Origin: Escherichia coli
GTDB taxonomy: Bacteria > Pseudomonadota > Gammaproteobacteria > Enterobacterales > Enterobacteriaceae
Direction: 5' to 3' (one strand)
Assembly: GCF_044324875.1 (NCBI RefSeq)
Contig: NZ_CP172185.1
Length of the DNA stretch: 64,000 nt
Shown here: positions 1 to 64,000 of the stretch, piece by piece
Position numbering within the stretch: position 1 is the stretch's first letter
How the letters are laid out: each line of letters starts with the position of its first letter
Program-made: the position numbers and the translations under genes
Notes under the pieces: model-generated
Told to the model about the DNA's origin: nothing
Database searches by the model: none
Seen by the model: the letters and a program-made list of their open reading frames with translations, nothing else

Positions 1-300
1 GTCGTACCGCTGAACGTTTTGGTGTTGAAGAAACATCAGAGCGATGCTGGGTCAAGGGCTGGCAACTCCACGGTATTGATGGTATTACATGGCAAAATGA
101 CCGCGGCTCTCCTGAGTTTCGACTGACAGTTGTCCTGAAGGTTTGAGTGAAGAACTTACCATGCGCTAGGCCACTACACAGTTTAATATATCAAATGAAA
201 CCATTATCTGGCACTGGGTGAAGGTTTACAAAGATACTGGTGAAGAAGGACTTATGAACATAAACCAGGCCGGAGCAAGGACATGACAAAACTGTCACGA
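1..300 (+). pseudogene. Degenerate IS3-family (IS150-group-like) transposase orfA remnant
   Basis: Plus-strand frames give interrupted HTH-type transposase motifs (RFGVEETSERCWVKGWQLHGIDGITWQNDRGSPEFRLTVV and NISNETIIWHWVKVYKDTGEEGL) that parallel the two HTH repeats of the intact IS150-like OrfA at 61215-61736; broken by stops, no ORF in the track. Confidence 0.35.
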
Positions 301-988
301 ACGGCGCAAAAGTGGCTCTTCCTTGGATGTATCTCTATATTTTCATACATCTGTTATCACTTAACCTGTTACTGTCCTTCAAACGCAGGAGATTCAGGGG
401 GCCAGTCTAACCGCTAAGAACATGTTCCCGAAAATTGAGATAAACACGTTATGACAGCAACGTAAAATAAAACAGCGTTTTTTAGTCATAATGAACATGT
501 AGAGTCCGTTTGTTCATACTCTGTGATTATCTCCATACGTTCATCTCTGGCGCTGCCAGATAGCGTTTTCGTTCTTACAGTCAATGCGCACCCGATACTG
601 AATATCGGCTTTCTTCCCCCGGGCGGTGAGATGCACTGTGACTAAATTATCACCTTTACTTACCAGCTCACGAAGATTCACCCAGACAACAGGATGCTGC
701 TGACTGAAGATCACCTAGTCATCTTTCCAGTGAAGCACCTGTTTCTGGAGATAGTCCCGTTTGACGCTGGCTGCAACAGCCGATGATTCCTGCCCTTCAC
801 ATCGTGGAAAACTGACGGTTCTGTTTTTATCAGTAGCCAGTGATGATACACAAATACCGAAGGTGAGCAGAATTGAAGAGAGTGTTTTGTTTATTTACAG
901 AACCCCATCATGGATAGCTCATTGTATTATTACTTTACATTTTAACAACATAAAATATCACTTTCAGAAGCAACAATCACATAACTTC

Positions 989-2101
989 TTATCCATTATT
1001 AATCACCTTATACAACGGGAGCATCGCCGCGCCGCATGACGCACTCTGTGCTCCCATCGAAGAGGCAGCTAACTTCACTCTGGGGCGGTTGGGATCGAGG
1101 CAGGCTTCCATCAGTTGATTCAGTTCCTGCACCAGACGACTGATAATCGGTTTCGGCATCGCGCCACCGAGTACGATGATTTGCGGGTCTACCCACTGCA
1201 CACAGCTGAAGAGCGTCTGCTCCACCTGGCCACGACAGCGTTCAAACCAGCTTTCCAGCAGTGGGTGCTGCCCGGCTATCAGCTCCGGTAGCTTAGTTTC
1301 ACTGAATCCTTCACGCTCCAGTGTGGCAAGCAAATCCTTATACGACGGGCGCGGTGTACCGGATGGAAACGCCATCCCGACTTCACCGGCATTGCAGAAC
1401 CCGCCGCGTAGCATTTTATTCCCGGAGATAATACCCGCGCCGATACCGTAGCCAAGGTCGATAAAGGTTAGATCGCTGTACGCATTCCATTTGCCGCTGT
1501 ACAGTTCACCTACCGCCGAGGCGTTGGCATTATTTTCCACCCACGTCGGCCACGGCAGGTTGTCGGCAAACGCCTGCTGGAGATCTACCTCACGCCAGCT
1601 CTCCAGCCACGGTACGCTGTGGCGCTTGCGACCATCCGCTTTCAGAAATCCGGGCACTGCATAGCCAATGCCGAGAATACGTGCGTGCTGGAGCTGGCGC
1701 TTTTTCAGCATTTTCTCCACCAAGGTTTTGATCTGCGCGAGAGAGGCCTCCAGTGGCTGATTCTCCTGATGTGCTTCGCAAAGCGACAGCAGCTGGCGAC
1801 CACTGAGATCGACCACCGTCATATCGATAAAACCGGGACTGAACGACAACCCGATAGCACAACCGCCGCCGGGGTTAAGGCGCAACGGCAGCGACGGCTG
1901 GCCGCGCTGCCCGGTATTGCGCTCCCCTTCCACCACCAGGCCGGAGAACATCAGCTCTCGGCACTGTTGGGTGATCGCCCCCGCCGTCAGTCCCGACAGC
2001 CGTGCCAGTTCAGCCCGCGTCACCGGGGCGTGGAGACGGATCAGTTCCAGCAGCAGGCGCTGCGAACCACGTAGTTCAAGGCGTTCAGAGTGGGCGTTCA
2101 T
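989..2101 (-). CDS. ROK-family transcriptional regulator (NagC/Mlc-like)
   Basis: 370-aa ORF, ATG at 2099-2101; N-terminal HTH (VTRAELARLSGLTAGAITQQCRELMFSGLV) followed by glycine-rich sugar-kinase-like ROK fold (GIGYAVPG, DLGYGIGAGII). Confidence 0.8.
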   Translation of the reverse strand: MNAHSERLELRGSQRLLLELIRLHAPVTRAELARLSGLTAGAITQQCRELMFSGLVVEGERNTGQRGQPSLPLRLNPGGGCAIGLSFSPGFIDMTVVDLSGRQLLSLCEAHQENQPLEASLAQIKTLVEKMLKKRQLQHARILGIGYAVPGFLKADGRKRHSVPWLESWREVDLQQAFADNLPWPTWVENNANASAVGELYSGKWNAYSDLTFIDLGYGIGAGIISGNKMLRGGFCNAGEVGMAFPSGTPRPSYKDLLATLEREGFSETKLPELIAGQHPLLESWFERCRGQVEQTLFSCVQWVDPQIIVLGGAMPKPIISRLVQELNQLMEACLDPNRPRVKLAASSMGAQSASCGAAMLPLYKVINNG

Positions 2102-2116
2102 GGTGTCCTTATTTTT

Positions 2117-2947
2117 CTAGTTCCAGCGCAGGCCTGCTTCTTCAATCAGTCCCTGCAAATACGGAATATCATCGTGGCTGAGCATATCAATCAGCCCCGC
2201 CTGCATCCAGCCGATAATCACCGGACGACTGTCACAGCCGAATTTATAGTCGTACTGCTCCAGCGGCGTCATGCCGTTTTTCATTTCATGCAGATACATC
2301 CGCACGCCCAGTCCGGCATTTTTGTAGGCCCGCAGGTCGTCGATATGGGCGAACTCGAACTCAAAGCAGACGCATCCGGCATTGGACTGCTGTACCGCCG
2401 CAAGCTGGTTATTGTAGCGCTCCAGCGTCACCACCTGTAACGCCAGTTGCGGGATTTGCGCCTTCACCCGGTTGATCAGCACATGGTTGAAGCCCAGCAA
2501 CTGGATATGGCCGAGGGCATCCAGATGCTCATGCAGCAGTGCGACCAGCGCCGCCACAAACTCGTCATGGCGGTTGCGCTGTTTGACCTCAACAATCAGC
2601 CCCATGCTGTTTTCCACCGCCCAGCGCAGCACGTCCGCCAGCAAGGGGATGCGCGTTCCGGCAAACGACGGATGGTATTTCACGCCAAAGTCGCACGCCA
2701 GCAGCTGCGGGTACGTCATCTGCTCCACAAATCCGTGTCCGGTGGATACCCGGTCGATACGGTGATCGTGCGTGACCACCAGTTGGTTATCCGCCGTCAG
2801 GTGGATATCGATTTCAATACAGTGGGTTCCCGCCAGGCGGGCGGCTTCAAAGGCCGGGAATGTGTTCTCCGGCGCGCAGCTGGAATAACCTCGGTGGCTG
2901 TTGGCCAGCACGATCCCCTCTGCCGCCCGGTGAAAGTTAAACGCCAT
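2117..2947 (-). CDS. Glycerophosphodiester phosphodiesterase family protein
   Basis: 276-aa ORF; GDPD hallmarks HRG...ENT (LANSHRGYSSCAPENT) and E-x-D-x-H (IEIDIHLTADNQLVVTHD); 15 bp upstream of the ROK gene on the same strand. Confidence 0.8.
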   Translation of the reverse strand: MAFNFHRAAEGIVLANSHRGYSSCAPENTFPAFEAARLAGTHCIEIDIHLTADNQLVVTHDHRIDRVSTGHGFVEQMTYPQLLACDFGVKYHPSFAGTRIPLLADVLRWAVENSMGLIVEVKQRNRHDEFVAALVALLHEHLDALGHIQLLGFNHVLINRVKAQIPQLALQVVTLERYNNQLAAVQQSNAGCVCFEFEFAHIDDLRAYKNAGLGVRMYLHEMKNGMTPLEQYDYKFGCDSRPVIIGWMQAGLIDMLSHDDIPYLQGLIEEAGLRWN

Positions 2948-3162
2948 CTTCTTTTCCTCTCGAATGTAAGATGGTAATTAACTTTACTACTTAAATTTAA
3001 ATGTGAAAGATGTTTTTGTTATTTTATGGTTAATCCATTGTTTTATATGCTTTTAATTTGATATTTAGATCATTTTTTAGCTTTAAGGATCTGTGTCACA
3101 TAAATTTAATGTTTAGTATGTAAATTTAATAATCATCTTTTTAACCGATAGAAGAGAGACTC

Positions 3163-4230
3163 ATGTCAAAACTGGTTCTGGAACAGGTGACCAAAACCTT
3201 CGGCGAATTCTATGCCGCCAGGGAAATCTCGTTCTGCGCCGAAGAGGGGGAGTTCGTGACCCTGCTTGGGCCGAGCGGCTGCGGTAAAACCACCCTGCTG
3301 AAAATGATCGGCGGTTTTCACCAGCCGGACAGCGGACGCATTCTGATTGGCGATAAAACGGTCAACGCCCTGCCGCCAGAAAAGCGCAATACCGCCATGT
3401 GTTTCCAGTCCTATGCGCTGTTTCCGCACCTCAACGTGGCACACAACATCTGCTTCGGCCTGAAGCAGAAAAAAGTCGCTATCAGTGAACAGCAGGCCCG
3501 GCTGGCGGAGGCGCTGAAGCAGGTGGGGCTGGAGAGCCAGCGCCTGAAAATGCCCGCCCAGCTCTCCGGCGGCCAGCAGCAGCGCGTGGCGCTGGCGCGG
3601 GCGATGATCACCCGCCCGGACGTGATCCTGTTCGACGAACCGCTCTCCAACCTTGATGCCAAGCTGCGCGAAAGCGTGCGTTTTGAAATCAAGGAACTCC
3701 AGCGGCAGTATCAGCTCACCTCGATCTACGTCACACACGACCAGGCGGAAGCGCTGGCGATGTCGGATAAAATTGTGGTGCTGAACGCCGGTAATGTTGA
3801 GCAAATAGGCAAACCGGAAGAGATTTACTACCGTCCGGCCAACCGCTTTGTGGCCGACTTTATCGGCGCGGCCAATATCGACACCGCGCAGGTCACGCCC
3901 TCAGAGCAGCCGGGCTATTACCGGGTACGCTGTGCCCTCGGCGAGTTTTATGTGCATTCCGTACAGCCGCCACGCACAGAGCACTGCTATATCTGCTGGC
4001 GACCGGAAGATGCGCAGTATGTCAGCCAGCCTCAGGCAGGCAACAACCACTTCTCCCTGACGCTCGACAAAATGGCCTTTATGGGCAACCTCACCGAAGC
4101 CTGGGGCCACAACGACAGCGGGTTATCGGTCCGCTTACATCTAATTAAAAAGCCGCCCGTCGCCCCCGGCGAGAGTGCCTGCTTCCGTCTGGCGGAAAAC
4201 GCCATCCATTTTCTGGAGCCGGTATCATGA
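3163..4230 (+). CDS. ABC transporter ATP-binding protein (PotA/MalK/UgpC-like)
   Basis: Walker [10 protein letters not shown], signature [14 protein letters not shown], Walker [13 protein letters not shown]-terminal regulatory-type domain; ATG 3163; stop overlaps next start (ATGA at 4227). Confidence 0.9.
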
Positions 4231-5093
4231 AAAACTGGCGCAATGATGCGGTCGCCTGGCTGCTGATGCTCAGCGGGCTGGGCACGATCCTACTACTGAT
4301 GGGATCGACGTTTTATGTGGTGATCGTCCAGAGCCTGGGCTGGTTCAACATCGAAGGCGACAGCAATTTCTCGCTGGAATACTGGCGCAATATGTTGCAG
4401 GACGAAGTGTTGCAAAGCGCCCTGTTCTACTCAGTGAAAGTGTCACTGCTGGGGTCGTTCGGCTCGGTGATTTTCGCCTATCCGCTGGCGCTGTGGCTGC
4501 GTAAACCGATGGCCTATAAAGAGGGCATTATCGCGGTGCTGCGTGCGCCGATGTTTATCCCCGGTCTGGTGGCGGCGTTTCTGTTCGTCAATATCGTCGC
4601 TTATCACGGCATTATCAACGAACTGCTGCTGGCGCTGGGGATTATCAGCGAGCCGCTGCGGATGCAGAACGATGACTTCGGCTGGGGCGTGGTTATCCTG
4701 CAAATCTGGAAAAACCTGCCCTTCGCCCTGATCCTCGTCGGCGGCGCAGTCAACGCCATCCGTAACGACGTGCTGGACGCCGCCAGCAATCTCGGTGCCA
4801 GCCGCTGGCGCAGTTTTACCGGCGTGGTGGTGCCGCTGACGCTGCCCGCCGTGCAGGTGACGCTGATTCTGGTATTTATCGGCGCGCTGGGCGACTTCGC
4901 CTTCTTCTCGGTGGCCGGGCCACGCAACACCTACTCGCTGGCGCGGCTGATGCAGGCCACCGCCATGGAGTACGGCGAGTGGAATAACGCGGCGGTGATT
5001 GCGGTGATCATTATGGTCACGGCGGCCATCTGCACGTTGCTGATTGCCACACTGATTACCCCGTTCGCCACCCGCAAAGGAGAGGTCAAATGA
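4227..5093 (+). CDS. ABC transporter permease subunit 1
   Basis: 288-aa hydrophobic multi-TM protein translationally coupled to the ATPase; stop overlaps start of the next permease. Confidence 0.85.
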   Translation: MKNWRNDAVAWLLMLSGLGTILLLMGSTFYVVIVQSLGWFNIEGDSNFSLEYWRNMLQDEVLQSALFYSVKVSLLGSFGSVIFAYPLALWLRKPMAYKEGIIAVLRAPMFIPGLVAAFLFVNIVAYHGIINELLLALGIISEPLRMQNDDFGWGVVILQIWKNLPFALILVGGAVNAIRNDVLDAASNLGASRWRSFTGVVVPLTLPAVQVTLILVFIGALGDFAFFSVAGPRNTYSLARLMQATAMEYGEWNNAAVIAVIIMVTAAICTLLIATLITPFATRKGEVK

Positions 5094-5146
5094 GCCACAC
5101 TGATTACCCCGTTCGCCACCCGCAAAGGAGAGGTCAAATGAGCCAC
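5051..5146. repeat. Perfect 48-bp tandem duplication (2 copies) spanning the permease1 stop / permease2 start
   Basis: actgattaccccgttcgccacccgcaaaggagaggtcaaatgagccac occurs at 5051-5098 and again at 5099-5146; read directly. Confidence 0.9.
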
Positions 5147-5974
5147 ACTGCCAACGGTTGCCGGGTGGTGACGATTTCGCTGATCTTCTTCGTGGTCGCT
5201 AATCTGATCTGGCTGGGCATGCCGTTCGGCATGGCGATCCTCTGGTCGCTGGTTGACCCGGCCCATCCGTGGAGCTACCCGGATATCTTCCCGCCCGTGC
5301 TGTCGTTCAGCCGCTGGCTGCTGGTATGGGAAAAGACTTCGCTTTCCGAGGCGCTGTTCAACAGCTACACCATTGCGCCTGCGGTAGCGGTCGCCAGCCT
5401 GCTGCTGTCGCTACCCACCGCGTATGCCTTCGGGCGCATGACCTTTCGCGGTAAGGCGGTGGCGGAGATGCTGACGCTGATCCCGCTGGTGATGCCGGGG
5501 ATGCTGATCGGGATTTTTTTCAGCGCCATGCTGATCAACCTCAATATCGACAACGCGTTTATCAGCATTGTTATCGGCCATACGGTACTGACGCTGCCCT
5601 ATTCGATCCGCATTATGTCTGCGGGGTTTAAGTCGGTGCCGCAGGATCTGATCGACGCCAGCCGCGACCTGGGCTCCGGCGCGTGGGACACCTTCTGCAA
5701 TGCCTATCTGCCGCTGCTGAAACCGAGCTTCCTGGCGGCGCTGATTTTTTGTCTGGTGCGAAGCCTGGAAGAGTTCAGCATCTCATACGTGCTGGGCGCG
5801 CCGGACTTTATCACCGTTCCGACCATTCTTTACTCTTTCCTTGGCTACTCCTTCGTCCGCCCGGATGCGGCGGTGGTGTCGATGATTCTGGTGATCCCCA
5901 ATGTCATCCTGATGGTCATCATTGAGAAGTTGCTGAAGGGGAACTATCTGTCGCAATCCACGGGAAAAGCCTGA
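5090..5974 (+). CDS. ABC transporter permease subunit 2 (N-terminus affected by 48-bp duplication; alternative start 5138)
   Basis: 294-aa hydrophobic ORF; first ATG at 5090 lies in duplication copy 1 and adds 16 residues (MSHTDYPVRHPQRRGQ) before the second MSHT at 5138. Confidence 0.8.
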   Translation: MSHTDYPVRHPQRRGQMSHTANGCRVVTISLIFFVVANLIWLGMPFGMAILWSLVDPAHPWSYPDIFPPVLSFSRWLLVWEKTSLSEALFNSYTIAPAVAVASLLLSLPTAYAFGRMTFRGKAVAEMLTLIPLVMPGMLIGIFFSAMLINLNIDNAFISIVIGHTVLTLPYSIRIMSAGFKSVPQDLIDASRDLGSGAWDTFCNAYLPLLKPSFLAALIFCLVRSLEEFSISYVLGAPDFITVPTILYSFLGYSFVRPDAAVVSMILVIPNVILMVIIEKLLKGNYLSQSTGKA

Positions 5975-5995
5975 CCTTTTACAGGAGATAATGTG

Positions 5996-7072
5996 ATGAA
6001 AAAAACAGTGATGATTCTGGCGGGCGGCCTGCTGTGCAGCTCGCTGGCAACGGCGGCGGATAGCCCCGACCTGATTGCCCAAGCGAAAAAAGAGGGCAGC
6101 GTGACCTTTAACGTCTGGTACTTACAGCCGCAGTGGCGCAGCTTTGTGAAGGATTTTGAGCAGCAGTACGGTGTTAAGGTGCGCATCCCGGAAGGGAATA
6201 TCGACGGAAACGTGAACAAGTTGCTGGCAGAAGCGGGGAAAAAAAAAGGTAAAATAGATGTTATCGCCTTGTCTGTTGCGCAACTGCCAGTGGCAATGGG
6301 AGCGAAAGCGCTGGCGAAGGTGGACGATTTGCCGGGCTATGGCGACGCCATTCACCAGATTCAGAACGTTGACACCCAGGGTTATGCCGTGGCGTTCTGG
6401 GGCAACCAGACCGGATTTGCTTACGACCCGCAGCAGATGGGTGACCGGGCGCTGCCACAAACGCTGGAGCAGTTGCAGAGCTTTATCGACGCCAACCCGA
6501 AAAAGTTCGGCTATAACGACCCGAACAACGGCGGCGCTGGGGAAGCCTTTATCCAGCGCATCGTCACTACTCAGGGCGACACGTTTAACAGCGAAGCGGA
6601 GAGCGTTGACCCGGCAGTGGTGAAAAACTGGCAGAAAGGCTGGCAGTGGTTTGCCGCTAATAAGGACAAAATTACCCGCACGGCCTCCGGTGCTGATAGT
6701 CTGACACGCCTGAATGACGGCGAGCTGATGCTGACACCATCCTGGGAAGATCATCTTGTCGGACTACAAAAAACCGGGGCTATCAATTCGCGGCTGAAAT
6801 TTTACGTACCGGAGTTTGGCATGCCTGGCGGCGGTAACATCGCTGCCATTGCCGCCAACAGCCCACATCCGGCGGCATCACGCTTATTCCTCAACTGGCT
6901 GATTCAGCCTGAAACGCAACATGCACTGAGTAAAGTCTTCGGCTCCACGCCGATGAACAAACAGCTCCGTCCGGATCTGAATGAGATCCCGGAGCCCACG
7001 GTGGAGTTTTATGGCAAAGCGTACAGTACACAGCTCAAAAAAGATTTCGTTCGTGAGGTCATGATGCAGTAA
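5996..7072 (+). CDS. ABC transporter periplasmic substrate-binding protein (family-1 SBP)
   Basis: Signal peptide MKKTVMILAGGLLCSSLATAADS; about 358 aa; last gene of ATPase-permease-permease-SBP operon; track start 5993 is GTG, ATG at 5996. Confidence 0.85.
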   Translation: MKKTVMILAGGLLCSSLATAADSPDLIAQAKKEGSVTFNVWYLQPQWRSFVKDFEQQYGVKVRIPEGNIDGNVNKLLAEAGKKKGKIDVIALSVAQLPVAMGAKALAKVDDLPGYGDAIHQIQNVDTQGYAVAFWGNQTGFAYDPQQMGDRALPQTLEQLQSFIDANPKKFGYNDPNNGGAGEAFIQRIVTTQGDTFNSEAESVDPAVVKNWQKGWQWFAANKDKITRTASGADSLTRLNDGELMLTPSWEDHLVGLQKTGAINSRLKFYVPEFGMPGGGNIAAIAANSPHPAASRLFLNWLIQPETQHALSKVFGSTPMNKQLRPDLNEIPEPTVEFYGKAYSTQLKKDFVREVMMQ

Positions 7073-7167
7073 GCTTCATTTCGCGCACAGCCATCCCCCT
7101 GAAATCTGGCTGACTGTTATTTCGCAACAGTTATTGAGTAAATCTTTAACCTGTTAACAGAGGGTTT

Positions 7168-7692
7168 ATGAAACGTAAACTTATTGCCTTTGTGATTCTG
7201 GCTACATCATCCTGTGGATATGCAGCCACCAAAGATGTAACAATGAATCTTGTTGATAGTGACGGAAAAGAGCGAAATATTGGTAAAATAACCATCCAGA
7301 AGACACCCTACGGGCTGCTGTTCACCCCTGATCTTCACTCCTTACCCGCCGGCATTCATGGTTTTCATGTACATGAAAACGCAAGTTGTGCTCCTGCCCT
7401 GAAAGATGGAAAAACTGTCGCTGCTTTATCTGCAGGTGGTCACTTTGACCCGGAAAAAACAGGGAAGCATCTCGGTCCATGGTCTCCTGATGGCCACCTG
7501 GGTGATCTCCCTGCGCTTTATGTCACTCATGACGGAAAAGCAACCTACCCGGTGCTTGCGCCAAGACTATCTGAATTAAAGGAGCTCGATGGCCGTTCGC
7601 TAATGCTCCACGCAGGAGGTGATAATCATGATGACCATCCTGAACCTCTAGGTGGCGGTGGTGCAAGAATTGCCTGTGGTATCATCCCATAA
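7168..7692 (+). CDS. sodC: Periplasmic Cu,Zn superoxide dismutase (SodC-family paralog, diverged from the K-12-type SodC as I recall it)
   Basis: Signal peptide plus Cu/Zn-SOD motifs [34 protein letters not shown] 7168. Confidence 0.85.
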
Positions 7693-7700
7693 TCAATCAG

Positions 7701-7721
7701 GTAAGGGATATCCTCCCTTAC
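7701..7721 (+). terminator. Stem-loop immediately after sodC stop (weak terminator candidate, no clear T-tract)
   Basis: gtaaggga / tcccttac 8-bp stem, 5-nt loop. Confidence 0.35.
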
Positions 7722-7820
7722 CCTTAATCTTCCCTGGCTGCATGTGCATATCTTTCAGTTACTGTGAGATACCTGTATTACGGTGTCTTTTTAGCTCACA
7801 GAAATATCAGACAGCCCGTT

Positions 7821-8045
7821 TCAGTGTTTTATTACCTTAATCTTTTTACGGCATTCTTCAGCTCTTGCGCATGCTATTTTTTCACCTGTTTCATAACATT
7901 GCTGGCAGCCTAATCCAAATTTCATCGCCATATCATAACCTTCCCGAAAACCTCGGAACCACGCGTTACGAAGGTATTCATCATATTCCCCGCAGTCAAT
8001 AATAACCATTTTATTTTCATGGGATTTTCCGGTATTCTCACTCAT
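7821..8045 (-). CDS. Small Cys-rich hypothetical protein (74 aa)
   Basis: ATG at 8043-8045 preceded by GAGG; MSENTGKSHENKMVIIDCGEYDEYLRNAWFRGF...CQQCYETGEKIACARAEEC with paired Cys; no family recognised. Confidence 0.35.
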   Translation of the reverse strand: MSENTGKSHENKMVIIDCGEYDEYLRNAWFRGFREGYDMAMKFGLGCQQCYETGEKIACARAEECRKKIKVIKH

Positions 8046-8400
8046 ATTCGATACCTCAATGCTTACAACAGAAAAGTATACTTTTACGAAGTTCGCCTTT
8101 GCAGGAGTATATAAAGTTATCACTGGATGCAAGAGCCGGAAATCATGTATATCAGGATCAACTTTGTAATTCAATAACATATTATCCAGTGAAAAAGTAA
8201 GTATATTTAAGCTGGGGAAGGAGAAGGGGGACTTGATTTGATATTTTCATCAATAATATTATTTTTCCTCCTCCATTATTCATTCAGACCTGGTTCCGGG
8301 CGTAATTCCTAGACTGGCCCCCTGAATCTCCAGACAACCAGTATCACTTAAATAAGTGATAGTCTTAATACTAGTTTTTAGACTAGTCATTGGAGAACAG

Positions 8401-8766
8401 ATGATTGATGTCTTAGGGCCGGAGAAACGCAGACGGCGTACCACACAGGAAAAGATCGCAATTGTTCAGCAGAGCTTTGAACCGGGGATGACGGTCTCCC
8501 TCGTTGCCCGGCAACATGGTGTAGCAGCCAGCCAGTTATTTCTCTGGCGTAAGCAATACCAGGAAGGAAGTCTTACTGCTGTCGCCGCCGGAGAACAGGT
8601 TGTTCCTGCCTCTGAACTTGCTGCCGCCATGAAGCAGATTAAAGAACTCCAGCGCCTGCTCGGCAAGAAAACGATGGAAAATGAACTCCTCAAAGAAGCC
8701 GTTGAATATGGACGGGCAAAAAAGTGGATAGCGCACGCGCCCTTATTGCCCGGGGATGGGGAGTAA
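8401..8766 (+). CDS. insC: IS2 transposase OrfA (InsC)
   Basis: [56 protein letters not shown]; 121 aa. Confidence 0.9.
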
Positions 8767-9629
8767 GCTTAGTCAGCCGTTGTCTCCGGGTGTCGCGTGC
8801 GCAGTTGCACGTCATTCTCAGACGAACCGATGACTGGATGGATGGCCGCCGCAGTCGTCACACTGATGATACGGATGTGCTTCTCCGTATACACCATGTT
8901 ATCGGAGAGCTGCCAACGTATGGTTATCGTCGGGTATGGGCGCTGCTTCGCAGACAGGCAGAACTTGATGGTATGCCTGCGATCAATGCCAAACGTGTTT
9001 ACCGGATCATGCGCCAGAATGCGCTGTTGCTTGAGCGAAAACCTGCTGTACCGCCATCGAAACGGGCACATACAGGCAGAGTGGCTGTGAAAGAAAGTAA
9101 TCAGCGATGGTGCTCTGACGGGTTCGAGTTCCGCTGTGATAACGGAGAAAAACTGCGAGTCACGTTCGCGCTGGACTGCTGTGACCGTGAGGCACTGCAC
9201 TGGGCGGTCACTACGGGCGGCTTCAACAGTGAAACAGTACAGGACGTCATGCTGGGAGCGGTGGAACGCCGCTTCGGCAACGAGCTTCCGGCGTCTCCAG
9301 TAGAGTGGCTGACGGATAATGGTTCATGCTACCGGGCTAATGAAACACGGCAGTTTGCCCGGATGTTGGGGCTTGAACCGAAGAGCACGGCGGTGCGGAG
9401 TCCGGAGAGTAACGGCATAGCAGAGAGCTTCGTGAAAACGATAAAGCGTGACTACATCAGTGTCATGCCCAAACCAGACGGGTTAACGGCAGCAAAGAAC
9501 CTTGCAGAGGCGTTCGAGCATTATAACGAATGGCATCCGCATAGTGCACTGGGTTATCGCTCGCCACGGGAATATCTACGGCAGCAAGCCAGTAATGGGT
9601 TAAGTGATAACAGGTGTCTGGAAATATAG
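8724..9629 (+). CDS. insD: IS2 transposase OrfB (InsD), DDE catalytic domain
   Basis: 301-aa ORF overlapping insC; WCSDGFEF...HWAVTTGG...WLTDNGSCY...HSALGYRSP. Confidence 0.9.
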
Positions 9630-10149
9630 GGGCAAATCCAATTCCGATTTCTCTGTTGAAGCGATGCATTTATATTTAAATATTCACCTGTCATTGAATT
9701 TTATTTGAAATAGGAGAAAATCTCCTCCTGTACTACAGATAACCCGGAATGTTCCTCGAAAGAAAATTCTGGCGCAGAATTCACGCCCGGTTCTGTTCAA
9801 CATCATGCAGGATAACGATACCGAAACGTTAAACTCTGGCAATTCTCGTGTTATACACAGGCAGGAGTGATTACTACGGTAAGAATTGCTGAAAAGGGGA
9901 GAACACTGAAGGCCTTATTCGCGAAGAATAAAGGAGACATTTCATGTAAATTATTATCAGAGATAACCTTCTCCAGGCGCTTTTGTTCGCTTCCTGAATT
10001 GCTACCTGATACATATTTACGGGATGCCAGCCTGGTGACTATAACTCCGAAAAGACCGATTATTGTATTGCGTGCATCCGGCATGTTTACAATGTACGCT
10101 GGTATCTAACGGAGTCTGACACAGATGCACGCAGGTGTATATTTTAACG

Positions 10150-11013
<864 letters not shown>

Positions 11014-11258
11014 TAATTACACTGTGGGTTGACGCCGGAAGAATCAGAGAACAGATACCGTTCTTACTGTAAAACGTGGCTAATATTAATTGAGCACTGC
11101 AGTGTTCAGAGCACAAAGAAGAAAAAAGATGTGTGCGAATGCCTGTAATGTGTTAAAAGAATGTTCCGCGTTTCCGGTACGCTTTTCGTAACTAACAATG
11201 CAGGGTGACGTAACGCTGGTTGTGCCGGAAACGCGTCCCTCCCCCTATCTTTCCTGTT

Positions 11259-11278
11259 TGGATTTGCCCCTATATTTC
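11259..11278 (-). repeat. Solo 20-bp remnant matching the IS2 right terminal repeat
   Basis: tggatttgcccctatatttc equals the reverse complement of the IS2 end gaaatataggggcaaatcca; match ends after 20 bp. Confidence 0.45.
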
Positions 11279-11622
11279 TGGATTATCCGACAAAACCGGC
11301 GTGAAGTATTACTCTCGTCGCCCAGCACCATAAGGATAACGCCCATAAAATCATGAAACTTTTCTTCCAGATTGGATACAATCAGGCCGAAACGGTGATG
11401 AATATTATCCAAATCTGATGGTTCGTAGCGTTTTCAGCCCCCAGATTCTGAGTTGCCTGTAGGGATGATTTCAATTCCCGATTTGTCTATCGCATAGAGA
11501 AAAAGAATTTCATTTCTGTTCACCAGAACCCATGTAACCCACTCCAATTCGTTATTTATCTCACTGATTGCCCTTCATTTATCTCATTGATGCACCGAAA
11601 GGTAAAACTGCCATCCGGTGCA

Positions 11623-12552
11623 TCACGCTCGATGCATCAAATCCTGATAAATCCCCGTCAGTATTCCTTGTAAGCTAAATTCTCTTTTTATCCACTGAGT
11701 GACTTGACCGCTTGCCGAATGCCTGGTTGCCAACAGCATTCGTGAATCCTGACGTGGGTTGCGGATCTGCCGTGTCACCAGCAATGACTTTTCCATCGCT
11801 TCACGCACCATATAGTCTGGCAGAAAACCGATTCCCTCCCCCAGGATCTGGCACTGAAGCTTAGTATTAAAGTCGGGAACCAGAATCGACTCTTGCCCGT
11901 GTAACAGCCAGCCGACTTTTTTGTTTATAGTGTTTGCAGTGTCTTCCACCATGATGTTCGGGTACAGACGTAACTGACTCTCAGAAATGGGCTCAGGAAT
12001 AAACGCCAGCGGATGAGCCGGAGAAATCGCGAACAACCAACGAATCATGCCGATTTCAATGTAATCAATTCCACCACCGTCCAGTAACGTATCGGGCGCG
12101 CCAATGGCGATATCAGCCTGGTTATTAATGAGTGAATCCCAGACGCCATTATACACCTCTGTAGTAATAGCTATCTGGCAGGTTGGAAAGTGTTCCCTGA
12201 GCACTTGCAGAAGCCGAGCTGTATGCTGAGGGGTATACAACAGTTGATTAATACAAATGCGCACCCGGGATTTAATTCCCTGAGCGATGGCATCAACTCT
12301 ACGTATGATGGAGTGGTAATCGTTGAGCAGGTCAGTTGCTTTGCAAAAAAGGTAGTGCCCGGGCTCGGTCAGCTCAATGCTACGGGTAGTTCGGGTAAAA
12401 AGCACCACGTCAAGCCCCATTTCCATACGCTTGATAGTGTAACTAATTGCCGATGTGGTTAAGCCCAGTTCCTTCGCCGCCTTGCTGAAACTTCTATAGC
12501 GGGCAGCCATAGTAAATGCCAGTAAGTTTTCTTCCGTAAATATTGAATTCAT
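11623..12552 (-). CDS. yahB: LysR-family transcriptional regulator (YahB-like)
   Basis: N-terminal LysR HTH AARYRSFSKAAKELGLTTSAISYTIKRME; start taken at MNSIFTEEN; divergent from the yahD-yahI-type cluster, which is the basis for the symbol. Confidence 0.75.
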   Translation of the reverse strand: MNSIFTEENLLAFTMAARYRSFSKAAKELGLTTSAISYTIKRMEMGLDVVLFTRTTRSIELTEPGHYLFCKATDLLNDYHSIIRRVDAIAQGIKSRVRICINQLLYTPQHTARLLQVLREHFPTCQIAITTEVYNGVWDSLINNQADIAIGAPDTLLDGGGIDYIEIGMIRWLFAISPAHPLAFIPEPISESQLRLYPNIMVEDTANTINKKVGWLLHGQESILVPDFNTKLQCQILGEGIGFLPDYMVREAMEKSLLVTRQIRNPRQDSRMLLATRHSASGQVTQWIKREFSLQGILTGIYQDLMHRA

Positions 12553-12938
12553 CTTTCTTTCCTCTGGCGACAATACACATACACAACATGATGATTGTTG
12601 AATGTATTTGTAATTCTTATAACCGGCAATCAGTTTTGAAAAAATTAACACCGTATTTACATTTAATTTGAAGGAAATCACACATCTGAATTTTAATTAC
12701 AGGCAGCTATCCGTGCTGCAGACCACCTTTATTTATATGACTGCGGATTAATGGCTAAAATATCCCAGCTATAATAGAAATATTGCACTATATCACACTC
12801 TCTTATTATTGTTAATTTTGTTTCAATAATTCATGGTCTAATGATGAGTAAATTTTAAATGGATGGTGCTCTATGCATTCTATTGCTATTCTTGGCTTGT
12901 TATATTTGTAAAATCTTAAAAAGAGCAGGAGATCGATT

Positions 12939-13544
12939 ATGTCCAATAAAGAACTCATTACAGAATTTCTGCTGGCGGCAGAACAAGGTAATGCCGATGG
13001 ATTAAAATCATGCCTTGATAAAAAGGTTGATATTAATGCGACTAACCGCGAGGGGCGTACTGCAATTATTATTGCCAGTCTGAATAAACATTATGACTGC
13101 GTTTCTTTATTGATTTCCGCAGGTGCTGATATTAATAAACAAGATCAAACTTGTTTTAATCCCTTCCTGATTGGCTGCCTGAATAATGATTTAACACTGT
13201 TGCGTACGGTATTACCGGCTAACCCCGACCTTAATTGCCTAACCCGTTTTGGCGGTGTTGGTATTACACCTGCCTGCGAAAAAGGCCATGTCGAGATTGT
13301 ACGTGAATTGCTGATGCGTACTGATATCAATGTCAACCATACTAATTTTGTTGGCTGGACGCCGCTCCTAGAGGCCATCGTGCTGAATGACGGCGGTGAA
13401 AAGCAGCAGGAGATCGTCAAACTGTTGCTTGAGCATGGCGCAAACCCGCACATGACGGATAAATACGGTAAAACCCCGCTGGAGCTGGCGCGAGAAAAAG
13501 GCTACCACAAAATTGCCGAGTTGCTGATTTCGGCTGGAGCCTGA
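12939..13544 (+). CDS. yahD: Ankyrin-repeat protein (YahD-like)
   Basis: 201 aa with repeated ankyrin motifs (GRTAIIIASLNKHYDCVSLLISAGADIN; GWTPLLEAIVLN...LLEHGANPH; GKTPLELARE...ELLISAGA). Confidence 0.8.
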   Translation: MSNKELITEFLLAAEQGNADGLKSCLDKKVDINATNREGRTAIIIASLNKHYDCVSLLISAGADINKQDQTCFNPFLIGCLNNDLTLLRTVLPANPDLNCLTRFGGVGITPACEKGHVEIVRELLMRTDINVNHTNFVGWTPLLEAIVLNDGGEKQQEIVKLLLEHGANPHMTDKYGKTPLELAREKGYHKIAELLISAGA

Positions 13545-13629
13545 CAACAGGAGCACGATTATCGCTATATTATCACGGCAATCTTTTCGGGCACTAACCG
13601 CAGACTGCGCGTTTCTCACTTTTCGGGGA

Positions 13630-14478
13630 ATGGGCCAGGTTGAACAGGTTTTTTCCCATGCGGTAAATCTGTTAATACCTGAACAGCAGCGACTGCTGAC
13701 GTTACTGAGTGAGGATTGTGATAACGCACCTAACAGTTGTCGTTTAGCACTGACACATTATGAAGACCTTTTTCACCCCGGTGAACAGGTCAATTTTAGC
13801 GGGTCTGGAATAACTGTTGGAAATGATAAATGGATAGAAATAACCGGTTGTCAGATGTGGCGAATACCACGGTGGACATCTGATTCAGCAAGCCTTGCCA
13901 AAGTCGGCTGGCAGCACTGGGAAGAGTTTATCCGCCAACAACTAAGAAGCAACGACACATTATTTCTGTACCAGGGTGACAATCCATTTTATCAGGAAAT
14001 TTCTCGCCAATTACTCAACCGCCGAAAAAATTTGCTGAAGGCGTTGTGTACAGGAGAAAACATCACTGCGGCAGTCAACCAGTTAATTGGTCTTGGAATA
14101 GGGCTGACGCCATCATCGGATGATTATTTAGTAGGTTTAAGCACTATTTTATTTATTCAAGGACATCCACTAAGGAAGTATAGATACGATTTCTTAGCAG
14201 CATTACAACTTGCAGGAAATAACATAACGCTTCTCAGCAAAATAACGTTAGAGGAAGCATTTAATCAGCGTTATCGGGAAAGAGTCGGACGGCTACTGAA
14301 CCAATTTATTACTGAGCCACAACCCATTTCTACGCAATATGTTACTGACATAAAAAATATAGGCTCAAGTTCTGGATGCGACATGCTGTATGGCATGGCG
14401 GATGCCTGCGCCCTGAGCCACAGGTCCGGAGGTAATTATGTCAATCAGGATAGTTGTAAAAAAAAACACGTATTTTGA
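13630..14478 (+). CDS. yahE: DUF2877-type protein (YahE-like)
   Basis: 282-aa ORF, ATG 13630, immediately upstream of and overlapping the FdrA-like gene; assigned by cluster position and recollection of YahE. Confidence 0.65.
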   Translation: MGQVEQVFSHAVNLLIPEQQRLLTLLSEDCDNAPNSCRLALTHYEDLFHPGEQVNFSGSGITVGNDKWIEITGCQMWRIPRWTSDSASLAKVGWQHWEEFIRQQLRSNDTLFLYQGDNPFYQEISRQLLNRRKNLLKALCTGENITAAVNQLIGLGIGLTPSSDDYLVGLSTILFIQGHPLRKYRYDFLAALQLAGNNITLLSKITLEEAFNQRYRERVGRLLNQFITEPQPISTQYVTDIKNIGSSSGCDMLYGMADACALSHRSGGNYVNQDSCKKKHVF

Positions 14479-15985
14479 TTCTGTTTCACTGATGTCTATC
14501 TCCACGCGCGCAAATAAGCTTGATGGAGTTGAGCAGGCATTTGTTGCTATGGCGACAGAGATGAATAAGGGGGTGCTGAAGAATCTCGGTCTGCTGACCC
14601 CTGAGCTGGAAGAGGCGAAAAGTGGCGATCTGATGATTGTCATTAAAGGTACCAGCGAGGAGGCGAACGAGCGGACGCTAATAGCGATTGATGAGCTGTT
14701 TGCGCATAAAGAACAGGGAGGCCAGCACGAAGCACGCTATGCCACGATTGCCAGTGCGAAGAAGCATGCTCCAGAGAGTAATCTGGCGGTGATCTCTGTC
14801 AATGGCCTGTTTGCTGCTCGTGAAGCTCGTCAGGCACTACAAAATAACCTCAATGTTATGCTGTTTTCTGACAACGTCTCTCTTGAGGACGAGCTGGAAC
14901 TCAAGCATCTGGCACATGAAAAAGGGTTGTTGATGATGGGGCCTGATTGTGGAACCGCCATCATTAACGGCTCAGCGTTGTGTTTTGGCAATGCAGTGCG
15001 TCGCGGCAACATCGGAATCATTGGTGCCTCCGGTACGGGTAGCCAGGAGCTGAGCGTACGCATTCACGAATTTGGCGGCGGGATTTCCCAGCTGATTGGG
15101 ACAGGTGGACGCGATATGAGTGAAAAAATTGGCGGCCTGATGATGCTTGACGCGATTAGCATGCTGGAGGCCGATCCACAAACTGAGATCATTACGCTTA
15201 TATCCAAACCTCCTGCACCAGCGGTAGCCCGTAAGGTGCTGGAACGTGCGCGCACCTGTCACAAGCCTGTGGTGGTGTGTTTCCTCGGACGTGAGTCCAC
15301 CCCTGCGGATGAAGAAGGCCTACAGTTTGCCCGCGGTACTAAAGAGGCTGCCTTGAAAGCGGTACTGTTGACTGGTGTGAAAAAAGAGAGTCTGGATTTG
15401 CATCCGCTCAACTGGCAGCTGATTGAAGAGGTTCGCTCCCGTCTGACTCCACAACAAAAGTATATCCGTGGCCTGTTCTGTGGTGGCACGTTATGCGATG
15501 AAGCGATGTTTACTGCCATGGAAAAACTCTCGGATGTGTATAGCAATATTCACCCGAATCCGGCGTTCCGCCTTACAGATCTCAACCGTAGCGTGGCGCA
15601 TACCTTCCTCGATTTCGGCGATGATTATTTTACCAACGGCAAACCACATCCGATGATCGATCCCACCAATCGCATTACCCGGCTCTTGCAGGAAGCACAG
15701 GATCCTGAAGTTGGCGTGATCGTGATGGACTTCATTCTTGGATTTGGATCACATGAAGATCCGGTTGGAGTGATGCTGGATACAATTGTTGAAGCCAAAG
15801 AAATTGCTGCCGCAGACGGTCGCCCGCTTGAGATCCTCGGCTATGTGCTGGGAACCGACCTTGATACACCGTCGCTGAAAAAACAGTGTCAGATGTTGAC
15901 CGATGCCGGGGTTATTTGGGCAAGCAGTAGCACCAACACCGGATTACTGGCACGTGAATTTATATTTAAAGGGGAGGAAGGCTGA
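14438..15985 (+). CDS. yahF: FdrA-like CoA-binding protein (acyl-CoA synthetase alpha-like; YahF-like)
   Basis: 515 aa; succinyl-CoA-synthetase-alpha-like segments (GPDCGTAIING, GIIGASGTGSQE); ATG 14438. Confidence 0.8.
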   Translation: MSIRIVVKKNTYFDSVSLMSISTRANKLDGVEQAFVAMATEMNKGVLKNLGLLTPELEEAKSGDLMIVIKGTSEEANERTLIAIDELFAHKEQGGQHEARYATIASAKKHAPESNLAVISVNGLFAAREARQALQNNLNVMLFSDNVSLEDELELKHLAHEKGLLMMGPDCGTAIINGSALCFGNAVRRGNIGIIGASGTGSQELSVRIHEFGGGISQLIGTGGRDMSEKIGGLMMLDAISMLEADPQTEIITLISKPPAPAVARKVLERARTCHKPVVVCFLGRESTPADEEGLQFARGTKEAALKAVLLTGVKKESLDLHPLNWQLIEEVRSRLTPQQKYIRGLFCGGTLCDEAMFTAMEKLSDVYSNIHPNPAFRLTDLNRSVAHTFLDFGDDYFTNGKPHPMIDPTNRITRLLQEAQDPEVGVIVMDFILGFGSHEDPVGVMLDTIVEAKEIAAADGRPLEILGYVLGTDLDTPSLKKQCQMLTDAGVIWASSSTNTGLLAREFIFKGEEG

Positions 15986-17403
15986 TGAGCCAGACACTGT
16001 TTAATCAGCCGCTGAACGTTATTAATGTCGGTATCGAAATGTTCAGCGATGACATGAAAAAGCAGAATGTACCGGTAACCCAACTTGACTGGACACCGCC
16101 AGGCCAAGGAAACATACAAGTGGTAACGGCACTGGACGACATTGCCGCTTCACCACTGGCAGACAAAATTGCAGCTGCTAATCAGCTGGCGCTGGAACGC
16201 ATTATCCAGTCGCATCCTGTGCTAATTGGCTATGATCAGGCGATCAACGTCGTGCCGGGTATGACCCGTAACACTATCCTTCACGCCGGGCCGCCAATCC
16301 ACTGGGAAAAAATGTGCGGCGCAATGAAGGGCGCAGTAACCGGGGCTCTGGTATTTGAAGGACTGGCGAAAGATCTGGATGATGCCGCCGAACTAGCTGC
16401 TTCAGGTGAAATCATCTTCTCTCCGTGCCACGAACATGACTGTGTCGGCTCAATGGCGGGTGTCACGTCTGCATCGATGTTTATGCACATCGTCGAGAAC
16501 AAAACCTATGGAAACCGCGCATATACCAATATGAGCGAGCAGATGGCAAAGATCCTGCGTATGGGCGCTAACGACCAGAGCGTTATAGAGCGTCTTAACT
16601 GGATGCGAGATGTACTGGGACCTATGTTGCGCGATGCTATGAAGCTGGCGGGCGAAATCGATCTGCACTTGATGTTAGCGCAGGCGCTGCATATGGGCGA
16701 TGAGTGCCATAACCGCAACAACGCCGGGACGGCGCTGCTGATTCAGACGCTGACGCCGTGGATTATTCAGACTGGCTACCCTGTTGAGCAGCAGCGTGAG
16801 GTGTTCGAGTTTGTCCTCAGTAGTGATTACTTCTCAGGACCAACATGGATGGCAATGTGTAAAGCCGCAATGGACGCTGCGCACGGCATTGAATACAGCA
16901 CCGTGGTGACAACGATGGCACGCAATGGTGTTGAGTTCGGTCTTCGTATTAGCGGTTTGCCGGGCAAGTGGTTTACCGGTCCGGCGCAGCAGGTGATTGG
17001 GCCGATGTTTGCGGGCTATAAGCTAGAGGATTCCGGACGTGATATCGGTGATAGTGCAATTACCGAAACCTACGGCGTTGGCGGTTTCGCTATGGCGACG
17101 GCACCAGCTATTGTGTCACTGGTGGGCGGAACAGTTGAGGAAGCTATTGATTTCTCACGTAAAATGAGAGAAATCACTCTCGGAGAAAACCCCAACGTCA
17201 CCATTCCCCTGCTTGGTTTTATGGGCGTACCGACCGCTATCGATATTACGCGTGTAGGCAGTACAGGCATTCTGCCGGTAATTAACACAGCCATTGCGCA
17301 CAAAGACGCAGGGATCGGCATGATCGGCGCAGGAATTGTTCACCCGCCGTTCACTTGTTTTGAAAAGGCGATCCTCAACTGGCGTGACCACTACTGCCAA
17401 TAA
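15985..17403 (+). CDS. yahG: DUF1116-type protein (YahG-like)
   Basis: 472 aa; start ATGA-overlaps the yahF stop (15985); cluster synteny. Confidence 0.75.
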   Translation: MSQTLFNQPLNVINVGIEMFSDDMKKQNVPVTQLDWTPPGQGNIQVVTALDDIAASPLADKIAAANQLALERIIQSHPVLIGYDQAINVVPGMTRNTILHAGPPIHWEKMCGAMKGAVTGALVFEGLAKDLDDAAELAASGEIIFSPCHEHDCVGSMAGVTSASMFMHIVENKTYGNRAYTNMSEQMAKILRMGANDQSVIERLNWMRDVLGPMLRDAMKLAGEIDLHLMLAQALHMGDECHNRNNAGTALLIQTLTPWIIQTGYPVEQQREVFEFVLSSDYFSGPTWMAMCKAAMDAAHGIEYSTVVTTMARNGVEFGLRISGLPGKWFTGPAQQVIGPMFAGYKLEDSGRDIGDSAITETYGVGGFAMATAPAIVSLVGGTVEEAIDFSRKMREITLGENPNVTIPLLGFMGVPTAIDITRVGSTGILPVINTAIAHKDAGIGMIGAGIVHPPFTCFEKAILNWRDHYCQ

Positions 17404-17515
17404 CAATAACCGGGGCTAACGCAGTTAGCCCCACAGTAGCGGAAAACGTTGTTTACCTTCAGGGCTGGGCGATCTCCATGATCGCAAACGATGCTTAACC
17501 TGTTAAGGAGATTCC

Positions 17516-19066
17516 ATGAACAGCATAAAACTAGAATGGAAACGTGGTGACTGGGCGGCTTACTTTGGACTGATGACCAACAATCTGACTAACCTGCTGA
17601 CAATGATGGGTCTGCTAATTTTTGTCGTCGGAATCCCTACTGAAATTGTCTATGGACGCATTGCGCCTGCCTTTGGTCTTGCAGTGCTGGCGGCCAGTGT
17701 CTGCTACTCCTGGTTTGGTCTACAGATGGTGAAGAAAACCGGTCGTAGCGATGTAACGGCGCTGCCGTCTGGACCGAGCGCACCCTCAATCTTTACCGTG
17801 ACATTCCTGGTGCTGATGCCGGTTTATCAGCAAACCAAAGATGCCAACTTTGCTATTCAGATAGGATTGGTGTGGTGCTTTGTCGAAGCGTTGATCCTGG
17901 TCGGTGGCTCCTTCCTGGGTGAGACTATCCGCAAGATGATCCCGCGTACAGTGCTGCTTTCTTGTCTGTCCGGACTGGGGTTATTACTGCTGGCAATGAA
18001 CCCGATGCTGCAAGCGTTCGAAGCGCCGACAGTTTCTTTCATCGTCCTGTTATTGATCTTCATTAACTGGTTCGGTAAGAAGCCGATTTTTCCCCATATT
18101 CCTACCGGTTTGCTGTTGCTGATTGCTGGTACGTCCCTAGCGTGGATATCCGGTTTACAAAGCCCGGAAGACATTAAAGCGTCGATGTCTTCCTTCGGCT
18201 TCAACCCGCCGGAAATTCATGTAAGGAGCTTCCTGCAAGGTTTGCCGCACGCTCTGCCATATCTGGCTTCTGCAGTTCCTTTGGGCCTGGCTAACTACAT
18301 TTTTGACCTCGAGAACATTGAAAGTGCGCACGCGGCTGGTGATGAATACAACACCCGTAAGGTCATGATGGCGAACGGCTTTGCCTCCATGCTCGGTTGC
18401 ATGCTGGGTAATCCGTTCCCGGTAACCGTATATGTTGGGCATGCAGGCTGGAAAGCTATGGGCGCTAGTATCTGCTATACCCTCGCATCAGGCATCACTA
18501 TGTTTCTGGTGCCATTGTTTGGGTTGGGCGCGTTTATGCTCGCCATTATTCCCATGACTGCTATAGTGCCAATTCTGGTTTTTATCGGTGTGGTAACCGC
18601 CAATCAGGTGGTGCGAGAAACTCCTAAAGTCGAGGTTCCCGTCATTTTCATCTGTCTGTTCCCATGGGTCGCCAACTGGGCATTGACCATCGTTAACAGC
18701 GTGATGGGCGCAGCCGGAACATCCGCTGAGAAACTTGGTAGCGACCTGTTGCACAGCAAAGGCGTCTATTACGATGGACTGATGCATCTGGGAAGCGGTG
18801 CACCGCTGGCCAGCATGCTGTGGGGATGCATTGCTATCTTTGCCATTATGAATAAGCCGCTGCGCGGGGCGATAGCTGCATCCTTTGGAGCACTGTTATC
18901 GCTGTTTGGCGTGATTCACTCCCCAGCGGTTGGCTTTGCGGAAGGCAGCTCGATTGTGTTTGTTGTGGCCTACCTGATGATGCTTGCTATGTTTGCCCTC
19001 AAGCATGTTATTGATAGCCGTGAAACAGTGGCTGCGTCTGAGCAGGAAGAGACTAAAACGACCTGA
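17516..19066 (+). CDS. Integral membrane permease (putative nucleobase/solute transporter) in the yah cluster
   Basis: 516 aa, highly hydrophobic throughout; SD GGAG before ATG 17516; family assignment uncertain. Confidence 0.65.
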   Translation: MNSIKLEWKRGDWAAYFGLMTNNLTNLLTMMGLLIFVVGIPTEIVYGRIAPAFGLAVLAASVCYSWFGLQMVKKTGRSDVTALPSGPSAPSIFTVTFLVLMPVYQQTKDANFAIQIGLVWCFVEALILVGGSFLGETIRKMIPRTVLLSCLSGLGLLLLAMNPMLQAFEAPTVSFIVLLLIFINWFGKKPIFPHIPTGLLLLIAGTSLAWISGLQSPEDIKASMSSFGFNPPEIHVRSFLQGLPHALPYLASAVPLGLANYIFDLENIESAHAAGDEYNTRKVMMANGFASMLGCMLGNPFPVTVYVGHAGWKAMGASICYTLASGITMFLVPLFGLGAFMLAIIPMTAIVPILVFIGVVTANQVVRETPKVEVPVIFICLFPWVANWALTIVNSVMGAAGTSAEKLGSDLLHSKGVYYDGLMHLGSGAPLASMLWGCIAIFAIMNKPLRGAIAASFGALLSLFGVIHSPAVGFAEGSSIVFVVAYLMMLAMFALKHVIDSRETVAASEQEETKTT

Positions 19067-19092
19067 ATAGCCTGCAAACGGAAGATAATTCT

Positions 19093-20055
19093 ATGAAAGA
19101 ACTTGTGGTCGTTGCCATTGGTGGCAACAGCATTATCAAAGATAACGCCAGCCAGTCGATTGAGCATCAGGCGGAGGCGGTGAAGGCCGTCGCCGATACG
19201 GTTCTGGAAATGCTGGCTTCCGATTACGACATTGTGCTGACCCACGGCAACGGGCCGCAGGTCGGTCTGGATTTACGCCGCGCGGAGATAGCCCACGAGC
19301 GCGAAGGGCTACCCTTAACGCCGCTGGCGAACTGTGTGGCGGATACGCAAGGCGGCATTGGCTATCTGATCCAGCAGGCGCTGAACAACCGGCTGGCGCC
19401 TCACGGCGAGAAAAAAGCCGTCACCGTGGTGACTCAGGTGGAAGTGGATAAAAACGATCCGGGGTTTGTCCATCCCACCAAGCCCATCGGTGCATTCTTT
19501 AGTGAAAACCAGCGTGATGAACTACAAAAGGCAAACCCTGACTGGCGTTTTGTTGAAGATGCCGGACGGGGCTATCGCCGCGTGGTCGCCTCGCCGGAAC
19601 CGAAACGTATTGTCGAAGCACCTGCCATTAAGACTCTGATCCAGCAAGGCTTTGTGGTGATTGGCGCGGGCGGCGGTGGCATTCCGGTGGTGCGTACTGA
19701 CGCAGGGGATTACCAAAGCGTGGACGCGGTTATCGACAAAGATCTCTCTAGCGCGCTACTGGCTCGCGAAATTCACGCCGACATTCTGGTGATCACCACC
19801 GGCGTGGAAAAAGTGAGTATTCATTTTGGGAAACCCAACCAGCATGCACTGGATACAGTGGATGTCCTAACGATGGCCCGTTACATGCAGGAGGGTCACT
19901 TCCCGCCTGGGAGTATGTTACCGAAGATTCTTGCCAGTCTGGAGTTCCTGGAACGTGGAGGTAAAAGAGTGATTATCACCACGCCTGAATGCCTGTCCGC
20001 GGCACTGCGTGGCGAAACAGGCACCCATATTATCCACTCCCAAGAGGAGACGTAA
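19093..20055 (+). CDS. yahI: Carbamate kinase-like protein (YahI-like)
   Basis: 320 aa; amino-acid-kinase family motifs VVAIGGN, THGNGPQVG, GGGGIPVV typical of carbamate kinase. Confidence 0.85.
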   Translation: MKELVVVAIGGNSIIKDNASQSIEHQAEAVKAVADTVLEMLASDYDIVLTHGNGPQVGLDLRRAEIAHEREGLPLTPLANCVADTQGGIGYLIQQALNNRLAPHGEKKAVTVVTQVEVDKNDPGFVHPTKPIGAFFSENQRDELQKANPDWRFVEDAGRGYRRVVASPEPKRIVEAPAIKTLIQQGFVVIGAGGGGIPVVRTDAGDYQSVDAVIDKDLSSALLAREIHADILVITTGVEKVSIHFGKPNQHALDTVDVLTMARYMQEGHFPPGSMLPKILASLEFLERGGKRVIITTPECLSAALRGETGTHIIHSQEET

Positions 20056-20120
20056 ATTAAGGAAAGCGACCGCCGCCGTGAATTTTTAATGTTCATTGCA
20101 GATTATCGTGGGCTGGAAAT

Positions 20121-20183
20121 GATAACGGTTGGGGAGTTATTGTTTAGTTGCTAAAACAGAACGATAACCAACCCCAACCGTTC
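20121..20183. repeat. Long imperfect hairpin downstream of yahI
   Basis: aacggttgggg (20124-20134) pairs with ccccaaccgtt (20172-20182); arms extend imperfectly; no T-tract. Confidence 0.3.
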
Positions 20184-21198
20184 TCAATTTCGAATACTAT
20201 CTTTTCCATTTATCTCTGGATAGGCTTTGACGTCGTCCCTACTGAGTAAAATCCCCCTCATCATCCACCTAAAACCGATTGAAAACGGTCATTACTCTTG
20301 TGGCAAACAGGCTAAAGCCGTTCACGATGCTTCACTTCGCACCTTATCGTAATGAACAATACTGGTATTTCCAGTTCAGTTACGCCTACCCGTCTACCGC
20401 ATTCTTTGCCCTAACTACGGCATAGTTCGGGATTATATCAGCTGGCTAAAGCCTTATGCTCATCAGACCACATGACTCATTGAGCATGTTGAGGCGTTAC
20501 TCAAAATCTTGCCGATTAAACATATTTCGTAATTTCTTACCCTGCACTAACATATCATCAATACTATCGACAAACGTCAGTTGCAAATAGAGGTCACAGG
20601 GTCTGATTGATGTACTGTCAAGGCCGGGTCATGAAAGAGTTTGCCCTGTTCAAAGCTCATCGTTACGCACCGTCGTAGCCGATGCGGATACTCATCAATC
20701 CTCTGGATAGGTGAGGTGCGTAGTAGAGAAGCTCGGTCGTTTTTCGTTAATCTGAATCAGTACTGTCAACATATTCAAGTCGTTAATATGGATATGAATA
20801 CCTCCTTTGACCTAGAGGTACAGATGCACTACCCCCCAAGCTGTCAACGACGGATGAAAAGTGGCTCTTCCGCAACCTGGATGGAGATTTTCATGCCAGT
20901 GGACTCATGACCCTCTGCCTGAGTAGTTCAAATCCGGCTCGACCATACATCTGGCCTTTCAGCATTTTTAGCCAATTTACATGACTTTCGACCACCCCCC
21001 ATTATTCCAGCGACTGCTGATTGCCTCACATATAGCCGCAGCATCAGCTACCATCCTTGCAGCCACGCGCCGAAGTTACCACTTTCTCGTTGCTCTTTTA
21101 ACCACTCCCTCCATGGGTCCAGAAGTCCTCGCTCTGGAGGCCGGGTTGACATTTCAGGGAATGTTCCTGAACACACCCAGAGACTGACTGTCACACGT

Positions 21199-21252
21199 GA
21201 TAAGCCTGTAATACGGGATAAGCCTGTAATACGGGATAAGCCTGTAATACGG
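21199..21252. repeat. 18-bp tandem repeat x3 (gataagcctgtaatacgg)
   Basis: Three perfect units at 21199-21216, 21217-21234, 21235-21252 plus partial fourth (gata); read directly. Confidence 0.9.
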
Positions 21253-21414
21253 GATATTTCCCCTGAACCCACATCCCTTGTTATGTAGTGCCATAACCTC
21301 TGTCCAACGCTGATGCCGTTTTTGGCGGGTTTGCTGTTTAAGGCGTTCCGGACGACGGAGTGAACCGCCCCGGGAATCCTGGAGACTAAACTCCCTGAGA
21401 AAGAGGTAAACAGA

Positions 21415-21741
21415 ATGACTAAAAATACTCGTTTTTCCCCCGAAGTCCGTCAGAGGGCGATTCGTATGGTTCTGGAAAGTCAGGGCGAATATGACTCACA
21501 GTGGGCGGCAATTTGTTCCATTGCCCCAAAGATTGGCTGTACACCGGAGACTCTGCGTGTCTGGGTACGCCAGCATGAGCGGGATACCGGAGGCGGTGAT
21601 GGCGGGCTCACCACCGCTGAACGTCAGCGTCTGAAAGAGCTGGAACGTGAAAATCGTGAACTGCGCCGCAGTAACGATATCCTTCGCCAGGCTTCCGCTT
21701 ATTTTGCGAAGGCGGAGTTCGACCGCCTCTGGAAAAAGTGA
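21415..21741 (+). CDS. IS629-like transposase OrfA
   Basis: 108 aa, HTH plus leucine-zipper region ([29 protein letters not shown]). Confidence 0.85.
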
Positions 21742-22628
21742 TGCCACTGCTGGATAAGCTGCGTAAGCTGTACGGGGTCGGACCGGTATGCAGTGAACTA
21801 CATATTGCCCCGTCAACGTATTACCACTGTCAGCAACAGCGACATCATCCTTATAAACGCAGTGCCCGTGCGCAGCGCGATGACTGGCTGAAGAAAGAGA
21901 TACTGCGCGTATACGATGGGAATCATCAGGTATACGGTGTGCGTAAAGTCTGGCGTCAGTTGTTACGGGAAGGAATCAGGGTAGCCAGATGTACAGTGGC
22001 GCGCCTCATGGCGGTTATGGGACTTGCCGGTGTTCTCCGGGGTAAAAAGGTCCGCACTACCGTCAGCCGGAAAGCCGTTGCCGCAGGCGACCGCGTAAAC
22101 CGTCAGTTTGTGGCAGAACGTCCTGACCAGTTGTGGGTGGCTGATTTTACTTACGTCAGCACATGGGAGGGGGTCGTCTATGTGGCGTTCATCATTGATG
22201 TGTTTGCCGGATACATCGTGGGGTGGCGGGTCTCATCGTCTATGGAAACGACATTCGTGCTGGATGCTCTGGAGCAGGCGTTATGGGCCCGTCGACCGTC
22301 CGGCACAGTCCATCACAGTGATAAAGGTTCTCAGTATGTATCGCTGGCCTACACACAGCGGCTTAAGGAAGCCGGATTACTGGCATCAACAGGAAGTACT
22401 GGTGACTCGTATGACAACGCGATGGCGGAGAGCATCAATGGCCTTTACAAAGCGGAGGTAATACACCGTAAGAGCTGGAAAAACCGGACAGAAGTGGAGC
22501 TGGCCACACTCACGTGGGTGGACTGGTATAACAATCGACGATTGCTGGAAAGGCTGGGCCATATCCCACCGGCAGAAGCAGAAAAATCTTATTATGCTTC
22601 CATCGGAAACGATGATCTGGCAGCCTGA
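21738..22628 (+). CDS. IS629-like transposase OrfB (DDE integrase core)
   Basis: 296 aa overlapping orfA stop; [10 protein letters not shown]...HHSDKGSQY...[10 protein letters not shown]. Confidence 0.85.
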
Positions 22629-22670
22629 GTTCACAGATAAAACACTCTCCAGGAAACCCGGGGCGGTTCA

Positions 22671-32437: not shown

Positions 32438-33190
32438 TCACTGAGCTGTAATCAATGTACAGCGCTGTACCGGGCGATGGGTAATACCGGTCACAACCGG
32501 TAACCCCAGAGACAATGCAACTGTTTTTAACGCAATATACTGGCCGGATGTATCACCCCGGGCAGCCTGAAAACACCTTTCCACCCGGCATTGTCCGTCA
32601 GCACTTATCACCCGCCATGTCTGTTGCAATAAATCCACCCGTTGCGAACATTCTTCATCAACCGTGGCACTGACCCGTGGATGGCAAATGCTCGTCTGGC
32701 TGAGCAGCAACAGGCATCGCATTGTTGCTCCTCCATGTTGTTCCCGCAACCAGCGTAATACCACCGGTGGTGCTGGACTGGCCGTGTGATTACGTTCAGT
32801 AATACGCTCGTGCACCTGTCGGTAAAAGGAAGTACAGAATGCATGAATCTGTTGTCCGTTGATGTTTCCTTCTGCCGAATGGAGTGTGAAGTGGACGGCC
32901 AGCAGACGCGGCCAGTGATCCACCGCCTGCTGAATAAAACGCCGGATTTCCACCGGCTCTGAAAGTACGGTTTCGGTTATTTGCACGATTTGATCCCCTT
33001 GAATGTTGCTGAACCGGTGTCGGTACGCAGGAAAGCACGCCGAGACCGGTACGATGCCTGTTACAGCGAAGAACGAGGAATGACAGACGGGGGCAGCAGG
33101 TCGCCAGCACCAGGGACAGGGCTGATTTCCACAATACCAACGCTGGTATTTTGCACATTGCCAGCGTACCGGCATTACAACACGTTTCAT
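32438..33190 (-). CDS. Island protein, possibly YfjJ/YagK (inovirus Gp2-like) family
   Basis: Start taken at MKRVVMPV (ATG 33188-33190), overlapping the alpA stop as ATGA; DHWPRLLAVHFTLHSAEG resembles the YfjJ-family core. Confidence 0.4.
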   Translation of the reverse strand: MKRVVMPVRWQCAKYQRWYCGNQPCPWCWRPAAPVCHSSFFAVTGIVPVSACFPAYRHRFSNIQGDQIVQITETVLSEPVEIRRFIQQAVDHWPRLLAVHFTLHSAEGNINGQQIHAFCTSFYRQVHERITERNHTASPAPPVVLRWLREQHGGATMRCLLLLSQTSICHPRVSATVDEECSQRVDLLQQTWRVISADGQCRVERCFQAARGDTSGQYIALKTVALSLGLPVVTGITHRPVQRCTLITAQ

Positions 33191-33423
33191 GCGGCGACTC
33201 CCCGTGATGCTTCGATGCGCTGCTGCATCCACTGCTCCACTTCGCTTCTGTACCAGCGGCTGCTGCGGCCCAGTTTGATGGGTTTAGGGAAATGGCCTTC
33301 ACTGATCAGCTTGTAAAACCATTTGTCGGTCATACCAGTGAAGCTGGTGATGTAGTTCATGTCGATCAGGGGATCGTCGGCACGCAGCAATACGCTGTCG
33401 TGACCTGTCATTGAGGTCAACAT
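33187..33423 (-). CDS. alpA: AlpA-family phage/island regulatory protein (excisionase-like HTH)
   Basis: 78 aa; LIDMNYITSFTGMTDKWFYKLISEGHFPKPIKLGRSSRWYRSEVEQWM matches the AlpA/MerR-type HTH pattern. Confidence 0.75.
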   Translation of the reverse strand: MLTSMTGHDSVLLRADDPLIDMNYITSFTGMTDKWFYKLISEGHFPKPIKLGRSSRWYRSEVEQWMQQRIEASRGVAA

Positions 33424-33491
33424 GGTCAGAATGTCCTCTGTGAGATTTATGAATGTTGGGCAAATGCGGGTGAATCTGCTGAGCTGAGCTT

Positions 33492-34064
33492 TCAGAGCTG
33501 GCCTGCTACGGGATACCAGGGATTACCGGCGAGGTAACGGGCTTCCGGATCGCGCACACCACGACGATCGCGGGCGAAATCACTGAACGCCCATATCAGC
33601 TCTTTGAGTCTCTCTTCGCAGTCCGGTGAACGGGGATCCAGCAGCACATCCCGGGTAATCTGCTTCTGGTACGGTGCCGCTTCACCCGGTGACGCGAAGC
33701 CCAGTACGTTGCTCCAGGCATCCAGAATCAGCCGATCCAGTTCAGGGCCGTCGAAATATTCCTCCCTGACGCACAGCACCACGTGGTATTCCGGTTTTTC
33801 AGGATGACGAGTCAGGAGCCAGCAGAGATCACGTCCGGGGGTTGCATTCATCAGCGCACTGACGGTTTCGATAAAGGCCATACCGAACCAGGTTTTTCTG
33901 TCGCTGAAGATGTTGCCATGTTCCCCCGGCAGACGAAGCAGGATCCGCCGTATTCGGGAGCAGGGCTGCTCACGCAGCGCACGCTCAAGGACACCGATAA
34001 CTTTGCTCTGATAAGATGGCCAGAAGGGCGCCATGCTATAGTCGAAATAAGGGATAGCATTCAT
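33492..34064 (-). CDS. Island hypothetical protein, distantly YfjJ/YagK-like
   Basis: Start taken at MNAIPYFDY (ATG 34062-34064; track start is TTG); RIRRILLRLPGEHGN and YHVVLCVREEY segments. Confidence 0.4.
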   Translation of the reverse strand: MNAIPYFDYSMAPFWPSYQSKVIGVLERALREQPCSRIRRILLRLPGEHGNIFSDRKTWFGMAFIETVSALMNATPGRDLCWLLTRHPEKPEYHVVLCVREEYFDGPELDRLILDAWSNVLGFASPGEAAPYQKQITRDVLLDPRSPDCEERLKELIWAFSDFARDRRGVRDPEARYLAGNPWYPVAGQL

Positions 34065-34420
34065 AAGATATGTTCCGTTATACGCAGCCCACAACGCGTC
34101 CTGCCCGTGGATGCGCTGACGTGTTATGGCTTGCGTATGGGGTTGATGGAATAAGTGAAAAACCGCGGCAGAACGGGAAGATCAGGTAACCGACAAGGGA
34201 CAGAACACCGGATGCAGGTTCAGAATGAATGATCTCCGTTGACTTCGGTTCACATCATTAAGCAGGACAGTAAGGTTTTACCGACGGAGTGTTTCCAGGA
34301 GCGAAAGCAGAGAAAAATACCGTTGCATGACTTCAGGACGACTTTTTCAGAAAACGAGCTAAGGGCGTCAGCCAACGTCCTGTAGCATAAGCTCAGGCAC
34401 CGGATGTCGTTTTACAGGGC

Positions 34421-35152
34421 TCACCTGCCATCCAGTAGACGCCCCGGCCCACGACTGCAACCATAATTACGTTGCCCGGAACCGTTATGCAACTTCGTTT
34501 CATATTTCACGAGATAACTGGCTCTGTTCCGGGCTTTCTGCATCGCTTCCACATCACCACGCTTGACCCAGAGCACAGCGGATTCACCCGGCTTTTTGTC
34601 TGAAGCCTTCCTGGTATCAGAACATCCACCCGACAAAGGCGTATCATCGGAAGAAGGGCGAGCATCAGATGATGTCGGTTTACGGAAAGGCGTCCGCCTG
34701 GAAAAATGAACCAGTCCATTACCCTGCCAGGGCTCAAGATGCAGAGCACTACACCATGCCAGCTTGATCAGTGTCGCCAGCGAAGAAGGAACGGTGAAAT
34801 CCCCTGGCGAGCACCAGGTATCTTTGTTGAGCAGCAATATCACGTGATAATGTTTCCTGCCTTTTTCCTTGCCAAACTCCCGGCACCAGAAATAACGCAG
34901 AGTGGTTGCACGCACACGCTTGTTGGCACGTCGTTTTTTCCGCTGGTAAGCCTGAATTTTGGCTTTCAGGGATGCAAAAAAACGAGAAATCACCGCTGAA
35001 TCCGGATCGGGATCCATGATGGTGACAGGCATATACTCAGGGAAACGTAAATCCACCCGGATTAACGAGACGGCACGGTGCTGCGCCAGGGCACTGTCGA
35101 GAAGGCTGTCAAAACGGGATAACCAGTAAGCATTATGTATTGGTTGATTCAT
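34421..35152 (-). CDS. YfjJ/YagK-family (inovirus Gp2-like) island protein
   Basis: 243 aa, ATG 35150-35152; AVSLIRVDLRFPEYMP, RKHYHVILLLNKDTW. Confidence 0.6.
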   Translation of the reverse strand: MNQPIHNAYWLSRFDSLLDSALAQHRAVSLIRVDLRFPEYMPVTIMDPDPDSAVISRFFASLKAKIQAYQRKKRRANKRVRATTLRYFWCREFGKEKGRKHYHVILLLNKDTWCSPGDFTVPSSLATLIKLAWCSALHLEPWQGNGLVHFSRRTPFRKPTSSDARPSSDDTPLSGGCSDTRKASDKKPGESAVLWVKRGDVEAMQKARNRASYLVKYETKLHNGSGQRNYGCSRGPGRLLDGR

Positions 35153-36191
35153 GATGAGAGATCTCCGTTGATTTGGATTGACTTCACATCATTAATCACC
35201 GCAGTAAAACTTTACGGCGTCCTGTCATTAAGCAACACCAGTGGCTCCTGATTAGAACAGAATGAGTTTCCCACGAACAAAAAGACAAACCTACACGCAG
35301 GGTAAAAACACGCAACAACAGCATGAATGGATTTGAAAACAATATGGATGACGAAAAATGTCAAAAGTGAAACGGATCAACAGAACGTGCAAACAAAACG
35401 TCAGAAACGCAATCAGAGCACTTTCTGGCGCTGTGAATCAACAACAACACCAAAACCTACAGCTTAACCACATTACTCAATCACGAATGCGAATGACACG
35501 TTTAAAACCTGTTTACAGATAACGCCGTAACACGATCATCCCCATCACCATCAGAATCGATTTTCTCATCCCGAAAATGTTACGTTTCACTACGCACCAT
35601 AAAAACGATTAACCATCGATAACGTAAATCTCATCTGAATCAAAAAACCAAAACCAATCATCACACTTTCGCAATGCAAGAAGAAAAACCACATCATGAC
35701 GAAAACAATGACCTTACATGAAAAAGCAAAACGTCAGGAATCGTTAATGCCTCAATCTGATTGTTATCAAAACATCCAGAAAGTCGTTTAACAGAATCGT
35801 CGTAAGCACATCGAAAAGAACGTCAGATCACCTCAGGAAAGTTCGGGTTGATTTAGCGTAAAGATACTTTTCTCAGCTTAACGTCGAAACACAAACCAAA
35901 AACCACAAACAACCAAAGCTCAGGAAAGGTTAAACGTCACATCAGTAAAATCGAATAGCAGATTGATTGCTTAAACAGAAAGGTTTTACAGCAGCTTTAA
36001 ACTGATTTTAGCTAACGTAAAGATTTACTAAACTGGATGAGTTTCAGACAAAGCAATGTGTACAGCAATGCTTAATGAAAACACTTATAGGGCTGTTTAT
36101 GAAAACACGTGTATGTCTGGTAAAACACTTAGTAGAAAATACGTGTATAACACTTACTGAAATGCTTAGTAAAAATACTTAGTAAAATATG
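35153..36191. other. About 1 kb ORF-free, strongly A/C-skewed tract with short recurring motifs
   Basis: No track ORF of 60 aa or more on any frame; motifs aacgtcag (4 or more) and acgtaaa; dense acacttag/acacttac/tacttag plus acgtgtat repeats at 36100-36190 continuing after the IS2. Confidence 0.5.
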
Positions 36192-36282
36192 TAGACTGGC
36201 CCCCTGAATCTCCAGACAACCAGTATCACTTAAATAAGTGATAGTCTTAATACTAGTTTTTAGACTAGTCATTGGAGAACAG

Positions 36283-36648
36283 ATGATTGATGTCTTAGGG
36301 CCGGAGAAACGCAGACGGCGTACCACACAGGAAAAGATCGCAATTGTTCAGCAGAGCTTTGAACCGGGGATGACGGTCTCCCTCGTTGCCCGGCAACATG
36401 GTGTAGCAGCCAGCCAGTTATTTCTCTGGCGTAAGCAATACCAGGAAGGAAGTCTTACTGCTGTCGCCGCCGGAGAACAGGTTGTTCCTGCCTCTGAACT
36501 TGCTGCCGCCATGAAGCAGATTAAAGAACTCCAGCGCCTGCTCGGCAAGAAAACGATGGAAAATGAACTCCTCAAAGAAGCCGTTGAATATGGACGGGCA
36601 AAAAAGTGGATAGCGCACGCGCCCTTATTGCCCGGGGATGGGGAGTAA
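36283..36648 (+). CDS. insC: IS2 transposase OrfA (InsC)
   Basis: Identical translation to 8401-8766. Confidence 0.9.
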
Positions 36649-37511
36649 GCTTAGTCAGCCGTTGTCTCCGGGTGTCGCGTGCGCAGTTGCACGTCATTCT
36701 CAGACGAACCGATGACTGGATGGATGGCCGCCGCAGTCGTCACACTGATGATACGGATGTGCTTCTCCGTATACACCATGTTATCGGAGAGCTGCCAACG
36801 TATGGTTATCGTCGGGTATGGGCGCTGCTTCGCAGACAGGCAGAACTTGATGGTATGCCTGCGATCAATGCCAAACGTGTTTACCGGATCATGCGCCAGA
36901 ATGCGCTGTTGCTTGAGCGAAAACCTGCTGTACCGCCATCGAAACGGGCACATACAGGCAGAGTGGCTGTGAAAGAAAGTAATCAGCGATGGTGCTCTGA
37001 CGGGTTCGAGTTCCGCTGTGATAACGGAGAAAAACTGCGAGTCACGTTCGCGCTGGACTGCTGTGACCGTGAGGCACTGCACTGGGCGGTCACTACGGGC
37101 GGCTTCAACAGTGAAACAGTACAGGACGTCATGCTGGGAGCGGTGGAACGCCGCTTCGGCAACGAGCTTCCGGCGTCTCCAGTAGAGTGGCTGACGGATA
37201 ATGGTTCATGCTACCGGGCTAATGAAACACGGCAGTTTGCCCGGATGTTGGGGCTTGAACCGAAGAGCACGGCGGTGCGGAGTCCGGAGAGTAACGGCAT
37301 AGCAGAGAGCTTCGTGAAAACGATAAAGCGTGACTACATCAGTGTCATGCCCAAACCAGACGGGTTAACGGCAGCAAAGAACCTTGCAGAGGCGTTCGAG
37401 CATTATAACGAATGGCATCCGCATAGTGCACTGGGTTATCGCTCGCCACGGGAATATCTACGGCAGCAAGCCAGTAATGGGTTAAGTGATAACAGGTGTC
37501 TGGAAATATAG
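36606..37511 (+). CDS. insD: IS2 transposase OrfB (InsD)
   Basis: Identical translation to 8724-9629. Confidence 0.9.
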
Positions 37512-38227
37512 GGGCAAATCCAATATGTGTAGAATTATCTATTTAAAAAGATATGTATATAACACTTAATAAAAACATGTGTATATAGTATCATACCGAC
37601 ATTCTCAACATCTTCAGACTTCCATACATACTGGGTGTTGATTTCTCACTTTTACAGCCAGCATGGAGTTTTCTGTCCTAAAAACAGAGCAGATTTACTC
37701 TGGAATTATTTTTCTGCCCCCGTATTTCAGGCCCCAGAAAAGACAATCCGAAGCAAACCGTTTGTCAGCCTCCATATCATCTTTTACCCCCGGAAAGTGA
37801 TCGCGTTTTACAACCAGAATGACAGCCATACTGATTATGTCGTCTCCCGGCCCCCTTCACATATAACATGCATGTCTGTCATTGCTTACTGCTCCACATG
37901 ACCGGATTTCACATACAGGATGCACATTCAGTGTTTTTATCGCCACTATAACAGACAGATTACTGTCGTCTTTACTCTTCAGATTGTTAATCTGACCACA
38001 AGAACAGCCGAACGGCAAAACGCCCTCCACAAGGGGCACATGAACCATAGTTGATAGCATGTTTTTCCTAATCAAGGAATAGTTCAGGAATATTTTATTG
38101 CATTAATAACTGGCGAATAATCGTTCTGTGAACACAAAATGCTTTTATTTGTAAATTTTATTGCATTGCACTCGTTTTATTGATATGGGGTTTAATAACA
38201 GATAACCCGGAAAGAAGGAGAAAACAG

Positions 38228-39019
38228 ATGACATTACGGATTAACGATCAGGGGCGAGATAAACAGAATCAATTTTTATCGAAAAATGGAGAAAATCTGA
38301 ATTCGTTAAAATCGCGTCATGTGCAGGATAGGCATTTACCTGAATGGCTTAAGGATAAAGTTGCAGCATTCTGGTTTTGTCTGGTGATAAAGGATATGAA
38401 AGTGTCAGGGAGCAGTTACTATGAACTTACCATGCAACTTCCCACTTCTGAAGAATCTGTTTGCATCAGTAAGCTGTCATCCTCAACCCATGAGATTCGG
38501 CTGGAGATCATCAGGCGATGGATTGATAGTGTAGCACAGATAGAAACGGAAGCTTTTACTAAAAATCTCGTTGATGCCATCTATAAAAACTGGAAGGAAA
38601 TCGGGAACAAAAACCAGGCTACATGGCTTAAAAAAAATCCGGAACAACTCGAGTGGGCATGGAAATATATTAACATTCGTATTCCCGAGTCACATTTAAC
38701 CTGGTTTTGCCCCGTCAATAACGAAGAGAAACGCATTGCCATCTTAGCATTGCTTAAAATACTGTATCCCGGAGATATACCATGCCAGTACAACGACAAA
38801 GAGTTTCATGTCGGGATCTGCGCTGAAGAACATTTTTACAGAAGAATGCACGACGCTTTCAGAAAACAGTTTATCGACGGGAAAAAAGATAAACGGGTAC
38901 AAATTAACGTAAAGATATCACCGTCCGCAAAAAGCGCTCTGGACAGACTGACCAGAGCGAGGAAAACAACACAGCAGGCTATTCTGGAACAACTGATTCT
39001 GAACGGTAGACTGGATTAA
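38228..39019 (+). CDS. AT-rich orphan protein with C-terminal ribbon-helix-helix-like segment (function unknown)
   Basis: 263 aa from ATG 38228 with AAGGAG SD 7 nt upstream; C-terminus KRVQINVKISPSAKSALDRLTRARKTTQQAILEQLILNG has a strand-helix-helix pattern; no family recognised. Confidence 0.5.
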   Translation: MTLRINDQGRDKQNQFLSKNGENLNSLKSRHVQDRHLPEWLKDKVAAFWFCLVIKDMKVSGSSYYELTMQLPTSEESVCISKLSSSTHEIRLEIIRRWIDSVAQIETEAFTKNLVDAIYKNWKEIGNKNQATWLKKNPEQLEWAWKYINIRIPESHLTWFCPVNNEEKRIAILALLKILYPGDIPCQYNDKEFHVGICAEEHFYRRMHDAFRKQFIDGKKDKRVQINVKISPSAKSALDRLTRARKTTQQAILEQLILNGRLD

Positions 39020-40002
39020 CTTTCACTACTTCCACTCCTGGCAGTTTTCCTCTTTTTGTAGTGTCTCCCGGCTGCAGGCATCAGGTACTTTTCCGTCATT
39101 TCGTTGCAGAACTCTTCAATGTAGTTAATCAGCTTCTGGTGTGCTTTCACCTTTTCTTCCCCGGGGGACGCTTTCAGATAAATGTCCTCCTTTTCCACAA
39201 GTGTATTTATAAACTCTCCCGGACATCCCTGGTTATAAAGCAACGTGAAAAACAACACATTCCCCAGTCTCTCCAGTAACTGCGATTTAACCCTGTATTG
39301 TTGTTTGCTGAGGATTGATTGTTTTATAAAGCTTAGTCTTGTTAAAAGTTGTTCAAATCCCGGTTCCAGTTTAAAAACAGATTTTAATACCAGGGACTGA
39401 TACTCCTGATAAAAAAGTTCAAACGTCGGGGATGCAGACTGACGAACAGATTTGGCTACAACCCATGGACTAAATCCCATGATTGGGATTTCCTTCGCTC
39501 CCTCCAGCGCACTCAGAGGTAGTCCAGCAATCCATGCGTCCAGCTTAGCCGAATCAATATCCCCGCTCAAAACCTCATACAAACTGCCCGTGAACGGTTG
39601 AGTCGGTTTTTTTGTTGTTTTACCTTCTGATTGCCTGAATCCATCCACTTTTCTCCGGATATTACGCGGAATCAGCATAAAAGGCGGGACATTAAGTGAT
39701 AAACGTTTACCCGTCATACGATACCAGTGGCCCACCTCAACCTTAATCCGTGTATCTGGCCTTGTATCTGGCCTTGTATCTGGCCTTAGCTCAAGTGCTA
39801 TTATGTTAAGCAGGTACAGATAACGCACCGTATAACAGTCAAAATGTTTCTCCGGATCAAACGGCTCTGATCGTTCTCTGCACACAAGTCCGCTGCGCTT
39901 CAGTATTCGCTGGGTATCTTTCCAGGCCTTACTCTGAAGAATGGTGGTAACTCTGGCTTTATTAGCAATCTCACGCAGCGCATCACTTTGTTGTGCCGTC
40001 AT
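39016..40002 (-). CDS. AT-rich orphan protein with RPDT x3 repeat (function unknown)
   Basis: 328 aa from ATG 40000-40002 (track start 40017 is GTG) with GGAGGG SD; convergent with and overlapping the preceding gene by 4 bp. Confidence 0.5.
   Translation of the reverse strand: MTAQQSDALREIANKARVTTILQSKAWKDTQRILKRSGLVCRERSEPFDPEKHFDCYTVRYLYLLNIIALELRPDTRPDTRPDTRIKVEVGHWYRMTGKRLSLNVPPFMLIPRNIRRKVDGFRQSEGKTTKKPTQPFTGSLYEVLSGDIDSAKLDAWIAGLPLSALEGAKEIPIMGFSPWVVAKSVRQSASPTFELFYQEYQSLVLKSVFKLEPGFEQLLTRLSFIKQSILSKQQYRVKSQLLERLGNVLFFTLLYNQGCPGEFINTLVEKEDIYLKASPGEEKVKAHQKLINYIEEFCNEMTEKYLMPAAGRHYKKRKTARSGSSES
39751..39786 (-). repeat. 12-bp tandem repeat x3 inside the coding sequence (encodes RPDT-RPDT-RPDT)
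   Basis: tgtatctggcct at 39751, 39763, 39775. Confidence 0.85.
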
Positions 40003-40108
40003 CTCTTCCCTCCACACTTTGTCACTCCAGATTTTTTCACGTCCATATTACCTGAATGATAAACCGGATTAGTGTGATCCGGTTCAGCGAAATCAACAGG
40101 ATACCGGT

Positions 40109-40993
40109 ATGTCATTCAGCCATTCTTCCCTCTCTGCACAAGTGAAATCATATCTGACGTTTCTTCCTGAAGAAATTCGCCAGAAAATCCTTGAACATCT
40201 CCACGGTGTTATTCATTACGAGCCCGTGATTGGCATTATGGGTAAATCCGGCACAGGCAAAAGCAGCCTGTGTAATGCCATTTTTCAGTCCCATATCTGC
40301 GCCACGCATCCCCTGAACGGCTGCACCCGCCAGGCTCATCACCTCACCCTGCAGATCGGTGAACGCAGAATGACGCTGGTCGATCTGCCCGGCATTGGTG
40401 AGACACCGCAGCATGATCAGGAATACCGGGCACTTTATCATCAGTTGCTACCGGAACTGGATCTGATTATCTGGATCCTGCGGGCTGATGAACGTGCGTA
40501 TGCTGCCGATATTGCCATGCATCAGTTTTTACTGAATGAAGATGCCGATCCCTCGCGTTTTCTGTTTGTTCTCAGCCATGCCGATCGCGTGTTTCCTGCT
40601 GAAGAATGGAACGACACAGAAAAATGCCCGTCCCGTCAGCAGGAACTCTCACTGGCGACAGTAACAGCCCGGGTGGCCACCCTGTTCCCGTCATCATTTC
40701 CGGTACTCTCCGTTGCAGCGCCTGTCGGCTGGAATCTTCAGGCACTGGTGTCACTGATGATCCACGCACTGCCACCACAGGCAACCAGCGCGGTTTATTC
40801 GCATATCCGGAATGAAAAGCGCACTGCGCAGGATCAGCAACACGCACAGCAGGCTTTTGGTGACGCCATCGGCCAGAGTTTTGACGCTGCCATTGCCCGG
40901 TTCAGCTTTCCGGCCTGGATGCTGCAGCTTCTGCGCAAAGCCCGTGATCGCATTATCCGCCTGCTGATCACACTGTGGGATCGCCTGTTCTGA
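40109..40993 (+). CDS. YeeP/YfjP-family GTP-binding protein (island-associated GTPase)
   Basis: 294 aa; P-loop GIMGKSGTGKSS, DLPGIGE; MSFSHSSLSAQVKSYLTFLPEEIRQKILEHL. Confidence 0.8.
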   Translation: MSFSHSSLSAQVKSYLTFLPEEIRQKILEHLHGVIHYEPVIGIMGKSGTGKSSLCNAIFQSHICATHPLNGCTRQAHHLTLQIGERRMTLVDLPGIGETPQHDQEYRALYHQLLPELDLIIWILRADERAYAADIAMHQFLLNEDADPSRFLFVLSHADRVFPAEEWNDTEKCPSRQQELSLATVTARVATLFPSSFPVLSVAAPVGWNLQALVSLMIHALPPQATSAVYSHIRNEKRTAQDQQHAQQAFGDAIGQSFDAAIARFSFPAWMLQLLRKARDRIIRLLITLWDRLF

Positions 40994-41178
40994 ATGTCCC
41001 CGCTTTTTGACCGGCCCCGGCGATAACCAGGAAACGCATTTCCGGTTGCGTCACCACAATGCTGAAGGGCTTCGGTAAACCCTCATTCATTTCATCCATC
41101 AGGCCGCGTCTTCTCCGTGAGACGCGGCTTTTTCATTGATTACGTCATTCAGTCTTAACCACTGATAAGGAGCAAAGT

Positions 41179-41997
41179 ATGCGATTAGCCAGTCGTTTTG
41201 GTTATGCGAACCAGATACGCCGTGACCGTCCGCTGACCCGTGAAGAGCTGATGCACCATGTGCCCGGGATTTTCGGGGAAGATAAACACACCTCCCGGAG
41301 CCGGAACTATACATACATCCCCACCATCACCGTGCTGGAAAGCCTGCAGCGGGAAGGCTTTCAGCCATTCTTCGCCTGCCAGACCCGCGTACGTGACCCG
41401 GGTCGCCGGGGGTATACCAAACACATGCTGCGTCTGCGCCGTGACGGGGAGATAAACGGACAACATGTCCCTGAAATTATTCTGCTCAACTCTCATGACG
41501 GTACCTCCAGCTACCAGATGCTGCCGGGTTACTTCAGGTTCGTCTGCCAGAACGGATGCGTCTGCGGTCAGTCTCGGGGGGAAGTGCGTGTTCCGCACCG
41601 GGGAAATGTGGTGGACAGAGTCATTGAAGGGGCTTACGAGGTGGTGGGCGTGTTTGACCGGATAGAGGAGAAGCGTGATGCCATGCAGTCGCTGGTCCTG
41701 CCGCCACCGGCACGCCAGGCGCTGGCACAGGCGGCACTGACTTACCGTTATGGTGACGAACATCAGCCCGTCACCACCGCCGACATTCTGACACCACGAC
41801 GCCGGGAGGATTACGGTAAGGACCTGTGGAGTGCTTATCAGACCATCCAGGAGAATATGCTGAAAGGCGGGATTTCCGGTCGCAGTGCAAAAGGAAAACG
41901 TATCCATACCCGGGCCATTCACAGCATTGATACCGATATAAAACTCAACCGCGCATTGTGGGTGATGGCAGAAACGCTGCTGGAGAGCATGCGCTGA
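41179..41997 (+). CDS. DUF932-family protein (YfjQ/YafZ-like)
   Basis: 272 aa; assigned by length, position after the GTPase and recollection of the family. Confidence 0.65.
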   Translation: MRLASRFGYANQIRRDRPLTREELMHHVPGIFGEDKHTSRSRNYTYIPTITVLESLQREGFQPFFACQTRVRDPGRRGYTKHMLRLRRDGEINGQHVPEIILLNSHDGTSSYQMLPGYFRFVCQNGCVCGQSRGEVRVPHRGNVVDRVIEGAYEVVGVFDRIEEKRDAMQSLVLPPPARQALAQAALTYRYGDEHQPVTTADILTPRRREDYGKDLWSAYQTIQENMLKGGISGRSAKGKRIHTRAIHSIDTDIKLNRALWVMAETLLESMR

Positions 41998-42088
41998 TGC
42001 TGTTTCCCTGAAAGTGCAGCCCTGACTCACGTCTGTACCAGTCCCCAGGCATTCTTCCATTCATTTACTTTTTATAAGGAATCATCTC

Positions 42089-42574
42089 ATGACAACCTTT
42101 TCGCATAGCTCCACCACACCTTCTGTTTCCGCAACTACTGCATCAGGGAATAACCAGTCTCAACTGGTTGCCACTCCCGTCCCTGATGAACAGCGCATCA
42201 GCTTCTGGCCGCAGCACTTTGGCCTCATTCCACAGTGGGTGACCCTGGAGCCCCGTGTCTTCGGCTGGATGGACCGTCTGTGCGAAGACTACTGCGGTGG
42301 TATCTGGAATCTGTACACCCTGAACAACGGCGGGGCATTTATGGCCCCCGAACCGGATGATGATGATGACGAAACATGGGTACTGTTCAATGCCATGAAC
42401 GGTAACCGCGCTGAAATGAGCCCGGAAGCCGCCGGCATTGCCGCCTGTCTGATGACGTACAGTCATCACGCCTGCCGTACGGAGTGTTATGCCATGACGG
42501 TTCATTATTACCGTCTGCGGGATTACGCCCTGCAGCATCCGGAATGCAGCGCCATTATGCGCATCATTGACTGA
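42089..42574 (+). CDS. Antirestriction protein (ArdB/KlcA; YfjX/YafX-like)
   Basis: 161 aa with acidic D-rich patch (PEPDDDDDETW) and GGIWNLYTLNNGGAFMAPE. Confidence 0.7.
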   Translation: MTTFSHSSTTPSVSATTASGNNQSQLVATPVPDEQRISFWPQHFGLIPQWVTLEPRVFGWMDRLCEDYCGGIWNLYTLNNGGAFMAPEPDDDDDETWVLFNAMNGNRAEMSPEAAGIAACLMTYSHHACRTECYAMTVHYYRLRDYALQHPECSAIMRIID

Positions 42575-42589
42575 AAGGGGGCCGGAACA

Positions 42590-54323: not shown

Positions 54324-55001
54324 ATGATGTACCACATTCCCGGCGTGCTATCGCCACAGGACGTCGCCCGTTTTCGCGAACAACTGGAACAAGCCGAATG
54401 GGTGGATGGACGCGTCACCACTGGCGCACAAGGTGCGCAAGTTAAGAACAATCAACAGGTAGACACCCACAGCACGTTATACGCCGCCCTGCAAAATGAG
54501 GTGCTGAACGCGGTTAACCAACATGCTTTGTTCTTTGCCGCGGCCTTGCCGCGTACCCTTTCCACGCCGCTGTTTAATCGCTATCAGAACAATGAAACCT
54601 ATGGTTTTCATGTGGATGGCGCAGTACGCAGCCATCTACAAAACGGCTGGATGCGCACTGACCTTTCTGCCACGCTGTTTTTAAGCGATCCAGAAAGCTA
54701 CGACGGCGGCGAACTGGTCGTTAATGACACCTTCGGGCAACATCGGGTAAAACTCCCGGCAGGCGATCTGGTGTTGTATCCCTCCAGCAGCTTGCATTGC
54801 GTGACACCCGTAACCCGCGGCGTACGAGTGGCATCATTTATGTGGATCCAGTCGATGATCCGTGATGATAAAAAGCGCGCCATGCTGTTTGAACTGGACA
54901 ACAATATTCAGTCGCTGAAAAGCCGCTACGGCGAAAGTGAAGAGATCCTGTCGCTGCTCAATCTTTATCATAATCTGCTGCGGGAATGGTCGGAGATCTG
55001 A
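54324..55001 (+). CDS. ybiX: PKHD-type Fe(II)/2-oxoglutarate-dependent hydroxylase YbiX
   Basis: Start taken at [17 protein letters not shown] / [10 protein letters not shown] motifs. Confidence 0.85.
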
Positions 55002-55074
55002 CGCTTGAACTGCCCGAGTTCGTCCCTATATTAGCTACACTTAACTGTACAAGTATTGATATGGGGAGGACGAT

Positions 55075-55341
55075 ATGGCATCCGGTTGGGCTAACGATGA
55101 CGCCGTCAACGAACAGATCAACAGTACAATTGAAGATGCGATTGCCCGCGCTCGGGGTGAAATTCCGCGTGGCGAAAGCCTGTATGAATGTGAAGAGTGC
55201 GGAGCCCCCATCCCGCAAGCCCGTCGGGAAGCCATTCCTGGTGTGCGCTTATGCATTCATTGTCAGCAGGAGAAAGATTTACAAAAACCAGCTTATACAG
55301 GATATAATCGCAGAGGTTCGAAAGACAGCCAGTTACGTTAA
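55075..55341 (+). CDS. ybiI: DksA/TraR-family C4-type zinc-finger protein YbiI
   Basis: 88 aa; CEECGAPIPQARREAIPGVRLCIHCQ. Confidence 0.85.
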   Translation: MASGWANDDAVNEQINSTIEDAIARARGEIPRGESLYECEECGAPIPQARREAIPGVRLCIHCQQEKDLQKPAYTGYNRRGSKDSQLR

Positions 55342-55604
55342 CTACAACTGGCGGGATGTATAGCGAGTATAATTTGTATTTTGCGTGGCATTCCGTGCCT
55401 TTAACGCTGTCGTGACTGCCACGCTGCATAAAACAAGTCCATAAGTTCAACAAATAAATGGATTATCAGTATGTTAGATATCAATCAATTTATTTGAACA
55501 AGGCGGTCAATTCTCTTCGATTTTATCTCTCGAAAAAAACGTGATACTCATCACATCGACGAAACAACGTCACTTATACAAAAATCACCTGCGAGAGATT
55601 AATT

Positions 55605-55865
55605 ATGAAAACTATCAATACTGTTGTTGCTGCTATGGCTCTTTCAACTCTGTCATTTGGCGTGTTTGCCGCGGAACCGGTAACGGCATCCCAGGCACAG
55701 AACATGAATAAAATCGGCGTGGTTTCTGCCGATGGCGCATCCACCCTCGATGCCCTGGAAGCGAAACTGGCTGAGAAAGCTGCGGCAGCTGGGGCGAGTG
55801 GATACAGCATCACTTCTGCCACCAACAACAATAAATTAAGCGGTACTGCGGTAATTTATAAGTAA
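55605..55865 (+). CDS. ybiJ: DUF1471-family periplasmic protein YbiJ
   Basis: 86 aa, signal peptide, C-terminal GTAVIYK; paralog of mcbA. Confidence 0.8.
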   Translation: MKTINTVVAAMALSTLSFGVFAAEPVTASQAQNMNKIGVVSADGASTLDALEAKLAEKAAAAGASGYSITSATNNNKLSGTAVIYK

Positions 55866-55869
55866 TTCG

Positions 55870-55990
55870 TAGGACGGATAAGGCGTTTACGCCGCATCCG
55901 GCAACAGATGCCTGATGCGACGCTACCGCGTCTTATCAGGCCTACAAAATCCGAACCGTTGAACGGATCAGGCGTTTACGCTACGTCCAG
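55870..55990. repeat. REP/BIME-type palindromic elements
   Basis: gcgtttacgccgcatccggc ... gatgcgacgctaccgcgtcttatcaggcctac ... ggatcaggcgtttacgc. Confidence 0.6.
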
Positions 55991-56093
55991 CACAAGTATT
56001 TCCCTGTCTGTTTGCCGACAGACGCGCATGCTCTAACCCTCATTGATCCTATGTTACCCTTGTTTGCCCGTCCGTCACTGGACGGGCTTTTTT

Positions 56094-57271
<1,178 letters not shown>

Positions 57272-57272
57272 T

Positions 57273-57314
<42 letters not shown>

Positions 57315-57319
57315 GAAAA

Positions 57320-58282
<963 letters not shown>

Positions 58283-58309
58283 TTACGACTCCTTACCTGA
58301 CTCACATCA

Positions 58310-60460
58310 TTAACGCCGCCGACGGCGTGGGGATTTCGTTTTTTCTTTCTTTTTAACTATACCTTCAGGGACTTCCGGTTGCTCTATCGGAAATACCGGT
58401 AATGCATCCAGTAGTCGCTTGCCATAATTTTTGGTCAGCAAGCGTTTGTCGTAAATCACCACTTCGCCCCAGCAACCGTGGCTTCGAATCAGTCGCCCAA
58501 CCTGCTGAATCAGGTTAAACGAGGCGCTCGGCAGGCTTTGCACCTCAAACGGATAGCGGTTGAGGCTTTTCAGCCATTCCCCTTCGGTGATCACCACCGG
58601 GCTGTCGATGGGCGGAAAAGCGATTTTGTGGATATGCACCTGGCTTAGCAGATCGCCTTTCAAATCAAGCCCTTCGGCAAATGACTGCAAGCCCACCAGC
58701 ACGCTACGCTCACCGTTGGCAACGCGTTTGCGGTGCAGTTCAACTAAACGGTAACGCGGCTGATCGCCCTGCACCAGCAACATCAGGCGTAAATCCGTCA
58801 CATAGTCGAGAAACCACTGCATCGCCCGTCCGCTGGCAAACAGTACCAACATACCGAGATGTTTTTTGCTCTCCACCTGCTCACGGAAAAAGGCTGCCAT
58901 TTCAGCAATGTGCTGCTCTTCGTTGTCGATGGAAGGCTCAACGCGCATCCGGGGAATAACAATTTTGCCCTGTTCGCAGTGGTTAAAGGGGGAATCCAGC
59001 GCCACAAAACGGTCGCCCGCTTTCTCTTTCAGCCCGCTCATCTCCTGCAAACGCGAAAAACTGTTCAGCGAACGTAAGGTCGCGGAAGTGATAATAATGT
59101 GCGGAATACTGCGCCACAGCAGCCTTTCCAGCTGATCGCTGACACGAATACCCACACAGTGAAACCAGAGATGTAGCTGCCCTTCGCGCTCTTCCCGCGT
59201 CGCCCATTTGGTCACCGGCGCACCGGAAGATTGCGCCAGAGACGCCAGCCGCCAGAGTTTGCTTTGCGCCTCGAACATCCCCAGCGCGCGGTTCATCTGC
59301 AAAATCAACCGATGCAGACGTACAATGTCATGGCTGCCGGTTTTCTCACTTAAATCGTTAAGAAATAACTCCGCCAGACCACGCAGCATCTCGGTGAGTT
59401 TTGCCAGCCGCTGGCAGATCTCCAGCACTTCATCAGGTAGTTCGCCCATCGCAAAACGGTGTTCTGCCTCCTGCCCGGCAGGCATGTAGAGATTGAGAAT
59501 GTTGTTTAACGAGGCGATAAGCTCATACAACTCTTCACAATGCGCATTCAAACGCTCGGGGATCGCCAGCGGTGGGATGGTCTTCGGGCGAAACTGCTCC
59601 ATACAGGTAGCGACCAGTTTCGTGAACAAGTCCAGTTGCAGCCGATACCAGGGCGCGGTGATTTCGGCGCTCATCTCCAGCGCATCCCGCGCCACATCCG
59701 GCAGGTGATGACCTTCGTCCAGCACCAGCAGTAAATTTTTCGGGTCAGGCAATACGGCTTCGCTTTCCATCGCCGCCATCACCAGCGCATGGTTTGCCAC
59801 CACCACTTCCGCTTCCTGAATCTCCCGACGAGCGACAAAAAACGGGCATTCGCGATAGTAATAACAGTTGCGGTTGAGGCAGCTGGCTTTGTCGGTACTT
59901 AAACGACGCCAGAGATCGTCATCTATAGCAATATCCGTATGATCGCGCAGACCATCCCATTTATAAGTATCGAGATCGCCCTTAAGTTTCGCACAACGTT
60001 TTTGCTCTTCCTGATTATTTGGCGTCAGTTCGTCGTCAAGAAACGCCAGCAGATCCTGTTGCGTGGGTTCAGTACTGGCAAGCGCCGTCAGATTACGCGG
60101 GCAAACGTAGCGCCCACGCCCAAAAGCGGCAGTGAATTTAAGATCGGGAATGATCTTTTTCAGCAGCGGTAAATCTTTGCTGTAAATCTGATCCTGCAAC
60201 GCCACGTTGGCGGTACTCACCACCAGCGTTTTTTGCTCTTCGCGGGCAATGGCGATGCCGGGGATCAAATAGGAGAGCGTTTTCCCAACGCCGGTGGGAG
60301 CTTCAATCGCCAGATGCCGCCCTTCTTCTCCGGCCAGCGTTTTGGCGACGTCCGCAATCATCTGCCGCTGCGGCGCACGGGGAATAAAGTCGGGGATCTG
60401 TTCCTGAAGCGCCTTATACCAGGCGGCAATTTGCGCTTTAAGCGCGGCGGTTAATGCCAT
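58310..60460 (-). CDS. dinG: ATP-dependent DNA helicase DinG
   Basis: Start taken at MALTAALKAQIAAWYKALQ (ATG 60458-60460); helicase motif I EAPTGVGKT, DEGHH box, Fe-S Cys cluster region. Confidence 0.9.
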   Translation of the reverse strand: MALTAALKAQIAAWYKALQEQIPDFIPRAPQRQMIADVAKTLAGEEGRHLAIEAPTGVGKTLSYLIPGIAIAREEQKTLVVSTANVALQDQIYSKDLPLLKKIIPDLKFTAAFGRGRYVCPRNLTALASTEPTQQDLLAFLDDELTPNNQEEQKRCAKLKGDLDTYKWDGLRDHTDIAIDDDLWRRLSTDKASCLNRNCYYYRECPFFVARREIQEAEVVVANHALVMAAMESEAVLPDPKNLLLVLDEGHHLPDVARDALEMSAEITAPWYRLQLDLFTKLVATCMEQFRPKTIPPLAIPERLNAHCEELYELIASLNNILNLYMPAGQEAEHRFAMGELPDEVLEICQRLAKLTEMLRGLAELFLNDLSEKTGSHDIVRLHRLILQMNRALGMFEAQSKLWRLASLAQSSGAPVTKWATREEREGQLHLWFHCVGIRVSDQLERLLWRSIPHIIITSATLRSLNSFSRLQEMSGLKEKAGDRFVALDSPFNHCEQGKIVIPRMRVEPSIDNEEQHIAEMAAFFREQVESKKHLGMLVLFASGRAMQWFLDYVTDLRLMLLVQGDQPRYRLVELHRKRVANGERSVLVGLQSFAEGLDLKGDLLSQVHIHKIAFPPIDSPVVITEGEWLKSLNRYPFEVQSLPSASFNLIQQVGRLIRSHGCWGEVVIYDKRLLTKNYGKRLLDALPVFPIEQPEVPEGIVKKKEKTKSPRRRRR

Positions 60461-60474
60461 GAGAAAACCTGAAA

Positions 60475-60494
60475 TACTGTATAAACAGCCAATA
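60475..60494 (-). promoter_or_regulatory. LexA (SOS) box of dinG
   Basis: Reverse complement of 60475-60494 is tattggctgtttatacagta, the non-canonical dinG SOS box as I remember it, 15 bp upstream of the start. Confidence 0.7.
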
Positions 60495-60579
60495 TTGTGG
60501 CATTTTTCGGTTTTCAGGGGTAATGGTTTTTCTGTTTCTGGAAAGCGACTCGCAATAACCACCAACATAATGCGGTTTA

Positions 60580-61062
60580 ATGCCCGTTCGAGCACAAAGG
60601 ATCCAACACGTCATGCAAGACACCACCATAAATTTCTACAGCACCGGCGATGACTACGGTGATTTTTCTAACTTTGCCGCCTGGCCCATTAAGGTTGACG
60701 GGAAAACCTGGCCCACCTCAGAACACTATTTCCAGGCACAAAAATTCCTTGATGAAAAATACCGCGAAGAGATCCGTCGGGTTTCTTCCCCTATGGTCGC
60801 CGCTCGCATGGGGCGTGATCGTTCCAAGCCACTTCGTAAAAACTGGGAGTCGGTCAAAGAACAGGTGATGCGAAAAGCGCTTCGCGCTAAATTCGAACAA
60901 CATGCAGAACTGCGTGCGCTCTTGCTGGCAACCGCGTCCGCAAAACTGGTTGAGCATACGGAAAATGATGCTTACTGGGGAGACGGTGGTAATGGTAAGG
61001 GCAAGAATCGACTGGGCTACCTTTTAATGGAGTTGCGTGAACAATTGGCTATAGAGAAGTAA
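60580..61062 (+). CDS. ybiA: NADAR-family N-glycosidase YbiA
   Basis: 160 aa; MPVRAQRIQHVMQDTTINFYS...WPTSEHYFQAQKF. Confidence 0.85.
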   Translation: MPVRAQRIQHVMQDTTINFYSTGDDYGDFSNFAAWPIKVDGKTWPTSEHYFQAQKFLDEKYREEIRRVSSPMVAARMGRDRSKPLRKNWESVKEQVMRKALRAKFEQHAELRALLLATASAKLVEHTENDAYWGDGGNGKGKNRLGYLLMELREQLAIEK

Positions 61063-61214
61063 CATCTCGGGTGACTTATGGGCGATAAAACAGAGAAATC
61101 TTTTTGCCGCGTTCTCAAATTGCTGACAAGTGCTTGTTGTGAAATGCCGGATGCGGCGCAAACTGAACTGCACCCCAAATGTTGGACATAATCTGACATC
61201 TGAAGGTGCAGTTT

Positions 61215-61736
61215 ATGAAACATTCATTTGAAGTAAAACTTGCCGCTGTAAATCACTACCTGGCCGGTCATGCAGGCATCATTTCTACGGCAAAACTCTT
61301 TCAACTTTCTCACACCAGCCTCTCACACTGGATTAATCTTTTTCTTCTTCACGGTCCTCGGGCACTGGATTGCAGACACAAGCGTAGCTATTCTCCTGAA
61401 GATAAACTTTGCGTGGTTCTTTATGCTCTCGGGCATTCTGAGTCTCTACCCCGGGTAGCTGCCCGGTTTAACATTCCCAGCCACAACACGGTTAAAAACT
61501 GGATAAAAGGCTACCGCAAATCTGGTAATGAGGCCTTTATCAGGCGCTGGAAGGAGAAAAGCATGACCCGTTCTGATGATACCCATGAAAACGAGGCAAA
61601 CATGACGCCGGAAGAGATGAAGAATGAGCTGCGTTATCTTCGCGCAGAAAATGCATATCTGAAAGCCATGCAGGAGCATCTCCTGGAAAAAAAGCGCCAG
61701 GAGCTGGAGAAAAAACGAAAGTCATCCGGAGCCTGA
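61215..61736 (+). CDS. IS150-like transposase OrfA
   Basis: MKHSFEVKLAAVNHYLAGHAG..., two HTH repeats, C-terminal leucine zipper; poly-A slippery run near 61688. Confidence 0.8.
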   Translation: MKHSFEVKLAAVNHYLAGHAGIISTAKLFQLSHTSLSHWINLFLLHGPRALDCRHKRSYSPEDKLCVVLYALGHSESLPRVAARFNIPSHNTVKNWIKGYRKSGNEAFIRRWKEKSMTRSDDTHENEANMTPEEMKNELRYLRAENAYLKAMQEHLLEKKRQELEKKRKSSGA

Positions 61737-61840
61737 GGTGCGGACACTGCCAGTCTGACCTGTTAAAGGCTGCAGGGCTGGCCAGAAGCACGCTGTACTA
61801 CCAGCTGTCACTGCAGAAGGCTAAGGACAAGTATGCTGAT

Positions 61841-62595
<755 letters not shown>

Positions 62596-62730
62596 AACGC
62601 CTTATCCGGCCTACAAAAGCATGCAAATTCAATATATTGCAGAGTTCATGTAGGCCTGATAAGCGTAGCGCATCAGGCAGTTTTGCGTTTGCCATCAGGC
62701 TCAGTTGCCGGGCATAGCCCGGCATCAAAA
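62596..62730. repeat. REP/BIME palindromic elements between IS150-like element and rhlE
   Basis: gccttatccggcctacaaaagcatgcaaattcaatatattgcagagttcatgtaggcctgataagcgtagcgcatcaggca. Confidence 0.55.
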
Positions 62731-62732
62731 GA

Positions 62733-64000
62733 TTACTGCGCAGCGGCAGGTTTACGCGGACGGCGGCGACGTTGTTGTTCGCCTGCCGGTTTGGCATCGC
62801 CGAGGCGACGAGACGGTTTTTCTCCAGGTTTAGCGCTTGCAGATTTTGCGCCACCTTCTCCACGGCGTGGTTGCTGTTGACCGCGACCACCACCTTGCCC
62901 ACGACCGCCGCCGCCACGTTGCTGGCGACCGTTCTGGATTGGTTCGGCTTTGATTGACGGGTCCGGCTCATAGCCCGGAATCGCAATGCGCGGGATCTCT
63001 TTTTTCAGCAGTTTTTCGATATCACGCAGCAGTTTGTGTTCATCAACACACACCAGCGACAACGCTTCACCGGTAGCAGCCGCACGACCGGTACGCCCGA
63101 TACGGTGAACATAATCTTCCGGTACGTTTGGCAGTTCATAGTTGACCACGTGCGGCAACTCTTCGATATCCAGACCGCGCGCAGCGATGTCAGTTGCCAC
63201 TAGTACACGAATATCGCCCGATTTAAAATCAGCCAGCGCACGGGTACGCGCACCTTGCGATTTATTGCCGTGGATCGCCGCACTGCGGATGCCATCTTTA
63301 TTGAGCTGTTCAGCCAGATGGTTAGCGCCATGTTTGGTACGGGTAAACACCAGCACCTGCTGCCAGTTCCCTTTCCCAATCATGTGCGACAACAATTCGC
63401 GTTTGCGTTTCTTATCAACAAAGTGAACATGCTGGGTCACCTGATCAGACGCGGTATTGCGGCGTGCCACTTCGATTTCCAGCGGGTTGTGCAACAGTTT
63501 TTCCGCCAGAGCTTTAATATCGTCAGAGAAGGTCGCGGAGAACAACAGGTTCTGGCGCTTCGCAGGTAGTTTTGTTAACACGCGACGGATATCGTGGATA
63601 AAGCCCATGTCGAGCATGCGGTCAGCTTCATCGAGGACGAGGATTTCAACCTGATCCAGCTTCACCGCATTCTGATGTTCCAGGTCCAGCAGACGTCCCG
63701 GCGTTGCAACCAGCACATCAACGCCGCCGCGCAACTTCATCATCTGCGGGTTAATGCTGACACCGCCAAACACCACCAGCGAACGAATGTTCAGGTATTT
63801 GCTGTAATCACGGACGTTTTCGCCAATCTGCGCCGCCAGTTCACGGGTCGGGGTAAGAATGAGCGCACGTACCGGACGACGCCCTTTGGCGTGCGGCTGG
63901 CGAGTGATCAGGTGTTGCAACAGCGGCAGCGTAAAGCCCGCTGTTTTGCCGGTACCGGTCTGGGCACTGGCCATCAGGTCGCGGCCTTCCAGCACCGCAG
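62733..64000 (-). CDS. rhlE: ATP-dependent RNA helicase RhlE (DEAD-box), 5' end beyond window
   Basis: [17 protein letters not shown] (VLDEADRM), [11 protein letters not shown]; Gly/Arg-rich C-terminal tail; N-terminus off the window edge. Confidence 0.9.

Follow-up and report, generated by a model that had tools for sequence, protein, structure and literature searches.

Short direct repeats promote both duplication and deletion by slipped-strand mispairing, in the account of Levinson & Gutman (1987) as far as it is relayed in PMC6054270. The spacings of microhomologies in coding DNA are skewed to multiples of three (PMC6054270), so a repeat unit that keeps the reading frame is in itself unremarkable. 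On measured gain and loss rates for such repeats, only general statements were found in the literature (PMC6054270).

The locus described here lies in a window of 64,000 nucleotides of Escherichia coli DNA (the whole stretch that was analyzed), in which a 48-bp sequence stands twice across the junction of two ABC permease genes. Like the products of slipped-strand or template-switch replication, it is a head-to-tail exact copy of native sequence, a 9-bp repeat bounds the unduplicated unit, and relatives have apparently reverted to exactly one copy. It differs from that class by position alone, the unit spanning an ATGA stop/start overlap and doubling a ribosome-binding site (RBS) and a start. 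With the VNTR or minisatellite loci of enterobacteria that serve in MLVA typing it shares a coding tandem unit of tens of base pairs, a multiple of 3, and a varying copy number, here 1 and 2 copies within one SNP haplotype; unlike those loci, it shows only 1- or 2-copy states, and its polymorphism is limited to one haplotype. Phase-variable contingency loci likewise change repeat number reversibly at a translation start, but here the unit is 16 codons long, both open reading frames (ORFs) are open in both states, and there is neither on/off logic nor a long array.

In E. coli, infB (IF2 forms) and clpB are each translated from two in-frame starts into a long and a short isoform. The present locus is similar in having two in-frame ATGs, each with a Shine-Dalgarno (SD) sequence, and predicted products that would differ only by an N-terminal extension; it is dissimilar in that its initiation regions are literal copies that arose by duplication and its isoforms are predicted only. 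The host operon resembles type I importers of the PotABCD kind, with an ATPase, two BPD_transp_1 permeases and a periplasmic solute-binding protein (SBP), but its second permease falls far under the cut-off for PotC (81.7 bits in the equivalog model NF007047, for which NCBIfam sets 326). The duplication is real and inherited but ordinary: it belongs to a known type of mutation and introduces no new mechanism or system.

The array and its host operon

The duplication is hosted by a four-gene operon for an ABC importer, with two divergent genes on one side and sodC on the other.

3163..7072, + strand: four-gene ABC importer operon hosting the duplication
3163-4230, + strand: operon ATPase gene
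4227..5093, + strand: permease 1 (ABC transporter, 288 aa, BPD_transp_1, PotB-like); its TGA at 5091-5093 lies in copy 1, and the protein is unaltered by the duplication
5090..5974, + strand: permease 2 in its long form (294 aa), read from ATG1; the native short form (278 aa) runs from 5138; BPD_transp_1, PotC-like
5993-7072, + strand: SBP gene
7168-7692, 3' of the operon: sodC
2117-2947, divergent to the operon: glycerophosphodiester phosphodiesterase
989-2101, divergent to the operon: ROK regulator

Pfam hits on the called genes assign the PF00528 domain to the permeases, in an operon with an ABC ATPase and an SBP, and NCBIfam scans agree. The nearest solved permease to permease 2 is E. coli PotC (8y5f chain C), with E = 1.3e-14 over residues 76-289; the structure-database comparison also returned similarity to ModB and SugB. 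No part of the transporter came near the NCBIfam equivalog cut-offs, whether for PotABC, PhnT or similar families, and the importer is therefore not an orthologue of the spermidine/putrescine transporter. The neighboring glycerophosphodiester phosphodiesterase and ROK regulator suggest a substrate other than that of PotABCD. The two permease genes overlap as ATGA, which putatively couples their translation.

Tandem Repeats Finder reported one array in this region and no other, at 5046-5150, with a period of 48, 2.2 copies, 100% matches and no indels. By direct string comparison, 5046-5093 equals 5094-5141, contiguous head to tail with no intervening or foreign sequence between the copies, and 9 further bases match at 5142-5150; the match ends at 5045 and at 5151, i.e., at both edges of the array. 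Both analyses bear out the preliminary description, which had placed a perfect 48-bp in-frame tandem duplication at 5051-5146. That register (5051-5098 = 5099-5146) is also exact because any register within the 105-bp array works. Chance cannot account for a perfect match of 57 bases at one constant offset.

The 48-bp unit, GCCACACTGATTACCCCGTTCGCCACCCGCAAAGGAGAGGTCAAATGA, contains the last 15 codons and the stop of permease 1, an SD sequence, and ATGA, the opening tetranucleotide of permease 2.

5046..5093, + strand: copy 1 of the 48-bp unit; it encodes the final 15 residues of permease 1, contains its TGA, and also holds an SD sequence and ATG1 (5090), which overlaps the stop as ATGA
5094..5141, + strand: copy 2, identical to copy 1, with the second SD sequence and ATG2 (5138), the native permease 2 start according to PGAP in carrier genomes
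5142..5150, + strand: 9-bp microhomology GCCACACTG, third occurrence after 5046-5054 and 5094-5102; single-copy alleles have two, one at each end of the unit, with an offset of 48 bp

In the 64-kb window this 9-mer occurs four times, three of them inside the array, against 0.64 occurrences expected. Its placement is the same in single-copy E. coli alleles, whose junction reads ATT-GCCACACTG-ATTACC…AAATGA-GCCACACTG-CCAACGG, so that the 9-mer bounds the unit exactly; it stands there twice at a distance of 48 bp and three times in the array of the window.

Start sites of permease 2

Permease 1 keeps its C terminus, …I-A-T-L-I-T-P-F-A-T-R-K-G-E-V-K-stop, which ends at the TGA of copy 1 (5091-5093). 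ATG1 (5090) overlaps this stop, as the sole permease 2 ATG of single-copy alleles does (ATGA), and ATG2 (5138) lies 45 nt beyond it. The 48-bp unit is 16 codons long and so places ATG1 in frame; the permease 2 reading frame is uninterrupted from either ATG, and permease 1 is unchanged. A start at ATG1 would add 16 residues, MSHTDYPVRHPQRRGQ. The preliminary description had proposed two in-frame starts 48 bp apart, each with its own RBS, the first adding 16 residues to the N terminus of permease 2, and the sequence and ORF layout (294 versus 278 aa) agree with it on both counts.

The two sites look equivalent by sequence. The SD sequence AAGGAGAGG stands 4 nt 5' of each ATG, and the context is identical over 44 nt upstream and 13 nt downstream.

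5077..5085, + strand: SD sequence AAGGAGAGG for ATG1 (5090); predicted anti-SD pairing, -8.7 kcal/mol
5125..5133, + strand: duplicate SD sequence AAGGAGAGG for ATG2 (5138); predicted anti-SD pairing, -8.7 kcal/mol

Predicted mRNA accessibility was tried as a means of picking one start and was dropped, the differences being ≤1 kcal/mol and their sign varying with the window of calculation.

Predicted opening energy, -20..+13: ATG1 8.45, ATG2 7.70, native single-copy site 9.20 kcal/mol
Predicted opening energy, -15..+10: ATG1 6.14, ATG2 6.36, native single-copy site 6.09 kcal/mol
Predicted opening energy, -12..+3: ATG1 2.94, ATG2 3.67, native single-copy site 2.60 kcal/mol

Annotations are split: PGAP begins permease 2 at ATG2 (278 aa), and other gene callers begin it at ATG1 (294 aa), a disagreement that swells protein-cluster diversity. 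By its position, ATG1 would retain the native termination-reinitiation geometry and ATG2 the coding context of the native start; ribosomes that begin at ATG1 would traverse the second site. Initiation at either ATG would yield a mix of 294-aa and 278-aa permease 2.

The 16-residue extension contains three Arg, has a net charge of +2 and a mean hydropathy of -1.9, and precedes the first transmembrane helix (TM1), which begins at about native residue 9-10 of permease 2. Type I importer permeases of the PotC/MalG/ModB class have a cytoplasmic N terminus. The hydrophilic, net-positive tail of the long form is probably cytoplasmic too; given this class, it agrees with the positive-inside rule and probably does no harm. 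The transporter is probably little affected, which would make the duplication near neutral. Its persistence is probably explained by the span of the unit over the ATGA stop/start overlap, which damages neither gene.

Distribution, origin, and history of the duplication

A comparison with orthologous loci, proposed in the preliminary description, was run. A megablast search with 4700-5500 found the locus in 23 of 5,426 complete E. coli genomes. The duplication, recognized by an 801-bp span, is present in three of them: strain 135 (chicken feces, Guangdong), Br_112_kylling (Brazil) and ECCNB12-2 (chicken, Zhejiang). The other 20 have a single copy (753-bp span). None of these three is the genome of the window, to which the insertion sequence (IS) at 8310-9640 is private, and their chromosomal context differs, the island lying ~1.95 Mb from fiu-dinG in ECCNB12-2 and ~30 kb from it in the window and in Br_112. 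By an exact-sequence look-up, at least 43 contigs in NCBI and ENA encode the 294-aa long form; 9 further assemblies were fetched by way of this protein, and all carry two copies (9/9). A look-up of the 278-aa Cys8 allele added 4 new duplicated assemblies besides L001 and L003 (loci are numbered with the prefix L), in which the short form had been chosen by the gene caller. Duplicated assemblies include many short-read drafts, long-read drafts and finished chromosomes. The outgroup loci of Salmonella enterica diarizonae and Klebsiella pneumoniae are single copy, with the ATGA overlap.

A 30-mer specific to the duplication junction had no match in a scan of JGI metagenome contigs. No three-copy allele occurs among the fetched loci, and the exact 310-aa protein that it would encode is absent from a collection of 15 billion proteins. 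The junction sequence, …AAATGAGCCACACTGATTACC…, could act as a simple lineage marker. The duplication occurs in a poultry-associated E. coli lineage, on an accessory ABC-importer island whose association is mostly with poultry.

All isolate carriers have a single divergent haplotype in common. Four duplicated sequences were compared first with all 20 single-copy complete genomes, and in an alignment of ~7.3 kb, 14 fixed differences, on both sides of the array, separate the two groups.

4140, 4455, 5159, 5218, 5596, 5635, 5717, 5719, 5777, 6246, 6247, 6538, 6655, 6751: the 14 fixed differences of the SNP alignment
5159..5159, + strand: T (C in the common haplotype), giving Arg8Cys of native permease 2; the first fixed SNP downstream, 9 bp past the array

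In a first SNP table all fixed differences lay downstream, and the array was considered as the edge of an imported segment; the differences at 4140 and 4455 rule this out. Arg8Cys is fixed on the duplication-bearing haplotype, including its single-copy members, and removes one of two positive charges before TM1.

The four duplicated sequences compared first are 1-11 SNPs apart over ~7.3 kb, and the haplotype falls into sub-haplotypes A (the window, L001, L002, L024, L027, L029 and L031), B (L003, L025, L026, L028, L030, L036 and L042) and C (L038 and L041), all of these being duplicated; L032 is a recombinant. About 46 of the ~50 sampled contigs of the duplicated haplotype carry two copies. 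Single-copy members identical to duplicated ones at flanking SNPs are found in A (L037), B (L035) and C (L040, which has a private SNP within the 48-bp unit). Another single-copy Cys8 locus, L039, is A-like inside the operon and differs downstream. From the SNP divergence of the carriers and the three sub-haplotypes it follows that the duplication predates the diversification of the haplotype. At ~0.15% carrier divergence, ~0.1 substitutions are expected in 96 bp, so that two identical copies give little information on the date of the event.

We consider the array a genuine tandem duplication, inherited and near neutral, that arose by misalignment at the 9-bp repeats and was gained once and later lost in some lineages (probability, roughly 0.8). 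In the ancestral single-copy allele, GCCACACTG would have stood near the 3' end of the permease 1 gene and again over codons 2-4 of permease 2. In the outgroups the upstream 9-mer is imperfect (GCCACGCTG in Salmonella diarizonae and GCCCTGCTT in K. pneumoniae), which, with their single copy, indicates that the perfect microhomology is specific to E. coli alleles and that the single copy is ancestral. Misalignment between the two repeats, through slipped-strand or template-switch replication, would then have produced the 48-bp duplication. With copy 2, permease 2 retains its native RBS, start codon and ORF, and copy 1 adds an identical RBS and an in-frame ATG 16 codons upstream; the permease 1 ORF is preserved exactly because the unit spans the ATGA overlap. 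The duplicated allele has been handed down as its haplotype split into at least three sub-haplotypes, with probable precise losses on the way, presumably by recombination or slippage across 57 bp of perfect tandem homology.

The best reading of this history is one gain on the divergent haplotype followed by at least three precise losses. Work by Bzymek and Lovett from 2001 is said to have found that in E. coli deletion between longer perfect tandem repeats is far commoner than duplication via 9-bp homology, and one gain with several losses would fit such an asymmetry (57 bp versus 9 bp of homology). In some single-copy members the assembler may have collapsed the repeat, and these would then be no revertants. 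A frameshift in the SBP gene common to L027 (duplicated) and L037 (single copy) was considered as a synapomorphy of reversion and rejected, as the poly-A run in which it lies varies independently (-1, -2, +1). For measurements of how often short tandem duplications are gained and lost, the locus would be a well-suited natural system.

The count of gains and losses rests on parsimony and assumed rates, and three or more independent gains on the haplotype are conceivable, if improbable. In such a scheme the 9-bp microhomology would be a mutational hotspot, A, B and C would have been duplicated separately, and their single-copy members would be ancestral. Duplicated and single-copy members with identical flanks in three sub-haplotypes speak for it, as does an extended Arg8-type protein (P0016) on four ENA metagenome scaffolds, where the duplication stands beside Arg8-type SNPs. 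We nevertheless judge it unlikely. The common Arg8 haplotype does not differ from the duplicated one in unit or 9-mer, yet all 20 of its complete genomes and all 29 further contigs sampled from it are single copy; two-copy forms are the large majority inside each sub-haplotype; and loss via 57 bp of perfect homology should, by what is reported, be far easier than gain via 9 bp. The SNP strings of the four scaffolds flip repeatedly between the two haplotypes, differently in each scaffold, and we interpret these mosaics, which are typical of mixed-strain consensus, as just that; they could alternatively reflect recombination or a second origin. A second origin on the Arg8 haplotype was set aside, P0016 being found on these four metagenome scaffolds only and their SNP strings alternating.

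It is less probable again that the duplication is adaptive, either because the second RBS and ATG, now 45 nt 3' of the permease 1 stop, would decouple permease 2 translation or raise it, or because the Arg-rich tail would offset Arg8Cys. Two copies are the majority state of the haplotype, which would also fit weak positive selection; Arg8Cys is fixed on this haplotype 9 bp from the array; and the extension brings three Arg and a net charge of +2. Against this, the single-copy Cys8 strains L035, L037, L039 and L040 show that the duplication is dispensable, and frameshifts in the ATPase and SBP genes together with an IS-truncated permease 1 in several genomes point to weak selection on the transporter. 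Such decay speaks against a strongly selected fine control of operon expression in E. coli. More doubtful still is a slow, reversible tuning switch of the transporter between the 1- and 2-copy states. In this reading the duplicated junction would supply an uncoupled second site of ribosome entry or a positively charged tail that offsets the linked Arg8Cys, selection would maintain two copies as the majority state of the haplotype in poultry-associated E. coli, and precise reversion would occur now and then.

The preliminary description had read perfect identity as the sign of either a very young duplication or a faulty assembly, and neither alternative held. A recent mutation private to the strain of the window would account for the zero mismatches between copies, but this identity is uninformative at ~0.1 expected substitutions, and the duplication is common to strains from China, Brazil and elsewhere that are up to 11 SNPs per ~7.3 kb apart, fall into three sub-haplotypes and differ in chromosomal context, which leaves this origin very little weight. 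That an assembler wrote a single-copy junction twice, for which the perfect identity of the copies is the one point in favor, is hardly credible: ~20 distinct fetched sequences from varied projects, platforms and countries, among them many drafts and three independent finished chromosomes, have the same structure, the 105-bp array is shorter than a typical read and hence spanned directly, and it co-segregates with a specific SNP haplotype, as would not be expected of an artefact. A perfect short tandem duplication thus need be neither artefactual nor recent; here it is a lineage mark for one haplotype of an importer island that occurs mostly in chicken-associated E. coli.

The surrounding island

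The island of ROK regulator, glycerophosphodiester phosphodiesterase, ABC importer and sodC (window 989-7692) is rare, with 23 occurrences in 5,426 complete E. coli genomes. Its carriers (L001-L023) come mostly from chickens, chicken meat or wild birds on several continents, with few from humans. Upstream of the ROK regulator, a YebF-family gene (window ~541-894, - strand) is annotated in nearly all carriers as a pseudogene interrupted by a stop codon. Near-identical operons are present in Salmonella enterica diarizonae (L046 and L047) and K. pneumoniae (L048), where the SBP gene is followed 3' by TraI_2/integrase or DUF2857 genes and not by sodC; these flanks suggest that the operon is carried on or beside an integrative element.

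Two assemblies contain both operon haplotypes at separate sites of one chromosome (L036 and L051 on JAPXAZ010000005.1; L028 and L057 on CDDKEQ010000001.1). In both, one site is duplicated and the other has the common single-copy allele, which is IS truncated in one assembly. Such assemblies give plausible scope for gene conversion between operon copies, and strain mixtures are likewise plausible.

The operon is decayed in L005, L011 and L014 (strains 104, CM2 and EC17CM2), in L010 and L023, in L013, and in L008 and L012. The forms of decay are a permease 1 gene cut by an IS3 element and moved beside thymidylate synthase, XRE and MazG-like genes; loss of 1 nt from the ATPase gene (at about window 3629 and 3268); and SBP frameshifts (~6768). 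A poly-A run in the SBP gene (window ~6239-6248) varies in length, by -1 in L027, L041 and L042, -2 in L037, and +1 in L036, and this is the source of "frameshifted" or split SBP genes. The variation may be real slippage or homopolymer error of long-read assemblies.

Further along the window, a 1,331-bp IS3-family element occupies 8310-9640 (ORFs 8356-8766 and 8724-9629), a position at which no compared locus has it; from its size and ORF lengths we take it to be IS2-like. A related copy lies at 36191-37522, and an IS of ECCNB12-2 is ~96.7% identical to both. The segment from 40000 to 46455 (~6.5 kb) is covered in few genomes only and is therefore considered variable; it lowers joined identities to 95-96%. 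The distal core region (fiu, ybiO, dinG and rhlE; window 46456-64000) is ~98.5% identical to many E. coli genomes.

Follow-up and report, generated by a model that had tools for sequence, protein, structure and literature searches.

An acquired module of about 1.1 kb, lying within a mosaic genomic island of Escherichia coli, joins an accessory Cu/Zn superoxide dismutase gene (sodC) to a small convergent gene that encodes a 74-residue protein. The SodC itself falls within the mobile-element SodC group, is ordinary for that group and had already been annotated; what is new at the locus is only its partner, a conserved orphan gene. Linkage of the small gene to this sodC lineage is shown by its distribution: all three known lineages of the 74-residue family lie within 1 kb of a sodC of this kind. 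The best overall explanation, to which we give slightly better than even confidence, combines an acquired module with a small protein acting as a cytoplasmic modulator. In what follows the window denotes the whole stretch of 64,000 nucleotides that was analysed. Its relevant features are listed below.

7104–8211, no strand assigned: two-gene module (sodC, the 74-residue frame and their control regions), delimited as the block common with Klebsiella pneumoniae
7168–7692, plus strand: sodC, accessory Cu/Zn SodC precursor of 174 residues, WP_000823671.1 (RefSeq)
7168–7227, plus strand: predicted signal peptide of sodC, about 19–20 residues, from alignment of the N-terminus
7699–7723, no strand assigned: GC-rich hairpin between the convergent genes, matched by the terminator scan on both strands
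7821–8045, minus strand: gene for the 74-residue orphan protein, WP_024210520.1 (RefSeq 'hypothetical protein'), with homologues beside sodC
8053–8057, minus strand: putative Shine-Dalgarno sequence GAGGT, 7 nt before the ATG of the 74-residue frame, read from the sequence
8146–8174, minus strand: candidate sigma-70-like promoter of the 74-residue frame, TTGAAT-17-TATACA, read from the sequence
8310–9640, plus strand: complete IS2 of 1,331 bp, flanked by 5-bp target duplications ATTCC at 8305–8309 and 9641–9645

The accessory sodC and its island

The product of the reading frame at 7168–7692 matches Pfam Sod_Cu (PF00080) with E=6e-32 (111.3 bits against a cutoff of 28.9), scores 218.4 bits against the NCBIfam SodC equivalog NF007628 (cutoff 165) over its full length, and matches the PHROG 'superoxide dismutase precursor' with E=3e-89. 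The first-pass annotation of this DNA had credited the protein with all Cu/Zn-SOD motifs, and the residues bear this out. The copper ligands (H67, H69, H92 and H148) and the zinc ligands (H92, H101, H110 and D113) are complete, and both the disulfide pair C74/C170 and the active-site R167 are in place; those columns that were checked are invariant in an alignment of 24 SodCs, and in the pairwise alignment H67, H69 and C74 are identical to those of the K-12 enzyme. Equally sound was the statement that the protein differs substantially from the K-12 type, as the K-12 SodC b1646 (173 against 174 residues) shares 57% amino acid identity with it.

The hydrophobic N-terminus lines up with the signal peptide of the K-12 protein, and the product reads as the precursor of an exported, periplasmic Cu/Zn SOD. 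Within the putative signal peptide we find a lipobox-like T-S-S-C16 followed by G-Y-A/A. The core SodC b1646, although it belongs to the same family and has all catalytic residues, differs in having no cysteine in its signal peptide, while TSSC16 aligns with the AASC/ASSC of the SodCs encoded by Stx phages and phage-plasmids. The SodC-F1/F2 enzymes of O157:H7 likewise have a signal peptide with a lipobox-like cysteine, and for their AASC lipobox, processing by signal peptidase I or II and partial membrane binding were demonstrated experimentally (PMC2569942). By analogy, cleavage of the window SodC by either signal peptidase is possible, and the enzyme might be partly membrane-anchored as SodC-F is.

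Could this simply be the species' own sodC? The distribution of the two genes speaks otherwise. Of 5,426 complete E. coli genomes, 125 (2.3%) contain the segment 6900–8300, and among the matches listed its carriers come mostly from chickens and other poultry. The core K-12-type sodC, counted at at least 95% DNA identity to K-12, turns up in 5,425 of the 5,426, so that carriers of the window gene have both. Measured against the properties of the core orthologue, namely the ydhK-sodC-ydhF locus, near-universality and at least 95% DNA identity, the window gene falls outside on each, with different neighbours. Its base composition is also foreign: GC content is 42.6% over the two-gene module and 54.7% in the solute-binding-protein gene next to it, and GC3 is 0.35 in the window sodC, 0.47 in the core sodC and 0.66 in the solute-binding-protein gene directly upstream. 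The probability that we are dealing merely with the core orthologue of the species in a divergent lineage is negligible; the protein does pass the NCBIfam SodC equivalog model, but the genomes that have the core gene must include nearly all carriers, and the 57% identity, the other neighbours, the restriction to 125 genomes and the existence of plasmid copies all count against it.

The closest relatives of the window SodC are those of Stx2a-converting phages and phage-plasmids, with 79–82% amino acid identity, which agrees with the earlier comparison to prophage-borne sodC genes. In a neighbour-joining tree the window SodC, its Klebsiella counterpart and a third protein (P0011) form the sister group of the phage and phage-plasmid clade, with the core SodC remote from them. 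The phage-plasmid-like replicons that carry a related sodC are roughly 90–125 kb long, and the proteins from phages and replicons alike are annotated as 'superoxide dismutase family protein'. At the DNA level, homology to the phage sodC cassettes is limited to 7160–7732, which comprises the Shine-Dalgarno sequence, sodC and the hairpin. Identical copies of the window sodC reside on IncF plasmids of poultry E. coli and E. albertii. The window sodC is thus a horizontally acquired accessory paralogue of a type borne by phages and plasmids, as the first-pass annotation had proposed, and both the SodC phylogeny and the GC and codon-usage analysis that it had recommended point the same way.

Comparison with acquired SodCs that are already known places the window gene more precisely. 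The O157:H7 SodC-F1/F2 proteins and the Stx2a-phage and phage-plasmid sodC genes are nearest to it by sequence and, like it, are additional to the core copy. SodC-F1/F2 are dimeric and protease-resistant, are expressed in log phase and anaerobically, and are regulated unlike the core enzyme (PMC2569942). The phage genes, however, lie in the tail region of lambdoid prophages, whereas the window sodC belongs to a genomic island and has no phage genes in its vicinity, and the window locus has about 480 bp of extra conserved DNA, containing the 74-residue gene, that the phage cassettes lack. The Salmonella enzymes SodCI (Gifsy-2; 59.5% identity) and SodCIII (Fels-1; 60%) are likewise horizontally acquired periplasmic Cu/Zn SODs, 'moron' genes beside a core SodC, but they stand further from the window protein than the E. 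coli phage clade does, and their genes are flanked on both sides by tail genes. No homologue of the 74-residue frame was found in Gifsy-2. By analogy with SodC-F of O157 and SodCI of Salmonella, the extra SodC would serve as a second periplasmic enzyme clearing host-derived superoxide.

The extent of the acquired unit is indicated by comparison with K. pneumoniae, where the block 7104–8211 has 85.5% DNA identity to two contigs (L005 and L006; blastn and MAFFT). The hairpin between the genes, which is conserved in Klebsiella and falls inside the phage-shared part 7160–7732, is likely a bidirectional intrinsic terminator common to sodC and the small gene; an Rfam search of the spacer gave no match. 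The left junction at 7104 recurs in the avian pathogenic strain APEC 102026, where it abuts dptF instead of the ABC operon, and this recurrence with differing neighbours marks it as a boundary of recombination or mobilisation within E. coli. No terminal repeats or att-like sites were found to bound the module.

The surroundings of the module are those of an island. In the window it is bordered by an ABC-transporter operon, IS elements and a LysR regulator, and the window is collinear with strain 135 except for IS insertions. The island of strain 135 holds ter genes, an S6 autotransporter protease, an AbgT transporter and a ROK/GlpQ/ABC operon, along with many IS elements and a CP4-like distal end. 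One of the IS insertions is the IS2 beside which the first-pass annotation had placed the gene pair. The element does begin at 8310, but strain 135 and APEC 102026, whose loci are otherwise 99.9% identical, do not have it, and its proximity to the module is therefore incidental. Identical IS2 copies, annotated as IS3 family transposase, occur on many plasmids. IS2 is a recent insertion outside the module.

The convergent 74-residue gene

The small frame had been noted as a convergent ORF with a good Shine-Dalgarno sequence, paired cysteines and no recognisable family. Is it a gene at all? Its homologues in the three lineages, 74–75 residues long, conserve start, stop and frame. The K. pneumoniae homologue (P0004) has 81% amino acid identity and is convergent to a 174-residue SodC, next to a FecCD-type ABC transporter; a metagenomic homologue of 75 residues (P0130) is about 55–63% identical and lies beside a SodC (P0020) that is 71% identical to the window SodC. 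The Shine-Dalgarno sequence is kept as GAGGTG in Klebsiella, and the equivalent of the candidate promoter there reads TTGAAT-17-TATAAA. A consensus promoter scan returned no canonical promoter for the frame, the candidate being missed because the last base of its -10 element is A.

The pattern of substitution is that of a coding sequence. Between E. coli and Klebsiella, dN/dS is 0.22 at a dS of 0.43 (0.45 for sodC), while the other five frames over the same DNA have dN/dS near 1 or contain stops; among the frames that are open, a third-position excess is confined to the 74-residue frame. Compared with the copy on contig L009, pS is saturated at 0.91 and pN is 0.26, falling to 0.155 over residues 19–66. 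Gene callers differ on the length of the ORF (119 against 74 residues), and a 1-bp indel in Klebsiella breaks the 119-residue extended frame, which identifies the 74-residue form as the conserved one. At least 1,000 contigs encode a protein identical to the E. coli one, which is invariably named 'hypothetical protein'. Judged by these comparisons, the 74-residue frame is a real gene under purifying selection, and the possibility that it would lack conservation, raised in the first-pass annotation, did not materialise. That it is instead a frame left open by chance in the AT-rich DNA separating sodC from the IS is scarcely tenable: the frame is short and without a family, the callers disagree on its length and the consensus scan lacks a canonical promoter, but a frame, start and stop held in three lineages, the low dN/dS and the excess of pS over pN, the conserved Shine-Dalgarno sequence and a confident fold prediction weigh heavily against it.

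The protein has cysteines at positions 18, 47, 50, 59 and 65. Invariant residues among the homologues include C47-x2-C50, C65 and H74, and a motif of the protein reads RNAWFRGFREGY...CQQC. Cys18 and Cys59, on the other hand, are not conserved. E. coli alleles vary only in residues 8–20, C18Y being common. The N-terminus, MSENTGKSHENK..., is hydrophilic and, as read from the sequence, has neither a signal peptide nor a twin-arginine motif; the protein is predicted to be soluble and cytoplasmic.

AlphaFold2 predicts a helical hairpin made of a helix at residues 18–42, an FGLG loop and a helix at 47–73, with a mean pLDDT of 78.6 and values of 87–96 over residues 21–70. With close homologues only, pLDDT was 46, and it rose to 78.6 upon adding the distant homologue. 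Fold searches with the model retrieved generic helical hairpins only. From the sequence pattern, the invariant cysteines appear to lie on a helix face together with small-xxx-small residues, an arrangement that may serve packing rather than provide ligands.

Searches for kinship returned little beyond the family itself, which leaves the description of the frame as lacking a recognisable family standing. Nothing exceeded threshold in Pfam, NCBIfam, PHROGs or PADLOC. DUF7574 was matched by P0130 alone, at 15.1 bits and E=0.023 (threshold 27), the E. coli and Klebsiella proteins giving no match, and was rejected. A set of 1.84 billion representative proteins, searched exhaustively with phmmer, yielded the three lineages only; a search of 5.8 billion protein clusters (word-indexed, with single sequence and profile) added no further relatives, and neither did conserved peptide patterns in 100,044 species-representative GTDB genomes and IMG/VR. 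By tblastn, there was no match among phages and, among plasmids, only truncated copies on poultry plasmids. A sequence-profile search of the PDB gave no match. One further candidate, a 382-residue repeat protein (P0131; E=7e-5, 7 stretches), was judged spurious, as it has the look of a low-complexity tandem-repeat translation. No paper was found to mention WP_024210520.1 or the window sodC variant.

Two known types of small metal-handling protein were considered and rejected. The CsoR/RcnR/FrmR proteins are small helical sensors of metals or aldehydes with an inter-subunit site, to which one subunit contributes a cysteine at a helix N-terminus and its partner a Cys/His close to the C-terminal end of a helix. 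The 74-residue protein, however, aligns to E. coli FrmR and RcnR with an hhalign probability of 0.1%, does not match PF02583, and is predicted to have two helices, not three. For a chaperone of the HMA/CopZ type or a periplasmic copper chaperone there is no profile match in Pfam or NCBIfam; instead of a ferredoxin-like fold with MxCxxC the prediction is an all-alpha hairpin, and the protein has no export signal.

The tie between the small gene and sodC

What could the small protein have to do with SodC? The association between the genes is tight. In the collections searched, the 74-residue gene was never found away from sodC, save on one E. coli contig where a truncated 74-residue ORF is kept and sodC is deleted. 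Contig L009, on which P0130 is encoded, has a permuted gene order in which sodC and the small gene are divergently arranged, with an IS3-family transposase fragment between them, followed by katG. As to the number of arrangements, there are effectively only two independent ones of sodC and the 74-residue gene.

Homology stops at 7916 or 7753 on the IncF plasmids of E. coli and E. albertii, whose copies of the window sodC retain either 7821–7916 of the 74-residue frame or no part of it. The sodC genes of phages and phage-plasmids, and Salmonella P0022 and P0021, are without a 74-residue neighbour. In APEC 102026 the final codons of the ORF have given way to an IS5, and an IS5-altered ORF is present in an estimated ~15% of carrier chromosomes, a figure extrapolated from six of 40 sampled matches. 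Since related sodC genes exist without an intact 74-residue partner, SodC does not need the small protein. Moreover, the three loci are homologous DNA, and their adjacency may for this reason be inherited rather than functional.

The reading that we favour, weakly and at somewhat less than an even chance, is that the 74-residue protein acts as a cytoplasmic accessory factor of an oxidative-stress module. With the invariant CxxC and Cys65 at its centre, it would work, probably as a dimer, as a small modulator that switches through its thiols or senses metal, and might tune the expression or activity of linked detoxification genes.

Almost as likely is the alternative that the gene, though real, is a hitch-hiker: orphan cargo of the donor, functionally unrelated to sodC. 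Common descent of three lineages that are homologous at the DNA level would account for the adjacency, plasmids and phages retain sodC without the small gene, truncations of the ORF by IS5 and other IS-mediated events are tolerated, and the search for a shared regulatory motif or family link was negative. Harder to reconcile with mere cargo are the purifying selection that was kept across a divergence saturating synonymous sites, the persistence beside sodC through a permutation of gene order that leaves the small gene between sodC and katG, and its absence from any place away from sodC in very large collections.

The accessory-factor reading can be put in a bolder form, in which the protein founds a new sodC-dependent accessory family: a switch in the cytoplasm, operating through thiols or metal at its CxxC, that accompanies a mobile periplasmic SOD and, in one of the lineages, katG as well. 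We regard this as unlikely, yet it has a precedent of sorts. GrvA, encoded by Gifsy-2, is an antivirulence factor whose phenotype requires sodCI by a mechanism that is unknown (review PMC7380047), and it represents a second mobile-element gene that depends on a co-resident acquired sodC. The analogy is conceptual only, as the 74-residue protein has no sequence similarity to the Gifsy-2 late region. If the new-family reading were true, the protein would tune the oxidative-stress response of the host cell, as a counterpart to the sodCI-dependent antivirulence effect of GrvA.

Far less probable is a role as a metal-binding chaperone that loads copper or zinc into the adjacent SodC, which the first-pass annotation had put forward for testing. 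The invariant CxxC, Cys65 and His74 and the strict adjacency to a metalloenzyme gene make the idea attractive. SodC, however, obtains its metals in the periplasm, to which it is exported by a Sec-type signal peptide, whereas the 74-residue protein has no such peptide, so direct metallation of SodC by it is unlikely. The predicted all-alpha structure is not the beta-alpha-beta-beta-alpha-beta fold of HMA proteins, Cys18 and Cys59 are not conserved, and closely related phage SodCs work without the small protein (PMC2569942), just as the sodC genes of phages and plasmids do without an intact partner.

Implications for mobile sodC genes

In Salmonella and O157, the contribution of extra sodC genes on mobile elements to fitness and virulence is established. 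The lineage described here is over-represented among E. coli and E. albertii from poultry and moves between chromosomal islands and IncF plasmids; this enrichment and mobility suggest that it may aid survival in the avian host. Should the 74-residue gene have no modulating effect, the locus would be an ordinary accessory sodC. If, on the other hand, it does modulate SodC or the oxidative-stress response, it would represent a new small regulator in a simple two-gene system.

Chromosomal origin of the plasmid-borne sodC

In both E. coli and E. albertii from poultry, IncF plasmids also carry the acquired sodC of the window. Beside this identical copy lie the final 80 bp of the solute-binding-protein gene known from the chromosome.

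L003, coordinates about 8826-9749: sodC locus of E. albertii plasmid pEA04.3
L004, coordinates about 8826-9749: sodC locus of E. coli plasmid pEC012-4

The presence of this gene tail beside the plasmid sodC shows that the fragment, which begins at window position 6993, moved from the chromosome to the plasmid. A different setting is found on the metagenomic contig L009 (metagenome SRR33065492; L010 is the same), which carries a distant homologue of the 74-aa small ORF that accompanies sodC in the window.

L009, 208-4348: sodC (-), IS3-family fragment, small-ORF homologue (+), katG (+)

This order places the small gene between two ROS-detoxifying genes.

Upstream palindromes and signal peptide of sodC

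7113-7131 and 7151-7160: palindromes of the CTGTT...AACAG type upstream of sodC
7168-7227: SodC signal peptide with a lipobox-like TSSC16, followed by a GYA|A signal-peptidase-I site

The palindromes read CTGTT-N7-AACAG and CTGTTAACAG, and the first of them, which could be an operator, is kept in Klebsiella. The prophage-borne SodC-F1 and SodC-F2 of O157 share the layout of the signal peptide, with a lipobox-like Cys preceding the signal-peptidase-I site, and by analogy the window SodC may be partly lipid-anchored.

Composition and position of the island

989-7072: ROK regulator, glycerophosphodiester phosphodiesterase and four-gene ABC transporter, upstream of sodC
8310-9640 and 36192-37522: IS2 copies in direct orientation
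21360-22671 and 23648-26288: segments without a counterpart at the collinear locus of strain 135
46300-52300: right flank, core genome (glnQ, glnP, ybiO, rlmF, fiu)

The composition of the 989-7072 genes (GC 55-61%; GC3 0.66 in the solute-binding-protein gene) is unlike that of both E. coli and the sodC module, which suggests that they were acquired separately. The two IS2 copies are 100% identical and enclose ~26.5 kb of island DNA, potentially a composite transposon or a deletion-prone segment. The two segments missing from strain 135 probably represent further IS or insertion events. The 6-kb right flank reaches a top identity of only 98.5% among 5,421 complete E. coli genomes. The island adjoins fabI, not the glnQ-fiu core flank, in strain 135, and its chromosomal position is therefore strain-dependent.

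Follow-up and report, generated by a model that had tools for sequence, protein, structure and literature searches.

A variable 18-bp tandem repeat within an ISEc38-like transposase pseudogene of Escherichia coli, best explained by neutral replication slippage

The window analysed here, a 64,000-nucleotide stretch of Escherichia coli DNA, carries a short tandem repeat (three exact 18-bp units, 21199..21252, minus strand) that is most probably (probability of about 0.9) a neutral variable-number tandem repeat (VNTR) produced by replication slippage in a decayed transposase gene of the ISL3 family related to that of ISEc38. The slippage mechanism and the order of one, two and three copies are suggested by a series of alleles together with the microhomology that frames the unit, and neutrality by the state of the gene. 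As far as could be seen, the tract is a new and undescribed example of a well-known type of feature: a literature search on ISEc38 returned mobile-element inventories and nothing on an 18-bp repeat.

An exact-match script found head-to-tail copies of GATAAGCCTGTAATACGG at 21199-21216, 21217-21234 and 21235-21252. GATA follows directly at 21253-21256, and the perfect period-18 tract amounts to 58 bp (...cacgt GATAAGCCTGTAATACGG GATAAGCCTGTAATACGG GATAAGCCTGTAATACGG GATA tttcccc...). Tandem Repeats Finder reports 21195-21256 with a period of 18, 3.4 copies, 97% matches and a score of 117. The perfect threefold repeat with a partial fourth copy, as described by a previous sequence-only reading of this DNA, is thus confirmed. 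The minus-strand translation is ...GSGEISRITGLSRITGLSRITGLSRVTVSLWV... and the codon-phase units are 21254..21237, 21236..21219 and 21218..21201, each encoding S-R-I-T-G-L. According to the sequence and the ISEc38 alignment, the partial fourth unit (21253..21256, minus strand; GATA on the plus strand, TATC in coding sense) serves as one arm of the microhomology flanking the unit. A degenerate neighbour unit (21183..21200, minus strand), with the coding sequence TCACGTGTGACAGTCAGT (S-R-V-T-V-S), is identical to the repeat unit at 11 of 18 positions. It is found in all alleles as well as in intact ISEc38, and it also lies behind a period-36 row of Tandem Repeats Finder. Its first 8 nt with their context (TATCACGT) match the unit start TATCCCGT at 7/8 positions. 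The script detected no exact copy of GATAAGCCTGTAATACGG on the opposite strand, and the unit is absent from the rest of the 64-kb window on both strands at up to 3 mismatches. The chance expectation is 0.03 matches, three being reached in none of 100 shuffles.

As short tandem repeats are prone to mis-assembly, a sequencing or assembly artefact was considered. The four complete E. coli chromosomes that carry an identical three-copy tract were assembled independently and come from China, Switzerland, Japan and Brazil, and more than 100 records, together with one metagenome contig, show a two-copy allele. An artefact can therefore be given virtually no credence.

The element that harbours the repeat was examined by translating the minus strand in shifting frames after removal of an IS629-like insertion. 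The translated fragments match Zn_ribbon_ISL3 (PF14690; E 2.7e-8, 34.5 bits, cut-off 25.5) and DDE_Tnp_ISL3 (PF01610; E 4e-17, 63.3 bits, cut-off 23), as well as the NCBIfam model transpos_ISL3 (NF033550; E 1.9e-47). The latter match reaches 162 bits; it stays below the 180-bit cut-off since the scored sequence is no more than a fragment. After frame repair, the translation shares 86-89% identity over 98% of its length with 539-aa proteins named 'ISL3-like element ISEc38 family transposase' by NCBI, and the DNA is about 90% identical to an intact ISEc38 copy. Given this DNA divergence of about 10%, the element is a relative of ISEc38 and not ISEc38 itself. A 662-bp query centred on this region matched E. 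coli genomes, every one of which has a frameshifted 'ISL3 family transposase' in its RefSeq annotation, on the opposite strand. Both the family domains and the close homology to a named member bear out the earlier proposal that the host is a disrupted ISL3-type element.

The element is an incomplete remnant that retains a single terminal inverted repeat. Its 5' part (22674..23486, minus strand) has frameshifts of -1 and +1 and contains Zn_ribbon_ISL3 and the first half of DDE_Tnp_ISL3. An IS1 beginning at 23489 has cost the element its left inverted repeat and about 100 bp of 5' sequence. The 3' part (20863..21360, minus strand) carries the right inverted repeat GGCTCTTCCGCAACCTGGATGG at 20863, a +2 indel and a deletion of about 350 bp internal to the ORF, with its junction at about 21077/21078. 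Between these lesions, a C4 run at 21260..21263 (minus strand; G4 in coding sense) replaces the run of three in intact ISEc38 (CAGGGGAAA vs CAGGGAAA in the alignment). This G3-to-G4 change is a +1 frameshift located 4 nt upstream of the repeat in coding sense, and it parts the frame of the repeat from that of the upstream transposase sequence. With respect to an intact ISEc38 (L004), the lesions thus comprise -1, +1, +1 and +2 indels, the deletion of about 350 bp and the missing 5' end. Adding the IS629-like insertion, no intact transposase reading frame is left. By its sequence, the transposase gene is dead several times over: truncated by IS1, frameshifted by four small indels, internally deleted and split by the IS629-like element.

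A short fragment of a different transposase (about 20628-20862) adjoins the right end of the ISL3 remnant. It is annotated as 'transposase, frameshifted, partial' in plasmid pAPEC3701 (L003, 2929-3136) and partly accounts for the roughly 3,000 genomes that gave partial matches of 90-95% to the first query.

Several features are shared with ISEc38, namely 86-89% protein and about 90% DNA identity, the Zn-ribbon and DDE domains, the right inverted repeat and the SRITGL codons. In contrast to ISEc38, the copy in the window is 5'-truncated, frameshifted four times, deleted for about 350 bp and split by the IS629-like element, and it carries the 18-bp block three times, whereas the block is single in all 120 intact relatives inspected.

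The homology places the repeat in the interior of this minus-strand pseudogene (about 20863-23486) and away from its terminus. On the DNA alignment, it lies about 340 bp inside the surviving right end of the remnant, corresponding to about nt 1019-1036 of the intact ISEc38 of about 1.72 kb, within the transposase ORF. The intact ISEc38 transposase reads ...ALHNKECSFREISRITGLSRVTVSRWVRSGTFPEMSTRPPKRGLLDPWREWLKEQ..., where SRITGL occupies aa 316-321, the ISEc38-family proteins having FREISRITGLSRVTVSRWV at that place. The minus strand of the window reads ...GSGEISRITGLSRITGLSRITGLSRVTVSLWVCSGTFPEMSTRPPERGLLDPWREWLKEQ..., which corresponds to two extra copies of the unit, or 12 extra codons. Beside small indels, this gain of 36 nt is the sole other difference from intact ISEc38 at the site of the repeat. 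The 18-bp unit comprises exactly six codons and keeps to the ancestral transposase frame. The sequence-only reading had held that the unit did not fit the 3-bp periodicity of a nearby coding sequence, which is an error: 18 is divisible by 3, and the unit fits the frame of the ancestral gene. Among 120 cluster representatives of ISEc38-type transposases, 114 have the single-copy EISRITGLSRVTVS and one has EISRVTGLSRVTVS; none has a doubled unit. The same reading had regarded membership of a conserved coding sequence as telling against a variable-number repeat. The unit does belong to a coding sequence that intact relatives conserve; here, however, the gene is a pseudogene and the extra copies are not conserved.

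These positions also bear on the possibility, raised earlier, that the tract forms part of the recognition region at or near an end of the ISL3 element. The repeat does lie within an ISL3-family element, but the ISEc38 alignment places it inside the ORF, far from both ends. Furthermore, the true end at 20863 (GGCTCTTCCGCAACCTGGATGG, matching the inverted repeats of ISEc38) has no similarity to the unit, and neither an inverted nor an additional copy of the unit exists within 3 mismatches in the 64-kb window. A role as a terminal region is consequently hardly conceivable.

The repeat falls in a segment that, judging from profile and structure comparisons, is a conserved helix-turn-helix (HTH). 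Many HTH families of Pfam match aa 302-338, all below threshold. A 104-aa stretch aligns to the N-terminal DNA-binding region of IstA of the IS21-family element IS5376 (PDB 8Q4D/8B4H) with an E value of about 2e-9, and this alignment pairs 'isritglsrvtvsrwv' with 'iarelgidrktvrkyi'. The twelve extra residues would lie in the turn and the recognition helix and would probably damage an active transposase. As a separate observation, ISEc38-type ISL3 transposases have an extra HTH module inside DDE_Tnp_ISL3 (about aa 303-400; window equivalent 21048-21290, minus strand). The Pfam match to DDE_Tnp_ISL3 in the ISEc38 transposase is split, profile positions 1-136 ending at aa 296. This module looks like a domain common to two families of insertion sequences, ISL3 and IS21.

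The copy number of the unit was determined with allele-specific queries in 5,426 complete E. coli genomes, matches of at least 99% identity being counted. The pseudogene lineage was found in 187 records (178 genomes). The three-copy query gave four records, all perfect and all chromosomal, from strains 135, GF43, TUM9803 and Br_112_kylling. The two-copy query gave 104 records, mostly large conjugative plasmids of the IncF/ColV type such as pAPEC-O2-ColV, and the one-copy query gave 84 (a few of them shortened; judging from an even sample, about 78 are full-length). No record of these genomes matched the four-copy query at this threshold. Added up, the alleles come to slightly more than 187, since the module carrying the pseudogene is present more than once in some records; thus, strain 135 has a three-copy and a one-copy locus on its chromosome and a one-copy locus on a plasmid.

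The module itself, which extends from a carbamate-kinase gene across the ISL3 remnant as far as IS1 (about 16166-23648), shows about 98.5-99.8% identity when chromosomal copies are compared with those on ColV-type IncF plasmids of avian-pathogenic E. coli. It is present on pAPEC-O2-ColV (NC_007675.1, L005). Its two-copy alleles predominate on plasmids and its one- and three-copy alleles on chromosomes, and some genomes have several copies of the module that differ from each other in repeat number.

A comparison of copy number across strains, which the sequence-only reading had proposed as a check, gave one, two or three units at a single orthologous locus. The order at this locus is carbamate kinase, ISL3 remnant, IS1A, IS256 fragment, sigma-like HTH gene and YadA-like gene. 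One copy is found in AR_0085 (L002), two in strains 104 and EC17CM2 (L010 and L011), and three in strain 135 (L001), in L007 to L009 and in the window. Apart from the copy number, L002, L010, L011 and L007 have no SNP across a flank of about 3 kb. As one-, two- and three-copy alleles are thus found in flanks with zero SNPs, the copy number changes at least as fast as point substitutions arise. The three-copy alleles stand on backgrounds that are 0-7 SNPs apart, and the flank of about 3 kb in the window is identical to that of Br_112_kylling. Head-to-tail units whose number differs at an orthologous locus with conserved flanks are what is found in VNTRs, and the suggestion of a slippage-prone variable-number repeat has therefore held up well.

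Beyond the complete E. coli genomes, the exact 36-nt pattern of two units had no match in the one-genome-per-species contigs of GTDB and was found in a single two-copy contig in metagenomes. The expansion thus looks confined to the pseudogene lineage associated with E. coli, although E. coli is thinly sampled in both collections. In a search for a duplication in intact ISEc38, the 12 records listed among 361 top records were all single-copy; in this search, one-copy loci aligned in two pieces score the same as a true match would.

The one-copy allele gives an indication of how the first duplication might have arisen. In coding sense it reads GGGGAAA TATCCCGTATTACAGGCT TATCACGTGTG. The arms on either side of the SRITGL block of the pseudogene lineage, TATCCCGT and TATCACGT, are 7/8 identical and 18 nt apart, whereas intact ISEc38 has TGTCGCGT as its second arm (6/8). 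By slipped-strand mispairing, a unit lying between short direct repeats becomes prone to being duplicated or deleted, and perfect tandem copies are then far more unstable, through events that are largely independent of RecA. Slipped-strand mispairing of tandem repeats has reportedly been treated by Levinson and Gutman in 1987 and by Bzymek and Lovett in 2001. Combining these elements, the following model can be drawn. The ancestral state would be a single block in the HTH segment ...EISRITGLSRVTVS..., as kept in intact ISEc38 and in the one-copy alleles. A misalignment between TATCCCGT and TATCACGT during replication would have duplicated the block, leading to the two-copy allele. The resulting perfect tandem of 36 bp could then slip again to give three copies, contraction being possible as well. 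The gene would already have been inactive, owing to the 5' truncation by IS1, the four frameshifts and the deletion of about 350 bp, when the units expanded. Because of this inactivity, no selection would act against the extra codons. That they are cost-free in a dead gene is also the simplest reason why extra units persist here and are unseen in 120 intact relatives. Nothing was found against this neutral slippage model. The few SNPs in the flanks are compatible with a single as well as a repeated origin of three copies, and with the two-copy alleles as intermediates as well as contractions.

The tract resembles the slippage-derived repeats used in VNTR/MLVA typing by its perfect head-to-tail units, its strain-variable copy number at an orthologous locus with invariant flanks and the microhomology that flanks the unit in the single-copy allele. 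It differs from them by its very small range (1-3 copies) and by being a multi-locus instead of a single-locus marker, because the mobile-element pseudogene is present in several copies per genome and also on plasmids.

No function of the tract itself is evident. The variation in copy number between otherwise identical loci, along with a short GTG-initiated ORF that spans the tract, could evoke a contingency or phase-variation switch that turns a gene on and off or alters a protein, for example the 74-aa product of the minus-strand ORF 21048-21272 (SRITGL three times). However, the 18-nt unit is six codons, and changes in copy number never shift the frame. The 74-aa ORF is a fragment of the transposase frame delimited by the frameshift 4 nt upstream of the repeat and by a stop that results from the deletion. 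When its product was searched for in a collection of 5.8 billion proteins, only one-copy fragments of the pseudogene lineage and ISEc38 were retrieved, and no protein with a doubled unit was seen. A scan for promoters and terminators gave nothing at the repeat, and no promoter-like site overlaps the tract. Like phase-variable simple-sequence contingency loci, the tract is a tandem repeat whose length is altered by slippage; unlike them, it has a unit length divisible by three, lies in an already inactivated gene and involves no promoter. A switch is thus very improbable.

The size of these direct 18-bp repeats is also iteron-like, and the module is carried by ColV-type IncF plasmids, so that the three 18-mers might be viewed as a regulatory or iteron-like DNA-binding array kept for a plasmid or island function. 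Against this, the unit is an ordinary coding sequence that occurs once in thousands of ISEc38 copies, and one-copy alleles are common at the orthologous locus; such an array would be reduced to one unit in about 40% of the records. No replication gene adjoins the tract in any annotated context; iterons lie next to a replication initiator gene or origin and are conserved as an array. Moreover, the 64-kb window contains no other copy of the unit, an Rfam search gave no match at the repeat, and single-strand folding of both strands revealed nothing unusual (z -0.94 and +0.87). Taken together, these data make a binding array extremely improbable.

More generally, the tract might have a selectable effect, either because the 74-aa HTH remnant (21048-21272, minus strand) is expressed with a lengthened DNA-binding helix or because a regulator or a transposase of a resident ISEc38 binds the array of 18-mers. 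If this were true, the copy-number alleles (two on ColV-type plasmids, one to three on chromosomes) would be under selection. Such an effect is very unlikely. In a more modest version, the tract would simply be a usable, fast-evolving marker for tracking the poultry-associated module.

The repeat is, as had been stated, really beside an IS629-like insertion: a 1310-bp element of the IS3 family (21361..22670, plus strand) is inserted in the pseudogene at a distance of 104 bp from the tract and is flanked by a 3-bp target duplication (gag, 21358-21360 and 22671-22673). Its boundaries were defined from the empty site in strain 135, as ...gacggag/TGAACCGCCCC...GGGGCGGTTCA/gagcgatg..., the slashes marking the junctions. 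The element is 99.8-99.9% identical to copies found elsewhere in E. coli. An ALIL pseudoknot (Rfam RF01497, 116 bits, E 1.5e-30) is located at 21696-21812, in the overlap of its orfA and orfB. This pseudoknot, typical of IS3 elements, is a programmed -1 frameshift signal. The junction between IS629 and the ISL3 remnant seen in the window was not found in the complete E. coli genomes, including the four three-copy ones. As these four genomes carry the expansion without the insertion, the two events are independent, and as the insertion is absent from all complete genomes, it is younger than the expansion. The comparison of genomes thus indicates that the IS629-like insertion is later than, and unrelated to, the expansion of the repeat.

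The biological weight of the tract is small, since it is a textbook case of slippage in DNA freed from selection. It could nevertheless provide a cheap discriminating marker in a module common to chromosomes of avian-associated E. coli and to ColV-type plasmids, a use complicated by the several copies of the module per genome. It also calls for caution in sequence scanning: a perfect tandem repeat without any ORF around it can be derived from coding sequence, and the test for such an origin is comparison with intact homologues, not local inspection of ORFs.

Other repeats and insertions were observed in the window. About 2.6 kb at 23649-26287 are absent from strain 135, AR_0085 and others, which go directly from IS1 sequence at 23648 to 26288. 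This segment encodes a 548-aa IstA-like ORF and a 332-aa IstB-like ORF with a Walker A motif (GPTGCGKS), and it appears to be an element of the IS21 family inserted into IS1. Repeats of 23/47 bp (26158-26280) lie at the istA-proximal end of this putative element; IS21-family elements have multiple terminal repeats at that end.

In a gene that relatives have annotated as a YadA-like or YadA C-terminal domain adhesin, a 99-bp unit is repeated in tandem (2.2 copies, 93% matches, 28405-28617). In strain 135 (L001; region 9947-9961), this gene has 198 additional bp, that is, two more units of 33 codons. Several of the retrieved relatives have an intact version of the gene in their annotation, others a frameshifted or partial one. 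This repeat is a second VNTR and may be of more biological relevance than the 18-bp tract.

Lastly, a perfect 48-bp tandem repeat (2.2 copies, 5046-5150) spans the stop/start overlap of two ORFs (4227-5093 and 5090-5974) encoding membrane proteins that resemble permeases of ABC transporters. Through this repeat, the C-terminal codons, ribosome-binding site and start codon at the gene junction are present in duplicate.

Follow-up and report, generated by a model that had tools for sequence, protein, structure and literature searches.

A conserved Escherichia coli gene module, probably an island core, combining an AlpA regulator, three diverged YagK/YfjJ-type genes and a cysteine-rich micro-ORF overlapping the alpA stop codon

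Four co-directional genes on the minus strand, P1, P2, alpA and P4, occupy positions 32438-35152 of the window, that is, of the whole 64 000-nucleotide stretch of E. coli DNA analyzed here, and we consider it probable, at about 70%, that this region is a core module, intact and conserved, of integrative islands in enterobacteria, of which IncHI1B plasmids carry a related version. The island type is a carrier of YeeP-like GTPase, DUF932, antirestriction, RadC and CbtA/CbeA genes. An AlpA regulator accompanied by a phage-replication-like gene in three diverged copies is an ordinary and widespread core of E. coli islands, and AlpA located beside genes of the 'inovirus Gp2 family' is already known from K-12, from the Shigella SRL island and from Pseudomonas islands. 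The module has one new feature only, a cysteine-rich mini-gene missing from the annotation, which begins at the alpA stop codon and in this strain is fused to the gene that follows. The features of the region are these:

34421-35152, minus strand: P1, a canonical YagK/YfjJ ('inovirus Gp2 family') protein of 243 aa
34219-34281, minus strand: leader repeat (TTAATGATGTGAA...GTCAACGGAGATC) of about 65 nt, with a second copy at 35148-35215 that abuts the start of P1
33492-34064, minus strand: P2, a strongly diverged YagK/YfjJ paralog of 190 aa with an ATG start, an alternative TTG at 34094 being possible
33187-33423, minus strand: alpA, 78 aa, a predicted MerR-like winged-helix, excisionase-type DNA-binding regulator of the AlpA family
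33101-33190, minus strand: conserved core of the micro-ORF, unannotated, with its ATG overlapping the alpA stop and here having the sequence MKRVVMPVRWQCAKYQRWYCGNQPCPWCWR
32987-33100, minus strand: linker between the micro-ORF and P4, created when this lineage lost a net 56-72 nt or so
32438-32986, minus strand: P4, 182 aa, with a conserved GTG start that is the same in RefSeq, the most diverged probable paralog of the YagK/YfjJ superfamily

An earlier note on this DNA had described an alpA-like regulator flanked by three YfjJ/YagK-type ORFs of differing divergence, with which both the coordinates and the family comparisons agree, the divergence being very unequal. It had further suggested a decayed or composite integrative element. 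On such a reading the three genes would be remnants, the weaker copies being either decaying duplicates or stacked pieces of several elements. The mosaic nature of the surrounding island fits such decay, with its many IS remnants, an IS2 at 36193-37521 (1 kb upstream of P1 and absent from GF43), and a frameshifted ProQ/FinO gene plus an IS1 pseudogene just downstream of P4. The same can be said of the loss of catalytic motifs in P2 and P4, and of the lack of an integrase, which had also been pointed out: no tyrosine integrase, att site or tRNA was found within the window, the largest ORFs tested being transposases or core genes. In the homologous GF43 stretch an integrase is annotated as a 160-nt fragment only, located outside the part shared with the window. 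However, pN/pS ranged between 0.12 and 0.35 for all four genes, indicating purifying selection, with values of 0.12 for alpA and 0.33 for P1, and of 0.23 for P2 and 0.35 for P4 as computed across 54 and 25 distinct full-length alleles, respectively. At least 80% of the 3.6-kb module was covered in 237 genomes and at least 80% of alpA-P4 in 1223 genomes, and the order P1-P2-alpA-P4 recurs in many E. coli genomes ahead of differing downstream cargo; variants of the module either lack P1/P2 or have zinc-ribbon genes in place of P2. Klebsiella plasmids carry a parallel architecture, and recent stacking is unlikely because the paralogs are too diverged, showing no BLAST-level similarity. Pairwise BLASTP among P1, P2 and P4 gave E values of 0.02-0.05 around the HUH strand only, and nothing for P2 against P4. 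We therefore find leftovers of a decayed or composite element an improbable and largely refuted explanation, and do not take the triplication as a sign of either origin. The gene order is a conserved unit and not debris, and can hence be used as a marker for this island class.

P1 is the member of the set that is recognized directly. Its residues 23-233 matched positions 2-170 of the Pfam profile YagK_YfjJ_C (PF11726) with an E value of 9.8e-36 and 123.7 bits (cut-off 25.8), and it furthermore matched Pfam REP_ORF2-G2P (5.4e-10) and PHROG replication-initiation families (1e-6 to 1e-3), and was 31% identical over its full length to K-12 YfjJ (E 4e-29). An HUH-like motif, H101-Y-H103 within 'KHYHVILLLN', is nearly invariant in the alignment of the P1 family, in which a RAxYLxK motif is also conserved, seen in P1 as 'RASYLVKYETK' with Y212 and K215 towards the C-terminus. 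K-12 YfjJ and the other members of the family lack an insertion of about 36-45 aa that P1 carries at roughly 34592-34699. From these matches P1 is predicted to be a relative of the inovirus gpII rolling-circle initiator, with HUH-like and YxxK-like motifs still present. Among P1, P2 and P4 the complete HUH motif is present in P1 only; the metal-binding motif of the HUH superfamily is missing from P2 and P4, the aligned residues of which differ. The leader repeat at the start of P1 belongs with its other copy to the direct repeat families D2/D3, at 77-79% identity. The copy at 34219-34281 is located about 155 nt upstream of P2, with CTG at the position of the ATG, and it is kept in the loci L006-L009; no Rfam match was obtained for this repeat.

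For P2, the family of which is centred on Escherichia, direct searches of Pfam (none at E<=1), NCBIfam and PHROG gave no match. An exhaustive HMMER search of a library of 1.8 billion proteins instead yielded a bridging homologue, P0312, 36% identical to P2 (E 1.8e-17) and itself matching YagK_YfjJ_C at 1.4e-10 and 41.8 bits, over the cut-off of 25.8. Comparing the P1 and P2 families with hhalign gave a probability of 98.6% (E 9e-16, 151 columns), and through the bridging homologue and this profile-profile comparison P2 is assigned to the YagK/YfjJ superfamily. It keeps only the second His of the HUH motif ('EYHVVL', E-Y-H, where P0312 and P0316 read C/F-Y-H), and hhalign placed 'SDFARD', having no Tyr, at the position of the Tyr motif. 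The AlphaFold model of P2 (pLDDT 38) was unusable.

P4 was more difficult to place. There was no match to Pfam PF11726 at E<=10 for this protein, nor for two of its homologues that are named 'inovirus Gp2' at NCBI, and direct searches of NCBIfam and PHROG also gave none. The earlier note had named as its refutation that profile searches fail for the two weaker candidates; P2 and P4 did fail the direct search, in which P1 scored above cut-off, but both were rescued by transitive and profile-profile comparison. Homologues of P4 carry a precomputed Pfam family, PF27752.1, an accession newer than the Pfam copy searched here, and go by such names as 'inovirus Gp2 family', 'YagK/YfjJ domain-containing' and 'UCP030791 family'. 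A Klebsiella intermediate, L137:4142-4708, was linked to P4 by BLASTP (2e-11) and hhalign (97.3%), with its own match to YagK_YfjJ_C being sub-threshold (E 0.0022, 18.4 bits, cut-off 25.8). Profile-profile comparison of the P4 family with YagK/YfjJ profiles gave 92.9-95.1% with E values of 3.7e-7 to 3.4e-8, and shuffle controls gave 2/3000 and 0/3000, for an empirical p <=7e-4. The AlphaFold model of P4 (pLDDT 65) shows a beta-alpha-beta-beta-alpha-beta core. Using shallow alignments, a first round of hhalign had given 6-8% probability, which rose only once distant homologues were added; scanning the genome collection with the P4 alignment returned two close relatives only, so that no diversity was gained in that manner.

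One could thus argue that P4, and possibly P2, is not a homologue of YfjJ at all, and that the resemblance is convergent or due to chance between small alpha/beta proteins. The lack of a direct match in Pfam 11726.14 even at E<=10, the hhalign probabilities of only 8-24% without the bridging sequence, and a non-specific fold search all fit that notion. Against it stand, for P2, the 98.6% and a bridge that passes the Pfam cut-off and, for P4, the 95.1% and E of 3.4e-8 reached once one homologue was added, the low empirical p, and a match that is collinear over 109-144 columns through a helix, strand 1, a long helix, the strand pair and the next helix. The independent naming by PGAP and UniProt and the conserved genomic association also agree with homology, which makes a convergent or chance resemblance very improbable. 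P4 hence appears, at 95% probability by the intermediate and the profile-profile comparison, to belong to the YagK/YfjJ superfamily, on a case weaker than that for P2. At the HUH position it reads 'TMRCLLLLSQ' (M-R-C) with no His left. Its conserved QY150xALKT was considered as a counterpart of the YLxK of P1, for which the alignment, of low confidence in this part, gave no support, the two not being placed opposite each other. Proteins of the P2 type (WP_096996261-type) and the P4 type (WP_001167455-type), both 'hypothetical proteins' that are widespread in E. coli, can with these assignments be counted among the YagK/YfjJ Rep-like superfamily, neither type having a complete HUH motif, which suggests testable roles for them as non-catalytic partners of a possible nickase.

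The alpA gene itself matched Pfam Phage_AlpA (PF05930) at 2.9e-10 and 40.3 bits (cut-off 21), as well as PHROG excisionase/transcriptional-regulator families with E values down to 8e-10. Its product is 73% identical to the AlpA of the Klebsiella plasmid, and gave no BLASTP alignment with the AlpA of K-12. The ATGA overlap at its stop that was reported earlier is indeed in the sequence (ATG 33190-33188, TGA 33189-33187), with an SD-like GGGGAG inside the last codons of alpA, 7 nt before the ATG. We gathered 96 alpA loci by an anchor inside alpA, independent of the sequence that follows, and the overlap was found at most of the related alpA 3' ends, with an intact ORF core starting there in at least 73 of the 96. 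What did not hold was the further claim that the overlapping start is that of a YfjJ-like gene, since the ancestral partner of alpA is a cysteine-rich micro-ORF, to which P4 has become fused here only in this lineage. In most relatives the micro-ORF is separate, and some 150-200 nt lie between its start and that of P4, which has its own GTG or ATG.

This ancestral ORF spans 30-50 codons with five cysteines (MKRVVMPVRWQCAKCRRWYCGNQPCPWCWR...). With the C that relatives carry at residue 15 the pattern is CxxC-x4-C-x4-CxxC, whereas the window has a Cys15-to-Tyr substitution with the first knuckle reading CAKY; the CxxC...CxxC spacing of the putative metal site is visible in these sequences. The micro-ORF is under purifying selection: pN/pS is 0.23 in its own frame but 2.19 and 1.06 in the two alternative frames, and third codon positions account for 20 of its 40 variable sites. 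Gene callers hardly ever report it, RefSeq does not annotate it, and where this was checked, in the loci L006 and L137, an ORF on the opposite strand was called that occupies or covers its position. No curated family emerged from searches of Pfam, NCBIfam and PHROG; the E. coli peptides had no match to Pfam Zn_ribbon_11 (PF11682) at E<=10, and the Klebsiella ortholog scored 14.9 bits with it, below the cut-off of 24. Apparent in-frame fusions of AlpA with the micro-ORF in L022, L075 and L112 were set aside, since in these loci alpA carries an interruption further upstream.

The conserved 90 nt after alpA might alternatively be noncoding, serving as a regulatory element in DNA or RNA, such as a site for AlpA binding or antitermination or a transcript structure, with the ORF being incidental. 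Nucleotide identity of 85-90% with a sharp drop beyond the 90 nt would suit such an element, as would an ORF so tiny, of no curated family, disrupted in a minority of loci and almost never called. The substitutions are, however, frame-specific as given above, and all five Cys codons are retained while TGT and TGC alternate. The Klebsiella ortholog, moreover, keeps the peptide motif PVRW.C..CRR.YCG..PCP.C.R despite starting 17 nt downstream of the alpA stop with a separate SD. A noncoding element is for these reasons unlikely. An Rfam scan of 31500-36300 gave one match, at chance level, and scans for promoters and terminators performed no better than with shuffles. Our own suggestion, which we put forward only tentatively, is that the ATGA-coupled five-cysteine micro-ORF, having a 30-residue core and a variable tail, may encode a real and hitherto unrecognized micro-protein made in step with AlpA, acting as its zinc-binding partner or modulator in the control of excision or transcription in IncHI plasmids and in islands of a large enterobacterial class. 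If translated, it would be a candidate cofactor of a family of island-excision regulators, thereby having bearing on the mobilization of pathogenicity islands.

The reading frame of P4 in the window is open upstream as far as the ATG at 33190, thus forming an ORF of 250 aa (33190-32438) that is an in-frame fusion of the micro-ORF to P4, specific to this lineage. In the window 200 nt separate the alpA stop from the start of P4, compared with 256-272 nt in L003 and L006-L009, and the open stretch in frame upstream of P4 spans 99 codons compared with 11-61 in relatives, where the linker region has stop codons or a change of frame. It may be asked whether this ORF gives the real product here, as a zinc-ribbon-plus-YfjJ-like fusion translationally coupled to AlpA. 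In favour of this, no stop interrupts the frame in this lineage, gene calls on 578 contigs include the exact 250-aa protein, the SD-like GGGGAG precedes the fusion ATG by 7 nt, and the same fusion occurs in L037, L064, L073 and L108, the last of these having Cys15 intact and a different allele for its P4 part. On the other hand, stop codons or a frame change part the two ORFs in all of the non-fused relatives examined (L003, L004, L006-L011), and the own GTG/ATG start of P4 with its SD is conserved and still present in the window, here as a purine-rich AAGGGGA 7 nt upstream of the GTG; RefSeq likewise starts P4 at 32986. The linker is rich in Cys and Trp, derived from non-coding DNA and unconserved as protein, and N-terminal extensions of P4 were not conserved in the protein alignment. 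That the fusion protein is the real product we accordingly regard as doubtful, although products of 250 aa and 182 aa could both be present side by side. Should the micro-protein reading be true, its fusion to a catalytically dead P4 would indicate a physical complex of AlpA, the micro-protein and the YfjJ paralog.

Regarding how such a module might operate, we infer its functions throughout. The micro-protein would be made by coupled re-initiation at the ATGA, with the SD buried in the last alpA codons, and would bind zinc and act together with AlpA, which in turn may activate excision, transcription of the downstream genes on the same strand, or both. Nicking and replication of the circle so excised may fall to P1, with P2 and P4, their catalytic residues lost, possibly serving as non-catalytic DNA-binding or regulatory partners. 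We know of no YagK/YfjJ protein with known activity, and a literature search on YfjJ/YagK function, PF11726/PF27752 and AlpA together with a zinc ribbon found no functional study.

Among the closest known systems, CP4-57, a cryptic prophage of E. coli K-12 (intA-yfjH-alpA-yfjI-yfjJ), has like the module here an AlpA-family regulator followed by a YagK/YfjJ protein on the same strand, and the wider island shares the backbone of GTPase, DUF932, antirestriction, RadC and toxin-antitoxin genes. The module studied here, however, has neither an adjoining integrase nor YfjI (DUF3987), and it has three YfjJ-type genes instead of one, two of them upstream of alpA; K-12 has no micro-ORF after alpA. The comparison with CP4-57-like islands that the earlier note had proposed did not bear out synteny and orthology, as order and gene content differ, AlpA cannot be aligned with that of K-12 and P1 is only 31% identical to YfjJ. 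The SRL island of Shigella flexneri, which we liken to the module from annotation tables alone, has a YfjJ-like orf39, a Vis/AlpA-like orf41 and orf5/orf6 of the Gp2 family (PMC6980539). ORFs of the 'inovirus Gp2 family', several in number, surround its Vis/AlpA-type gene, and a YeeP/Ag43/YfjQ backbone follows; neither a micro-ORF nor a paralog analysis has been reported for it. Genomic islands have been proposed to count alpA and inovirus Gp2-like genes among their likely core genes (PMC12595487), and in the Pseudomonas tmRNA-site islands I23, I44 and I55, likened here by their description, alpA adjoins an inovirus Gp2-like gene in a proposed core with RadC (PMC12595487). Those islands belong to another genus, have only one Gp2-like gene, carry an integrase at the opposite end and are transferred through jumbo-phage transduction (PMC12595487). 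With gpII of the Ff phages, an HUH rolling-circle initiator, P1 shares the His-hydrophobic-His and Tyr-x-x-Lys motifs, and the P4 model has a predicted ferredoxin-like core; the proteins here are far shorter, and P2 and P4 are without the catalytic residues. Finally, the locus on an IncHI1B-type plasmid of Klebsiella/Raoultella/Citrobacter (NZ_CP095633.1, L137) differs in being plasmid-borne, in lacking a P2 homologue, in having a micro-ORF with its own SD that does not overlap alpA, and in carrying two DUF7828+Zn_ribbon_11 genes between the micro-ORF and the P4 homologue, but it has, in this order, a Gp2 family protein (155 bits with YagK_YfjJ_C), AlpA, a micro-ORF with the same Cys motif and a diverged homologue of P4.

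Four ORFs, all in the same direction, were found on the minus strand from 32438 to 35152, and the ATG at 33190-33188 overlaps the stop codon of alpA (33189-33187) as ATGA. The observation made in the earlier note was confirmed, and its interpretation was partly right. We give a probability of about 0.7–0.8 to the following structural description (P1-P2-alpA-micro-ORF-P4), with P1, P2 and P4 being YagK/YfjJ-like genes and the micro-ORF a short Cys-rich frame:

34421-35152, minus strand: P1, 243 aa
33492-34064, minus strand: P2, 190 aa from the ATG used by homologues and RefSeq, with TTG at 34094 as a second possible start
33187-33423, minus strand: alpA, 78 aa
33101-33190, minus strand: micro-ORF, with orthologs in related loci, such as ~3210-3320 (minus) in L007 and 2971-3105 (plus) in the Klebsiella plasmid locus L137
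ending at 32438, minus strand: long ORF containing P4; its frame stays open upstream as far as the ATG at 33190, and beyond it to a GTG at 33232

E. coli GF43 matches the region 32000-35600 at 100% identity and GPEC1040 at 99.7%; RefSeq has the same four genes there, starting P4 at the GTG at 32986 (182 aa) and labeling it 'hypothetical protein' or 'YagK/YfjJ domain-containing protein'.

By its sequence, P1 was unambiguously assignable as a YagK/YfjJ ('inovirus Gp2') protein, matching Pfam YagK_YfjJ_C at 9.8e-36, REP_ORF2-G2P at 5.4e-10 and also phage replication-initiator PHROGs, and being 31% identical to K-12 YfjJ along its whole length. In its family alignment H-Y-H was almost invariant and an RAxYLxK motif was conserved, motifs of these types being hallmarks of HUH rolling-circle initiators. 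The alpA product scored above the Pfam Phage_AlpA cut-off. P1 also has an insertion of 36–45 aa rich in Ser, Pro, Asp and Lys (~34592-34699, residues ~152-187), which follows the HUH helix region, precedes the Tyr motif and is found neither in K-12 YfjJ nor in relatives outside Escherichia; several database variants (P0234, P0248 and P0255) have this part in a different frame and terminate early.

Direct searches of Pfam, NCBIfam and PHROGs gave no match for either P2 or P4, and pairwise BLASTP among the three proteins reached E 0.02–0.05 at best, around the HUH strand, so that direct profile searching failed to support the YfjJ membership that the earlier note had suggested for the two weaker candidates. 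When P2 was searched exhaustively with HMMER against 1.8 billion representatives, most hits were Escherichia fragments; two others, P0312 (36% identity, E 1.8e-17) and P0316 (32% identity, E 3.3e-8), were distant relatives of full length. P0312 itself scores above the cut-off of YagK_YfjJ_C, at 41.8 bits (E 1.4e-10). With both added, hhalign aligned the P1 and P2 families over 151 columns at 98.6% probability (E 9e-16), and P2 is almost certainly a paralog within the YagK/YfjJ superfamily.

Support for the paralogy of P4 is weaker than for P2. Using a shallow alignment of E. coli sequences only, hhalign gave probabilities of 8–24%, with the same collinear 109 columns every time, and HMM scores of P4 against a merged YagK/YfjJ profile were above those of 2998/3000 and 3000/3000 shuffles. 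A tblastn search aimed elsewhere brought up the Klebsiella IncHI1B plasmid locus, in which an 'inovirus-type Gp2 protein' (L137:4142-4708) is clearly homologous to P4 (BLASTP 2e-11; hhalign 97.3%). Of the Pfam models, YagK_YfjJ_C matched this protein best, with an E of 0.0022 and a score of 18.4 bits, under the cut-off. Adding this protein raised the P4 family to 92.9% (E 3.7e-7) against the P1 family and to 95.1% (E 3.4e-8, 144 columns) against a merged P1+P2 profile. An AlphaFold model of P4 (pLDDT 65) had the expected Rep-fold order of helix, strand, long helix, strand pair, helix and strand, which we count as consistent only, because fold searches with P4 gave non-specific matches. Very probably P4 is thus also a superfamily paralog, and the claim that three such genes flank alpA was upheld. 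Fusion of P4 to a Zn_ribbon_11 domain was seen in one database protein (P0052).

The HUH site reads HYH in P1, (E/C/F)-Y-H in the P2 family, M-R-C in the P4 family and C-K-M in the Klebsiella homologue of P4. The P2 segment aligned opposite the Tyr motif of P1 reads SDFARD, and P4 keeps a conserved QYxALKT, but the low-confidence alignment does not set it against the Tyr of P1. Based on these comparisons at the HUH and Tyr positions, P1 alone of the three looks capable of DNA nicking.

The frame opening at the alpA stop codon pointed to a likely further gene. The P4 N-terminus is MQITE in RefSeq and most database homologues, the extensions of the few longer calls being unalignable. In eight relatives without a fusion (L003, L004 and L006-L011), a purine-rich SD precedes the conserved GTG/ATG of P4 in every case and the frame before it is open for 11–61 codons, compared with 99 here; between the alpA stop and the start of P4 lie 256–272 nt in the five where this was measurable, compared with 200 nt here. 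DNA alignment showed the ATGA and the next ~90 nt to be conserved in all eight, translating to MKRVVMPVRWQCAKCRRWYCGNQPCPWCWR plus a tail of 0–20 residues. An unbiased sample of metagenome contigs was collected using a 14-base anchor within alpA (EQWMQQR), independent of downstream sequence, and the core was intact in 73 of its 96 alpA-type loci. Another 17 failed the intact-core test (about 13 frameshifted or with an early stop, three cut by contig ends and one filter-rejected variant, L113), and six had no ATGAAACG start (three with ATG mutated to ATA, three diverged or rearranged after the anchor). Among 32 distinct 90-nt alleles, pN/pS was 0.23 in frame, with a slight bias to low pN as an 'intact' core demanded a loose peptide pattern, and 2.19 and 1.06 in the other frames; half of the sites that vary are third codon positions, and none of the five Cys codons was lost, TGT and TGC alternating.

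The Klebsiella ortholog has 44 codons, starts 17 nt past the alpA stop with its own GGGAGGA and retains the motif PVRW.C..CRR.YCG..PCP.C.R; it is independent support for the micro-ORF, which we consider likely to be a real coding gene. The peptide had no curated-family match, the top score being 14.9 bits for the Klebsiella version against Zn_ribbon_11. Databases hardly ever call the gene, and RefSeq leaves the site blank or calls 'hypothetical proteins' on the opposite strand, as PGAP did at 3145-3300 in L006 and 2991-3170 in L137. We infer that the micro-protein would be coupled to alpA, bind zinc and act as a partner of AlpA. In three metagenome contigs of one lineage (L022, L075 and L112), the alpA stop is lost, placing the alpA 3' end in frame with the micro-ORF, and a stop further upstream interrupts alpA, yet the micro-ORF core is intact.

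In the window, the micro-ORF carries a Cys15-to-Tyr change, and a net loss of ~60–70 nt deletes its stop and joins it in frame to P4; a 250-aa fusion, the 182-aa protein or both may be produced. The same fusion was found in L037, L064 and L073; L108 is fused too, but with Cys15 intact and another P4 allele.

The earlier note had read the triplication as a sign of a decayed or composite element. Complete E. coli genomes with 80% coverage or more numbered 237 for the 3.6-kb module and 1223 for alpA-P4, and in the loci inspected the order P1-P2-alpA-P4 precedes differing cargo (CdiBAI, KwaAB or ProQ/FinO), with L010 (without P1 and P2) and L011 (two zinc-ribbon genes in place of P2, 3876-4666) as exceptions. 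Codon-level comparison of distinct full-length alleles from genomes and metagenomes gave pN/pS of 0.33 for P1 (25 alleles), 0.23 for P2 (54), 0.12 for alpA (49) and 0.35 for P4 (25). Given this conserved order, the low pN/pS and the Klebsiella parallel, the triplication is an old, maintained architecture and not decay.

The surrounding island is a mosaic, with numerous IS remnants. An IS2 (IS3 family; 36193-37521, orfA 36238-36648, orfB 36606-37511) lies ~1 kb upstream of P1; it is absent from the otherwise near-identical GF43 and GPEC1040 sequences, and its exact junction occurred in none of the collection's complete genomes. Downstream of P4 lie an IS1 pseudogene and a ProQ/FinO-domain gene (31912-32420, plus strand) that is frameshifted and convergent with P4. 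RefSeq records the frameshift in GF43 and GPEC1040, and the gene is intact at the equivalent position in L010; it may regularly accompany the module. In agreement with the earlier note, neither the large ORFs tested nor the annotated part of GF43 that corresponds to the shared stretch yielded a tyrosine integrase. The same island runs on in GF43 via ParDE and an integrase fragment to cadC; here its right end, from ~46170-46555 onward, adjoins the core genes glnP-glnQ-ybiO-rlmF-fiu...dinG-rhlE. Because the whole window is without a tRNA and glnH is missing at this junction, a rearrangement or deletion is suggested there. A ~65-nt leader (TTAATGATGTGAA...GTCAACGGAGATC) was also seen twice, at 35148-35215, abutting the P1 start codon, and at 34219-34281, ~155 nt upstream of P2 with CTG at the ATG position; the latter copy is kept in other loci whose P1 upstream region differs. 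It could be a shared promoter/5'-UTR or a relic of tandem duplication.

AlpA-family proteins are excisionase-type winged-helix regulators, and K-12 AlpA activates intA and CP4-57 excision. AlpA, co-produced with the micro-protein, might here turn on excision and/or co-directional downstream genes, with P1 as a Rep-like nickase acting on the excised circle and P2 and P4 as non-catalytic DNA-binding paralogs targeting or restraining P1, a functional picture that, as a whole, we regard as doubtful. In another E. coli island (L139, NZ_CP123332.1, 16649-22491), P1, P2, alpA, P4, two small ORFs and cdiB-cdiA-cdiI are co-directional, which fits AlpA-driven read-through into downstream cargo. In PMC12595487, AlpA and Gp2-like genes are regarded as probable core functions of islands. 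The module belongs to a kind of island core that is already known; worth keeping are the micro-ORF, which is unannotated, and the placement of P2 and P4, two common 'hypothetical proteins', in a Rep-like superfamily.

Among named systems, K-12 CP4-57 and the Shigella SRL island (PMC6980539) come closest. The module itself is not orthologous to CP4-57: the two AlpA proteins give no BLASTP alignment, YfjI is absent from the module, the gene order differs and K-12 has no micro-ORF. In some loci (L137, L011) pairs of 'putative zinc ribbon proteins' (DUF7828 + Zn_ribbon_11) occupy the P2/P4 position, Zn_ribbon_11 being also the model that the Klebsiella micro-ORF ortholog weakly matches. The Klebsiella plasmid (NZ_CP095633.1, IncHI1B/FIB), with an AlpA 73% identical to that of the window, carries at 1992-4708 a Gp2, AlpA, the micro-ORF, two zinc-ribbon genes and a diverged Gp2-like gene.

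Follow-up and report, generated by a model that had tools for sequence, protein, structure and literature searches.

A repeat array and two conserved boxes between divergent modules of an Escherichia coli genomic island: a putative protein-bound control region

The intergenic region adjoining a yfjJ-like gene in an Escherichia coli island harbors a tandem array of short A-rich repeats that is followed by two conserved boxes. The reading that we prefer, with a probability of about 0.5, is that these elements form a control region which is bound by protein and lies between two divergent modules of the island, separated from the yfjJ-like gene by an expandable spacer. The 1-kb skewed tract that makes up this spacer is the most eye-catching feature of the region and probably its least functional part. 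Positions refer to the window, i.e. the whole 64,000-nucleotide stretch of DNA that was analyzed, which contains the following features.

33187-33423, minus strand: gene for an AlpA/Xis-family small DNA-binding protein (RefSeq annotation in strain GF43), candidate array binder
33492-34064: gene for a 190-aa protein
34421-35152, minus strand: gene for a 243-aa YfjJ/YagK-family ('inovirus Gp2') HUH Rep-like protein, left member of the conserved cassette
35153-35230, no strand assigned: candidate gene-proximal leader or operator, highly conserved, with the near-palindrome TCATTAATCA at 35189-35198
35231-36052, plus strand: A/C-skewed, G-poor, non-coding spacer, defined by its composition and the absence of coding signal
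36053-36191, plus strand: repeat array, left part, ~9.5 units of the T-type AAAAYRCTTAGTA and the G-type AAAAYAYGTGTAT
36187-36191, no strand assigned: target-site duplication ATATG, left copy, 5 bp
36192-37522, plus strand: IS2-type insertion sequence of the IS3 family, 1331 bp, two overlapping transposase ORFs
37523-37527, no strand assigned: target-site duplication ATATG, right copy, 5 bp
37528-37583, plus strand: repeat array, right part, the remainder of the split G-type unit and three more units
37584-37601, plus strand: Box 1, TATAGTATCATACCGACA, containing a hexamer like a sigma-70 -10 element and a rightward-pointing, conserved start region
37602-37696, plus strand: box-to-box stretch, conserved at its start (TTCTCAACATCTTCAGAC) and variable in its middle
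37697-37709, plus strand: Box 2, ACTCTGGAATTAT, imperfectly palindromic, with which the conserved cassette ends on the right
37710-38227, no strand assigned: variable right-hand intergenic part, outside the cassette, traveling with the downstream cargo genes, with homology breakpoints at query positions ~1230 and 1577
38228-39019, plus strand: gene for a 263-aa cargo protein with a weak C-terminal ribbon-helix-helix match (Pfam RHH_1, E 0.065)

The array is interrupted by an insertion sequence, whose size, overlapping transposase ORFs (36238-36648 and 36606-37511 in the ORF list) and multiplicity, as well as its 5-bp target-site duplication and the existence of an empty site, identify it as IS2. 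It is 100% identical to multi-copy elements annotated as IS3 family transposase, and 4845 of the 5426 complete E. coli genomes contain matches to it. Removal of the element together with one copy of ATATG leaves 1739 bp that are 100% identical to the corresponding region of E. coli GF43 (L001:9001-10739). The IS-free 330 bp that comprise the array and both boxes (36053-36191 plus 37528-37715 of the window) are located at about 2877300-2877630 of NZ_CP172127.1 in GF43. The insertion is recent, and an otherwise identical allele is devoid of the element. Its exact junction has no contiguous match among 5426 complete genomes. The GF43 allele proves what the initial annotation had proposed, namely that IS2 landed inside the repeat array, and repeat units are found on both sides of the element, as had also been noticed. 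Two of the limits first given to the region have shifted: the gene-free stretch, described as 1 kb long, measures 1739 bp once IS2 is taken out, and an end at position 37600 cuts through Box 1, the most conserved box. In the present strain about 9.5 array units are cut off from Box 1 by IS2, a split that should uncouple most of the array from the putative Box 1 promoter.

That the repeat array is real was established by the formal repeat finding and motif statistics that had been suggested for it at the outset. Tandem Repeats Finder detected a period of 13 with 5.2 copies (score 53), Fourier analysis gave a periodicity of 12.6 at eight times the mean power, and array motifs were counted far more often than in dinucleotide shuffles, with five occurrences of A[CT][AG]CTTA[ACG]T against an expectation of 0.05. 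The array consists of 13 A-rich units of 12-13 bp each, belonging to two interleaved types arranged in tandem, and its motifs are absent from the rest of the 64-kb window. The units share an AAAACAC-type half-site, and many of them have dyad symmetry. By eye, the dyad cores are TACT-T-AGTA and ACAC-GTGT, and most E. coli alleles show a AAACACTT-N4-AAGTGTTT symmetry. The array ends directly upstream of Box 1, and its copy number differs among homologues, with 117-236 nt between anchors. The observation that short motifs recur thus holds for the array and fails for the motifs scattered over the tract, where the top k-mer counts do not exceed those of shuffled sequences. Of the latter motifs, aacgtcag was found only three times (35397, 35730, and 35819) rather than at least four, acgtaaa only twice rather than several times, and motifs of this type are poorly conserved in homologues.

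Because its position relative to the two boxes is kept in several genera, the array is very likely a protein-binding site. Of the roles evoked for it initially, i.e. origin, partition site or recombinase arm sites, binding of a protein in general is well in line with the data, and the last two have found no support. A partition centromere or recombinase/excisionase arm-type sites could be expected to take the form of tandem short repeats of ~13 bp, and an AlpA/Xis-family gene is present in the island. However, neither parA nor parB, nor genes of their type, adjoin the array in the annotated neighborhood, att sites and integrase genes are lacking in the vicinity, the end of the island lies ~11 kb to the right, and the array motifs occur nowhere else in the window, which makes such functions highly improbable.

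The boxes stand out from their surroundings by their conservation. Relative to an identity of 0.879 at four-fold degenerate sites, Box 1 reaches 0.927 (37 E. coli copies) and Box 2 reaches 0.939 within E. coli, whereas identity falls from 0.893 at the start of the box-to-box stretch to 0.754 in its middle, and to 0.528 in the flank to the right of Box 2. In the cross-locus comparison the Box 1 hexamer reads TATAGT, TATATT or TATAAT and precedes a conserved C(C/A)GACA by ~7 nt, at a fixed distance. A promoter scan returned TTAATA-17-TATCAT at L001 10078-10106, corresponding to positions 37566-37594 of the window, as a match to the consensus only. Box 2 constitutes the exact right end of the cassette in E. 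coli, where homology stops sharply and at least five unrelated flanks follow. The cassette as a whole is ~2.05 kb long, and its left end, which is also sharp, lies 35-100 nt beyond the stop codon of the yfjJ-like gene, the sole gene co-inherited with the array and the boxes. The cassette was found in 1878 of the 5426 complete E. coli genomes (~35%, or about a third), often in several copies (up to eight places per genome), and within pathogenicity/defense islands. The E. coli copies number roughly 3270. It is essentially unannotated, with nothing in RefSeq beyond an occasional hypothetical protein and at most that label among the E. coli matches listed. Collections of phages, plasmids and viruses yielded nothing informative, only one unverified contig of 4.5 kb, a small number of E. 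coli plasmids and a single IMG/VR contig, and the literature on yfjJ, yagK, and 'inovirus Gp2' contains nothing on this region. Strain K-12 has no copy of the tract, and its transcriptome annotation is therefore of no help.

Beyond E. coli, an array in the same position is found together with Box 1 and Box 2 next to genes of the YfjJ/Gp2 family in Providencia, Brenneria, Aeromonas, Jinshanibacter, and unassigned metagenomic contigs, and the HUH homologues listed across genera have 36-42% identity. The divergent synteny is retained at these loci, as are both boxes, with a spacing of 71-95 nt (95 nt in E. coli vs. 71-73 nt in loci L100, L101, and L104). Versions of Box 1 are recognizable in Providencia, Brenneria, Aeromonas, Jinshanibacter, L100, L101, and L104. 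Box 2 is present in Providencia, where it forms the 7-2-7 palindrome ATAACTC-TG-GAGTTAT, and, with mismatches, in Brenneria and Aeromonas. Repeats closely precede Box 1 in E. coli, Providencia, Jinshanibacter, Aeromonas, L101, and L105. The sequence of the repeat unit varies between genera and its position is constant, with an AACAC core enriched in the repeats of E. coli, Providencia, and Jinshanibacter. In Providencia, Box 1 and the start of the GTPase gene downstream of it are ~190 nt apart, and nothing lies between them.

The location of the region between divergent modules, the -10-like element at a conserved position, and the presence of boxes that combine dyad symmetry with conservation above that of four-fold sites are all properties expected of a control region. 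According to this model, the array, Box 1 and Box 2 would govern a left module, comprising the yfjJ-like (HUH) gene with alpA, and a right module, comprising the GTPase, DUF932, antirestriction, RadC, and toxin-antitoxin module of CP4-57-type islands. Box 1 would drive rightward transcription from a predicted start at ~37597-37602, as suggested by promoter calls that are matches to the consensus, and the array might offer many landing sites to a DNA-binding protein encoded by the island. Candidates for this protein are the adjacent HUH protein and the small AlpA/Xis-family protein. The latter matches the PHROG family 'excisionase and transcriptional regulator' (8e-10), and its gene is adjacent to or near the region in all cross-genus loci examined. 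A function of AlpA as a processive antiterminator was also considered and discarded, as the AlpA of P. aeruginosa appears to be larger, 21Q-like and distinct from the AlpA encoded here, which belongs to PF05930. Box 2 may represent an operator marking the end of the module, beyond which cargo genes are exchanged. The 0.95-kb tract would do no more than hold the gene and its control region apart, at a distance that can expand. However, a pair formed by a Rep protein and its origin would account for the co-inheritance of the HUH gene only no less well than an operator with a purely transcriptional role.

A regulatory arrangement with similar partners has been documented for the Pf4 prophage, in which the excisionase XisF4 activates PA0727, the replication-initiator gene, by binding to the promoter region of this gene (PMC7379572). 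As in Pf4, a small AlpA/Xis-family DNA-binding protein is paired here with an inovirus Gp2-type initiator gene. In Pf4 binding of the regulator upstream of the initiator was demonstrated experimentally, and H-NS-type silencing occurs at the AT-rich promoter of the excisionase gene (PMC7379572). In contrast, the pair described here, for which binding is putative, is part of a large island without phage structural genes, and nothing equivalent to the array, Box 1 or Box 2 has been described for Pf4. The same core set of genes, i.e. integrase, AlpA, Gp2-like, and RadC, also defines a family of tmRNA-integrated islands in Pseudomonas, which have an intY, alpA, RadC, and inovirus Gp2-like core and are transduced by a jumbo phage (bioRxiv 10.1101/2024.08.29.610337), but no non-coding array or boxes have been described there.

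Operator arrays of another kind are those of the lambda Xis sites X1-X1.5-X2 and of the P2 Cox boxes, in which small winged-helix proteins bind cooperatively to head-to-tail sites and also regulate promoters. The present array resembles them by its head-to-tail sites and by a period of ~10-13 bp, a likeness drawn from what is generally known of these systems. Lambda Xis and P2 Cox arrays sit at att sites or at an early-promoter switch, whereas this one, with 13 units of two types, is located 11 kb from the island end, and no sequence similarity to those arrays has been established.

The main rival of the control-region model, and a more novel one, is that of a replication or transfer origin. 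Here, the array units would be iterons for the origin-binding domain of the YfjJ-like Rep, and Box 2 or Box 1 would be the nick/termination site. The excised island would replicate or be mobilized by a rolling-circle mechanism, and the cargo would change at Box 2, where strand transfer starts or ends. We regard this origin as possible, if on the unlikely side. The YfjJ-like protein has the features of an HUH enzyme, namely a metal-binding motif, a catalytic Tyr motif and an HUH nuclease fold. Among 28 homologues, with identities as low as 23%, at least 90% retain the H101-Y-H103 motif, and Y213, K216, and K220 are invariant in all 28 of them. The nearest structural matches of the protein are Rep/NS1 nickase and origin-binding domains as well as RepB. 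HUH nicking enzymes with such a fold and such motifs start rolling-circle replication, and HUH Rep proteins recognize direct repeats arranged in tandem close to their nick sites. The array offers more than three phased direct repeats (13 units, ~12.6 bp) in the same cassette as the initiator gene, and the co-inheritance of the HUH gene only, the divergence of the repeat units between genera at a constant position, the variable copy number of the array, and the sharp homology boundary directly after Box 2 are all in keeping with an origin.

On the other hand, neither a hairpin or cruciform nick site nor DnaA boxes with an AT-rich unwinding element were found. As single-stranded DNA, neither the array nor the box region folds significantly (z -1.34 to +0.40), which led to the rejection of a hairpin-type rolling-circle origin, and the tract has no perfect DnaA box (TGTGNAWAA), the G-type units matching, by eye, eight of the nine positions only. 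The 7-2-7 palindrome of Box 2 in Providencia would suit a dimeric double-strand binder better than a nick site in a loop, and Box 1 resembles a -10 element. Moreover, ~0.9 kb separate the putative rep gene from the iterons, the islands are larger than 60 kb, and neither their replication nor a natural oriT is documented in the literature. Conservation differs little between codon positions 1, 2, and 3 of the yfjJ-like gene (0.924, 0.945, and 0.886), suggesting that constraint on the gene is weak. The fuller proposal that the ~2-kb cassette, with its HUH gene, spacer, iterons, and boxes, is a working rolling-circle origin by which excised CP4-57/PAI-type islands of E. coli and its relatives replicate or are mobilized, with Box 2 as the nick/termination site, appears rather improbable. 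If true, it would explain why unrelated cargo starts exactly at Box 2, and the change of cargo at this point could then be likened to one-ended capture by IS91/ISCR elements or to transfer from an oriT.

Known Rep-iteron systems provide a yardstick for this comparison, namely the 'bind' locus of pMV158 RepB, the parvovirus Rep/NS1 binding elements, and the iterons of geminiviruses and CRESS viruses. The origin of pMV158 has direct repeats as the 'bind' locus of its RepB, and those of geminiviruses and CRESS viruses have iterons. Like in these systems, short direct repeats in tandem adjoin a gene for an HUH-fold, initiator-like protein, their sequence varies between lineages, and a second conserved site is found ~80-100 nt from the repeats. 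In addition, the structural matches of the YfjJ-like protein are to exactly these proteins. The present locus differs from them in that no hairpin or nonanucleotide-type nick site was found, that ~0.9 kb lie between the gene and the array, and that the host, for which replication is putative, is a chromosomal island of more than 60 kb rather than a small replicon.

Regulation and movement of such islands are still poorly understood. The array, Box 1 and Box 2 represent concrete candidate DNA targets of 13-18 bp for the YfjJ/YagK (Gp2-like) HUH proteins and AlpA, and, together, the array and boxes mark the exact point of island cargo exchange. The control-region reading, if true, would identify the switch for the antirestriction, RadC, and toxin-antitoxin module, and the origin reading, if true, would supply the missing replication or mobilization function of the islands.

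The tract between the gene and the array is remarkable by its composition. The plus strand between 35250 and 35950 contains A, C, G, and T at frequencies of 0.417, 0.235, 0.153, and 0.195, respectively, vs. ~0.25 each in the whole window, which agrees with its initial description as A-rich, and the AT and GC skews reach 0.42 and -0.40. It had also been described as ORF-free, and no ORF of at least 60 aa lies wholly within 35153-36191. The only such ORF that touches the tract (36129-36326, minus strand) is a chimera extending into IS2. The idea that the tract is the remnant of a decayed protein-coding gene could draw on an A>T skew typical of sense strands, on a (CACCAT)n stretch that could once have coded for a peptide repeat, and on the fact that in some E. 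coli alleles tract positions 178-477 are replaced by 1155 nt with a plus-strand ORF of 176 aa. However, nothing in the tract resembles the 176-aa protein, the 1739-bp IS-free tract contains 25-45 stop codons per frame, the spacer lacks a period-3 signal (0.68 of the mean power by Fourier analysis), and its six-frame search gave no match to PHROG or NCBIfam protein families. Matches in E. coli carry no label that names a gene among those listed, and the plasmid collection gave only four E. coli matches to the tract, none of them to a named gene. A known gene disrupted by frameshifts, which had been set beforehand as grounds for abandoning the repeat interpretation, was thus looked for with a negative result, and with neither residual coding signal nor family homology detected, gene decay is a very improbable origin of the tract.

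The spacer evolves at about the synonymous rate, with an identity of 0.893 vs. 0.879 at four-fold sites, and its indels are frequent and of lengths that are not multiples of three. Its length is also labile. The distance between the gene start and Box 1 is 1096 nt here vs. ~170-810 nt in relatives, and the 0.95-kb tract is specific to its lineage, with 250-800 nt in its place in relatives. Most positions of the spacer are thus probably without sequence-specific function and largely unconstrained, judging from these comparisons. Several properties are nevertheless at odds with a neutral, functionless spacer: such spacers are unusual in bacteria, neutrality does not account for the extreme skew (A 42%, G 15%), and G is also scarce (0.07) in the short intergenic region of Providencia, which hints at a strand-specific constraint. 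Weight-matrix scans with both unit types found no excess over shuffles in the spacer, and the possibility that it is a decayed extension of the array was dismissed. An autocorrelation at lag 25 (z 4.2) was also observed in the spacer and counts against the preferred reading.

The strand asymmetry might alternatively reflect a role at the RNA level, with the tract acting as a long untranslated leader or a non-coding RNA. The transcript would be either a leader of the yfjJ-like gene, U/G-rich, C-poor and Rho-resistant, or an A/C-rich plus-strand RNA serving as a Rho loading site or a protein sponge. Such a role might be expected to leave the gene-adjacent sequence conserved, as it is. The leader region (35153-35230) has a mean pairwise identity of 0.91-0.99 among 42 distinct copies, vs. 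0.88 at four-fold sites, and, by eye, a TTTTA(A)CTGCG..ATTAAT core in common with Providencia, where the intergenic region is G-poor on the same strand. A frameshifted ProQ/FinO-family gene is also present in the island. The structured leader proposed initially is nevertheless contradicted by the data. Both strands of the spacer fold no better than shuffled sequences (z +0.96 and +1.82, with only 20 shuffles each), and a search of Rfam at a permissive threshold (E ≤1) returned nothing in the tract and one weak chance match inside the gene. No covariation was detected in the box-to-box stretch, whose consensus energy is -3.5 kcal/mol with no compensatory pairs and no conserved RNA structure. 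In addition, the promoter scan found no conserved promoter for a 1-kb leader, other genera do not show the skew, and substitutions close to the synonymous rate, as well as frequent indels, do not argue for an RNA. With no stable or conserved fold, covariation or Rfam family, an RNA function of the tract is quite improbable.

A long A-rich upstream tract was rejected as a rule for the family, because distant homologues mostly have short, unskewed gaps. In a species-representative scan, 26 distant homologues from other genera were found mostly behind short gaps, most often following a ~470-aa ORF like yfjI of K-12. An A-rich gap of 1.5 kb is likewise seen with a second paralogue, in related E. 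coli loci.

On the right-hand side of the region, a small RNA extending from Box 1 to the U-run after Box 2 was considered and rejected, as there is no conserved hairpin and no covariation. A terminator-like hairpin at 37685-37702 is not retained in all alleles. Farther downstream, neighboring cargo proteins gave no PADLOC matches, and the 263-aa protein has no match in PADLOC, NCBIfam or PHROG. The positional counterpart of its gene in locus L006 is annotated as a member of the RepB family.

Sequence comparison identifies the repeat array, Box 1 and Box 2 as a conserved, putatively cis-acting region between two divergent modules. The gap from the start codon of the yfjJ-like gene to the next substantial gene measures 3075 bp, and the features in and around it are as follows.

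34421-35152, minus strand: yfjJ-like gene, encoding a 243-aa protein
35231-36052: A/C-skewed non-coding spacer
36053-36191 and 37528-37583: repeat array, in two parts
36192-37522 (1331 bp): IS3-family element of IS2 size, with two overlapping transposase ORFs, bordered on each side by a 5-bp ATATG duplication
37584-37601: Box 1, promoter-like
37697-37709: Box 2, palindrome-like
38228 onward, plus strand: 263-aa gene

The dense repeat array proposed in the initial annotation is real: Tandem Repeats Finder reports a period of 13 with 5.2 copies (score 53), Fourier power at a 12.6-nt period is 8 times the mean, and motif counts exceed expectation about 100-fold. Subtraction of the IS and one ATATG leaves 1739 bp matching the E. 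coli GF43 intergenic region (L001:9001-10739) at 100% identity, which proves both the insertion and its target. On this IS-free allele, the array spans ~200 bp and interleaves seven T-type (AAAAYRCTTAGTA) with six G-type (AAAAYAYGTGTAT) units; all 13 share AAAAYAYKT, and the unit cores are dyad-symmetric (TACT-T-AGTA and ACAC-GTGT). IS2 lies within the fourth G-type unit and thus landed inside the array, as had been claimed. None of 5426 complete genomes contains its exact junction as one contiguous match, indicating that the insertion is recent. In several other E. coli genomes, an IS2 end lies a few hundred bp or less from array-like sequence; IS2 may repeatedly target the array region.

Of 5426 complete E. 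coli genomes, 1878 contain the tract, at a median of two and a maximum of eight places per genome, mostly with 80-90% identity and usually with no annotation there; it is absent from K-12. Across 42 distinct copies, drawn from E. coli records plus one metagenome scan, flank homology ends 35-100 nt past the gene stop on the left and exactly after ACTCTGGAATTAT(TT) on the right, beyond which at least five unrelated sequences are found. These limits define a unit of ~2.05 kb, composed of the gene, the spacer, the array, Box 1, ~95 nt and Box 2. Within E. coli, the identities of Box 1 (0.927) and Box 2 (0.939) exceed the neutral benchmark, while that of the interbox stretch (0.754) falls below it. 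No published description or annotation of the tract, array or boxes was found. A repeat array and promoter beside a Rep-like gene is a familiar kind of element, of which this example is new, and the array and boxes offer a useful, testable handle on a very common, uncharacterised island module.

Other genera supply the decisive evidence: homologues listed at 36-42% identity come from Providencia, Brenneria, Jinshanibacter and unassigned contigs, and a more distant one from Aeromonas. The layout is kept, with alpA adjacent to or near the yfjJ-like gene, which diverges from a hypothetical gene or GTPase gene followed by DUF932, antirestriction and RadC genes. In the intergenic region only the two boxes survive, the rest having diverged. 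Box 1 reads TATA(T/G)TA..A..C(C/A)GACA and Box 2 ACTCTGGA(A/G)TTAT, at a spacing of 71-95 nt; in Providencia, Box 2 is a 7-2-7 palindrome and the GTPase gene starts ~190 nt past Box 1. Six of the nine lineages have repeats directly upstream of Box 1.

Repeats upstream of Box 1, by lineage
E. coli: 13 units
Providencia: AAACACATA, three times
Jinshanibacter: five 37-nt units with TAACACTC
Aeromonas sobria: 66-nt direct repeat duplicating the lead-in to Box 1, ~130 nt upstream
Metagenomic contig L101: ACTCTCT, three times
Metagenomic contig L105: long palindrome with both GTGTAT and ACTTAG

The neighbouring 243-aa protein is a Rep-like HUH protein. It matches Pfam YagK_YfjJ_C (3e-35) and REP_ORF2-G2P (1.3e-8) as well as PHROG replication-initiation families, and is ~30% identical to K-12 YfjJ and YagK. 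Across 28 homologues with identities as low as 23%, R32-x-D34 and Y213..K216..K220 never vary, and H101-Y-H103 is kept in at least 90%. A second copy of its leader and start region (GATCTCCGTTGAC...CATCATTAAGC..., 34215-34290), upstream of a 190-aa ORF (33492-34064), looks like either the remnant of a gene-start duplication or a shared operator. Related E. coli islands carry a second, 188-aa HUH paralogue preceded by 1.5 kb of gene-free, strongly A-rich sequence (0.33-0.47 A; L005:799-2337, L003:884-2479), unrelated to the tract and devoid of a tandem array.

A transcriptional control region is the favoured prediction, with a probability of about 0.5, because Box 1 contains a rightward-pointing -10-like hexamer (TATAGT, TATATT or TATAAT) whose spacing to the conserved start is constant, and because Box 2 and the unit cores are symmetric in the manner of dimer-binding sites. 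The array would then be a multi-site landing pad for a putative island-encoded binder. An experimental precedent is found in Pf4, whose excisionase XisF4 binds the PA0727 promoter region and activates this replication-initiator gene (PMC7379572). The main rival, that the array represents iterons and one box the nick site of the HUH protein, appears rather unlikely: although the HUH gene is the only one co-inherited with the array and boxes, and structural relatives of its product bind tandem repeats, no hairpin or perfect DnaA box was found in the region, Box 2 is palindromic, Box 1 is -10-like, and the yfjJ-like gene is weakly constrained. The two readings are nevertheless compatible, since Rep proteins often autoregulate via their iterons. 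Under the control-region reading, most of the array should be decoupled from the promoter in this strain, because IS2 stands between Box 1 and ~9.5 of the units.

Of the whole region, the skewed 1 kb probably has the least function. That it lacks ORFs and is skewed was confirmed (35250-35950: A 0.417, C 0.235, G 0.153, T 0.195; AT skew to 0.42, GC skew to -0.40). The scattered motifs noted initially do recur, but more weakly (AACGTCAG three times, ACGTAAA twice); the highest k-mer counts in the tract are no greater than those of shuffled sequence, and the motifs are poorly kept among homologues. A period-3 signal is absent from the spacer (0.68 of mean power vs 3.4 for the yfjJ-like gene), and its indels (1, 2, 4, 5, 17, 21, 51 nt and so on) are not multiples of three. 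Six-frame translations matched no PHROG family, and NCBIfam only at chance level (E 0.033); Rfam returned nothing, and neither strand folds better than dinucleotide shuffles (z +0.96, +1.82; 20 shuffles each). The spacer looks unconstrained, with a mean pairwise identity over ungapped columns of 0.893 vs 0.879 for the four-fold degenerate sites of the yfjJ-like gene. The gene start lies ~170 to 810 nt from Box 1 in relatives vs 1096 nt in E. coli, so the long spacer is a lineage-specific expansion; among cross-genus relatives, its G-poverty is shared only by the short Providencia intergenic region (G 0.07). Base autocorrelation at lag 25, twice the array period, reaches z = 4.2 vs dinucleotide shuffles (35212-36102, tract positions 60-950). 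A fossil array was rejected, a weight-matrix test having detected no degenerate units. A (CACCAT)n microsatellite, equivalent in position to 35528-35550, is expanded by ~50 nt in one allele (L006). Some E. coli alleles have, in place of tract positions 178-477, 1155 nt carrying a plus-strand 176-aa ORF (WP_000778605.1; L106:3081-3611, L107:3075-3605) unrelated to the window sequence; by eye, it looks like a Myb/SANT-type DNA-binding protein, and its product could be a cognate regulator.

To the right, 37710-38000 is far better conserved between the E. coli loci L001 and L003 than the spacer. A 44-aa minus-strand ORF (37695-37829), frameshifted in L006, ends within a terminator-like hairpin (37685-37702) followed by a T-run. 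Just upstream of the 263-aa gene, ATTTTATTGCATT is exactly repeated 63 nt apart (38092-38104 and 38155-38167), and in Brenneria AAAATGTGT occurs four times ahead of the gene at the equivalent position. Elsewhere in the island, a ProQ/FinO-family gene (31912-32420) carries a frameshift in GF43, whose allele is identical. Both K-12 GTPase genes, yfjP and ykfA, share an upstream promoter-like TTGAAA-15-TATCAT and, after it, a strong terminator hairpin just ahead of the start codon (L004:15560-15713 for yfjP; L008:10959-11120, minus strand, for ykfA), an arrangement that looks like an attenuator; their upstream TATCAT..TCTC..AACA is similar to Box 1 and the sequence that follows it.

Follow-up and report, generated by a model that had tools for sequence, protein, structure and literature searches.

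A convergent pair of uncharacterized genes as a candidate control module of a widespread Escherichia coli integrative island

In a 64,000-nucleotide stretch of an E. coli genome (the window; contig NZ_CP172185.1), two convergent genes, here called A and B, form an uncharacterized module of an integrative island, with the AlpA/Gp2-Rep genes on one side and the YeeP-like GTPase operon on the other. B is hypervariable, yet nearly universal in this island clade, where this core gene takes three deeply diverged forms; in a third of loci, its DNA-binding partner is encoded by a separate gene, A. We propose that A and B together act as a core module that controls the life cycle of a very common integrative island family, a reading that we hold tentatively, at slightly below an even chance. 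Roughly one in three complete E. coli genomes contains islands of this type, frequently in multiple copies, and the islands carry antirestriction genes, toxin-antitoxin systems, defense cargo, and virulence cargo. No definition of the core functions of CP4-like or IntY-AlpA-Gp2-RadC islands was found in the literature searched, and B with its ribbon-helix-helix (RHH) partner A, placed exactly between the excision/replication genes and the GTPase/anti-defense operon, offers concrete candidates for the missing control module.

Two intact genes that meet tail to tail

Gene A (38228..39019, plus strand; ATG at 38228, stop at 39017-39019) encodes 263 aa and gene B (39016..40002, minus strand; ATG at 40002, stop at 39016-39018) encodes 328 aa; both reading frames were intact and exactly as an earlier note on this DNA had described them. 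Also in agreement with that note, each start codon follows a Shine-Dalgarno sequence graded strong, AAGGAG located 8 nt 5' of the A start codon and GGAGGGAAGAG located 5' of that of B, and the pair is AT-richer than its neighbors, with GC fractions of 0.41 (A) and 0.45 (B) compared to 0.54-0.57 in the GTPase and DUF932 genes. A and B each encode a basic, soluble protein, which RefSeq labels as "hypothetical protein" (WP_000175256.1 and WP_029396404.1).

The two genes overlap by the 4 bp TTAA (39016..39019), a palindrome common to both stop codons. The overlap, to which the earlier note had drawn attention, recurred in 12/12 E. coli loci inspected; outside E. coli, however, the tail-to-tail distance was variable, the two genes overlapping by 26 bp at one extreme and standing 121 bp apart at the other, so the conserved feature is tight convergence rather than the overlap itself. 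As no terminator fits between the tail-to-tail ends, a transcript of either gene would run antisense into the other, and from this layout mutual transcriptional interference is plausible. Promoter and terminator scans of the pair remained at background level, with no convincing promoter for A or B, and the A-B gaps of distant loci contained no consistent terminator hairpin.

The dN/dS ratios determined over 11 loci, 0.3-0.5 for A and 0.4-0.7 for B, indicate that both are real coding genes. The pair might instead be decaying, non-functional remnants that overlap by chance, as its AT-richness, relaxed dN/dS, and lack of an annotated function or predicted promoter could suggest, but we consider this extremely improbable and effectively refuted by the conservation data. 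Reading frames were intact in 19/19 loci; dN/dS stayed below 1 even at dS values up to more than 2 between loci; full-length homologs across genera share 21-32% identity and keep the invariant residues; and the 12 E. coli loci maintain the 4-bp overlap despite a protein identity of only 25% between A types.

Co-occurrence of the pair and its fixed island position

A convergent A-like gene was present in 19/19 short-B loci inspected (12 from E. coli and 7 distant), which represent E. coli, Citrobacter, Serratia, Salmonella, and metagenomes, i.e., at least 4 genera. Homology of these partners to the A family was established for 7/7 distant loci and five E. coli loci (L002, L004, L005, and the two A types of L014 and L016-L020), with 21-27% identity and invariant Trp residues. 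A deep search of 1.84 billion proteins returned 48 representative B homologs; B carriers included no phage and only two plasmids. Thus, the earlier view of the pair as a co-occurring uncharacterized module is upheld, while its description as orphan genes is not, since A and B are each a family spread over Enterobacterales and a member of the B superfamily lies beside ~96% of the E. coli GTPase genes of this clade.

The island backbone comprises a P4-type integrase, AlpA, YfjI, and a Gp2-like Rep on one side of the pair and the YeeP GTPase, DUF932, antirestriction, RadC, and CbtA-CbeA genes on the other. On the A side, an Inovirus Gp2/YfjJ-family (rolling-circle Rep-like) gene (34421..35152, minus strand) is divergent from A; Pfam YagK_YfjJ_C and REP_ORF2-G2P match the equivalent genes in related loci. 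An IS3-family element, which we take to be IS2 from its two ORFs, occupies about 36190-37520 and extends the Gp2-A spacer from about 1.7 kb to about 3 kb; the GF43 locus lacks this element and is otherwise 100% identical. On the B side, the YeeP/YfjP-like GTPase gene (40109..40993, plus strand), divergent from B, is the first gene of an operon that continues with DUF932, antirestriction, RadC, DUF987, and CbeA/CbtA. The pair also adjoins the GTPase gene in Citrobacter (L010), Serratia (L011), and a Salmonella-related contig (L013), with AlpA/YfjJ genes flanking A in L010 and L011. The exception was L012, whose B homolog has no GTPase gene beside it and adjoins a P-loop_TraG gene cluster.

The K-12 elements CP4-57, CP4-44, and CP4-6 share with this island the integrase, AlpA, YfjI, YfjJ/Gp2, GTPase YfjP, DUF932, antirestriction, RadC, DUF987, and CbtA-type toxin-antitoxin genes, but K-12 has no homolog of A or B. 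A related backbone gene set, together with defense cargo, has been described for the IntY-AlpA-Gp2-RadC genomic islands of Pseudomonas (PMC12595487).

Searches for known families

Neither window protein gave a significant match in Pfam, NCBIfam, PADLOC, or PHROGs, and neither the proteins nor their profiles matched PDB chains by sequence search. AlphaFold2 models built from shallow early alignments had pLDDT values of 63 (A) and 46.5 (B), too poor for structural inference, and Foldseek against AFDB50 returned uncharacterized family members alone. A literature search by accession and neighboring gene names found no study of either protein. Apart from the RHH domain of A described below, no part of either protein could be assigned to a Pfam, NCBIfam, PADLOC, PHROG, PDB, or AFDB family.

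A C-terminal CopB-like domain in protein A

Protein A consists of a Trp-rich helical N-terminal domain of an unnamed family (residues about 35-215 by family alignments) followed by a predicted CopB/RepA2-like RHH DNA-binding domain (38894..39004, plus strand; residues about 223-259), the latter shown by profile comparison. Residues W40, F48, W49, W122, W133, L134, and W145 are invariant in the family (alignments A1, A3, and A9), and the N-terminal domain has no relatives beyond its own family in AFDB50 or PDB. When the C-terminal profile was aligned with that of IncF plasmid CopB by hhalign, the probability was 95.2% with an E value of 2.5e-8 over 39 columns. Pfam RHH_1 matched the isolated domain with an E value of 0.0023 (E<=0.1 in 6/11 family members), and RepB-RCR_reg matched it with an E value of 0.018 (E<=0.1 in 9/11). 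NF010256 weakly matched the same region in several family members, scoring 13.4 bits with A and 14-21 bits with other members, against a curated cutoff of 87. In the AlphaFold2 model, an extended segment leads into two helices (232-245 and 249-258). Altogether, the C terminus presents the strand-helix-helix module of ~45 residues, recognized by profile comparison, that marks the RHH superfamily, and the earlier RHH guess for this region is borne out. RefSeq names 284-aa variants of A "replication regulatory RepB family protein". K-12 YagM, also 284 aa, was compared as a candidate A homolog and rejected.

The likeness to CopB (RepA2)/RepB-RCR_reg (NF010256, PF10723) is confined to the C-terminal 40 residues, which align to the strand-helix-helix core (hhalign 95%) and include the helix G/T-x-TQ-x-x-(F/I)-(I/L)-E-x-L-I. 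CopB, by contrast, is a single domain of ~85 aa, whereas A has 263 aa with its N-terminal domain of ~200 aa; and the CopB gene lies 5' of the rep gene that CopB represses and shares a transcript with it, whereas A is convergent with B, and the sole Rep-like gene, of the Gp2 family, lies on the opposite strand about 3 kb off (1.7 kb without the IS).

This domain bears on a possible role in DNA processing, in which the pair would be an accessory module that helps the excised island to replicate or transfer. In such a module, A would be an RHH accessory factor, as in relaxosomes or rolling-circle copy control, that marks an origin for the Gp2-like Rep, and B, possibly working via its invariant Tyr142, would act on DNA as a new enzyme or adaptor. 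Several observations fit this reading: the A domain is closest to the plasmid replication-control repressors CopB/RepA2, RepB-RCR_reg, and RepC of IncL/M; genes for a rolling-circle-type Rep (Gp2/YfjJ) and YfjI lie on the other side of A; the Gp2-side spacer contains a conserved 13-bp repeat cluster in every island variant; the L012 homolog of B adjoins the P-loop_TraG cluster; and K118, Y142, and E200 are invariant in B. We also counted here the DUF932, antirestriction, and RadC genes, which presumably resemble leading regions of conjugative plasmids. Nevertheless, we regard this reading as unlikely. HUH, Rep_trans, tyrosine-recombinase, and primase signatures are all absent from B; neither a nick site nor an origin motif was found; A-family scores of 13-21 bits fall below the CopB-family cutoff; and the spacer repeat cluster does not need A, as A-less islands have it too.

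Protein B and its long variants

B has a pI of 9.55 and no transmembrane segment, and no Pfam, PDB, PHROG, NCBIfam, PADLOC, or AFDB family matched it; no DNA-binding or catalytic domain was recognizable. Alignment A7 revealed the three invariant residues above and the conserved motifs AWxxTQxxLKRSG, (I/L)(I/V)PxxIRRKxDxFxQ, GSLY, LLxLExxRL, and LGxxLFF. The in-frame RPDT x3 repeat noticed earlier (39751..39787, minus strand) is a perfect tandem repeat of a 12-bp unit by TRF, with 3.1 copies and 100% matches; it falls in a low-confidence loop of B and numbers 1-3 copies among homologs (alignment A2).

Islands without the pair have in its slot one longer, remote homolog of B (376 or 407 aa), aligned to B by hhalign with 98% probability (E value of 2e-13) and 94% probability (E value of 1e-7). 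The N-terminal extension of these long-B proteins is basic and Cys-rich, with the pattern C-x4-C-x15-C-x2-H, and no A-like ORF was found in long-B islands. We define an unnamed B superfamily by the motifs AWxxTQ, (I/L)xPxxxR(R/Q)K, (S/G)LY, and LLxxExxRL and by a gene divergent from a YeeP-like GTPase gene, as observed in alignment A7, in the hhalign comparison with the long variants, and in the context of 19 short-B and 2 long-B loci. Among 5426 E. coli genomes, B-type genes were found at 821 + 516 + 1067 = 2404 places compared to 2503 GTPase places, i.e., ~96% of the GTPase loci of this clade have one of the three B variants, and it is this occupancy that makes B a near-universal core gene.

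The slot had previously been called a cargo position. This term misfits the present island clade, as a B-type gene almost always fills the slot, which thus does not hold many unrelated gene sets. The intuition nonetheless had a basis in the more distant CP4-57 of K-12, where the yfjJ-yfjP slot carries defense cargo, namely abpAB, yfjM, and rnlAB, of which abpAB and rnlAB are annotated anti-phage or toxin-antitoxin systems. As CP4-57 has no B gene there, B is not indispensable for such islands.

Rapid, mosaic evolution and a possible role in conflict

Compared to the neighboring GTPase gene, whose dN/dS is 0.13-0.28, B evolves under a higher ratio, and one B branch accumulated 22-23 nonsynonymous changes versus 1 synonymous change. 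Recombination has made B a mosaic, and it contains two variable repeats that are in frame. The module as a whole is highly diverged and mosaic beside a GTPase gene of 90-95% identity, and in one comparison (L003 versus L019) the A/B cassette is swapped beside an identical GTPase gene. Three interchangeable architectures beside so similar a neighbor provide a simple comparative handle.

Such features raise the possibility of a conflict system for anti-phage defense, abortive infection, or competitor exclusion, with B as a new effector and A as a DNA-binding regulator or sensor. The elevated dN/dS relative to the GTPase gene, the 22-23:1 lineage, the mosaic with its variable repeats, and the AT-rich genes all agree with it, as do the antirestriction and toxin-antitoxin neighbors, the presence of abpAB and rnlAB in the equivalent K-12 slot, and the defense cargo of the related Pseudomonas islands (PMC12595487). 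On the other hand, PADLOC-DB v2, which covers systems up to 2023, gave no match at E<=1 for A, B, their distant homologs, or the long-B variants; no nuclease, NTPase, TIR, SIR2, protease, or membrane domain was found in either protein; one superfamily occupies ~96% of slots, whereas defense hotspots normally hold many unrelated systems; the same backbone position is kept across genera; and no phage homolog was found. We consider a conflict system to have a low probability; if real, it would add a new, very widespread system to those known.

A toxin-antitoxin arrangement was compared as well. Like type II systems with RHH antitoxins (ParD, CcdA, and RelB), A and B are a tightly linked pair with one RHH domain on a mobile element beside other toxin-antitoxin systems. 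Unlike those systems, which form one operon of co-directional, co-transcribed small genes with an N-terminal RHH in a small protein and a toxin of known fold, A and B are convergent, the RHH is C-terminal in the large A, and no toxin fold is recognizable in the pair, nor did either protein match Pfam, NCBIfam, or PADLOC toxin families. Quite unlikely, in our estimation, is a variant in which B founds a new superfamily of fast-evolving DNA-targeting conflict proteins that are guided by A in trans or by the zinc-finger-like extension in cis and serve in exclusion or immunity between competing islands, plasmids, or phages. Such a superfamily, with members in roughly one in three E. coli genomes, would be a new type of defense or incompatibility system concealed within the "backbone" of CP4-like islands.

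Noncoding DNA around the pair

The divergent intergenic region between B and the GTPase gene (40003..40108) is highly conserved, with a mean column identity of 92% in loci whose B proteins are only 63% identical. It contains a CCGGAT-N7-ATCCGG hairpin as well as a long helix whose pairing spans the GTPase start codon, with a predicted RNA fold of -26.2 kcal/mol (z of -2.6); its last 68 bp make up most of the 2374 places matched in E. coli genomes by a 2-kb query.

Sequence repeats located 5' of A (38077..38167) are candidate operator sites. GAATAGTT at 38077 and GAATATTT at 38088 are spaced 11 bp, and the 13-bp direct repeat ATTTTATTGCATT occurs at 38092-38104 and 38155-38167, 63 bp apart. In L014, four copies of GAATAG repeat with 11-bp phasing, and TTATTGCA is duplicated in L004 and L005 as well. 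In distant loci, repeats 5' of A were not convincingly shared. The repeats differ between loci, and in DNA this AT-rich they may have arisen by chance.

A proposed control circuit

For the life-cycle control module that we favor, the following scheme can be drawn. RHH proteins form dimers that place a two-stranded sheet in the major groove at repeated operator sites. A would dimerize via the RHH domain, bind the repeated motifs 5' of its own gene, and repress itself and the divergent excision/replication side. The target of B would be DNA or the conserved control region between B and the GTPase gene, for which it would need a DNA-binding adaptor, either A in trans or the Cys-rich extension in cis; B, through its C-terminal part, and A, through its N-terminal domain, are probably in contact. 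Expression of A and that of B would be mutually antagonistic, producing a switch.

In weighing the control role, we counted for it the RHH domain, the 19/19 co-occurrence, the fixed position, the long-B proteins of A-less islands, the ~96% occupancy, the basic soluble proteins, the repeats 5' of A, the conserved intergenic region, the swapped cassette, and a distribution with no phage and only two plasmids among B carriers. Counted against it were the absence of a convincing promoter, of a recognizable domain in B, and of B from CP4-57, as well as the variability of the repeats. The high dN/dS, the 22-23:1 branch, the mosaicism, and the AT-richness fit a conflict (defense) gene equally well.

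The divergence and mosaicism of the module would, by analogy, resemble the immunity regions of heteroimmune phages. Temperate phages and integrative elements carry such immunity or regulatory regions, for example P22 immI, with the RHH repressors Arc and Mnt, and lambdoid cI-cro. The analogy may extend to a small regulatory hub with an RHH repressor between two divergent gene blocks, and to extreme divergence and mosaicism among otherwise near-identical elements. Unlike these regions, however, A and B have no sequence relation to Arc, Mnt, cI, or Cro, B has no counterpart there, and a tail-to-tail overlap is unusual in them. Finally, one B type was found up to 4 times in a single genome, which differs from phage immunity regions and argues against strict immunity-type exclusivity.

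Genes A and B form a convergent pair whose families extend beyond Escherichia

Gene A runs on the plus strand from an ATG at 38228 to a TAA at 39017-39019 (263 aa), and gene B runs on the minus strand from an ATG at 40002 to a TAA whose complement lies at 39016-39018 (328 aa), exactly where an earlier note on this DNA had placed them. Its account of their features also held: the two stop codons overlap through a common 4-bp palindrome (TTAA), both genes are preceded by strong ribosome-binding sites and are AT-rich (GC of 0.41 for A and 0.45 for B versus 0.54 and 0.57 in the next two genes), and the threefold RPDT motif in B is encoded by a perfect tandem repeat with a 12-bp unit (39751-39787). 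B contains a second variable in-frame repeat, RQS (9 bp), present once in the window, twice each in the comparison loci L004 and L005, and four times in L020 (2805-3782, minus strand); the protein tolerates one to three copies of RPDT and one to four of RQS. Both products, named hypothetical protein in RefSeq, are basic (pI 9.3 for A and 9.6 for B), with transmembrane segments in neither. Neither had a significant match in Pfam, NCBIfam, PADLOC, or PHROGs or any match among PDB sequences, and our literature search found no publication on either protein.

The earlier note had regarded both genes as orphans, a view no longer tenable. A word-indexed search returned matches to A and B mainly from Escherichia. 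An exhaustive profile search with B, covering 1.84 billion proteins, recovered 48 cluster representatives, approximately 17 of them full length with 22 to 32% identity; the full-length distant proteins came from Citrobacter braakii, Citrobacter amalonaticus, Serratia, and Salmonella. No phage genomes encode B, and only two plasmids do, by way of inserted island fragments. Both are conjugative plasmids, pNDM5_LS003 (L014, IncI-gamma/K1) and NZ_CP010123.1 (183454-184469), and the inserted fragments comprise YfjI, Gp2, A, and B; the B-like gene of NZ_CP010123.1 has no listed feature.

A carries a C-terminal ribbon-helix-helix domain

Full-length A gave only weak matches, to RHH_1 (E 0.065) and CopB/RepA NF010256 (13 bits), and its isolated C-terminal domain matched RHH_1 with an E value of 0.0023. 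RepB-RCR_reg was matched at E<=0.1 by 9 of 11 A-family members. We built a CopB profile from bona fide IncF plasmid CopB proteins (loci L021-L025, alignment A13); a CopB sequence had first been verified on annotated plasmids by 98.8% identity to the "replication regulatory protein RepA." Aligned with the profile of the A C-terminal domain, this CopB profile scored 95.2% probability and an E value of 2.5e-8, so that the ribbon-helix-helix (RHH) fold guessed from the sequence proved correct. We rejected membership of A in the CopB family proper: A falls far below the curated cutoff, is three times longer, and has another genomic setting. Its N-terminal domain of about 200 residues contains eight tryptophans, five of them invariant. 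Alignment A7 of the B family shows invariant residues W27, Q31, P112, K118, L141, Y142, E200, and F252 together with several clear motifs. In AFDB50, no relatives outside the families were found for the N-terminal domain of A or for any part of B.

The affinity of A for CopB and RepB, and the Rep gene as neighbor, would fit a DNA-processing accessory module that works with the Gp2-like Rep in replication or transfer; given that neither protein has a catalytic signature, we regard this reading as doubtful.

Tight convergence of A and B is conserved

Co-occurrence of the pair, a check proposed in the earlier note, was borne out: every locus inspected with a B of the window type (short B) has a convergent A-like gene (12 in E. 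coli and 7 distant). The E. coli loci span three A types, mutually 25 to 50% identical, in one constant arrangement: a Gp2/YfjJ-family gene (minus), an AT-rich spacer of about 1.7 kb, A (plus), the 4-bp overlap, B (minus), a 105-bp gap, and the YeeP-like GTPase gene (plus). In all seven distant loci, the convergent neighbor of the B homologue (259 to 320 aa) aligns with A over its full length at 21 to 27% identity and has the invariant tryptophans and the RHH C terminus. In these loci the two tails lie anywhere between overlapping by 26 bp and being 121 bp apart; it is thus tight convergence that is conserved, the exact overlap being an E. coli trait.

The whole backbone is recognizable in C. 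amalonaticus Y19 (L010) and a Serratia contig (L011), with AlpA and YagK/YfjJ on the A side and the GTPase, DUF932, antirestriction, RadC, and CbtA genes on the B side, joined in L010 by DUF987 and CbeA. A Salmonella-related contig (L013) has the same B side and stops short of AlpA/YfjJ. In a metagenomic contig (L012 1545-10918), a B homologue without a facing GTPase is preceded by a five-gene cluster (a P-loop_TraG protein of 1011 aa, then proteins of 209, 285, 199, and 860 aa) and by a WYL regulator, which may point to another kind of cargo or a setting related to transfer.

B is a near-universal core gene of this island clade

Loci were counted in 5426 complete E. coli genomes. A 2-kb query matched 2374 places in 1826 genomes, mostly through its last 68 bp, the GTPase leader. 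Where an island matches only these 68 bp, immediately upstream of the GTPase gene, the A-B pair is missing and the slot is filled, in B's orientation, by a single longer hypothetical protein (376 or 407 aa). These long B proteins are remote homologues of B (profile-profile probability 98%, E 2e-13, and 94%, E 1e-7) with matching motifs; no A-like ORF lies between long B and the Gp2 gene in L026. Short B with A occurs at 821 places (742 genomes) and long B at 516 places (463 genomes, L026 type) and 1067 places (975 genomes, L027 type). Because these three types total 2404 places and the GTPase gene of this clade 2503 (1870 genomes), a B-superfamily gene adjoins about 96% of the GTPase loci. B is thus a core gene that is nearly universal, and in a third of loci it has a DNA-binding partner, A, encoded by a separate gene. 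Long B proteins have an N-terminal extension of about 90 residues in which a C-x4-C-x15-C-x2-H pattern occurs along with a strongly basic segment, and they appear to carry a nucleic acid-binding extension in cis. Read alongside A in trans, this is a Rosetta stone-type argument that A and B act jointly on DNA.

The suggestion that the pair occupies a cargo position therefore fails for this clade. One point in its favor comes from a more distant island, K-12 CP4-57 (L028 7352-13356): its yfjJ-yfjP slot contains no B-type gene and holds abpB, abpA, yfjM, rnlA, and rnlB, so the slot can take defense cargo.

A and B evolve rapidly and are exchanged as a cassette

Selection on A and B is purifying and relaxed, with dN/dS of 0.3 to 0.5 for A and 0.4 to 0.7 for B compared to 0.13 to 0.28 for the adjacent GTPase. 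Non-functional remnants, an explanation we consider extremely improbable, are effectively excluded by the conservation data. B of L004 differs from those of L005, L019, and L020 by 22 to 23 nonsynonymous changes and only 1 synonymous change across the whole protein; against L005, there are 23 and 1, scattered, with dN/dS of about 6 (L004 5707-6666, L005 5504-6463). This suggests, rather than proves, a burst of positive selection on a single branch, the L004 B lineage. B is a mosaic of exchangeable segments, the last of which follows the A type. L003 and L019 have identical GTPase genes, whereas their A proteins are about 25% identical (193 amino acid differences) and their B proteins well under 70% (135 differences); the module is therefore exchanged by recombination as a cassette.

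This evolutionary signature and the K-12 slot content would suit a conflict or defense system with B as a new effector. We judge that reading unlikely, as an effector-like domain and PADLOC matches are absent, the slot is 96% occupied, and the genes are retained across genera; that the pair represents a new, widespread conflict system seems to us more doubtful still.

A and B as a candidate control module of the island

Tentatively, we favor the explanation that A and B serve the island as a control module of its own. Domain identity, co-occurrence, position, and occupancy are established; every further step is inferred. A would be a CopB-like RHH repressor bound to repeats in its own upstream region, controlling both itself and the divergent excision/replication side; B, the universal partner, would act at, or be expressed from, the conserved region that it has in common with the GTPase operon; and the tail-to-tail layout would make the A and B transcripts mutually antisense. 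The hypervariability of A-B beside conserved flanks is reminiscent of phage immunity regions. On this explanation, the pair would be a mobile-element control module around an RHH protein, with a partner superfamily that is uncharacterized yet very common. A 2025 paper on related Pseudomonas islands named the IntY, AlpA, Gp2-like, and RadC genes as probable core functions and gave no mechanism (PMC12595487). The arrangement itself will not shock specialists; A and B are specific, testable candidates for the control of an island family that ranks among the most common in E. coli.

Upstream of A lie a 13-bp direct repeat, ATTTTATTGCATT, in two copies 63 bp apart, and 11-bp-phased GAATAG(T/A)T repeats, of which the window has two and L014 has four; RepB-type loci again show TTATTGCA in duplicate. 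These repeats are reasonable candidate operators for an RHH protein and nothing more. Between B and the GTPase gene, the intergenic sequence keeps 92% identity among loci whose B proteins differ greatly. The GTPase leader (40030-40135, plus) is predicted to form a long helix (40052-40067 with 40104-40119) that surrounds a CCGGAT-N7-ATCCGG hairpin and buries the ATG at 40109 (-26.2 kcal/mol, z -2.6); this fold could control translation or bind a protein. Promoter and terminator scans gave background level only, and the A-B junction leaves no space for a terminator.

Other features of the window

An unannotated candidate ORF of 67 aa, rich in cysteine (MLSTMVHVPL...CSCGQ...CEIRSCG...HACYM; 37857-38060, minus), is divergent from A and has its own AGGA ribosome-binding site; it is intact (78 to 81% identity) in loci where A is of type 1 or 2 and disrupted in loci of the RepB type. 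The Gp2-A spacer holds an imperfect 13-bp tandem cluster, AAAAYACTTAGTA (36122-36187; also L001 14359-14424, L002, L003, L004, L014, L026, and L027), kept in all island variants, A-less ones included; it may serve the Gp2-like Rep as an origin or as an iteron-like element. Directly beside it is an IS3-family (IS2-like) insertion (approximately 36190-37520), missing from the otherwise 100% identical locus of strain GF43 (L001) and therefore recent and strain specific. The 64-kb window contains no tRNA genes; Rfam matches elsewhere in it are an ALIL pseudoknot (IS3-type frameshift element; 21696-21812), naRNA4 (55872-55942), and the ES036 sRNA (62615-62657).

Follow-up and report, generated by a model that had tools for sequence, protein, structure and literature searches.

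Two separate classical repressor operators, one for LexA at dinG and one for Fur at fiu, almost certainly lie in the stretch of E. coli core chromosome contained in the window (the whole 64-kb DNA sequence that was analysed), and both are already known, as standard examples from the SOS and Fur regulons that hardly vary within the species. A preceding sequence-only reading of the window had placed a non-canonical LexA site 15 bp upstream of dinG and a Fur-box-like sequence at 51869-51897 upstream of fiu, and had taken both to agree with what is known of these genes. The LexA site was read on the minus strand with its last base at -15, the Fur sequence was exact and contained the two top Fur matches of the window, and both were identical to E. 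coli K-12, where they correspond to the published asymmetric LexA operator of dinG and the published Fur cluster of fiu. Identity with K-12, matrix scores, chance expectations and cross-species conservation were established directly in our analysis. For LexA binding and damage induction at dinG, and for the Fur ChIP-exo peak and the derepression of fiu when fur is lost, we rely on published work with the identical K-12 sequences, and we infer the promoter elements and start sites of both genes.

Gene context of the two operators

The core chromosome forms the right-hand part of the window (~46.5-64 kb), as judged from the ORF list, complete-genome matches and RefSeq annotation, and is oriented opposite to K-12 coordinates 829-846 kb, with the gene order glnP, glnQ, ybiO, rlmF, mcbA, fiu, ybiX, ybiI, ybiJ, hcxB, ybiB, dinG, ybiA and rhlE (Table 1). 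Gene identities were assigned from the RefSeq annotation of K-12 and of strain 118UI, together with complete-genome matches and the ORF list. Both ybiX and ybiI form one Fur-repressed unit with fiu (PMC10164565).

Table 1. Positions of genes, operators and associated sequence elements in the window.
Feature	Sequence	Position	Strand	Basis or remark
Genomic island		1-46454		Right end inside the glnH-glnP spacer
ybiO		48024-50276	+	ORF list, annotation
-35-like hexamer (fiu)	GTGATA	51849-51854	+	16 nt 5' of GATAAT; putative role
Fur site 1	AGTGATAATGCTTATCAAA	51868-51886	+	Centre 51877 (-123), 13.9 bits, 1 mismatch to 7-1-7
-10-like hexamer (fiu)	GATAAT	51871-51876	+	Inside Fur site 1
Weaker intermediate Fur site		51874-51892		Centre -117, 6.2 bits, 6-bp phase
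Fur site 2	TATCAAAATTATTATCACT	51880-51898	+	Centre 51889 (-111), 14.2 bits, 2 mismatches to 7-1-7
fiu CDS, catecholate siderophore receptor (760 aa)		52000-54282	+	ORF list, annotation
ybiX ORF		54288-55001		3' of fiu; ORF list
dinG CDS, ATP-dependent DNA helicase (716 aa)		58310-60460	-	ORF list, translation, RefSeq annotation of matching genomes
dinG SOS box (LexA operator)	TATTGGCTGTTTATACAGTA	60475-60494	-	Direct reading, K-12 identity, HI, conservation
Consensus half of the dinG box	TTATACAGTA	60475-60484	-	dinG-proximal
Non-consensus half of the dinG box	TATTGGCTGT	60485-60494	-	dinG-distal
Extended -10-like element, TGnCACAAT	TGCCACAAT	60494-60502	-	Last base is position 1 of the box; conservation
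ybiA		60580-61062	+	ORF list, annotation
IS1397		61164-62593		Between ybiA and rhlE

The right end of the island lies 38 nt past the stop position of glnH and 101 nt ahead of glnP, so that glnPQ are split from glnH and from the promoters of glnH, and this island/glnP junction is rare (4 of 5420 complete genomes). Because the island separates glnPQ from glnH, and because IS1397 has entered between ybiA and rhlE, the core block is not fully native. The further claim of the sequence-only reading, that the two sites confirm this block to be still under its native regulation, therefore goes too far: two cis-elements tell nothing of the other genes of the block, or of LexA, RecA and Fur, which lie outside the window. 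In addition, 5401 of 5421 complete E. coli genomes share, without a mismatch, the 66-mer that extends from the dinG start codon through the box to 26 nt farther upstream; it is the default of the species, so its presence is uninformative. The result matters little in itself, this part of the window being ordinary E. coli core chromosome with regulatory sites recognisable by eye, and the cross-species footprints of both operators are useful as a sanity check.

The asymmetric LexA operator of dinG

On the minus strand the dinG start codon occupies 60460-60458, with 14 nt between it and the box; the interval 60458-60494 first marked for this site runs from the start codon through the first base of the box. 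The dinG-ybiA spacer (119 bp) differs from that of K-12 by one substitution, outside the box, and is fully identical to that of strain 118UI. In terms of the strict CTG-N10-CAG rule, the right half of the box carries CAG and the left half TTG, yet the site is a known member and a documented exception. Against the perfect LexA palindrome it has five mismatches, which is why a search of the window for that palindrome with up to three mismatches returned no matches. At its upstream end the box adjoins the conserved TGnCACAAT element, a putative core promoter of dinG. A simple sigma-70 scan upstream of dinG found no -35/-10 pair, and a role of TGCCACAAT as an extended -10 element would explain this absence.

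The Berg-von Hippel heterology index (HI) is the usual measure for LexA boxes in the field. Our LexA matrices were built from the 16 other published boxes in Table 4 of PMC3009722, with dinG excluded. The dinG box gave an HI of 7.36 in its best orientation and 12.33 in the other; the former value falls among those of the training boxes (0.3-7.6), stays under the working limit of 15 given in PMC11002266, and ranks first among the ~64,000 positions of the window; chance alone would give 0.01 sites of this quality in a simulated 64-kb sequence. The symmetrised log-odds matrix gave 13 bits, which is rank 3 in the window, behind two intragenic or island sequences, and slightly less than any of the 16 training boxes scored; a borderline score of this kind is expected because the operator is without the invariant C. 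Other LexA-like matches at 50791-50810 (in rlmF), 30293-30312 (in the island) and 58394-58413 (in the 3' end of dinG) were set aside because they lie inside coding sequence or the island and are without supporting evidence.

Conservation was assessed with one DinG scan of species-representative genomes, which yielded 80 loci from the Enterobacteriaceae (Escherichia, Citrobacter, Kluyvera, Klebsiella, Raoultella, Enterobacter, Kosakonia and others, with none from Salmonella). All 80 species had the box, and in 77 the gap between it and the ATG was 13-14 nt. It falls within a 27-nt block, TGCCACAATAGTGGCTGTTTATACAGTA, that is almost invariant across the set; the sequence farther upstream is unconserved. 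Positions 4-20 of the box are nearly invariant, including the whole spacer and the GGCTGT next to position 3, and the consensus half ACAGTA and the upstream TGCCACAAT are each invariant or nearly so. At position 3, where the canonical box has C, three Escherichia species carry T and E. whittamii carries A; the other 76 species, all outside Escherichia, carry G. The TTG of the non-canonical box is thus specific to Escherichia, with GTG in the other genera, which is a small addition to what was known of this operator.

A LexA dimer bound to the asymmetric 20-bp box would repress dinG. Since the box shares its first base with the end of the extended -10-like element and stops 14 nt short of the ATG, bound LexA would lie over the start region and probably block initiation. 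Following DNA damage, RecA-ssDNA filaments would promote self-cleavage of LexA, and dinG would be derepressed a few-fold. The deviation of the distal half (TTG for CTG), alongside a proximal half that keeps the consensus ACAGTA, suggests a weak to moderate operator, and the asymmetric box may accordingly confer moderate repression. Lewis and Mount (1992), as cited in PMC8265657 among others, is the primary paper for the 'asymmetric dinG operator', the experimental status of which is taken here from secondary citations. The dinG box is listed among the SOS-box motifs upstream of UV-induced genes (PMC3009722), and ciprofloxacin raises E. coli dinG expression, with a log2 fold change of up to 1.7 (PMC11002266).

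As to the origin of the asymmetry, the GGCTGT, the spacer and TGCCACAAT are more constrained than LexA recognition alone predicts. For this reason it is conceivable, if rather doubtful, that the asymmetry reflects bases shared with the extended -10 promoter and the start region, and not a decayed half-site, or that another factor reads the embedded CTGT-N4-ACAG dyad. A more radical reading, that the block is kept mainly as core promoter and 5' leader (extended -10, start site and ribosome-binding region), with the LexA resemblance secondary and of little regulatory consequence, appears very improbable. It would account for conservation that reaches 8 nt past the box into TGCCACAAT and that also takes in the box spacer, on which LexA imposes little constraint, as well as for the variation of the canonical-C base between genera (T, A or G), the modest induction of dinG in E. 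coli and the borderline symmetrised score. Against it, the exact 20-mer is described in PMC8265657 as an experimentally characterised SOS box (LexA operator) with TTG replacing CTG; dinG is damage-induced in E. coli and Salmonella alike; and the near-invariance of ACAGTA in 80 species is accompanied by the top HI of the window. Moreover, promoter overlap and operator function at dinG are not mutually exclusive, and we retain the box as a LexA operator.

The phased Fur array of fiu

The Fur-box sequence of fiu, GTGATAATGCTTATCAAAATTATTATCAC, lies on the plus strand, 103-131 nt 5' of the fiu ATG. The interval 51864-51898 is identical to K-12, and the three strain-specific substitutions in the fiu spacer relative to K-12 (at ~51813, 51842 and 51903) all fall outside the array. 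For scoring, a symmetrised 19-bp matrix was built from 13 independent, experimentally verified K-12 Fur sites with coordinates from Table 4 of Chen et al. 2007 (PMC2189734); the coordinate conversion was validated by the fact that 11 of the 13 sites were centred exactly on a 7-1-7-like dyad. The top two matrix matches of the 64-kb window (14.2 and 13.9 bits) are both in the fiu spacer, 12 bp apart, and together with the intermediate site they overlap in 6-bp phase. At ~14 bits, both fall short of the 18-29 bits that the training sites, chosen as the strongest of the genome, reached in leave-one-out scoring. The fiu sites match the 7-1-7 consensus TGATAATNATTATCA with one and two mismatches, and they are two of four such matches in the window, against 0.2 expected. 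None of 100 simulations with the composition of the window produced two sites of 13 bits or more spaced 6 or 12 bp apart, and one of 100 with an AT-rich composition did. Other Fur-like matches, at 7620, 7998, 9945 and 22317, are all in the island.

A syntenic Fiu-like match was kept in 28 of the 80 loci (81-98% protein identity), one of them partial, and the array was present in all 27 full-length orthologous promoters, from ~8 genera, with site centres from -102 to -126. With the other Escherichia rows left out, identity to the window was 0.82 over 51868-51898 versus 0.36-0.51 in the flanks. A second conserved block and an ArcA ChIP peak were also noted 40-60 bp 5' of the array.

Chen et al. 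2007 (PMC2189734) assigned fiu a predicted Fur cluster of 17.2 bits, with four sites in 37 bp and the strongest of them at -123 (coordinate 840877 of U00096.2). A Fur ChIP-exo peak, P24, at 840869-840893 (U00096.2) was scored as fiu-ybiX repression in the supplement of Gao et al. 2023 (PMC10164565); taking the K-12 fiu ATG at 840754, it maps to window positions 51861-51885, onto site 1. In fur deletants the log2 fold change of fiu was 5.5 in MG1655 and 5.2-10.0 across nine strains (36- to 1000-fold), with co-induction of ybiX and ybiI (PMC10164565). The literature also places fiu in the Fur core regulon and reports Fur repression of a lacZ fusion to the fiu promoter. A full-text literature search for the fiu Fur sequence string found no paper.

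Iron-loaded Fur dimers would occupy the overlapping array at 51868-51898 in 6-bp phase, an array that would span both the -10-like hexamer and the position where a fiu-ybiX(-ybiI) promoter probably starts transcription. The presence of GATAAT inside site 1, with GTGATA upstream of it, fits repression by promoter occlusion, although in the simple sigma-70 scan this pair, with 9 of 12 consensus matches, was not above chance; the -35-like hexamer is partly conserved across genera. When iron is scarce, Fur would leave the array and the fiu operon would be strongly induced. The phased array would give tight repression, in keeping with the size of the derepression in fur mutants.

It might be argued that at fiu the 'Fur box' is AT-rich promoter sequence that resembles the Fur consensus by composition, with iron control exerted from elsewhere or with nearby factors (ArcA, CRP, H-NS) at work. 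The spacer has a G+C content of 39%, an AT-rich null yields ~4 single sites of at least 13 bits per 64 kb, the ArcA peak and the second conserved block lie close by, and Chen et al. 2007 (PMC2189734) report neither a footprint nor a gel shift for fiu. We nonetheless consider this explanation extremely improbable: phased pairs are nearly absent under the same AT-rich null, the K-12 ChIP-exo peak falls on the site, loss of fur derepresses fiu in all nine strains (PMC10164565), and both the sequence and the position of the array are kept in 27 species. That the LexA and Fur matches are both functionless products of chance, for which the borderline symmetrised LexA score alone could be cited, can be dismissed, given chance expectations of 0.01 for the LexA site and ~0 for the Fur pair, their positions directly 5' of genes known to be regulated by LexA and Fur, and their deep conservation.

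Comparison with known operators

The dinG operator of the window shares with that of E. coli K-12 all 20 bases, the strand and the 14-nt distance to the ATG, and is the same element in another strain. In Salmonella enterica, dinG likewise has a single LexA box 14 bp from the ATG, with an HI of 10.08, and is induced 10.6-fold by nalidixic acid (PMC8072944). Relative to the canonical SOS box TACTG(TA)5CAGTA (recA, sulA, umuD and others), the dinG box has in common the 20-bp dyad, the AT-rich centre and probably the promoter-proximal position. Its right half is a perfect match to the canonical gammaproteobacterial SOS consensus, whereas the left half, TATTGGCTGT, departs from it in having T where CTG has its invariant C.

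For fiu, the strongest published site of the K-12 Fur cluster (-123) coincides with the centre of site 1, and the substitutions in the spacer are the difference between the two promoters. The array also resembles the classical Fur promoters (entC, fepA-fes, fhuA, cirA) in having 7-1-7/GATAAT-type repeats over a putative -10 region, a 6-bp phase and an arrangement suited to occlusion. Notwithstanding these similarities, the individual fiu sites are weaker, by their matrix scores, than the strongest verified Fur sites.

Sequence variation at the dinG operator

The asymmetric LexA operator of dinG (60475-60494, minus strand) carries TTG in place of the canonical CTG owing to a T at position 3 of the box (window 60492). 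Comparison of the dinG loci of 80 Enterobacteriaceae species showed this T to be specific to Escherichia. E. whittamii has A at the same position, and the 76 species outside Escherichia have G; the remainder of the non-consensus half (60485-60494) and the spacer were invariant or nearly so across these loci.

In E. coli TUM13064, the ISL3-family element ISEc53, with a ClbS/DfsB-like gene as cargo, sits within the dinG SOS box. The insertion point is equivalent to window 60488/60489, so that the box loses its non-consensus half together with the putative -10 element.

Island, insertion sequence and allelic variation around the core block

In place of the K-12 neighbourhood (glnH, dps, rhtA and ompX), the left of the window is occupied by a genomic island, the right end of which matches a CP4-like module (GTPase, DUF932, DUF4942), for which YeeU/CbtA is annotated in a matching genome. 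The junction with the core (46454/46455) lies within the glnH-glnP spacer, thereby separating glnPQ from glnH. Of 5420 complete E. coli genomes, only 4 share this junction. The match ended just upstream of ybiA (window approximately 60555-61062) in about 2000 of the 5421 complete E. coli genomes, where either a divergent allele of the NADAR family or some other sequence is found instead; the dinG promoter side was unaffected in these genomes. Strains ECA64 and CB6837 carry IS1397 in an identical position between ybiA and rhlE, with 99.9% identity.

Further LexA-like and Fur-like matches

Three other LexA-like sequences scored at least as high as the dinG box with a symmetrised LexA matrix. The weaker Fur-like matches of the island, which either had two mismatches to the 7-1-7 consensus or scored 10-11.5 bits, lay close to genes for a Cu/Zn superoxide dismutase and for IS3-family transposases.

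Coordinates of the island, the insertion sequence and the additional regulator-like matches
Feature	Window position	Location	Description
Genomic island	1-46454		ROK regulator, GDPD, ABC transporter, Cu/Zn superoxide dismutase, IS3-family transposases, LysR regulator
LexA-like	30293-30312	island	CTG-N10-CAG fit or near fit
LexA-like	50791-50810	inside rlmF	CTG-N10-CAG fit or near fit
LexA-like	58394-58413	dinG 3' end	CTG-N10-CAG fit or near fit
Weaker Fur-like	7620-7634, 7998-8016, 9945-9959, 22317-22335	island	
IS1397 (IS3 family)	61164-62593 (1.43 kb)	between ybiA and rhlE	insertion relative to K-12 and 118UI

The region upstream of fiu

The best match to the fiu upstream region (51740-52100) was 98.9%, and no complete E. 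coli genome reached 99% identity or more; the three substitutions private to the window (near 51813, 51842 and 51903) all fall outside the Fur array.

Besides this array, a further deeply conserved block was observed at 51814-51840 (aatgtaaataaatgtatttcttttt), with an identity of 0.85 in a comparison of 24 species from other genera. In published ArcA ChIP-seq data, the peak centres assigned to fiu, at U00096.2 positions 840921 and 840928, correspond to window 51826-51833, inside this block, and an ArcA box at this peak is not listed by Park et al. 2013. The block contains two TGTA(A/T) repeats 11 bp apart, a spacing which is that of ArcA direct repeats.
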